The notes: generated by a model from the letters alone, not told the origin. Shown: positions 1 through 35,596, counted from the stretch's first letter. The stretch is 35,596 bases of DNA from Pseudomonadota bacterium (GCA_009839635.1 VXPJ01000063.1:1-35596), one strand, 5' to 3'. Translations and numbers: made by a program.

Positions 1-196
1 CGGCATAGATGAATGCATCATCCCAGGGATTTGCCGAGCGCTGGACATTTTTTTCCAGCCTCCGCAAAAACAGGCTCACAAAAGAGTTAAACAAGAGGAC
101 AGCGAATACTACGACAAACACCTGGATCACCCAGGCAGACGAAATGTCATGCGGCCACAGGCCTCCAAAAATCTCAGAAAGATACGTGCTGTCCAT
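1..196 (-). CDS. MscS-family small-conductance mechanosensitive channel, N-terminal part (runs off the left edge)
   Basis: Not in the ORF track. Hand translation from ATG 196 gives MDSTYLSEIFGGLWPHDISSAWVIQVFVVVFAVLLFNSFVSLFLRRLEKNVQRSANPWDDAFIYA, open to the edge. A TM helix followed by N-x-WDD-A resembles YnaI/MscS-family N-termini. Lies 30 bp downstream of nagZ on the same strand. Confidence 0.6.
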   Translation of the reverse strand, partial: MDSTYLSEIFGGLWPHDISSAWVIQVFVVVFAVLLFNSFVSLFLRRLEKNVQRSANPWDDAFIYA

Positions 197-226
197 AACT
201 GCTTTACTGATGTGGGATATGTGCCA

Positions 227-1276
227 TTAAATCAGCAGATCACTGCTGGATGAATCCAGATATGATTCTACTTGTAATACCGCAGATTGCCACGCCTTCC
301 TGGCACGCAAATCTTTATTGGGAATTGCATCCTTACCTCCATGCATGCGGGCCAAACGAATCTGGGATGCCGGATTGTCCTGATTCGTCAACTGCTCTGC
401 AACCTCGACAGCCTGCGTGTTCTCATTGCAAATCAGAACCATGTCACAACCGGCTTGCAGGGCTTTCTGAGTACGTACAAGATATTCATCACTGCAAGCC
501 GCGGCTTTCATGCTGAGATCATCACTGAACACTGCACCTTTGAAATCCAACTGTTCACGCAATACGGCATGCAGCCACTTGCTGGAATAGGTTGCTACTT
601 CCTTGTCTATCCTCTCGTATACGACATGCGCACTCATGATCCCTGCAATGCCCTGATTGATCAGGCGATGAAATGGCAGAATGTCCTGCATAACGAGATC
701 CTGGTAACTGCGCGTATCAACCGGCATGTCAATGTGCGAGTCCGCCGCAACTCCGCCATGCCCCGGGAAGTGTTTGCCTACGGCCTGCATGCCTGCACTG
801 CGCATCCCGCGGACGTAGTGCATTGCCAGCACAGAGACAATTTCAGGGTCTTTGTGAAAAGCACGCTCGCCAATCACGCGGCTGACCCCGAGGTTCAGGT
901 CAAGGACTGGCGCAAAACTAAAGTCGATTCCAACGGAACGGAGTTCAGCGGCCATGAGCCATCCTGTAACCTCAGCCAGTTCACATGCTTTGTGTGAGTC
1001 AGTGTCATAGATTTTTCCAAGTTCTTGAACTGCGGGTAATTGGGTGAATCCCTTGCGGAACCGCTGCACACACCCGCCCTCCTGATCAACGGCAACCAGC
1101 AATCTCGGGTGGCGAAGAGCGTGAATCTCGCTGACGAGACTTATCAGGCTGTCAACTGATGTAAAATTCCTGCTGAAAAGAATCACGCCACCGATCTGGG
1201 GCGACAGTAAAAGTTTTTTTTCCTGTACAGACAATGAATCTGCACGAAGATCAACCATGAGTGGACCCAGCGACAT
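227..1276 (-). CDS. nagZ: Beta-N-acetylhexosaminidase (GH3, peptidoglycan recycling)
   Basis: 349 aa; motifs GPLMVD, GGVILFSRN, VDQEGGxVQRF, FAPVLD, GKHFPGHGxVxADSH, FSDDLSM. Confidence 0.96.
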   Translation of the reverse strand: MSLGPLMVDLRADSLSVQEKKLLLSPQIGGVILFSRNFTSVDSLISLVSEIHALRHPRLLVAVDQEGGCVQRFRKGFTQLPAVQELGKIYDTDSHKACELAEVTGWLMAAELRSVGIDFSFAPVLDLNLGVSRVIGERAFHKDPEIVSVLAMHYVRGMRSAGMQAVGKHFPGHGGVAADSHIDMPVDTRSYQDLVMQDILPFHRLINQGIAGIMSAHVVYERIDKEVATYSSKWLHAVLREQLDFKGAVFSDDLSMKAAACSDEYLVRTQKALQAGCDMVLICNENTQAVEVAEQLTNQDNPASQIRLARMHGGKDAIPNKDLRARKAWQSAVLQVESYLDSSSSDLLI

Positions 1277-1554
1277 TTGTAAGTATTATTCGCCAGTCAA
1301 ACCTAGAATTGGGGGGCTGAATTCGTCAAAACATGTGCCTTCGCCCTTCGGGCCTGTGTCTGGAAAGACATAATCACTTTAGTATCCTCATCATGCATCA
1401 TCCAAACAACTGCACCGCATTGAGCTCGTACAGGACACCTTCGCCGTATCATTACGTGGTCAGGCAGATTCCCTGCGGTATATAGTATGCACCTGAAAAA
1501 GGAATGCCTGCCAAACTTGTGCATGCGGGTTTTGAATCCAACAAACAAGCCAGA

Positions 1555-2655
1555 ATGATTGAATCAGCTTACCAAAAACTGCTGGAAACACAGCAGATCG
1601 CACAAGATTCGGATCAGAAAAAAACAGTCTTGGCACTACAAGCCCTGCATCACAAGCTCAATCATTATAATTCAAAACCTGGGTTGCTTGGCCGTATTAC
1701 AAGCTTCCTGCCCGGCAGGCAAGACCCTGCAGAGATCAAGGGTCTGTACATCTGGGGAGGGATTGGACGAGGCAAGACGTTTCTGATGGACCTGTTTTTC
1801 TCCAACTTGCACATACAGCATAAATTGCGCCTGCACTACCACCAGTTCATGGACGAGGCCCATGACCTGCTGAAGCACTGCAGGGATGAAGCCGATCCTC
1901 TCAGGCGAGTCGCCCGCAGATTTGCTGACAAAGCCAAAGTGCTGTGCCTCGATGAATTTTTTGTGAATGACATTGGCGACGCCATGATCATCTCCGGATT
2001 ATTGCAAGGACTTTTTGAACATAAAACCATCCTAGTAACAACTTCCAACACAAGACCGGATCTGCTGTACACAAACGGACTGCAACGTGAACGGTTTTTG
2101 CCCGCTATTGAATTGCTGCAAACACATACGAAAGTAGTCCAGTTAAACGGCGAGACTGATTACCGCTTCGAACTTATGCAAACAGAAGGTATTTATAACA
2201 CCCCCATTGACGATACCTCGCAAGACTGGCTTGAACATCACTTTCTGAGCCTGAGTGCAGAAAAAAATGATGGCTCCTGGGGGAAAATCCAGATCAGAAA
2301 CCGGAACCTGCAAAGCATACGCCACTCGGACAAGATCGCATGGTTTGACTTTCGGGAACTATGCGCAGAGCCACGTGGGCCTTCTGACTACATTGAGCTG
2401 GCCAAGTGCTTCAACACCATTTTGATTTCGCATGTGCCTGTTTTTAAAAACAACGATGACCAGGCAAGGAGATTCATCAACCTTGTGGACGAGTTTTATG
2501 ATCGTAATGTAAAGTTGATCCTTTCTGCCGAGGTCTGGCCAGATTCACTGTATCAAGGCTCACGACTCAGCGAGGAATTCCGACGCACTGTAAGTCGGCT
2601 GAATGAAATGCAATCACTTGAATATTTGGAAAAACAACATCACCCGAACCGATAA
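1555..2655 (+). CDS. zapE: Cell division ATPase ZapE (AFG1 family)
   Basis: GLYIWGGIGRGKTFLMD (Walker A), LCLDEFFV (Walker B), TSNTRPDLLY, ARRFINLVDEFYD, RTVSRLNEMQ. Start placed at in-frame ATG 1555; the ORF track starts at 1504. Confidence 0.93.
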   Translation: MIESAYQKLLETQQIAQDSDQKKTVLALQALHHKLNHYNSKPGLLGRITSFLPGRQDPAEIKGLYIWGGIGRGKTFLMDLFFSNLHIQHKLRLHYHQFMDEAHDLLKHCRDEADPLRRVARRFADKAKVLCLDEFFVNDIGDAMIISGLLQGLFEHKTILVTTSNTRPDLLYTNGLQRERFLPAIELLQTHTKVVQLNGETDYRFELMQTEGIYNTPIDDTSQDWLEHHFLSLSAEKNDGSWGKIQIRNRNLQSIRHSDKIAWFDFRELCAEPRGPSDYIELAKCFNTILISHVPVFKNNDDQARRFINLVDEFYDRNVKLILSAEVWPDSLYQGSRLSEEFRRTVSRLNEMQSLEYLEKQHHPNR

Positions 2656-2673
2656 TTCTATGAGGAACACTAC

Positions 2674-3651
2674 ATGAAACCCGCCGTACGAATCGCTATC
2701 ACAGGTGCCGCAGGAAACATTGGATATGCTGCCGCGTTCCGGATTTCTGCAGGAGATATGCTAGGCGCAGACCAGCCCGTAATCCTCCAGCTGATTGAGA
2801 TCGAGCCTGCCTTGCAAGCCTTGCGAGGTGTCGAGATGGAATTGCTGGATTGTGCCTTTCCATTGCTTGAGGAAGTGATTGTTACAACGGACCTCAGCGT
2901 TGGCTTCAAGGATGCGGATTATGTCCTGCTTATCGGCTCAAAACCGCGCACCAAGGGCATGGAACGCAGTGACCTGTTGAGTGATAACGGAAAAATATTC
3001 AAGCCACAGGGCCGCGCCATCAATGAACACTCCTCCCGTGATGTGAAGGTACTTGTCATAGGAAACCCGGCCAATACCAATGGCCTGATTGCCGTGAACA
3101 ACGCCCCTGACCTGTCTCCGACACAATTTACTTCCATGATGAGACTTGACCACAACCGTGCTCTCAATCAGCTCTCGCTGAAAACCGAAACGCCAGTCAC
3201 CGGGATTAGCCGCCTGACCGTGTGGGGCAATCACTCGCTTACACAGTATCCTGACATCAGCCACTGCAGCATTGGGGGCGAGAGTGCTACCTCGCTGATT
3301 GACATGACCTGGTATAAAGAAACCTTTCTTTCCAGTGTGCAAAAACGTGGGGCAGAAATAATCGTTGCCCGTGGAGCATCCTCTGCGGCATCGGCCGCTT
3401 CGGCAGCAATCGATCACATGCGTGACTGGGTATTCGGGACCTCCGGTGAGGACTGGACAAGCATGAGTATCGTGTCAAACGGAGATTACGGAATTACGGA
3501 AGGGTTGATGTTTTCATTTCCCGTACGATGCAAAGACGGCGAGTACGAAGTTGTTCGTGACCTGGAAATTGATGACTTCAGCCGGGAGATGATCCAGGCG
3601 ACAGAGAAAGAACTGCTAGAAGAGCGCGATGCAGTCAAAGACCTACTTTGA
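2674..3651 (+). CDS. mdh: Malate dehydrogenase (NAD, type 2 / cytosolic-like clade)
   Basis: 325 aa; [12 protein letters not shown] Rossmann motif, [43 protein letters not shown]; GAGGA RBS upstream. Confidence 0.97.
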
Positions 3652-3790
3652 CCAATCCCAGCCGTTCTGCAGTTGCACCAAACCCACTGTCCTGGTCTCG
3701 CTCATCTGAAATAAAGACATTTATATTCAACTACTTGTCGAATAAATCGCGCATATTTTCCAATATCCCTGCCTACGGAATACCGTTCAG

Positions 3791-4306
3791 CTATGGGGTT
3801 ACGGTATTTTCAGTGAGCAATCGGTTCTGACGCAACCGATCGTTTTCTACGAAGGAATGTCCTTGCCTGTCGCAATACGACAGCCACTTGAATAAAAAAC
3901 GATTCAGATACCATCTTTTCGGCAAGGAAGGGCTTGTCTTGGGTCTGTAGGCACGATTGTTTATGTTTTTATTCCGGAAGGTCTGGCTGATCACTTCAGC
4001 TTGAAGTGCATCGTAGTAGATTCTTAACTTGAGATTTGGGTAGGCCAGCAAGCCGCTTTCCGCATCTGCGAAATAGTAGGTCAACGCAATAGTTGAGGTG
4101 TACCGGGTCTGCTCCAGAACCTGAAGGTATAAATCCATTCCCTGGGGAACCCTTGACACTGCAATGGCAGGCATGGCGTCCTTGGTACCACACAATTTAC
4201 GCAGACGAATGTAATTCGCTTCATACATCTCCATCAGCCCGGCAAAAGTATTGGGTGACGGATCTGCCAAAAACCGTTTTTGTAAAGATAGATTTCTCAT
4301 CATCAA
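3791..4306 (-). CDS. DUF1249 family protein (YqiB-like)
   Basis: MYEANYIRL, YTSTI, P-x-L-x-LRIYYDA...AEV, KW-x-LNRFL-x-KWL-x-YC...GH pattern. Start is TTG 4306 or ATG 4303/4300. Confidence 0.8.
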   Translation of the reverse strand: MMMRNLSLQKRFLADPSPNTFAGLMEMYEANYIRLRKLCGTKDAMPAIAVSRVPQGMDLYLQVLEQTRYTSTIALTYYFADAESGLLAYPNLKLRIYYDALQAEVISQTFRNKNINNRAYRPKTSPSLPKRWYLNRFLFKWLSYCDRQGHSFVENDRLRQNRLLTENTVTP

Positions 4307-4366
4307 ACATGCATCGCGACGTCAGATTATACTGGCATATAACCTAAAAACGCTGCAACAATTACG

Positions 4367-4392
4367 AAAAAAGAAAAGGGCAAGCATGCCCT
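4367..4392 (-). terminator. Rho-independent terminator of the sdhCDAB-sdhE operon
   Basis: Minus strand AGGGCA-TGCT-TGCCCT hairpin followed by TTTCTTTTTT, 11 nt after the sdhE stop. Confidence 0.75.
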
Positions 4393-4403
4393 CGCAACCG
4401 ATT

Positions 4404-4637
4404 TCAGGTGCGCATGAATTCGATCACTTTGTTGATGTGGTGGTCATGTGATTCTTGCATCCCCGTCACTAGGGCATACAACTCAGGATCCTGCATGTCC
4501 AGCATGTCTTCAAACGCTTGTTTCAATGCAGGCTCAGCATCCCGGTAATGATTCTCCAGAAATGTCATCATCAGGATATCCAGCTCCTTGGTACCTCTCC
4601 TGCAGCGCCATAGCAGTTTTTGTGCCTTCTCCTCCAT
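4404..4637 (-). CDS. sdhE: Succinate dehydrogenase flavinylation/assembly factor (SdhE/YgfY/Sdh5)
   Basis: 77 aa; LLWRCRRGTKELD (RGxxE signature) and LDMQDPEL; directly downstream of sdhB. Confidence 0.93.
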   Translation of the reverse strand: MEEKAQKLLWRCRRGTKELDILMMTFLENHYRDAEPALKQAFEDMLDMQDPELYALVTGMQESHDHHINKVIEFMRT

Positions 4638-4642
4638 TTACC

Positions 4643-5425
4643 TCAGCTTCCAGCCACAGCGGTAAGTTTCTTGATTTCCGCAATCGCCTTCGCTGGATTC
4701 AGCCCCTTGGGACAGGTATTCGTGCAGTTCATGATGGTGTGGCAACGATAAAGCTTGAACGCATCCTTTAATTCCTCCAGGCGCTCGGCCGTGGCTTCAT
4801 CCCGGCTGTCGGCAATCCACCGGTAAGCCTGCAGCAACACGGCAGGACCGAGATAGCGGTCACTGTTCCACCAGTAACTTGGACAACTGGTCGAACAACA
4901 TGCACACAGGATGCATTCCTCCAGGCCTTCCAGCCTTTCACGGTCATCCTTGGATTGCAGCCTTTCACGTCCTGACGGAGGTGGTGCCTCGGTTTTGATC
5001 CATGGTTTGACCGATGCGTACTGCTCATAAAACCTGCTCAGATCCACCACGAGGTCCTTGACGACCTGCATGTGGGGCAGAGGATAAACCTTGATGTCGC
5101 CCTTGATCTCCTCGATGGCCTTGATGCACGCCAGTGTGTTTGAACCATTGATGTTCATCGAGCACGAGCCACAGATGCCTTCCCGGCACGAACGGCGAAA
5201 CGTCAGGGTGGAATCAATTTCATTCTTGATCTTGATCAGTGCATCCAGCACCATCGGCCCGCAGGTATCCAGGTCGATTTCGTAGGTGTCCGTACGCGGG
5301 TTTTCCTTGCTGTCCGGGTCATAACGATAGACAACCACTTTTTTCGTCTGGCCGCTACCGGTTGCTGCAGGATACGTTTTACCCGGCTTGACTACGGAAT
5401 TTGCTGGAAGATTGAACTGTGCCAT
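4643..5425 (-). CDS. sdhB: Succinate dehydrogenase iron-sulfur subunit
   Basis: [26 protein letters not shown] and [17 protein letters not shown] Fe-S motifs. Confidence 0.98.
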
Positions 5426-5439
5426 CCACCAATCCTTTT

Positions 5440-7230
5440 TTAATAGACCCTGGCCTTTGGCGGGATTACCTCAACCTCGTCGGTCTGGGTATACATGTGC
5501 ACCGGCCTGTACCCGATTGCCACATCTCCCTGTTCATCAATGGTGGCCAACGTATGCTTCATCCAGTTCTCATCATCACGTTCCGGATAGTCATCTCGAG
5601 CCTGTGCGCCGCGGCTTTCGGTGCGGTTCAGTGCAGACTGTGCGGTGACAATTGCCTGAGGCATCAAGTTTGTCAGCTCAATGGCCTCAACTAAATCTGT
5701 GTTCCAGACCATGGAGCGATCGCTAAGTCTCAAATTGTCCATCTGAGAAAACAGTTTCCGGAGCCGGATCAACCCTTTCTCGATCAACTCGCCGGTTCTG
5801 AAAACGGCAGCATGGCTTTGCATGGTCTTTTGCATTTCAATGCGCAGATGGGCCACCATAATTTCGCCACTGGCATGCCTCAGTCTATCAAAACGGTCGA
5901 GTACAGTATCCACTACCCCATCATTCAATTTTTCGTGAGCCTGGCCTGGCTTGACCAGTTCCACGGCACGAAGTGCTGCCGCCCTGCCAAATACAATGAG
6001 GTCCAGCAGGGAATTGGACCCAAGGCGGTTGGCACCATGCACCGACACGCAAGCTGCCTCACCAATGGCCATCAGTCCGGGAATCACGTGATCCGGATCA
6101 TCGCCTTTCAGGGTCACTACTTCTCCCTGATAATTCGTAGGGATACCACCCATGTTGTAGTGCACCGTCGGCAAAACGGGGATTGGCTCACGCGTGACAT
6201 CGATGCCCGCAAATATCCTGGCAGATTCGGCTATACCCGGTAGTTTCGAGTTGATCAGGTCTGCACCCAAATGCTCCAGATGCAGCTGTATATGATCCTT
6301 TTCCTCTCCCACGCCTCGACCTTCATTGATTTCAATGGTCATGGAGCGGCTGACGACATCGCGTGAGGCCAGGTCCTTCGCGTTCGGGGCGTATCGTTCC
6401 ATGAAACGCTCGCCCTCCGAATTGGTCAGGTAGCCGCCTTCACCTCGCACACCTTCTGTAATCAGACATCCAGAGCCATAAATTCCGGTGGGATGAAACT
6501 GCACGAATTCCATGTCCTGCAGCGGCAAACCCGCGCGCAGCACCATGGCATTACCGTCCCCCGTACAGGTATGTGCCGAAGTGCAGGAGAAGTAAGTACG
6601 CCCATAGCCGCCTGTGGCAAGCAGCACCATGTGCGCCCGGAAAACATGCAGTTCCCCTGTGGCGAGATCCCAGGCCAGCACACCTTTGCATGCCCCTTCA
6701 TCATTCATCAGCAGATCGATTGCAAAATACTCGATGAAGAACTCTGCATTGTGCTTCAGGGACTGCTGATAGAGCGTGTGCAAAATGGCATGACCGGTTC
6801 TGTCCGCTGCGGCACAGGTTCTTTGTGCAATTCCTTCGCCATACCGGGTAGTCATGCCTCCGAAGGGCCTCTGGTAAATGCGCCCGTCGTCCGTGCGTGA
6901 AAAAGGAACTCCGTAGTGCTCAAGTTCCACAACGGCTGGAATTGCCTCGCGACACATGTACTCAATGGCATCCTGATCACCCAGCCAGTCGGAGCCTTTG
7001 ACCGTGTCGTACATGTGCCAGCGCCAGTCATCCTCGCCCATGTTGGCAAGCGCTGCACTCATACCGCCCTGTGCGGCCACGGTATGGCTGCGGGTCGGGA
7101 ATACCTTTGTGATGCACGCTGTCGAAAGTCCGCTTGCTGTCATGCCCAGTGTGGCACGCAGTCCAGCGCCGCCTGCACCCACAACCACCACATCATAGGC
7201 ATGCTCAGTCAGTCTGTACGCCTTGCTCAT
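5440..7230 (-). CDS. sdhA: Succinate dehydrogenase flavoprotein subunit
   Basis: 596 aa; [16 protein letters not shown] (FAD-linked His), [23 protein letters not shown]. Confidence 0.98.
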
Positions 7231-7239
7231 TTCGATTTT

Positions 7240-7608
7240 CTACAAAGTGATTTTCAAAAGCGCAAGAATTCCGGCGACAGCCGACAGGATACATGTGACA
7301 TTCAACAGAATCATTGAGGCTGTTTTGAGCCATCCACCTACATAATCCTCGATGATGACCTGCATCCCCAGCTTCGTATGATAGAAAGTCAAGGCAATGA
7401 ATATTGCCAAAAAACTTGTGACGGAAGGTGCTCCCAACCAGCTTACTACAGCCTCATAGCTTGCACTGCCCAGCATTGCCAGAGAAAAGGCAAGCCACAC
7501 AACGAGGGGAACCAGCAATGCTGCAGTAAGACGCTGCATCCACCAGTGCACCACAGCCTCCCTGCCAACACCTGGAACTACGGACAACAGTGTGCGTAAC
7601 GACATCAT
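7240..7608 (-). CDS. sdhD: Succinate dehydrogenase hydrophobic anchor subunit
   Basis: HWWMQRLTA, three hydrophobic segments, HTKLGMQVIIEDYV. Confidence 0.93.
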   Translation of the reverse strand: MMSLRTLLSVVPGVGREAVVHWWMQRLTAALLVPLVVWLAFSLAMLGSASYEAVVSWLGAPSVTSFLAIFIALTFYHTKLGMQVIIEDYVGGWLKTASMILLNVTCILSAVAGILALLKITL

Positions 7609-8004
7609 TTACGCCTGTATTCCGTGGTGCAGCCAGGCCACCAGCCAAACAGCCACCGTGAACACGACGGTTGCCAGCAAGACCACGATTCCAGAGATCC
7701 GGGTGGCTTCAATTCCAAAACCAAGACCTGCGTCAAATACCAGGTGGCGCACTCCATTGAACAAATGCAGGAATAACGCCAAGGTCCATAAAATCAAGAA
7801 AGCCTGGCCCGGACCCGTCGAAATATAGGTCCGTAGCACATCATAGGCGCCTGGACCGACAGCTATCGAAAGCAATAGCACAACCAGCAGCAGGGCCCCT
7901 ACGGCAAGTGCGGCGCCCGTGATGCGGTGAAGTATGGAGATGGCCATCGCCAGTGGCCAGCGATAGATCTGCAAATGTGGTGATACTGGCCTATCAGGAT
8001 TCAC
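7609..8004 (-). CDS. sdhC: Succinate dehydrogenase cytochrome b556 subunit
   Basis: RPVSPHLQIY, SILHRITG, HLFNGVRHLVFD; GTG start with an AAGGGAG RBS. Confidence 0.95.
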   Translation of the reverse strand: MNPDRPVSPHLQIYRWPLAMAISILHRITGAALAVGALLLVVLLLSIAVGPGAYDVLRTYISTGPGQAFLILWTLALFLHLFNGVRHLVFDAGLGFGIEATRISGIVVLLATVVFTVAVWLVAWLHHGIQA

Positions 8005-8242
8005 CAGAGACTCCCTTGGTACGTGTGAAAACTATGGATATGAAAATAGCCTCTATGCGGCCTGACGCCAATGTACAGAGGTCATCCAAATGTTTTATTC
8101 TTGGTATCAGATACTACCTGATTAACAGGTCATATTGAATATCCTTTAAAATAATGTCAATGATTACAACCAGTTAAGGGTTGCATACTGGCCTACCAAG
8201 CCCTTTGCAAGCATAAACTCATGGAAATCACAAGAGACAGCA

Positions 8243-9319
8243 GTGACCGATCAATCTCCAGGCAAGCCTGAAATGAGCAGCCCTTGGCAAGAATTCCTGG
8301 TGGCGCATGATGCCGTAATCGAGAACGGCCGGGTGACTTCCTTTGGACCCTCCGTACAGCCCTACCCCGGCACACAGGATACCTGTGTGTGCGAACTTAC
8401 ACCTTTAGGCCTGATCCGCGTAACCGGTGAAGAAACCCGGACCTTTCTACACAGCCAGTTTACCAATGACCTGGAGCAGGTCACGGCACATACAAGTCAG
8501 TTGAACAGCTATTGCAGTCCCAAAGGCAGGGTGTTGTCCATCTTCATGGTTTTCAAACATAACGGGGACTATTTCCTGGTCCTGCCAAAAGATGTCATCG
8601 AGATCACACTCAGAAAACTTGTCATGTACAAGCTCCGAAGCAAGGTAGACCTGTACGATGCGTCGGAACACTCCGTTTTATTCGGTGTGACCGGACCCGG
8701 GGTGGGACCTGCCTTCGAAAACCTGGGGATCGAGCTACCGCAAAAAGTATACGGCTGCACCCAGGAAAGCGGGGCCACGCTGGTCCGCCTGCCAAGCGAG
8801 AACACCAGGATTCTAGTCATGGCCGATGCTGAAACAGCAGTTTCTCTTTGCAGCCAGTTGTCTGAAAAGTTACCACTTGCAACGTTCCGCCTGTGGGACT
8901 TGCACGACATCTCGTGTGGAATTCCTCGGGTTACTGCGCTCACAAGTGAAGCGTTTACCCCGCAAATGACAAACCTGGAACTGATCAATGGTGTAAGTTT
9001 CAGCAAGGGATGCTACCCGGGCCAGGAAGTTGTTGCACGGACTCATTATCTCGGCAAACCAAACCGGCGTATGTACCGGGCCAGCATCGCCACCGAGCAA
9101 TTGCCCGAGCCAGGAACCAACGTTTTCTCTGCGGAAGAAGGTGATCAGCCCCTGGGGAAAGTTGTTGTCTCACAAATGGTATCTGCAGGACACGCCAGCG
9201 CACTCATCGTTTTGCGCACCCAAAAAGAAGAAGATCCGTGTTTGCACATCGGGTCAGCGGACGGACCTGCCATTTCGCTACAGGAGCTGCCCTACTCTTT
9301 GCAGTCTGGGCCTAGCTGA
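8243..9319 (+). CDS. ygfZ: Folate-binding Fe-S cluster repair / tRNA-modification protein YgfZ (GcvT family)
   Basis: FLHSQFTND, CSPKGR and the FSKGCYPGQEVVAR signature. Alternative start at ATG 8273. Confidence 0.93.
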   Translation: MTDQSPGKPEMSSPWQEFLVAHDAVIENGRVTSFGPSVQPYPGTQDTCVCELTPLGLIRVTGEETRTFLHSQFTNDLEQVTAHTSQLNSYCSPKGRVLSIFMVFKHNGDYFLVLPKDVIEITLRKLVMYKLRSKVDLYDASEHSVLFGVTGPGVGPAFENLGIELPQKVYGCTQESGATLVRLPSENTRILVMADAETAVSLCSQLSEKLPLATFRLWDLHDISCGIPRVTALTSEAFTPQMTNLELINGVSFSKGCYPGQEVVARTHYLGKPNRRMYRASIATEQLPEPGTNVFSAEEGDQPLGKVVVSQMVSAGHASALIVLRTQKEEDPCLHIGSADGPAISLQELPYSLQSGPS

Positions 9320-9491
9320 CAATCCAGGCGCTACGCTACTTGAGTCAGGAGAATGTTGATCAGCAACAGGGTTTATTCGGGCAATCAGATGCCTGTTTTG
9401 TTTGGCCATCGAAGCTATTAGCTACTTCTAAGATATGAATCATGAATGAGGACGGCATAATGTCATTCAACTGGCTTTTAGAATCAAACTC

Positions 9492-12400
9492 ATGACTGCT
9501 TTACAAACTCTCCTTGATGATTTCCGTTCCTCTGCGAAGACCGAGCGCGAGAAAGGCAGCTATTTTGAAGAACTGATTGTTCAATATCTTCAAGCTGAGC
9601 CACTCTATCTAGACCGGTACAGTAATGTATGGCCGTATGCCGAATGGGCTAGGGGGGAGGGTAAAGAGTATGGAAGAGGCGCCTCGGATGAAGGCATCGA
9701 TCTGGTGGCAAAGACTCGATGCACAGGTGACTATCATGCCATCCAGTGCAAGTTCTATGACCCCGACCACATCATCGCAAAATCTGACATCGATAGTTTT
9801 TTTACAGCCTCAGGGCAGAAGCCGTTTGTGCATCGGATTATCGTGGCCTCGACCGATAAATGGAATGAAAAAGCAGACAAGGCACTTGAGTATCAACAGC
9901 CCCCGGTCACCAAAATCGATTTAGCGGCATTGGAAGCTAGCTGGATTGACTGGTCGAAGTTTGCGCCTGGCAGAGCTCCCGCACTGAAAGAACAAAAGAT
10001 GCTGAGGCCTCACCAAAAAGAGGCCCTGAAGCAGGTGTGTGGCGGACTAAAAAATGCGGACCGGGGCAAGATGATCATGGCCTGCGGGACCGGCAAGACG
10101 TTCGTGGCCCTGAAAATCGCTGAACAGATGGCAGGCCCGGGAAAGCGAGTGTTGTTCATGGTCCCGAGCCTGGCCTTGATGTCGCAGGCCCTGACGGAGT
10201 GGACCCAGGAAAAAAGCATTCCCATGCACAGTTATGCTGTGTGTTCGGACACGCATGTTGGTAAAAAACGCAAGCGCTCCGAAGAGCGTGTGGAGATGCT
10301 TGTACACGAACTGCGGTATCCGGCTACGACCACTGCATCCAGTCTGGCAGCAGAAATGGAGGGACGCCATGACAAGAACCACATGAGCGTGGTGTTTTCG
10401 ACCTACCATTCCATTGACGTATTGCACAAGGCCCAAAGTGAATATGGGTTGGACGCTTTTGACCTGATCATCTGCGATGAGGCACATCGCACCACGGGAG
10501 CTACCTTCGAAGGTGACGATGAAAGTCATTTCGTCCGGGTGCATGACAATGCGTACATCCAAGGTGCGAAACGCCTCTACATGACCGCCACACCACGCAT
10601 CTATGGAGACGTCTCCAAAGCCAAGGCCGAAGACAGCGAGATCACCCTCTGTTCCATGGATGACAAGAATCTGTATGGCGAGGAACTGCATGTGCTCAGT
10701 TTTTCAGAAGCCGTACAGCGTGACCTGTTGGTGGATTACAAGGTCATCGTGCTGGCTATGGACGAAGCCCATATCAGCAAACGTCTGCAAAACCTGCTGG
10801 CCGATGCGGACAACCAGCTCCGCGTGGATGATGCAGCCAAAATCGTGGGCTGCTGGAAGGCCTTGAGCAAGGAAGACCTGCAGGATGAGTCAGTGTTGGA
10901 TACGACTCCCATGCGACGGGCCGTAGCCTTCTGTCAGGTCATTGAACATCAACCGGGTAAAACCAAAACCCACAAGGTGAGCTCAAAGCACATCGCCACC
11001 ATGTTCCAGCCCGTAGTGGAGGAATACCAAGCGCTGGAGGATACAGCATCCTCTGTGGTGTGTGAGGCTGAGCATGTGGATGGCAGCATGAATGCCAGCA
11101 TCAAGGAATCCAAGCTGGCCTGGCTCAAGTCTGACCCCCCTGAAAATCACTGTCGGATTCTGTCCAATGTGCGTTGCCTGTCCGAGGGCGTCGATGTCCC
11201 GGCCCTGGATGCCGTGCTGTTTCTGACCCCTCGCAACAGCCAGGTGGATGTCGTGCAGTCCGTGGGGCGGGTGATGCGCAAGGCCCCGGGCAAGGAGCGC
11301 GGGTATGTGATCCTGCCTGTGGTGATTCCAGCGGGTGTCCTACCCAATGAGGCGTTGAACGACAACAAGGCGTACCGGGTGGTCTGGCAGGTCCTGCAGG
11401 CACTGCGTTCACACGATGACCATTTTGATGCGTTCGTGAACAAGCTGGACCTGGTGGGTCAGGAGAACCGCAAGATGGAAGTGATTGCCATCACCGACAA
11501 TCTCCAAAAACCTTCAGCTAGGGAGAAGCGTACTGGCAAGGGTCACACCATAGGCAAGCAGGAAAAGACTTATCCCAAGGATGATCAACCCGCTCTCCAG
11601 TTCGAGGTAGGGGACATCGAACGGGCCATCTATGCCAAAGTGGTACAGAAGTGTGGCCGCAGGCTGTACTGGGAAGAATGGGCCACAGATATCGCAGAGA
11701 TTGCCCAAACCCACATCACCCGAATCACCACGATCGTCTGCAATGCAGCCAATGCTAGGGAAGCGAAAGCATTCCAGGCCTTTGCGGATGAGTTGCGGGA
11801 TGACCTGAACGACAGCATCGCGGACGAAGAAGTCATCGAGATGTTGGCCCAGCACCTGATCACCAAACCGGTGTTTGACGCGCTTTTTGAGGATGCCGAC
11901 TTCACGAGCCAGAACCCGGTATCCAAGGCCATGCAGGGTGTGCTGGATGTGCTGCAGGAACATCACTTGGAAAAGGAAGCCGAGACCCTGAACCGGTTCT
12001 ACCAGAGTGTCCGTATGCGGGCCTCAGGTATCGAAACGATAGAAGGAAAGCAGCGTATCGTGGTTGAGCTGTACGACAAGTTTTTCCGCAATGCCTTCCC
12101 GCGCATGACGGAGCGTCTGGGGATCGTGTACACCCCGATCGAGGTGGTGGACTTCATCATCCATTCTGTTAACGATTTGTTGCAGCAGGAGTTTGGGCAA
12201 AGGCTAGGGTCAAAAGGTGTACATATCCTGGATCCATTCGTTGGGACCGGCACCTTCATTACTCGACTGATGCAAAGCGGCCTGATCAAAACGGAAGAAT
12301 TGTCGCACAAGTACAAGCATGAAATTCACGCCAATGAGATTGTATTGCTGGCCTACTACATTGCGGCGGTCAATATCGAGACGGTATACCACAGCCTTGT

Positions 12401-14408
12401 CAGGAAAAAAGGTCTTGCGTATCAGCCTTTTGAAGGAATTTGTCTGACCGACACCTTCCAGATGTATGAGTCCGAGGACTTGCTGGATGCATTCCTGCCG
12501 GACAACTCGGAACGGCGTAAACGGCAGGTGGCCTTGCCCATCAAGGTCATCATGAGCAACCCGCCTTATTCAGCCGGACAGAGAAGTGCTAACGATAATG
12601 CACAAAATATTGCTTATCCATCGTTAGATAAGCGCATTGAGGAAACATACGCAAAGTATTCTGAAGCAGCGAACATACAAAACCTTTATGACAGCTACAT
12701 TCGGGCTATACGGTGGGGCTCGGACCGACTCGGTGATGCTGGAGTGATGGCCTATGTAACCAACGCCGGCTGGGTCGATGGGAATGCTATGGATGGGTTG
12801 CGCAAATGTCTGGTGGAAGAGTTTTCAAGCCTGTATGTATTTCATCTGAGAGGTAACCAGAGAACTTCGGGCGAAACATCTCGAAAAGAAGGTGGCAAAA
12901 TTTTTGGTGGTGGCAGTCGTGCACCAATCGCAATCACGGTGCTGGTGAAAAATTCCAATAGCAAGGAACCAGGCAAAATACATTTTCATGATATTGGGGA
13001 TTATCTCAGTCGCGAGGAGAAGCTCGATATCGTTCGAAAATTTGGAAACATCAAAGGGATAACTGAGCGAGGTGGCTGGCGAACTATTGTGCCTGATGAA
13101 AACCATGACTGGTTGAATCAGGTAGATCCAGACTTTGATCGATTTTTGGTCCTAGGTGAAAAGAAAAACAAGTCAGCGCTTCGAATGTTCAAGAATTTTT
13201 CCTTAGGTATAGGAACTAATCGCGATGCCTGGTGTTACAACGCATCCCGAAAAAAACTTGAGCAAAACATTCAAACGACAATAGACAACTACAACACAGA
13301 ACGGGAAAGGTATATTAAGGCTTCAGCTAACAAAAAGATTGATTTGGATGCTTTTGTTGATAATGACCCTACGAAAATTAAGTGGTCAAGCTCATTGAAA
13401 CAATACCTACAGAGAAAAGTATGTTTGAAGTTTACTGATGGAGAAGCACTGATTGCTACCTATCGGCCTTTTTCTAAGCAGTGGATGTATTACGAACGTC
13501 ATCTTAATCACCGAGTTGGACAAATGCCTAAGATTTTTCCGAATGCACAAGCGGAGAACCGGGTGATTTGTATTACAGGCATTGGTGCTACAGCTGGATT
13601 TTCTGCACTGATGGTAGATGCAATACCAAATCTACACACTTTAGACTCAGGACAATGTTTTCCCCTTAAGCTCTATAAAAAGACAGAAGAAGGTAACGAT
13701 GAAGATTTATTTGTGGGTCAAGACGATACACAGTACCAAGTTCAAGACGGAATCAGCGATGAAGCGCTAGCGCATTTTCAGACGGCATATCCTGGAGAAA
13801 CTATCAACAAAGAAGATATGTTCTATTATCTGTATGGAGTTTTACACTCAGAGGATTATCGCACTAGGTATCGAAATAATCTGATGAAACAACTGCCTCG
13901 GCTTCCTGTAATCTCGGACGTTACGGATTTTCGAGCTTTCTTGGCTGCTGGATATGCATTGACAGAATTGCACCTGGGGTATGAAACTGTCGATCCATGG
14001 CCAGTGACGATCAACGATGGGAAAGGTCTGCCAGATGGCATAGAACCTGAACGTCTATATCGTGTTGAAAAGATGAAATTTGGTAGAGGTCATGGTGCCA
14101 AAAAAGATCGGACCAGGATTGTCTACAATCCCTATATCACAATCTCTGGTATTCCCTTGGAGGCTTATGACTATGTTGTCAATGGCAAGCCTGCCATTCA
14201 GTGGGTGATGGAGCGCCAGTGTGTGAAAACTGACAAGGTCAGCGGGCTTGTAAACGATGCCAACCGCTATGCGATTGAGACGGTGGGAAGCCCCGCTTAT
14301 CCGCTGGAATTGCTACAACGCATTATTCGGGTATCCACGGAAACTTTAAAGGTGGTCGGAGCTCTGAATCCCGAAGCATGTGACCACGGATTAAGAAGGA
14401 ACTCATAA
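9492..14408 (+). CDS. Type ISP (single polypeptide) restriction-modification enzyme, LlaGI/LlaBIII family: Mrr-like nuclease, SF2 helicase, N6-adenine MTase, target recognition domain
   Basis: 1638 aa. N-terminal E...DEGIDLVAK...AIQCK (Mrr-type PD-(Q)xK); MACGTGKT, DEAH, MTATP, QSVGRVMRK (SF2 motifs); LGIVYTP, ILDPFVGTGTF (SAM binding), NPPY (m6A catalytic); C-terminal YRPF...YVVNGKPAIQWVMERQ typical of the LlaBIII-type TRD. Confidence 0.92.
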   Translation: MTALQTLLDDFRSSAKTEREKGSYFEELIVQYLQAEPLYLDRYSNVWPYAEWARGEGKEYGRGASDEGIDLVAKTRCTGDYHAIQCKFYDPDHIIAKSDIDSFFTASGQKPFVHRIIVASTDKWNEKADKALEYQQPPVTKIDLAALEASWIDWSKFAPGRAPALKEQKMLRPHQKEALKQVCGGLKNADRGKMIMACGTGKTFVALKIAEQMAGPGKRVLFMVPSLALMSQALTEWTQEKSIPMHSYAVCSDTHVGKKRKRSEERVEMLVHELRYPATTTASSLAAEMEGRHDKNHMSVVFSTYHSIDVLHKAQSEYGLDAFDLIICDEAHRTTGATFEGDDESHFVRVHDNAYIQGAKRLYMTATPRIYGDVSKAKAEDSEITLCSMDDKNLYGEELHVLSFSEAVQRDLLVDYKVIVLAMDEAHISKRLQNLLADADNQLRVDDAAKIVGCWKALSKEDLQDESVLDTTPMRRAVAFCQVIEHQPGKTKTHKVSSKHIATMFQPVVEEYQALEDTASSVVCEAEHVDGSMNASIKESKLAWLKSDPPENHCRILSNVRCLSEGVDVPALDAVLFLTPRNSQVDVVQSVGRVMRKAPGKERGYVILPVVIPAGVLPNEALNDNKAYRVVWQVLQALRSHDDHFDAFVNKLDLVGQENRKMEVIAITDNLQKPSAREKRTGKGHTIGKQEKTYPKDDQPALQFEVGDIERAIYAKVVQKCGRRLYWEEWATDIAEIAQTHITRITTIVCNAANAREAKAFQAFADELRDDLNDSIADEEVIEMLAQHLITKPVFDALFEDADFTSQNPVSKAMQGVLDVLQEHHLEKEAETLNRFYQSVRMRASGIETIEGKQRIVVELYDKFFRNAFPRMTERLGIVYTPIEVVDFIIHSVNDLLQQEFGQRLGSKGVHILDPFVGTGTFITRLMQSGLIKTEELSHKYKHEIHANEIVLLAYYIAAVNIETVYHSLVRKKGLAYQPFEGICLTDTFQMYESEDLLDAFLPDNSERRKRQVALPIKVIMSNPPYSAGQRSANDNAQNIAYPSLDKRIEETYAKYSEAANIQNLYDSYIRAIRWGSDRLGDAGVMAYVTNAGWVDGNAMDGLRKCLVEEFSSLYVFHLRGNQRTSGETSRKEGGKIFGGGSRAPIAITVLVKNSNSKEPGKIHFHDIGDYLSREEKLDIVRKFGNIKGITERGGWRTIVPDENHDWLNQVDPDFDRFLVLGEKKNKSALRMFKNFSLGIGTNRDAWCYNASRKKLEQNIQTTIDNYNTERERYIKASANKKIDLDAFVDNDPTKIKWSSSLKQYLQRKVCLKFTDGEALIATYRPFSKQWMYYERHLNHRVGQMPKIFPNAQAENRVICITGIGATAGFSALMVDAIPNLHTLDSGQCFPLKLYKKTEEGNDEDLFVGQDDTQYQVQDGISDEALAHFQTAYPGETINKEDMFYYLYGVLHSEDYRTRYRNNLMKQLPRLPVISDVTDFRAFLAAGYALTELHLGYETVDPWPVTINDGKGLPDGIEPERLYRVEKMKFGRGHGAKKDRTRIVYNPYITISGIPLEAYDYVVNGKPAIQWVMERQCVKTDKVSGLVNDANRYAIETVGSPAYPLELLQRIIRVSTETLKVVGALNPEACDHGLRRNS

Positions 14409-14417
14409 TGCAGTCGT

Positions 14418-17400
14418 CTAGACAACCTTTCGGTCCTTAGCAGACCACTGAAAAAATGAACGGTGTATTTGGTCATGAGCTTGGTAGATTCGTTCTCTGG
14501 CAGTATTGTGGAGCATCTCATAACCTTCCATCTTCTTCATCCAGTCCCGTTCTCCCCAGTTGCACCAGACCAGTACTTGGCGTGTATCGGTTAGGTAACG
14601 CCGAAGAAGATCGGCACGGATATATAAAAGACTGTGCCGATCTCCCTTCCACCCGTCCCCGGCCTCTCGATAGAGAGTTCCGGGTTTTCCCTTCGAGTCA
14701 TAGAAATCGATCTCGCGATTCTTGCTCGCTAGGCGAAGACGCTGAATTAAACTGGGTGCTGGAAGATTGAAGTCCGAGAAATCGTTGTGCAAAGAATGGT
14801 AAGACTCCCAGCCAAAGTGAATGTACGGGATTTCAATCCGAATGCCTGGGACGTGACGCATTTCCTGGCTCGGGCCGGATAGTTCGAAAGATAAGTTGCC
14901 CGTCTCCTCTCCTTCGCCAGTCATCAAATTTATTGTGACGTTGATTGGTGGAGTTTTCTCTTTCGTATTCACGCGCACTTGTTGATCAAGCGCTTCCTCG
15001 ATTTGTCGACGGTACCGGCCGTTCCGCTGGCAGAGGTGCCGCGCATAGTTCTGACGACGTCCGGCCTCCCCCGCGTAGAGATAGTGTTCAGTAACTCCTG
15101 AGGGGATCTTGCGATTCCCAGGGTATTGCACCGCAAGGAACTTCTCTTTGAAACTGCGTACATCTTTGCGCGCGATGAGCACTCCACGCAAGAAAGCAAA
15201 GAGCTCTCGATCGTGGCTCTCGTCGACTCCACAAATATGCCCTTCCACTAGCACCCACTCGCCTTGGTGTCCGTTAATCTCCGGGACCACGAGTAGCGGG
15301 CGCCAGTTCGGTGTGAACCCGCCCTCGACCCAGGCTTCAGTAGATACATCCGGATCGCCAAACAAGTCTGGAATTGGCGGAGTCCAGTGGGGTGGGTGCT
15401 TCGGAAAACTTGGATCAACCCCGCAATCGGGTGTTCTCTCCTCCACACGCCAATCCGGCAACTTTCTTTTGGAGTCACGTTCGCCCCACATCTCATAATA
15501 GGCAATCCACGAGTACTTCTTGCCGTACCGATCCACCTTCTTCTCATCGCGTACATTCCATGACGCATTGCTTATCTCGGCATCGATATCTTTGAACTGC
15601 TCTGCTCGGTACCCCAGGTCAAAAATGCGTCGCTCGATCTTCGCGCGGACCCGAGCGTAATCTGGATTCTTGTAGTCGTAGTTACCCCGGTCGGGGATCA
15701 GGCTTCCGATTGTGTAGTTGCCGAAATCCATTTGAATGGCATGACCAATAGCTTCTTCCACAGTTTGATCAGGCGTGCCGTCACTCGCAAATGCCGATGG
15801 GATGTTCGGAAACGGCGCAGCAAGGTTCCGGCTAGCGGTTTTTGGCAGTGCGACGCAACTGACGCGCTGAGCGATCTCGATAATGCCGAGCGCGTGGTCT
15901 CGCGTCAGGGCATGGTGGGTCGCATTGCACGCACGGGGTCCGAACATCTTTTGATAGAGGGTATTTGCCAGGTCCCCTAGCAGGGGCCGAAATTTGGGTG
16001 CTTCCTCCGAGTCCACCAAGGACATGGTTGCCCCGTACGCAGCTGCCAACATGCGTTCCGGCACATAAGGATCATTGAATTCAAGGCTTGTCACGACATG
16101 GGTGAAAAGCACATCGGGAAACCTTTCGCCGATCAACACAAGTGCCTTTGTTGCCAAGTCGCGGTCACTTCGAACGACCGTTGTAAGGACCAGGGAGAGC
16201 AGTACAACTAGCTCTGTCGCGGAGCGCTTCGTCATGTTCGCCTCGTTGAGCTTCCCCGCCCAGGTCAATAGACGGTGAATGGTGGGTGACACGTGCCTTC
16301 GCCGAAGGTATTCGGACCACTGAAGGTCACGGTCAGGCATCGGATAACGCGCCAGAAAATTGTAAAGACGACGTGCGTGGTACGGATGCTTTGGCTTCGT
16401 AGAAACGGCAGCCAATGCGTCGACCATTTGCTCCCACGCCCACGATCCGGCGTTCAGATAACAGTTGATGAGGTGCTGTGTACCCTCGGTGAATGCTGCA
16501 GGGTTGCGCCAAAACATCCCTTCGATGAAAGGGTCGAAGTATGCACTCGGATTCTGGGCTCTTTTAGGCAACACGAAGAACAGTTCACGCTGCTTGGGCG
16601 GAAGTTGCTTTCCCACTCGCTCCGGAAATTCGGTAATCAGCGCCTGCGCCCAGCCCGGCTCTTTGTACTCTTGGCCATATCGGTTTGATATCCTGAAGAT
16701 TTGGGCGAGTGGGGAATTTCCCGTAAAGCTGCGCTTGATCGTCGCAGCCGAAGAAACATCGAGATGCGCTTTCAGCAAATGCCGTGCGATCAAGTGATCG
16801 CTGAATCGTTGATAGGGGAGCCGAAAGACAATCCGTGACTTGTGCCCGGATTGCGTCGAGTACCAGACGACATCCTCTTCGATAAGGCCATTTATTCGTA
16901 GCGCCTCAAGAAGCTGACACCGCTGTACCGGTCTCAATGCCGGGTAGTTGGCGGCGACAATGCGATCGGCCTCCGATCGAAGAACATAGCTGCGCATCTT
17001 CACTGCCATGCACGGCGCAAAGCCGGCAACCCGTCTGTCGGCAATCTGATCGCTTCCCTTCAGCAATCCCCAGCACCCCTTGGTTTTCAGGCCATGTTGG
17101 CACTCAATCAATTTGCCAACACCATTGACAAACGATTCGAGAATATAAGTCATTCCCTTTTGACCTGAGGCTATGCCTGCGAATCCCTGTGCCAACTTGC
17201 TACCTGTAAGGTTTTGAAGTGATTGGCAGATCAGCTTCAGCGTAAGCGGTCGTGAGAATTCTCTGTCCAGCAGCGGCACTTCAGGCAGCAGAAGGTTGTA
17301 GTGCTGGAAGAAGGCGGCTTGGGCGTCAAATTCCTGACCGTCGAAACCGAGGTGTTTGACCTTGTGGAATTTCTCCAAGTCTTTCTGCTTGATCGCTATG

Positions 17401-18311
17401 GTCTCAAACGGTGTTCGGCACGTGACAATCAAACCAATGTGCGGGCGGTCTGCAATGAGCACTTGAAGGGTGGTAACGGCTTTTCGCCATTCACGACGAT
17501 TACCTTCGTTTACACCGTCCAGAATGACGACCGCTCGCTCTGCTTTCTTGCACATCAATTGTTCAAGTCGGTCGAATACCTCAGTTGCCGTGCGCCCTGT
17601 TTCAATCCGGGAACAGATTTCTGTGACAACGCTGCCTTGAAAGTTCTTGGCAAGAACGAGAATAGTGGCTTGGCCTTGACCGATTCGCTCTTTGGTGAAA
17701 TCGCACAGCAGATGTGTCTTGCCCGTGCCCCATTCGCCGCTAACCAAGAGATTCGGATCAGACAGGACTTTGAACGCCGGGCTCTGGGTGTACTACTTCT
17801 CATCTCGCACGATAGCCAAACAGCGGCCGATATCATTCATGTTTCTGCGGATAGTGTTGCGCTCAGACGAGTGCCCGTTATCTCTGTTGGCCCGCTGCAG
17901 CTTGGTCTCTTCCGCACGCCAGTGATCCATATCTGCTAATAGACCGGATTCAATGCTAGAGAGAAGATCCGACCACTCTCCTCCCGCATCTGCTTCGCCC
18001 ATGCGCAGTCGATCCATCATCGGTGACAAGAAGGCGCGTGCATCATCGGCTCGCTGCTTTAGCACATCGGCCCTCTGGCTGCAGTGCTTGGCATGGTCCC
18101 AAGCCTTGGAAAACTGATCGAGCACCGACTGAAATCTCACACGAGCGCCTGCTCCGCAGGCGACGTTCTCGATCGTGATGAAAAGTGATTGGATTTTGAG
18201 ATTCGGCGCGTCAGGATCGATCCCGGGCGTATATCTCTGTCCGGCTTGCTGAATCTGATCTTTGCTGAGCGCAGTCAGTGCTGCCAAGAATGAGTCGTAA
18301 GACGGAGGCAT
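14418..18311 (-). pseudogene. Avs2-like (AVAST) STAND/NACHT NTPase, ~1297 codons, interrupted by one in-frame TAG at 17793-17795 (nonsense allele or read-through candidate)
   Basis: ORFs 17793..18320 and 14418..17747 share a frame, with 45 nt between them. The join reads ...IVRDEK*YTQSPAFKVLSDPNLLVSGEWGTGKTHLLCD. Walker A GEWGTGKT, Walker B VILDGVNE, sensor IVTCR, RPLTLKLIC, and C-terminal DFGNYTI...DRYGKKYSWIA motifs that I associate with Avs2-type proteins. ATG 18311 has an AGGGG RBS 9 nt upstream. The family call is from motif recall. Confidence 0.7.
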
Positions 18312-18486
18312 CGAACGCAACCCCTGATTAGAGTCTTTCTCAATGTAAGTTGATCAATTGTATTAATAAGATTTTCACAAGCTGCAACGGTACCAATTTC
18401 AGATAAATCAAATAGTCAATAGTTTTGCTAGCTCTGAAAAATGCAGTGTGCCTGCGGAGCCAGATATCGCGTCTCGATGCAGACCT

Positions 18487-19995
18487 TCAGCGGTCCTCGC
18501 CCTGGCTGCCTGATTCCGGCTTCATCTGCGGAAACAGGATGACATCACGGATGTTGGGTGAATCAGTCAGCAGCATGACAAGGCGATCCACCCCGATACC
18601 CTCCCCTGCAGTAGGAGGCAGACCATATTCCATGGCACGGACGTAATCGGCATCGTAACTCATGGCCTCCTCATCACCGCTTTCCTTCTCTGCGGCCTGC
18701 AATTTGAAGCGTTCAGACTGGTCCTCCGGGTCGTTCAGTTCAGAGAACCCATTGGCTATTTCCCTTCCGCCCACAAAAAACTCGAACCTGTCTGTCACCG
18801 ATGGATCATTGTCATTTTTCCGAGCAAGTGGAGAAACATCAGTTGGAAATGCCGTGATGAACGTAGGGTCCCGAAGATGTGCTTCGACGGTCTTTTCAAA
18901 GATCTCGATTTGCACTTTGCCAAGCCTGTAGTTTGACTCGATTGGAACTCCCAGTTGCGTAGCTGCCCTTTTCGCACCAGCAAGCGAATCCAGCTGATCC
19001 GAATTCAGTACGGAATTGAAATGCAATATGGACTCTTTCACGGTCATCCGATGAAAAGGTTTGGAGAAATCGAAGGTCTCGTCCCCGTATTGCACAGACA
19101 GCTTACCCAGTACTTCGCTGCAAACCCGACGCATCATCTTCTCGGTGAGGACCATCAGATCGCGAAAATCAGAGTACGCCTGGTAAAACTCCAGCATAGT
19201 AAATTCGGGGTTATGCTGGGTGGACAATCCCTCATTGCGAAAATTCCGGTTGATCTCAAAAACCCGTTCCACGCCCCCAACCACCAGCCGTTTCAGATAT
19301 AACTCGGGCGCCACACGCATGTACAAAGGTCTCCCAAGCGCGTTGTGATAGGTCTTGAACGGCCTTGCAGCAGCACCTCCTGCAATGGTTTGCATCATAG
19401 GTGTCTCGACTTCAACAAATTTACGCCTGACCAGAAATTGTCGCAGGCACCGGATAATTGCGGTGCGCTTTTCCAAGACCTCACGCGAACTCCGGTTCAT
19501 GATCAAGTCGACATAGCGTTGCCGGTACCGCTGCTCCTGATCAGTCAATCCATGGAATTTTTCAGGCAAGGGCCGCAGTGACTTGGTCAGCAACACAGCG
19601 GACTGGATCTTTACATACAGATCTCCCTTGCCGGATTTGTGCACAGGGCCGGTCACGCCCACGATGTCCCCAATATCCCAAGCATCGACATCCTGAACGA
19701 GTGATTCAGATGAACTCTTGCGATCAAGATAGGCTTGTATGCGGCCTGTCATATCCTGCAACACCAGGAAGGAAGCTCGCTTTCCCATGATGCGCGCACC
19801 GATGGCCACACACTTATTCAGCTCAACGAGCTCATCCTTTGATTTCTCCGAAAGCGTGTCCTGCAGATTCCGGGCAAAAGCGTTTCTTCGAAAGTGATTC
19901 GGAAAGGCGGTACCTTTCTTTCTCAGCACATCCAGCTTTGCACGCCTTTGGGCTATCAGCCTGTTCTCGTCCTGAGCCTGGTCTTCTTCCTGCAT
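18487..19995 (-). CDS. lysS: Lysine--tRNA ligase (class II)
   Basis: 502 aa; RYRQRYVDLI, VETPMM, GGAAARPF, APELYLKRL, FRNEG, HNPEFT, YGLPPTAGEGIGVDRL. Confidence 0.98.
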   Translation of the reverse strand: MQEEDQAQDENRLIAQRRAKLDVLRKKGTAFPNHFRRNAFARNLQDTLSEKSKDELVELNKCVAIGARIMGKRASFLVLQDMTGRIQAYLDRKSSSESLVQDVDAWDIGDIVGVTGPVHKSGKGDLYVKIQSAVLLTKSLRPLPEKFHGLTDQEQRYRQRYVDLIMNRSSREVLEKRTAIIRCLRQFLVRRKFVEVETPMMQTIAGGAAARPFKTYHNALGRPLYMRVAPELYLKRLVVGGVERVFEINRNFRNEGLSTQHNPEFTMLEFYQAYSDFRDLMVLTEKMMRRVCSEVLGKLSVQYGDETFDFSKPFHRMTVKESILHFNSVLNSDQLDSLAGAKRAATQLGVPIESNYRLGKVQIEIFEKTVEAHLRDPTFITAFPTDVSPLARKNDNDPSVTDRFEFFVGGREIANGFSELNDPEDQSERFKLQAAEKESGDEEAMSYDADYVRAMEYGLPPTAGEGIGVDRLVMLLTDSPNIRDVILFPQMKPESGSQGEDR

Positions 19996-20000
19996 CCTGC

Positions 20001-21099
20001 CTAAACCCCGCTTTTGAGGCTTGCCTCGATAAAAGTGTCAAGATTGCCGTCGAGCACAGCTTGTGTATTTCCAGTTTCAACAGAGGTGCGCAGGTCCTTG
20101 ATACGTGACTGATCAAGCACGTATGAACGGATCTGGCTGCCCCACCCGATATCTGCTTTGCTTTCTTCCAGGGCCTGCTTTTCACTGTCACGTTTCTTGA
20201 CTTCCATTTCGTACAGCTTGGCCCTGAGCTGTTTCATGGCAGTTTCCTTGTTTCTGTGCTTGGAGCGGTCATTCTGACATTGTGTCACAACCCCGGTTGG
20301 CAGGTGTGTGATGCGCACGGCAGACTCGGTCTTGTTTACGTGTTGGCCGCCTGCGCCACTTGCACGGTACACGTCGATGCGCAAATCGGCGGGATTGATT
20401 TCGATATCAATATCGTCATTCACCTCAGGGGATACAAATACTGCCGCAAAGGAGGTGTGCCTGCGGTTACCAGAATCAAACGGTGATTTGCGCACCAGCC
20501 GATGCACACCGGTCTCCGTACGAAGCCACCCGAATGCATACTCGCCCTCGAACCTGACCGTCGCACTCTTGATACCGGCCACCTCACCGGGAGAAACCTC
20601 GATCAACTCGGTTGTAAAATCCTTTTGCTCGCCCCATCGAAGGTACATTCGCAATAGCATCTCTGCCCAGTCCTGGGCTTCCGTACCTCCTGAGCCGGAC
20701 TGTATGTCCAGAAAAGCATTGCTGGCATCCATCTCACCCGAGAACATCCGGTTGAACTCGAGCTTGGCGACCCTTGACTCCAGTTCCGACAGGTCTTCTT
20801 CCACAGCCTGTATGGTTTCCGGGTCTTCCTCCTCTATGGCCAGCTCAAGCAAACTGCCTGCATCCGCAAGCCCCTCTTCGACATGTTCGATCGTCTGTAC
20901 GATTGCTTCAAGCTCCGTGCGCTGCTTGCCTAGCTTTTGCACAACATCAGGCTGATTCCAGATCTCTGGGCTCTCTAGCTCCTTGTTGAGCTCATGCAAG
21001 AGTTCGCACTTGTCATCGTAGTCAAAGATACCCCCTTAGATTCATGGTGCGCGCATGCAGGTCATCGATCAGATTTTGTAGTGCATTGGTTTCCATCAT
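20001..21099 (-). CDS. prfB: Peptide chain release factor 2, translated via a programmed +1 frameshift (25 + 340 = 365 aa)
   Basis: First frame from ATG 21099 is [25 protein letters not shown]-stop; the +1 frame continues [17 protein letters not shown] into the 20001..20999 ORF, which has the SPF and GGQ motifs. Directly upstream of lysS. Confidence 0.97.
21021..21036 (-). promoter_or_regulatory. prfB +1 frameshift cassette (internal Shine-Dalgarno plus slippery CTT-TGA-C)
   Basis: Minus strand reads AGGGGG-TAT-CTT-TGA-C, the canonical RF2 autoregulatory site. Confidence 0.97.
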
Positions 21100-21313
21100 G
21101 TTTTCCGGGCGGGTTCAGGCCACGATATGATAGCGTATAAAGGGTACCAGCAATAGGCGTTGACACGCGCCAGATTCGACAGGCCGGAACCCTGTCCGAA
21201 GACCGTTGCTGCAGGATTCGATACTTGCTGTAGCTCATTCAGGCCCATGGTCACAGGTGATATATACTTTGACCTCGGCAATTTGTACGGATCACCCTAT
21301 CTGCATCACGGGC

Positions 21314-22738
21314 ATGAGCGAACACATCCTATTTCTGACTGGCAAACTTGCGGAAAAAAGTTTGCGCCGCGTCCTGGAGTCCATGCAACCGACGGATTTC
21401 ACCTACGAAGTGCGCCAGCTTGGGGTCAGTGTAGCTGCATTGATGACTACCAAGCTGATCGGAAAGCGCCTTGGCGACACGGGCCAGGCAAACCGGATTA
21501 TCATCCCTGGTCGCTGCCGTGGTGACATCGAAGCTCTTTCCGACTCCCTGAAGACCACAGTGGAACGTGGTCCCACAGAACTCAAGGACCTGCCCGCATA
21601 CCTGGGTCAGTCCGTGAAAAAAACAGACCTTCGTGCCTATAGCGTGCAAATTTTTGCGGAAATTGTCGATGCCCCGAACATGCCGGTCGGGGAGATTGTC
21701 AGGCGGGCGCAAACCTATCAGCAGGATGGTGCCAACGTCATCGACGTCGGCTGCTTGCCCGGGGTGTCCTTCCCACACCTTGCAGAATCCGTACAGGCGC
21801 TCAAAGCTGAGGGTTTCAAGGTCAGCATCGACTCGCTGGAACCCCGCGACCTGATTGCCGGAGCCAACGCCGGAGCCGATTACCTCCTGAGCCTGAGTGA
21901 AAAGAGCCTGTGGGTTGCAGAAGAAGTGGACGCAATACCGATCGTGATTGGCAGCCCGCCGAACAACGCCAGATCGCTGTACCGGTCCATGCGCACCTTG
22001 TTAAAGCATGGCAAGCTGTTCATTGCCGATTCGATCCTCGATCCGATTCATTTCGGTTTTACGGAATCTATCGTCCGTTATCGCAATTTGCGCAAGCTTT
22101 TTCCGAATGCCGAGATCATCATGGGCACTGGAAATTTGACAGAACTCACGCATGCAGACTCGGCAGGCACCAGCGCCCTTCTGGCCGGCATCATGTCAGA
22201 ACTGGACATCCAGCACTTGCTGGTCACGGAGGTCAGCGACCACTGTCGGCACGCGGTACGCGAAGCAGACCTTGCACGGCGCATCATGCATGCCGCAAAA
22301 ATTGACAACGTTCCCCCCAAGGGCTATGACAGCGGCCTGATGGGCCTGCATGAATGCGAGCCCTTCCCCTATACTGCCGAGGAAATCGAGGAATTAGCCG
22401 CGCAGGTCAAGGACCCGAACTACCGCATACAACTCAGCAGTAAAGGCATTCACACCTACAACCGCAACGGCATGCAAACCACCACGGACCCGTACGAAGT
22501 TTACCCGCACCTAGATATAGAAAACGACAGTGGCCACGCCTTCTACCTGGGCGTCGAACATGCACGCGCCCAGATCGCATGGCAGCTTGGCAAAAGGTAC
22601 GAGCAGGATGAAGAGTTGAACTGGGGAGTGGCTACCCGCAAGGAGGCGGAAGATCTCAGCCGATACAAGGCGGCGGGTTCAACCATGCACACCCGAAAGG
22701 CCCGCAAAGCCAGACGCAAAGACAGAGGGAAAAACTAG
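21314..22738 (+). CDS. orf20: Dihydropteroate-synthase-like methanopterin biosynthesis protein (Orf20 of H4MPT clusters)
   Basis: HILFLTGKLAE, VAALMT, PGRCRGD, ERGPTELKDLP, IFAEIVDAP, DPIHFGF, MGTGNLTELTHADS, HAFYLGVE. Start placed at ATG 21314 (MSEHIL) rather than TTG 21206. Confidence 0.85.
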   Translation: MSEHILFLTGKLAEKSLRRVLESMQPTDFTYEVRQLGVSVAALMTTKLIGKRLGDTGQANRIIIPGRCRGDIEALSDSLKTTVERGPTELKDLPAYLGQSVKKTDLRAYSVQIFAEIVDAPNMPVGEIVRRAQTYQQDGANVIDVGCLPGVSFPHLAESVQALKAEGFKVSIDSLEPRDLIAGANAGADYLLSLSEKSLWVAEEVDAIPIVIGSPPNNARSLYRSMRTLLKHGKLFIADSILDPIHFGFTESIVRYRNLRKLFPNAEIIMGTGNLTELTHADSAGTSALLAGIMSELDIQHLLVTEVSDHCRHAVREADLARRIMHAAKIDNVPPKGYDSGLMGLHECEPFPYTAEEIEELAAQVKDPNYRIQLSSKGIHTYNRNGMQTTTDPYEVYPHLDIENDSGHAFYLGVEHARAQIAWQLGKRYEQDEELNWGVATRKEAEDLSRYKAAGSTMHTRKARKARRKDRGKN

Positions 22739-22740
22739 CA

Positions 22741-23319
22741 ATGCCATTTATCAGGGAATGCATCGTTACCACACTCAGGGAAAACGACGATGTACATATC
22801 GCCCCCATGGGGATTCACGAAGACGGAAAACGCCTGATCATCCTGCCATTCAAGCCGTCCACCACGCTGGACAACCTGGAGAGACAGGGAACTGCAACGC
22901 TGAACTACACAGACGATGTGCGCATCTACGCCGGCTGTCTGACCGGTCGCAGCGACTGGCCGACCTGCAGCACAGAAATCATCCAGGGGGTACGCCTTGA
23001 AGATTGTCTGGCCCACACAGAACTGGAAGTGACGGGCAAGGTGGATGACCCGGTGCGGCCAAGATATTCCTGCAAGACCGTGCACGAGGCGATTCATGCA
23101 CCTTTTCATGGCTATAATCGTGCACAGTCAGCAGTGATTGAGCTTGCTATCCTGGTCAGTCGATTGCACATGCTGCCCCAGGCAAGGGTCCACCAGGAAA
23201 TCGAGTACCTGAGAACATCCGTGGACAAGACTGCAGGTCCTCGAGAGCAGGAGGCCTGGGACTGGCTGATGACGAAAGTGGACAGTTTTCAGACATCAAA
23301 GAAGGAGAGCCGGCGATGA
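22741..23319 (+). CDS. orf19: DUF447 family protein (Orf19 of H4MPT clusters)
   Basis: IRECIVTT, HIAPMG, PFKPSTTLDNL, GYNRAQSAVIELAILVSRL, KTAGPREQEAW; canonical position between orf20 and orf22. Confidence 0.8.
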   Translation: MPFIRECIVTTLRENDDVHIAPMGIHEDGKRLIILPFKPSTTLDNLERQGTATLNYTDDVRIYAGCLTGRSDWPTCSTEIIQGVRLEDCLAHTELEVTGKVDDPVRPRYSCKTVHEAIHAPFHGYNRAQSAVIELAILVSRLHMLPQARVHQEIEYLRTSVDKTAGPREQEAWDWLMTKVDSFQTSKKESRR

Positions 23320-24032
23320 CCGGGATGCTTGCAAGCGTTCGGAACATGGAAGAGGCAGATCTGGCATGCCGGGGAGGTGCCGATATCGTCGACCTGAAGG
23401 AACCGCGTCATGGTGCCCTGGGGGCCGTTCCCTTGGATACCATACACCGCATCGTTGACGAATTATGGGAAAAATGTCTGATCAGTGCCACCATCGGCGA
23501 CATGCCTGCCAACCCTTTCTCGATCAAGGAACAGGTCATGAAAACTGCAGAAGCCGGGGTCGATTACGTAAAGGTTGGCCTGTTCAGTCAACGCCATGTT
23601 GAAGATTGTCTGCCCACTCTGGCATCCTGTTCCCGCAAGGGCATCGCGATCATTGCAGTCCTGTTTGCGGATACAGAATTCGACACCGATTATGTCATCC
23701 GCAGCGTAAGGCATGCCGGGCTGAAAGGCGTCATGCTGGACACTGCAGGTAAAGGTTCGGGCAGCCTGCTCCAGCACCGGAACATTTTCCAGCTTGAATA
23801 TTTCGTCAATCGTGCACGCAAGTCCGGTCTACTTACGGGGCTGGCAGGCTCTTTGACAATAGAACATATCTCGACACTGATACGAGTTGCTCCCAACTAC
23901 ATCGGGTTTCGCACCGCGCTTTGTTCGGACAAAGAGAGGGTCGGCTGCGTGGACAGGGAGGCCTTGCGGGAAGTCAGAAGAGCGATTCCAGTGACTCCGG
24001 AACTCCCTTATAGGCGAATCAGTTCCTCATGA
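23316..24032 (+). CDS. orf22: (5-formylfuran-3-yl)methyl phosphate synthase, MfnB homolog (DUF556; Orf22)
   Basis: MLASV, GADIVDLKEP..GALGA, SATIGD, GVDYVKVG, GVMLDTAGK, GLAGSL, IGFRTALC; ATGA overlap with orf19. Confidence 0.88.
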   Translation: MTGMLASVRNMEEADLACRGGADIVDLKEPRHGALGAVPLDTIHRIVDELWEKCLISATIGDMPANPFSIKEQVMKTAEAGVDYVKVGLFSQRHVEDCLPTLASCSRKGIAIIAVLFADTEFDTDYVIRSVRHAGLKGVMLDTAGKGSGSLLQHRNIFQLEYFVNRARKSGLLTGLAGSLTIEHISTLIRVAPNYIGFRTALCSDKERVGCVDREALREVRRAIPVTPELPYRRISSS

Positions 24033-26527
24033 GAGTCCGCGGGGGCTGTGGTCTCAAGCAACAGAGGGATCACGCTGAAGGTTGCGAACAGGGAGATCAG
24101 CATGGCAATGCTGGTCAGCATGCCGAAATAGATCGAAGGGAAAAAGCTGGACAGTACCAGTACAACGAACCCCAGTGAGATGGTGATCGAGGTGAAGTAA
24201 AGTGCCTTGCCAGCCGTAGTCTGTGCGGTACGGATGGCATCGAGGTTGCTGCTTTTGCGCGCACGTTCCCTCTTGTAGCGATGAATGTAGTGAATGGCAT
24301 AGTCAACACCAACCCCAACGGTGATGGCTGCAGTAGTGATCGTCATGATATCGAGGGGAATCCCTGACATGCCAATCAGTCCCAAGACGAAAAGTACAGT
24401 GAACATGTTCGGTAGTGCACCGATCAGGGCCAGCTTCAAGCTGCGAAACAGGAATGCAAGCACGATCAGAATACAGGCAAACACCGTGCCCAGAGTCAGG
24501 ATTTGCGAGCGAAACAGACTTTGCAAGACATTGTTGTACAGCACGCTGATCCCGGTTAGCCTGAAATCCTCGTTGTCCTTGACAAAATTACCGGCAATGT
24601 CGACGCGTATCTTGTTCAGCAGGTCGTTCCTGATCAGGGAAGGGTCCGAGTCCCTGATACGTGCAAGAATCCTGGCCTGGCTCCCATCCGTTGAAACGTA
24701 GGGAGCGATCATGGCCTGTTTCACGTTTTCCGGCACTTTCGAATAAACCATAGACAGGTGGAAGTCCTCGAGTTCTTCCCCATCGTTTACCAGCCGCATC
24801 ACCTCTTCGATACTGGAAAGAGACAATACCTTACCCATCTCTGGTAACCCCTCGAGATACTTGTGAATTTTATCGATCTTTCTGATCCCGATCCTGTTGT
24901 ACCAGTAGCTTGTAGCGGTAAAATCATCTTGCGTGTCTTCAAGCCCTGCAAGATAGTCATCAAACTCAGCGAATTCGTCGTCCTCCTCGCCCATGTCGAT
25001 CTCCGGTGCGGTTTCCCGTGTGCCATCCAGGATCACCTCCAGCAGGGAAATACCGCCCAACTCCTGATCGATCACAGCCAGCCCCTGGTAGATGTCCGTG
25101 GATTTCTTGAAGTAATCGATAAACCGGTTTTCCACCGTGAGCTGACCAATCCCCGCCAAGCTAAACAGGAACATCCCGGTCAGCACGGCAGCTGCGATTA
25201 TCTTGTTTCCAAGAACCAGATTGAGCACCCGCTTAAGTAATACAGAGGAGGTGTCCTTCTGCAGTTGCCTGGGTCTGGGCTCGAACAGTGTTATCAGTGC
25301 AGGCAACACCGTGAAGGTGAGCAAAAACGCGCAGAAAAGGCCCAGGATCATGATGTGACCGAAAGTGATGATCGGCCGTATGTCGCTGACCGTCAGCGAG
25401 AAAAAGGCAATCACGGTAGTCAGGACCATGTACAGGCAAGGGGTAATGATTTGCGAAGCTGCCGTCCTGGTGTTTTCCTTGGTGCCTGCATCCGGATTGA
25501 GGGACTGGATTTCCTGGTAGCGAATGATCACGTGTATCGATAAAGCGATCGAGAAGATGAGCAGCAAGGCCACAAAATTCGATGAGATCACGGTCAACTG
25601 ATAATCCATCAACCCGATCAACCCGGAAACAAGCAGAACACTCAACACGGCGCACACCAGTGCCAGGAACACCCAGGCCAAACTCCTGAAAAAGATGAAC
25701 AGCACAATCACCATGATTACGGCAATGGCTGCACCAAAGGTTGTCAGATCCTTGCGAACAAAATCCTTCATGTCATTGTTCACCAGAGGGGCGCCTGCCA
25801 GAAAAAACTGGCCGGTATCCTTGAGCTCCAAAAGCTCGGCACGCATGGAAGTGAGAATCTGCCTGTAGTGTTCGTTGCTGAGCTTCCTTTGCTGGCGGAT
25901 CTCGGCACGGATTGAATCCAGCTTGTCTTTTTCCGCCTCGGCAATTGACCCATCGTCCTGCTTTTGCAAAAGCGCGTACCTCTGCTCCTGCAAGTCCCAC
26001 AGCGCCTCGTTTTTGTAAAAACCCACATGGATGGCGGTCAGACCCAGGTTCTGGTTCACCAGATTGTCCAGGTAGATGGAACTCGTAGTGAATTCCTCCC
26101 TTGCCTTGTCGATATCCACCTGGGGCGACAGCAGGTTGGGATACTCTATGTTGCCGGTCTTTTCATCCTTGAGCGGCTGCATGAGCAGCGGCACATTGGT
26201 GATCGAGGTTACCGCTTCGACACGTTCAAGATTTTCGAACTTCTGCACAAGCCCATCGATCAACAGGATCGTCTCCTGGCTCAACATTTCGGCATGAGGC
26301 TTGTAGCCGACAATCAGAAATTCATCCGTACCGTAATGACGGTGCACCTCCCGGTAGTATTTGAGATCCGGGTCGCTTTCCAGCATCAGCGAGTCCGCAG
26401 AGGAATCAATGTCCAGTTTTTTGATATACGGACTTGTTACTGCTACCAGTGCAAGTACGCAAAGAATCACGGGGTAGGGATAGTTCGTGACGATGCGAAA
26501 GAAAGCGCTTACCGAGGACTGTAGCAT
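24008..26527 (-). CDS. MMPL/RND-superfamily predicted exporter
   Basis: 839 aa; two repeats of one TM, a large periplasmic loop and ~5 TMs; DSSADSL, TTVIAFFSL, ENRFIDYFK, GVGVDYAIHYIHRY, F-x-PSIYFG. Overlaps the orf22 3' end by 25 nt (convergent). Confidence 0.88.
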   Translation of the reverse strand: MLQSSVSAFFRIVTNYPYPVILCVLALVAVTSPYIKKLDIDSSADSLMLESDPDLKYYREVHRHYGTDEFLIVGYKPHAEMLSQETILLIDGLVQKFENLERVEAVTSITNVPLLMQPLKDEKTGNIEYPNLLSPQVDIDKAREEFTTSSIYLDNLVNQNLGLTAIHVGFYKNEALWDLQEQRYALLQKQDDGSIAEAEKDKLDSIRAEIRQQRKLSNEHYRQILTSMRAELLELKDTGQFFLAGAPLVNNDMKDFVRKDLTTFGAAIAVIMVIVLFIFFRSLAWVFLALVCAVLSVLLVSGLIGLMDYQLTVISSNFVALLLIFSIALSIHVIIRYQEIQSLNPDAGTKENTRTAASQIITPCLYMVLTTVIAFFSLTVSDIRPIITFGHIMILGLFCAFLLTFTVLPALITLFEPRPRQLQKDTSSVLLKRVLNLVLGNKIIAAAVLTGMFLFSLAGIGQLTVENRFIDYFKKSTDIYQGLAVIDQELGGISLLEVILDGTRETAPEIDMGEEDDEFAEFDDYLAGLEDTQDDFTATSYWYNRIGIRKIDKIHKYLEGLPEMGKVLSLSSIEEVMRLVNDGEELEDFHLSMVYSKVPENVKQAMIAPYVSTDGSQARILARIRDSDPSLIRNDLLNKIRVDIAGNFVKDNEDFRLTGISVLYNNVLQSLFRSQILTLGTVFACILIVLAFLFRSLKLALIGALPNMFTVLFVLGLIGMSGIPLDIMTITTAAITVGVGVDYAIHYIHRYKRERARKSSNLDAIRTAQTTAGKALYFTSITISLGFVVLVLSSFFPSIYFGMLTSIAMLISLFATFSVIPLLLETTAPADSHEELIRL

Positions 26528-26589
26528 CAGCTCATTTCATCCATTAGTATTTTTGTACACGGGTACGCAAACCGGTGCAAAATCCCGGA

Positions 26590-27183
26590 TCAGGGAGTAT
26601 CCATACCCAGCAGTCCCTCAAACTCACGCGCCTTGGATTTGTGCAGGAAATGGACAGCTATTTTAGTATCAGCAAGCAGCTCTGGCAAAACCGGATCTAC
26701 ACAGCCGTGTTTTTGCAATTGATCCACCGGCATCTCTGAAAGCGTCAGGGGAGAGGATTTTACAAACAGCAGTTGCGTCACGGACAAATACCCGGCCAGC
26801 CAAGCTGCAAGGCTGTCCGAGGTGACATCCCAGGTCTTCGGCAGCTCACACTGCTGGCTGACCAGAGGATGAGGCTCCCATATCGCGGTCTTGCCATCAT
26901 CCCAGCAGGCCTGGATCTGTTTCCTGTCCCTTGCAAGACAAAGTTCCCGGCAAAGGGATGCCATCAGGTATCCGAACTGCTGCATGGCAAGTACCGCCAT
27001 GTGATGGGCATGCTCAAGTTCGAGCTTGAACCGCTGGTCGGTATTGCGGACCAGGTCCGCAAAAGGACCCCCGCCTGGCACAATCACCAGCTGATGGGAA
27101 CCCAAAGCCTGCAATGTATCCAGCCATTCCTCCAGATGTTTGCTTCCGTACAGGCTGCCCCCTATTTTAATGACCCAGGGCAT
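26590..27183 (-). CDS. orf21: Amino-acid-kinase-family protein, MfnE-like (Orf21)
   Basis: VIKIGGSL, IVPGGGPFADLVR, AHHMAVLAMQQ, WDVTSDSLAAWLA. Confidence 0.85.
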   Translation of the reverse strand: MPWVIKIGGSLYGSKHLEEWLDTLQALGSHQLVIVPGGGPFADLVRNTDQRFKLELEHAHHMAVLAMQQFGYLMASLCRELCLARDRKQIQACWDDGKTAIWEPHPLVSQQCELPKTWDVTSDSLAAWLAGYLSVTQLLFVKSSPLTLSEMPVDQLQKHGCVDPVLPELLADTKIAVHFLHKSKAREFEGLLGMDTP

Positions 27184-28558
27184 CGGCTCTGTTTCCCTCC
27201 AGTAGATGCATCATGGCCGTAGCCTTGTCCAGGGTCTCCTGGTACTCCGCATCAGCGCTGGAATCCTGGACAATCCCGCCACCTGCGAAAAAATACATTT
27301 GCTGTTGCCTGTGCAGAATCGTACGGATTGCAATATTCATGTCCATGTTGCCGTCATAGCCCATGTACCCGATTGAGCCGCAGTATACCCCCCGACGATG
27401 AGGTTCCAGTTCTTCTATGATTTGCATCGAACGGATTTTGGGGGCACCCGTAATGGAACCTCCCGGGAAACAACCGCGCAACAGATCAAGTGCGGATCGC
27501 CGATCCGGCAGTTTCCCGGTAATGGTGCTCACCATGTGATGGACGTTTGGAAAACTTTCGACGTCAAAAAGGGCGGGCACCTGTACGGAACCGAGCGCAC
27601 AATTTTTGCTGATGTCGTTGCGCATCAGGTCGACAATCATCAGGTTCTCTGCTCGATCCTTGAGGCTGTCGGCAAGCTCCTGTGCCAGCACACGATCCCT
27701 GAGCGGGTCAGAGGAGCGCGGGCGCGTGCCCTTGATGGGTCTTGTCTTGACATTTTTCCCTCTTACAGACAAAAACTGTTCCGGTGAATTGCTCAGCACC
27801 TGAAGCTCCGGGTAGTTCATGTAGGCACTGAACGGAGACGGATTGATTTTTCTTAGGATGCGGTAGGCTGACCATGGGCTGCCCTCTACCCCTGCGACAA
27901 ACCGCTGTGCCAGATTCACCTGGTAGCAGTCTCCCTGCAAGATGTACTCTTTCACCTTGCCGAATGCCCGCCTGTAGTACTCCCGTGTCATGTTGGAAGC
28001 CACTGGGGTGTTTGCTCTGAACTCCGGATACTTTTTGCCATCATCAGGGCTTGCAAAAAGCTTGATGAGTTCGTCCCAGTCCCGGTTGACCCTTGTACGA
28101 GAACGATCTCCAACCAGTACAGATCTCCTTTTCTTGTGATCGACAACCACTGCCCAGGCATATATCCCCATGACCATATCCGGCACACTGGCATCGTCCG
28201 CCGCAATTGCAGGGATCTTTTCCATGTAGCGACACAGGTCATAGCTGAAAAAACCGATTGCCCCTCCCGTAAAGGGCAGGTCCGGTATGCTTTCCCAAGG
28301 TTTTGAAAGCAGTTCGCCCAGCACGGTAAAGGGGCTTTCAAGGACCGTGTAGGACTGGGAGTACGTCTGTATTTTTGTCTTTTGATTTTGTGTGGTGATG
28401 CACATCTCAGGCCTTGATGCCAGTATGTCGTAACGCCCGTATGTGCCTGAGGCCGTGCTGCTGTCCATGAAAACAGACCAGGGCTCGTCTGCAATCCTGT
28501 CGAAAAGCGACGCACTGTCTCCAAGGTATGGAAGATCAGCAAATGAAAGTCCGGTCAC
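27167..28558 (-). CDS. pabB: Aminodeoxychorismate synthase component I
   Basis: GRYDI, PFTGGAIG, GDCYQVNLAQR, SPEQFL, TRPIKGTRPR, KDRAENLMIVDLMRND, FPGGSITGAPK, IAIRT, GGGIV. Start placed at GTG 28558 (GTGA overlap with the orf9 stop). Confidence 0.93.
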   Translation of the reverse strand: MTGLSFADLPYLGDSASLFDRIADEPWSVFMDSSTASGTYGRYDILASRPEMCITTQNQKTKIQTYSQSYTVLESPFTVLGELLSKPWESIPDLPFTGGAIGFFSYDLCRYMEKIPAIAADDASVPDMVMGIYAWAVVVDHKKRRSVLVGDRSRTRVNRDWDELIKLFASPDDGKKYPEFRANTPVASNMTREYYRRAFGKVKEYILQGDCYQVNLAQRFVAGVEGSPWSAYRILRKINPSPFSAYMNYPELQVLSNSPEQFLSVRGKNVKTRPIKGTRPRSSDPLRDRVLAQELADSLKDRAENLMIVDLMRNDISKNCALGSVQVPALFDVESFPNVHHMVSTITGKLPDRRSALDLLRGCFPGGSITGAPKIRSMQIIEELEPHRRGVYCGSIGYMGYDGNMDMNIAIRTILHRQQQMYFFAGGGIVQDSSADAEYQETLDKATAMMHLLEGNRADALGH

Positions 28559-29604
28559 AGGCAGTACCTCTGGTAACCAAGACAGGCAATCGAGGCTGCC
28601 GGCACACAATCCCCGGCATTCAGCCCGTCCTTTGCGCCTTCATGTTCAAACAGGTCTGCGACATCCACGTAATGTCGGTTCAGGCGCCTGGATATTTCGC
28701 GGACAAGAAATCGCCCTGCTCCGGCTCCAGCCACTGGACTATCCAGCCCCAGCCCGGTCCTCAGTATCTGTTTGCGGCAGGCATCGAGGATGACCTGAAT
28801 CTGCTGTTCACGCACGTAGGCGGCCACCGCCCTCCACATCTCAAGTTGTTCCGTTGCTGCATCATTGCCAAACATTCTCGCCAGCCGGATTGCACTCGAA
28901 GCCTGGTCCTTGCCTCGCCCATCCGGTGTGCTGCCTGTATCCGCATAGGAAGGTAGCTCTCCGGTAAGCCTGTAGACATCCGCAGAGTTTGCAAAATATT
29001 CATTCATGGGCGGAACCAGGCGTCCTCCCACCTGGGCCGTACTGCAAAGCGCAAATACCGGTGTTCTTACTACCCCGCAATACACAAGTTCACGCGCGTG
29101 AAGTCTTTCCGAATCCGTGTAACCCTCATTCACTACGCGGTGGTCCCGGATGCTGAGGACATCCGTGGTCGTGCTGCCAATGTCAATAACCAGCGCATCC
29201 TTCAGCCGTGTAGCGATGAAATTTCCACTGGCCAGCCAGTTTGCAGAAGCTACCTGTGCTGACAGGCTGCCAAGCTCGCTCATATGCGCAAACCCTTTCG
29301 GCCCGGCAAAATAGACGATTTCGTTTTCCTTGAACCTTTGCCCGATAGTCTCGACAATCCTGTCTATACCTTCCTTGCGACTGCCGAAATGATCGACCAG
29401 TTCTCCGGTCATCGTGACGGCAAGCATGGAACGCGAGAAATCGAGTTGTTTCTGGACCTGATCAATCGAGGCATGCAACTGGTCCAGCCCCTTCCACAAT
29501 TCACATGGTACCTGAACTACCCGGGACACCCGCGCGGCCCCGGTAGCCTCGACCACCTTGAGATGTGCGCCTCCGACATCCCAGCCTGTCATGCTCTCAG
29601 GCAA
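28555..29604 (-). CDS. orf9: Hydantoinase/oxoprolinase-family (ASKHA) H4MPT-linked protein, MfnF-like (Orf9)
   Basis: GWDVGGAHLK, VTMTGELVD, VASANWLA, IDIGSTTTD, ELVYCGVVRTP, NEYFA. Start is probably TTG 29604 (GAGGG upstream) or ATG 29592. Confidence 0.85.
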   Translation of the reverse strand: MPESMTGWDVGGAHLKVVEATGAARVSRVVQVPCELWKGLDQLHASIDQVQKQLDFSRSMLAVTMTGELVDHFGSRKEGIDRIVETIGQRFKENEIVYFAGPKGFAHMSELGSLSAQVASANWLASGNFIATRLKDALVIDIGSTTTDVLSIRDHRVVNEGYTDSERLHARELVYCGVVRTPVFALCSTAQVGGRLVPPMNEYFANSADVYRLTGELPSYADTGSTPDGRGKDQASSAIRLARMFGNDAATEQLEMWRAVAAYVREQQIQVILDACRKQILRTGLGLDSPVAGAGAGRFLVREISRRLNRHYVDVADLFEHEGAKDGLNAGDCVPAASIACLGYQRYCL

Positions 29605-30592
29605 GCTGTCCACCCTCAAGATCCACTTCGACGGGAACCCTGCAGGGGGGGATAACTGCGGGCAATGCCCGCTCAGCAAAGCACTGCATGATCCATTGGG
29701 CAGGGTTCGCGCCCAAGGCAGTCCCAAGACCCACATAGGACGTGGTCAATCTTGGATTGATCTCCACCAACAAAATCTCGTTCTTTGCAACGACTGCATC
29801 CACGCCCACGTAGCCGCGCAACCCCGGAAGTGCCCGGGCTATCCGGCTCGCAAAGCCGGCAAATTTCTCGTTCTCGAGCGCGCCTACGGTGCATCCTTCC
29901 CATTGCAGAGACCCGCCCTCTTCCCGGATCTGTTGCCGGTTGCAACTCAGCACGAGACCTGCACCTTCCCAGCACAGCAAACTCAGGCTGGCATGGACAC
30001 CCTGGACATAGGGCTGGAAAATGAAGTGCTCACGGTCGGCGCCATCGGCTGCAGCTTGCAACTCGGACCTGTTTTCCAACAGGGAAATATCTGTGCAGCC
30101 CACCCCGTCCTCCGGTTTCATCACAAATCGATCACCCCGCAAAGACCGTATATCAGCAGCCCTGCAGGTTGGAATTTGGGGAATTTCATGAGCCAGCAGA
30201 TACCGGTATGTTGCGAACTTGTGGCTGGCCAGCCTGATGGTTCGAGGCTCGGCATTCAACAACTCAAAAGACTGTGTCGAGTACCTTTCGCACAGTGAAA
30301 ACAAGATGTCACCGTTTTCCGGTGCAATAAACAGCATTGAATGTACAGTACCGGAAAACGCTTCAAGCTTAGCGTCATATGACTCCCCTGGCCCGACTAC
30401 TACTGTACGAGCGCCTGATACGCTGTCGCTGAGACGATGGTCCCTGAGAATGAAGACATTGCAACCAGGCAGTGCCCGGAAGTCGTTGACAGCTGCGAAC
30501 AGCATCATATCGCCTTCTCTCGCAAGCGAGGAAGGCAGAGGCTGACCGATCAAGCCTCCGCCGGTGATATACTCGAAAATCAGGATATTCAT
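29597..30592 (-). CDS. orf1: ATP-grasp ligase, MfnD-like tyramine--glutamate ligase (Orf1)
   Basis: MNILIFEYITGGG, SLAREGDMM, IAPE, KPEDGVGC, QPYVQG..ASLS, GYVGVD, VEINPRLTTSYVGL. Start placed at ATG 30592. Confidence 0.82.
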   Translation of the reverse strand: MNILIFEYITGGGLIGQPLPSSLAREGDMMLFAAVNDFRALPGCNVFILRDHRLSDSVSGARTVVVGPGESYDAKLEAFSGTVHSMLFIAPENGDILFSLCERYSTQSFELLNAEPRTIRLASHKFATYRYLLAHEIPQIPTCRAADIRSLRGDRFVMKPEDGVGCTDISLLENRSELQAAADGADREHFIFQPYVQGVHASLSLLCWEGAGLVLSCNRQQIREEGGSLQWEGCTVGALENEKFAGFASRIARALPGLRGYVGVDAVVAKNEILLVEINPRLTTSYVGLGTALGANPAQWIMQCFAERALPAVIPPCRVPVEVDLEGGQLA

Positions 30593-30601
30593 CGATATGT
30601 G

Positions 30602-31306
30602 ATGCAGATCATTCCGGTACTGGACCTCTCCAAGGGACAGGTCGTCCACGCAAAAAAAGGAAACCGCCAGCATTATAGGCCAATACAATCCTCCCTATGT
30701 TCCTCTTCGCATCCGGTGGAAATCGTACGCGGCTACCTCAAGCTTTACCCTTTCCGTACACTTTATGTAGCAGACCTGGATGCCATAGAGCAGCAAGGGG
30801 ATAACAGGGATATCATTCAGGCACTCGGCCTCGAGTACCCGGAACTTGAAATCTGGCTGGACAGCGGACTCTCGCTAGTCGACCACTACCTAGAAATCCA
30901 GAACACACTTTCGCTGCGTATCATTTTGTCCACCGAATCTATCCCGGTATCTACCGTCAAGTCCTTGATAGGGGGCGATTGCAGGCACCCTTTCATACTA
31001 TCTGTGGACTACCGGTCCGGTAATTTCCTGGGCGCACCGCATACCATGCAGACTCGTAACTTGTGGCCTACGGATGTCATTATTCTCAATCTTGATCAGG
31101 TGGGCACAAACAACGGCATGGCCCTGCCCGACGGATTGGACTTTGCGGAGCTATTTGATCAGTACAACATTTATTACGGCGGCGGAATCAACTCCCTTGC
31201 CGACCTGATGCAACTGAAAAAACGGGGTGCCGCAGGTGCCCTGCTTGCAACGGCACTGCATGGCAAAACGGTCAACCGGGAAGATTTGCTGTGTTTCAGG
31301 CAGTAA
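30602..31306 (+). CDS. orf17: HisA/HisF-related TIM-barrel protein (Orf17 of H4MPT/methylofuran clusters)
   Basis: MQIIPVLDLSKGQVVHA..G.R..YRP, LYVADLDAI, IWLDSG, LSVD, YGGGI, ALLATALH. Start placed at ATG 30602. Confidence 0.85.
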   Translation: MQIIPVLDLSKGQVVHAKKGNRQHYRPIQSSLCSSSHPVEIVRGYLKLYPFRTLYVADLDAIEQQGDNRDIIQALGLEYPELEIWLDSGLSLVDHYLEIQNTLSLRIILSTESIPVSTVKSLIGGDCRHPFILSVDYRSGNFLGAPHTMQTRNLWPTDVIILNLDQVGTNNGMALPDGLDFAELFDQYNIYYGGGINSLADLMQLKKRGAAGALLATALHGKTVNREDLLCFRQ

Positions 31307-31376
31307 TTTTTGATTTCGGCGGGACTGACGGTGAACGCCTGTACCGAAAAAGCCCGGCAACACGCAAACGTGGGGC

Positions 31377-31408
31377 AAAAAAATGCCCCGCAGGTGCGGG
31401 GCATTTTT
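31377..31408. terminator. Bidirectional Rho-independent terminator between convergent orf17 and fae
   Basis: AAAAAAA-TGCCCCGC-AGGT-GCGGGGCA-TTTTT: a GC-rich perfect stem with an A-tract on the left and a T-tract on the right. Confidence 0.88.
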
Positions 31409-31429
31409 ACAGCTTGGCTGAAAAGCTAA

Positions 31430-31957
31430 TCAGAATCCCTTGAACGGGTGTTCTGCGCTGTCTTTCTGGGCTACTACCTCAGCCGCTTTTGGCTCATCCT
31501 TGATCGCACGTTCCAAGGCCTCTTTCGTTGCCTTGTAGTTATTTTCATAAATTGCTTCATCACTCTTGGCTTCCCAGTGGATGAAGACGCCAACGCAAAT
31601 GAAGAGATCATCCGCCTCGTCGGCAGGTACGGTGCCGTCTGCAACACTGTCCGCAACAGCTTTCGCCACTGCTGCTTGGGCGGGTCCAAACATCTGAACC
31701 GCCTGGCCTGCACCCTTGATGGTCACTTTGTTGAACATCATGGTGTTGGGCTTACAAGGTAAATTTGGGGCAACCACGGCCAATAAGGTAGTAAAACCGT
31801 CCTTATTATTTACCAGGCCATTACAAAAGGCAGATTCCACAGCCGACCCACGCGGCCCCACCAGCAAGTCAATATGTGCAATCTCTGCCATTGTGCCGGA
31901 AGGATCGTTATCATTAACAAGTGATTCCCCGACCATTACTTTGTTAATTAATGCCAT
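31430..31957 (-). CDS. fae: Formaldehyde-activating enzyme
   Basis: [59 protein letters not shown]-terminal HPF; CAGGAG RBS. Confidence 0.96.
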
Positions 31958-32052
31958 TATATTTTTCTCCTGTTCTATTTTTAGTTGTCGACAAGCTACA
32001 GACTATCTGTCCGCCCGTATCCTTTTGGAAAATGGAATTGTGCTAGCGCGTC

Positions 32053-32061
32053 ACTATACCA
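32053..32061 (-). promoter_or_regulatory. Possible extended -10 promoter element for fae
   Basis: Minus strand TG-G-TATAGT, one mismatch to TGnTATAAT, about 95 nt upstream of the fae ATG; no good -35 seen. Confidence 0.35.
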
Positions 32062-32065
32062 CGCT

Positions 32066-32914
32066 TCACAGCATTTCCAGACCCTCCGCAAAGATGCTCG
32101 CTACCGTAAGGTCCGCGGTTGTTCCCGGGTTGATTCGGTCACGCTTGAGACAGCTGTCAATTTCCAGCAGCTGAGACTTGTACCTGACCGGCGAATCCGA
32201 ACGGCAGAATTCCTTTTCAAACGGAGTGATCATATCACTTATTTCCTGCGCTTTTAACATGCCGTATTTTCGCGAGACCAGACTGTCCGGAAACCGGGCG
32301 AGAAAAGCCAGATACAACCCGGACGCAGCCCAGCACTCATCCCCCCAGTGCATCAGCAGGGATCGGTACCTCGACCTGCCAAAATGGAAAATATCGCGAA
32401 AGTTGCTTGCGTACTGCAAGGCAACCCGGTCCTTCGAAGAGGAAATTTTCATTGCATTTAAAAGGGTTACCGTAGGCTCTTCATATATATCCTGATCATC
32501 AACATGCCCCAGCCCCCCCGGCTGTGCAATCCGTATGGCCCGGTACACATTTTTTGCATCCAGCACTGTTGACTGGCGCAGGGTTTCCTCCAGCGCAACC
32601 TCGAGTTTCCGGCCGGTCCGGCCCAGCCAGGCATGGATCAATGGTGCGATGAGTAAAATAATTCCGAGATTAGTATTTGTATCAACCGCCTGGCGGGTGG
32701 CCTGTATGGCCTGCAAGATCCGCTCACCCAGGGACAGTCCCGGGCAAGCCAAAGGTGCTGCACTCGCCTTGGCACTCTCCAAAAACTCCTGAACTCCCGG
32801 CGTTGAGGTATTTGAATAGACACTGGTATTGCCAGGCTTCAAAGCCTGTACATCCAGCCAGCACACATGCCTGTACAAACTGACCAGGCTCGAATGGGAA
32901 CTGAATTCCTGCAT
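32066..32914 (-). CDS. orf7: Triphosphoribosyl-dephospho-CoA synthase (CitG)-like protein (Orf7)
   Basis: DVQALKPGN, LGERI, TNTNLGIILL.APL, AIRIAQPGGLG, PDSLVSRKYG, INPGTTADL. Confidence 0.85.
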   Translation of the reverse strand: MQEFSSHSSLVSLYRHVCWLDVQALKPGNTSVYSNTSTPGVQEFLESAKASAAPLACPGLSLGERILQAIQATRQAVDTNTNLGIILLIAPLIHAWLGRTGRKLEVALEETLRQSTVLDAKNVYRAIRIAQPGGLGHVDDQDIYEEPTVTLLNAMKISSSKDRVALQYASNFRDIFHFGRSRYRSLLMHWGDECWAASGLYLAFLARFPDSLVSRKYGMLKAQEISDMITPFEKEFCRSDSPVRYKSQLLEIDSCLKRDRINPGTTADLTVASIFAEGLEML

Positions 32915-33012
32915 TGCATCAAGTCACAACTGGACAAAAGAAGGAAGTGATCTGAAGCAGGCTGGTCTTTCGTACTGAAAATACTGGCAAAACGGTGGTC
33001 ACCGCTTAAATT

Positions 33013-33927
33013 TTATATTGCTTGCTCGACCCCGGAGCAATGCTGCAAACGATCCAGAAAATGTGTTACCAGTCTTTCTGCAACAGTGACTCCACTGACA
33101 CTCTGAAGACCCCGCCATGCCGGAATGCTGTTCACCTCCGTGATCCACAACTTGCCATCATGATCGCGTATGATGTCCACTCCGCCATAGTACATGCGTA
33201 CAGTACGCACAGCGGCACGCGCAATCTCCGCAAACTCTTCATCCAGCACGGCTGGATAGCATTTTCCACCCGCCGCCACATTGGTGATCCAGCTACTGGA
33301 CTGCCTTCTCATTGCAGCCACGACCTGGCCACCAATAACGAACAGCCGCCAGTCATGAGCCTCTTTTGTGCCGGTATCGATATATTTCTGCAGGTAGTAG
33401 ATCTTGTTATACACCTCGAAGTTTGTCAGGTCACTGTGTCTGCTTATCAACTGCAAATTTTTGCCCTGGGAGCCAAACAGCGGCTTGATCACAACCTTGC
33501 AGCCAAGTTCGAGCTGCTTTCGTATGAAGGAGTAGGCCTGATGCACATGGTTTCCGACCCAGGTTGGCGGTGTGGCAAGACCCGACTGCTCGAGAAGAAA
33601 GCTGGTCATGCCCTTGTCTACACTGCGCTCAATGGCACGGGCATCATTGTAGACAAAGACGTTCAGTTCCCGTAATGCATGCAGGATATCGAGATAAAAG
33701 ACAACCTCTTCCAGGGTGCCTCCCGGTACACCACGCACGAATACGCCTGCCGGCAGGGTTCCTTCGAAACCGGGGATAAACAGGCTGTCGCCCTCCGACC
33801 CCGTCCTCAGGTAGCAGTCTGTCAGGGAAACATTCGTACAGTGATAGCCCCTTGCATTGAAAGCCTTGTGCAATTCTTTGCCGTGCCAGCCCGGGTCATC
33901 GGTGATGATTGCAATGCGCCGCGACAT
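33013..33927 (-). CDS. orf5: RimK-family ATP-grasp glutamate ligase (Orf5/MyfA, methylofuran polyglutamate synthesis)
   Basis: DPGWHG, VFVRGVPGGTLE, IERSVDKGMTSFLL, KPLFGSQG, DWRLFV, WITNVA.GG, GVDII, EVNSIPAWRGLQ; directly downstream of mch. Confidence 0.87.
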   Translation of the reverse strand: MSRRIAIITDDPGWHGKELHKAFNARGYHCTNVSLTDCYLRTGSEGDSLFIPGFEGTLPAGVFVRGVPGGTLEEVVFYLDILHALRELNVFVYNDARAIERSVDKGMTSFLLEQSGLATPPTWVGNHVHQAYSFIRKQLELGCKVVIKPLFGSQGKNLQLISRHSDLTNFEVYNKIYYLQKYIDTGTKEAHDWRLFVIGGQVVAAMRRQSSSWITNVAAGGKCYPAVLDEEFAEIARAAVRTVRMYYGGVDIIRDHDGKLWITEVNSIPAWRGLQSVSGVTVAERLVTHFLDRLQHCSGVEQAI

Positions 33928-33929
33928 GA

Positions 33930-34880
33930 TCAGGAAAAAGATGCGGCCAGCAGCTCAGGGGCCAGACTCCCGCCCCTGAATGTTTTACCACTCTCAACTG
34001 CAGTGATGACAACAGAGGCAGGGCTGAACAGCATGGGGTCAATCTTGAAAAAATCGTTGCCACAATCCTCAAGGACCTGGGCAAACGGTTTTCCATACTC
34101 CGAAGATGCACTCGAGGGAAGATCCTGGGACAGCTTTTCAGCACTTGCATCATCACCTTGTACAAAAAGATGAACCCTTCCAGCAAATAGAATCGCTGTA
34201 TTGGTGCGCTCCATGGCGGTTACAAAACTAGGGCTTGGCGGAGAAAGCGGGGCACTCGCCGAACCATCCAAAATGTTGTCCAGGGGAAACTTCAATGTGT
34301 GAGCCTTGTGCATTGCCACTTCCAGCACCCTGGAGACAATCTGCACCATACCGGCAATCGAACGCGTAGGAGTCAGTATGAATGTCAGGGCATTCGCGGG
34401 CAGGTTGCATACCTCTGCCACTCGGTCAATCAAGGCAACGGGAGGAATTTGGTCCACTTCAAGTACAAACGTCGCGTGGTCACAGCTGTCGCGATAACCC
34501 AGCTCTTCAAACAGTACCTCTCTCAATGCGATGGCCCGGCCCGGCCCCGATCCCAGAGCGTGGAATTTCTCGTGTGACAAACTCCAGCCCGCATACTGGC
34601 TTGCAAGGCACGCGAGCACCGGGTTGGAAGTATGGACATGCAGGGACAGCGGCCAGTCACTTATCGCAGCCGCATGATAAAGTGTCACCCTGCCCAGGCC
34701 TCCCATGCAGATCTCGCCAATCAGCCGGCCGGCCTCCAAGCCGCCCCTGCAATCGATGCCGGCGTCGATGTATCTTGCGCCGTTGGTGAACTCGCCCAGC
34801 CGTACCCTCAGTGCGACATGCTTGTCGATGAGTTCCTGAACCAGTGGCTTTGCCAGTTGATTAACACTTACATTCTGCAT
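33930..34880 (-). CDS. mch: Methenyl-tetrahydromethanopterin cyclohydrolase
   Basis: IDAGI...GGLEAG, ICMGGLG, ACLASQYAGW, LGSGPGRA, QIVSRVLEVAMHK, YGKPF, FFKIDPMLFSPA. Confidence 0.96.
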   Translation of the reverse strand: MQNVSVNQLAKPLVQELIDKHVALRVRLGEFTNGARYIDAGIDCRGGLEAGRLIGEICMGGLGRVTLYHAAAISDWPLSLHVHTSNPVLACLASQYAGWSLSHEKFHALGSGPGRAIALREVLFEELGYRDSCDHATFVLEVDQIPPVALIDRVAEVCNLPANALTFILTPTRSIAGMVQIVSRVLEVAMHKAHTLKFPLDNILDGSASAPLSPPSPSFVTAMERTNTAILFAGRVHLFVQGDDASAEKLSQDLPSSASSEYGKPFAQVLEDCGNDFFKIDPMLFSPASVVITAVESGKTFRGGSLAPELLAASFS

Positions 34881-34902
34881 TATTCATTCCCTTGTCCAAA
34901 AA

Positions 34903-35596
34903 TTACACACTCGCTCTGTGAGCATCCTGCACAAGCTCATGCAATATCTTTTGCATGCGAGCCCTGATCATCGCATGTACCTGCCCCATGTTCTTGCCGC
35001 CTGCGAATACGCTGCATACGGGCTCGTGTTCCTGAATAACTTCACCAGGATGCGGCCGGTCCGCTGTCCACAAGGGCCAGTCAAAGCAGGCCGGCACCCG
35101 TACAGGTTCCGGGGCATAGACATGCGCATGCGCACGAAGCGGACGTTCACCGGACATCCGGGCGAGTTTAGCATGTATGCAGGCATCCATATGTGCCCGG
35201 ATCAGGTGACCTTTCCGGGTCTCGTACAGCTCATAAGTAGCCGGGATCCGCGGGTTGATCTCAAGCACATACACGCACTCGTCCGAGAGGATGAAATCAA
35301 TGCTGTTCAGGCCAACCAGACGGAATTCCCGGGTCAGTAGCAGAGCATAGTGAAGTGCCGTGCCTTGCTGTTCTTGAGTGAGCTCAGCTCGATTGACAGC
35401 GCCTTCGTATACATAAGGCCTGTCTGGTCCGCACGCCCTGTGCCACAAGGTATTAAGCCCCAGCATTTCAATGTTCGCGCCATCAGCCAGAAATGTCAGG
35501 GAGAAATTCAGACCCTCAGTTTTTCTTTGCAGGTAAACCGCAGGATCATGGCCAGATTCCCTCGTGCAGGGCGCAATGCCCCTGCCCCCTGTCCCC
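34903..35596 (-). CDS. orfY: ATP-grasp protein (OrfY/MyfB), C-terminal part; 5' end lies beyond the right edge
   Basis: The frame of the 34903..35466 ORF stays open to the edge (GTGGRGI...YLQRKTEG..FSLTFLADG), followed by LVGLNSIDF, LEINPRIPAT, WTADRP, PVCSV; canonical position upstream of mch. Confidence 0.8.
   Translation of the reverse strand, partial: GTGGRGIAPCTRESGHDPAVYLQRKTEGLNFSLTFLADGANIEMLGLNTLWHRACGPDRPYVYEGAVNRAELTQEQQGTALHYALLLTREFRLVGLNSIDFILSDECVYVLEINPRIPATYELYETRKGHLIRAHMDACIHAKLARMSGERPLRAHAHVYAPEPVRVPACFDWPLWTADRPHPGEVIQEHEPVCSVFAGGKNMGQVHAMIRARMQKILHELVQDAHRASV

Follow-up and report, generated by a model that had tools for sequence, protein, structure and literature searches.

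A probable young amber nonsense allele in an Avs2-family gene of a sponge-associated bacterium

The Avs2-family gene examined here is interrupted by a single amber codon, and this interruption is very probably a young nonsense allele, created by a GAG to TAG change in a recently acquired gene and giving a null allele that is possibly still polymorphic. The gene lies in a contig of a Pseudomonadota bacterium (GCA_009839635.1, VXPJ01000063.1), all 35,596 nucleotides of which are referred to as the window. A preliminary description of this DNA had offered a recent nonsense mutation in an otherwise intact gene as the simplest reading, and that reading is supported both by what relatives carry at the interrupted position and by the state of the remainder of the gene.

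When the minus strand from 14400 to 18320 is translated with TAG read as X, it forms a single open frame with only two TAG codons, the internal and the terminal one. The absence of any other stop or frameshift among the 1297 codons, which the preliminary description had asserted, is thus borne out, as are its coordinates and its reading of the codons around the amber (GAT GAG AAG TAG TAC ACC CAG); the strand, which it left unstated, is minus. An ORF listing splits the gene into two entries, 17793..18320 (175 aa from a TTG, or 172 aa from the ATG at 18311) and 14418..17747 (1109 aa from a TTG). The start at ATG 18311 coincides with the first residue in 81 of the best 120 of 710 homologs. The internal TAG is placed 19 codons ahead of G192, the Walker A glycine, and in this interval the sole in-frame ATG, GTG or TTG is the TTG at 17747, 46 nt past the stop and three codons ahead of the G192 of GEWGTGKT. 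Nothing purine-rich precedes this TTG, so the earlier statement that it lacks a Shine-Dalgarno sequence and falls inside the Walker A strand is correct. A search for a promoter-like site on the minus strand near TTG 17747 or the amber codon found none.

Table 1. Features of the interrupted Avs2-like gene (positions in the window)
Feature	Position	Strand	Basis
Amber codon TAG, codon 173 of 1297 counted from ATG 18311; Glu (GAG/GAA) in homologs	17793..17795	-	Sequence; homolog column and codons; second assembly
Upstream piece, 172 codons from ATG 18311, all-helical, corresponding to the Avs2 'helical extension' before the ATPase	17796..18311	-	PADLOC alignment; AF2 model
Shine-Dalgarno-like AGGGG, 9 nt upstream of ATG 18311	18321..18325	-	Sequence
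Downstream remainder, codons 174-1297: predicted STAND NTPase, alpha-helical TPR-like region and beta-rich C-terminal sensor	14421..17792	-	PDB 9o4e_A; AF2 and Foldseek
Walker A/P-loop GEWGTGKT, residues 192-199	17715..17738	-	Translation; aligns to GKAGIGKS of EcAvs2
TTG, only in-frame candidate start after the amber, without a Shine-Dalgarno-like stretch	17745..17747	-	Sequence
Terminal TAG of the Avs2-like gene	14418..14420	-	Translation
Next in-frame stop, TGA, five codons past the terminal TAG	14403-14405		Translation

Family, domain make-up and genomic setting

The Avs2-like identity suggested in the preliminary description has held up well. Six Avs2 models of PADLOC match the translated frame, the best being PDLC02164 (E 2.9e-162, query 15-871 to profile 179-999 of 1504), and the only match among solved structures in a sequence search is to EcAvs2 (9o4e_A; query 169-870 to chain 319-989, E 3.2e-60), with a second stretch of the same chain aligned further on (query 889-943 to chain 1102-1154). 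The Avs2 equivalog model of NCBIfam, NF041813, matches query 20-815 with 455.7 bits, under its equivalog cut-off of 1000. Judged by these profiles, the predicted protein is a member of the Avs2 family as PADLOC defines it but not an NCBI equivalog.

The central part aligns to the EcAvs2 ATPase through both GEWGTGKT (192-199) and VVILDGVNEG, giving a STAND NTPase with Walker A and Walker B motifs; the Pfam NACHT match is weak (E 9.5e-4, under cut-off). Residues 330-870 align to the helical region of EcAvs2, as expected for the TPR-like helical sensor of an Avs2 protein. For residues 870-1297, the AF2 model (pLDDT 89.6, pTM 0.85) is beta-rich with many strands, and its only significant Foldseek match is to the SeAvs3-terminase complex 8dgc (chains B and A; E 2.4e-8, prob 1.00, TMq 0.47), which points to the beta-rich C-terminal sensor that is shared with Avs3. 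This region is also C-terminal in proteins of 1200-1530 aa (150 listed of 873 clusters at E <= 0.001). By homology, the intact protein would be a terminase sensor that oligomerises on binding and serves in phage defence.

The N-terminal 172 residues correspond to the helical extension that precedes the ATPase in Avs2 proteins, both by profile alignment, from query 15 onwards, and by the AF2 model, which is all-helical with six helices (pLDDT 87.6). A fold search with this model gave no PDB match at E <= 1e-3 and only generic helix bundles at E of at least 0.24; the fold library held entries released up to April 2026, and 9o4e is absent among the fold matches though present in the PDB sequence set. 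The last modelled helix, residues 148-171, ends at the stop, so that the amber appears to sit precisely at the junction of helical extension and ATPase. No Pfam family matches within residues 1-172, and no N-terminal effector domain, whether nuclease, protease, SIR2 or other, was found in the approximately 14 residues ahead of the helical-extension homology. Because the profile homology starts at query 15, which is PADLOC position 179, a counterpart of the effector is absent.

The lack of an effector is common to a subfamily of proteins of approximately 1297 aa. These are 69-86% identical across several proteobacterial genera, are likewise without a recognisable effector domain and start directly with the helical extension, the 81 of the best 120 (of 710) noted above beginning at query residue 1. 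Among 18 homolog loci no conserved partner or accessory gene was found beside the homolog. The neighbours vary from locus to locus, including TIR, integrase, HsdM, HsdR, PIN, AAA_13, AbiEi, M78 peptidase and housekeeping genes, and are often defence or mobile-element genes, an arrangement that fits a single-gene, horizontally mobile system. An effector-less form of Avs2 is not described in those portions of the Avs literature that were available here. A subfamily with neither effector nor partner gene raises the question of how such an Avs2 acts after sensing.

One short segment of the N-terminal piece stands out in an alignment of 36 sequences. The stretch AG-x-RYTPGIDP-x-APNL (residues 23-38; 18198-18245, minus strand) has near-invariant A23, G24, R26, Y27, P29, P36 and N37, and is kept even in sequences whose identity across the N-terminal 172 residues is as low as 12-28%. 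In the model it occupies the least confident stretch, which is non-helical (pLDDT 57-64). It may be a binding motif.

The gene is part of a lineage-specific insert of approximately 9.1 kb (9328-18433), placed between a ygfZ-like gene (8243-9319) and lysS (18487-19995). These two genes are adjacent, and the insert absent, in all three congeners examined, and the Avs2-like gene was found in none of 40 relatives, a set that includes 12 members of the genus. This distribution marks the insertion as recent. Its other content is a Type ISP restriction-modification gene (9492-14408, plus strand), convergent with the Avs2-like gene on the minus strand and apparently intact, with 1638 aa and the Pfam families Mrr_cat_2, ResIII, ISP_coupler, N6_Mtase and Type_ISP_C. 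No integrase or tRNA was found in the 9.1 kb insert. The insert junctions carry the short imperfect repeats CTAGCTGACAAT and CTAGCTCTGAAAAAT.

Two other features of the window may be recorded. On the minus strand, prfB contains the classical programmed +1 frameshift site (21021-21027, TAT CTT TGA C after AGGGGG), which joins a short first frame, starting near 21097, to the 332-aa ORF at 20001-20999. The region 21206-35466 holds a cluster typical of tetrahydromethanopterin-linked C1 transfer and cofactor synthesis, with Fae, MCH, 4-HFC-P synthase, DUF447, DUF6513, ATP-grasp, RimK-like and CitG-like members.

The amber codon in relatives, assemblies and genome

The preliminary description had proposed that close homologs be aligned to see whether the stop recurs, and a sense codon is found everywhere that was examined. 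A search of a collection of 5.8 billion proteins, in which 8000 candidates were scored, gave 710 homologs at E <= 1e-3. The best 120 of these are 69-86% identical to the query, mostly 1290-1300 aa long and uninterrupted, and come from gammaproteobacterial MAGs and from Dyella, Lysobacter, Pseudomonas, Polynucleobacter and Sideroxyarcus. At the stop column all of these best 120 of 710 have a sense residue, namely E in 110, D in 4, K in 2, A in 2, G in 1 and Q in 1. Homolog DNA was taken from 10 loci of species genomes and 11 of metagenomes; where the motif could be located (19 of 20 loci), the codon is GAA in 10, GAG in 8 and AAT in 1, and no internal stop occurs in the 20 homolog frames matched by tblastn. 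Searching with the 172-aa piece retrieved 29 other short N-terminal proteins, whose ends are scattered between positions 56 and 294 of the query, several with out-of-frame tails; not one of the 29 ends at residue 172. The latest start among the best 120 homologs corresponds to query residue 132, upstream of the stop. A stop conserved at the same codon, as expected for programmed read-through, is therefore found in none of 120 proteins, 19 loci or 29 fragments.

Family members broken at other places do exist. The homolog of a Pseudohongiella MAG (L005:6664-8368) has a 1.7 kb insertion after approximately residue 221, carrying a 555-aa ORF on the opposite strand and probably representing a mobile element, and another homolog (L018) has a frameshift near residue 970.

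The base itself is found in a second assembly. The genome is a metagenome bin of 156 contigs, 96.6% complete, and the amber allele is present in one sample only; a search of public runs found no RNA run that contains the stretch. Logan contigs of the public sponge metagenome run X1 contain 96% of the sampled words of 16300-19300, and one of them, of 5510 nt and mean word depth 27.1, spans 17154-19000 with no differences, the amber included. This identity argues that the amber is neither an artefact of the original assembler or of polishing nor an error of low coverage, though the Logan contig is a second assembly of probably the same reads and so not independent data, and minor alleles are invisible in contigs. 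The Logan contigs of X1 are interrupted twice within the gene, at 15393-15500 and 17077-17153, both away from the amber; strain variation or branching of the assembly may lie behind these breaks. A 310-nt piece in run X3 comes from a diverged relative, and its middle part, across the stop, is too unlike the query to align. The protein collection has the exact 172-aa product from a single contig, the 5510-nt one of X1.

The rest of the gene is without signs of decay. Compared with the best 120 homologs (of 710), the query has 12 private residues, all of them outside the 374 columns with conservation of 98% or more. At those columns, homologs of comparable nearest-neighbour distance have 0-8 private changes. 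Pairwise dN/dS (Nei-Gojobori) is 0.21-0.26 between the query and six intact homologs and 0.22-0.37 between intact pairs. The comparison of the two sides of the stop that had been suggested earlier gives 0.14-0.41 upstream and 0.09-0.24 downstream, with no detectable relaxation. Since relaxation is undetectable, the stop is likely to be young relative to the separation from the nearest relative, at 86% identity.

TAG serves as a normal stop codon in this genome, closing 263 of the 987 open frames that reach 300 codons. Of 27 ORF entries examined within the window, 6 end in TAG: two through the internal and terminal TAGs of the Avs2-like gene, and four at the ends of Pfam-supported genes (DUF1249, sdhD, prfB and DUF6513), in keeping with the earlier view, based on prfB, orf20 and DUF1249, that TAG is an ordinary stop elsewhere in the window. 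In the bin (96.6% complete), no tRNA with a CUA anticodon is present among the 33 tRNAs identified by ARAGORN, and pylS has no match over cut-off. The RNA around the amber folds no better than shuffled sequences (z +1.39). The search for decoding machinery or a stimulatory signal, that is, a suppressor or pyrrolysine tRNA, pylS, loss of RF1 or an RNA structure, thus found none at this completeness.

The case of RF1 needs some care, since prfA (TIGR00019) is not found in the bin. The prfA family is matched in all 24 relatives searched, in 23 of them over cut-off, and in three congeners prfA lies between a 425-aa gene on one side and a prmC-like gene and a 478-aa gene on the other. In the bin, contig C34 ends and contig C114 begins within these two flanking genes, so that prfA and the prmC-like gene fall between the two contigs. 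The absence of prfA is thus explained by an assembly gap, and loss of RF1 was rejected. A naive gene census of this bin would wrongly score RF1 as lost.

A screen for in-frame stops was made against 400 kb of a close relative (22% of that genome, G001), with filtering by third-position divergence. Its 184 coding-like matches (72,870 codons) contain 20 stops, none of which is mid-gene: each falls within 82 codons of the beginning of a stop-to-stop frame, among the final 6 codons, or where a contig ends. The dozens of 'stops' seen before filtering were discarded. They fall in 28 ORFs, of which 21 lack any Pfam family; the 7 with a Pfam match have the stop ahead of the domain, except ParB, where it is at a contig end. 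Such 'stops' are mostly shadow frames or 5' leaders. Both genomes, of approximately 56% GC, contain very long open shadow frames at the G001 loci concerned (L034-L053) and their counterparts in the bin, for example of 935, 862 and 758 codons. These have no Pfam family and no excess of third-position divergence, and can be mistaken for genes and for 'interrupted genes'.

The end of the gene also bears on how the amber is understood. The preliminary description had pointed out that the terminal TAG is followed by TGA five codons later, so that amber read-through would add few residues. This is correct as sequence, and does not stand as an argument: 11 of 15 homolog loci also end in TAG, the most frequent terminal stop of the family, and have their next in-frame stop at a variable distance of 1-68 codons. 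The TGA 'back-up' is therefore not a designed feature.

Explanations for the interruption and its meaning

The following course of events would account for these observations. An Avs2-family STAND NTPase would have entered the lineage on the 9.1 kb islet together with the Type ISP restriction enzyme. A single G to T transversion would then have converted the GAG codon of the conserved Glu173 to TAG, the direction of change being that suggested by the homologs. Translation would halt after 172 residues, leaving a helical fragment with neither NTPase nor sensor, and the remaining 1124 codons, without a usable start, would not be expressed, so that the defence protein would probably not be made. 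The null allele would be either fixed or segregating in the symbiont population, and the undecayed state of the rest of the gene suggests that the change is very recent. This fits the glutamate in 110 of the best 120 homologs (of 710) and the GAG or GAA in 18 of 19 loci. Low-level read-through, or re-initiation at TTG 17747, may still occur. The intact remainder is, however, equally to be expected of a gene that is still under selection, and it is from this that the rival readings draw most of their strength.

One such reading is that the T at 17795 arose through faulty sequencing or assembly, or is a minority allele that was chosen in assembly while most cells carry a sense codon. The fragmented state of a 156-contig metagenome bin, the two Logan breaks within the gene, which may reflect strain variation, and the single contig on which the exact 172-aa product is known would all be in keeping with this. 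However, a second assembler gave the same letters over 17154-19000 at a depth of 27.1, where a substitution error would not be the majority, and mid-gene stops are not in excess elsewhere in the bin. We consider this reading unlikely; the consensus error raised as a possibility in the preliminary description is made improbable by the second assembly at approximately 27x, though that assembly was built from the same reads. A quite different possibility is that the base is real and the gene works in two pieces, the 172-residue helical domain and a 1109-residue NTPase-sensor from TTG 17747 being made separately and cooperating. The position of the stop, exactly at the boundary of helical extension and ATPase, is suggestive here, as the end of the last modelled helix at residue 171 would put the break where a functional split is best tolerated, and TTG 17747, only 46 nt downstream, could be reached by re-initiating ribosomes. 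Against this, the TTG has no Shine-Dalgarno-like sequence and a start there would cost the protein most of the strand that leads into the P-loop (LLVSGEWGTGKT), and the minus strand yielded no promoter-like site. The family does not favour a split either: no homolog is split here, the short fragments end elsewhere, and even the latest start among the best 120 homologs, at residue 132, is upstream of the stop. Separate, cooperating products are thus extremely improbable.

The amber could also act as a throttle, with full-length Avs2 being made by low natural read-through or when UAG decoding is altered, for example by a phage suppressor tRNA or by interference with RF1. Avs proteins are toxic when over-expressed, and a low level of expression would therefore be plausible; toxicity of an Avs21 construct is mentioned in one report (PMC13581612). 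The gene is otherwise perfectly intact, and read-through at its natural terminus would add only about 4 residues before the TGA. The comparative evidence stands against such gating, since the stop occurs at this position in none of the best 120 proteins (of 710), none of 19 loci and none of 29 fragments, as does the failure to find a CUA tRNA among the 33 tRNAs or an RNA around the stop that folds better than shuffles (z +1.39); the terminal TAG, moreover, is ancestral in the family, with the next stop 1-68 codons off. A limited literature search for amber-gated defence genes, for suppressor tRNAs together with premature stops in defence systems, and for pseudogenised defence systems found nothing that bears on gating. 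Amber gating, which the preliminary description had put forward as a speculative alternative, is disfavoured by the sense codon in all homologs examined, by the lack of a CUA tRNA, pylS or RNA structure among what was found, and by the use of TAG as a normal stop, and a leaky or gated amber is very unlikely. Its more elaborate form, for which there is only the slightest probability, is that the amber is maintained because it keeps a self-toxic, effector-less Avs2 silent until a phage perturbs UAG decoding or, more mildly, that a reversible null allele segregates in a balance of cost against protection. Were the amber so maintained, infection by a phage that carries suppressor tRNAs or blocks RF1 would itself complete the defence protein. 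Causes other than the four readings share the small probability that these leave.

If the preferred reading of a young nonsense allele is correct, the locus illustrates how quickly defence genes may be gained and lost: an islet between housekeeping genes of a small-genome sponge associate would already have had one of its two systems knocked out. It would thereby add one case to what is recorded of defence-gene turnover in symbionts. For annotation, the two ORFs are better treated as one pseudogene than as a 'hypothetical protein' and an 'ATPase'. The interruption would gain greater importance only if the stop proved to be conditional, for which no support was found here.

Comparison with known systems

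The locus resembles ordinary nonsense pseudogenes of accessory defence genes in that one point substitution has put a stop into a dispensable gene gained by horizontal transfer, and no differences from such pseudogenes were detected.

KpAvs2 of Klebsiella pneumoniae belongs to the same family by the Avs2 profiles, and likewise combines a STAND NTPase and a long C-terminal sensor in one polypeptide. Defence by KpAvs2 depends on the Mrr endonuclease at its N-terminus, and lysine 337 is its Walker A lysine (PMC11564622). Like EcAvs2, it extends approximately 150-180 residues further at the N-terminus than the present protein. The present protein differs in that its Walker A lysine is at 198 and the nuclease domain is absent.

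The likeness to SeAvs3 bound to the PhiV-1 terminase (8dgc) is confined to the predicted fold, that of residues 870-1297 matching the C-terminal part of SeAvs3. Identity is only 10-11%, and Avs3, unlike the present protein, has an N-terminal nuclease and a different TPR domain. A C-terminal sensor common to Avs2 and Avs3 is described in a published account of EcAvs2 (PMC13601566), and the match of the 870-1297 model to 8dgc agrees with this sharing.

A further comparison is with EcAvs2 (PDB 9o4e), an AVAST type 2 anti-phage protein that senses the terminase. According to the same account, the N-terminal effector of EcAvs2 is joined through a helical extension to the STAND ATPase, which is followed by a TPR domain and a beta-rich C-terminal sensor, with the extension, TPR domain and C-terminal sensor jointly binding the ATPase domain of the phage large terminase (PMC13601566). 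The present protein differs from EcAvs2 in that its N-terminus is approximately 150-180 residues shorter, leaving the effector without a counterpart, and in that the gene is interrupted by a TAG. Homology to EcAvs2 sets in where the helical extension ends, covers the STAND ATPase and the TPR region, and is found again in the C-terminal part, and the order of the predicted parts is the same in both: helical extension, ATPase, helical repeats and beta-rich C-terminal sensor.
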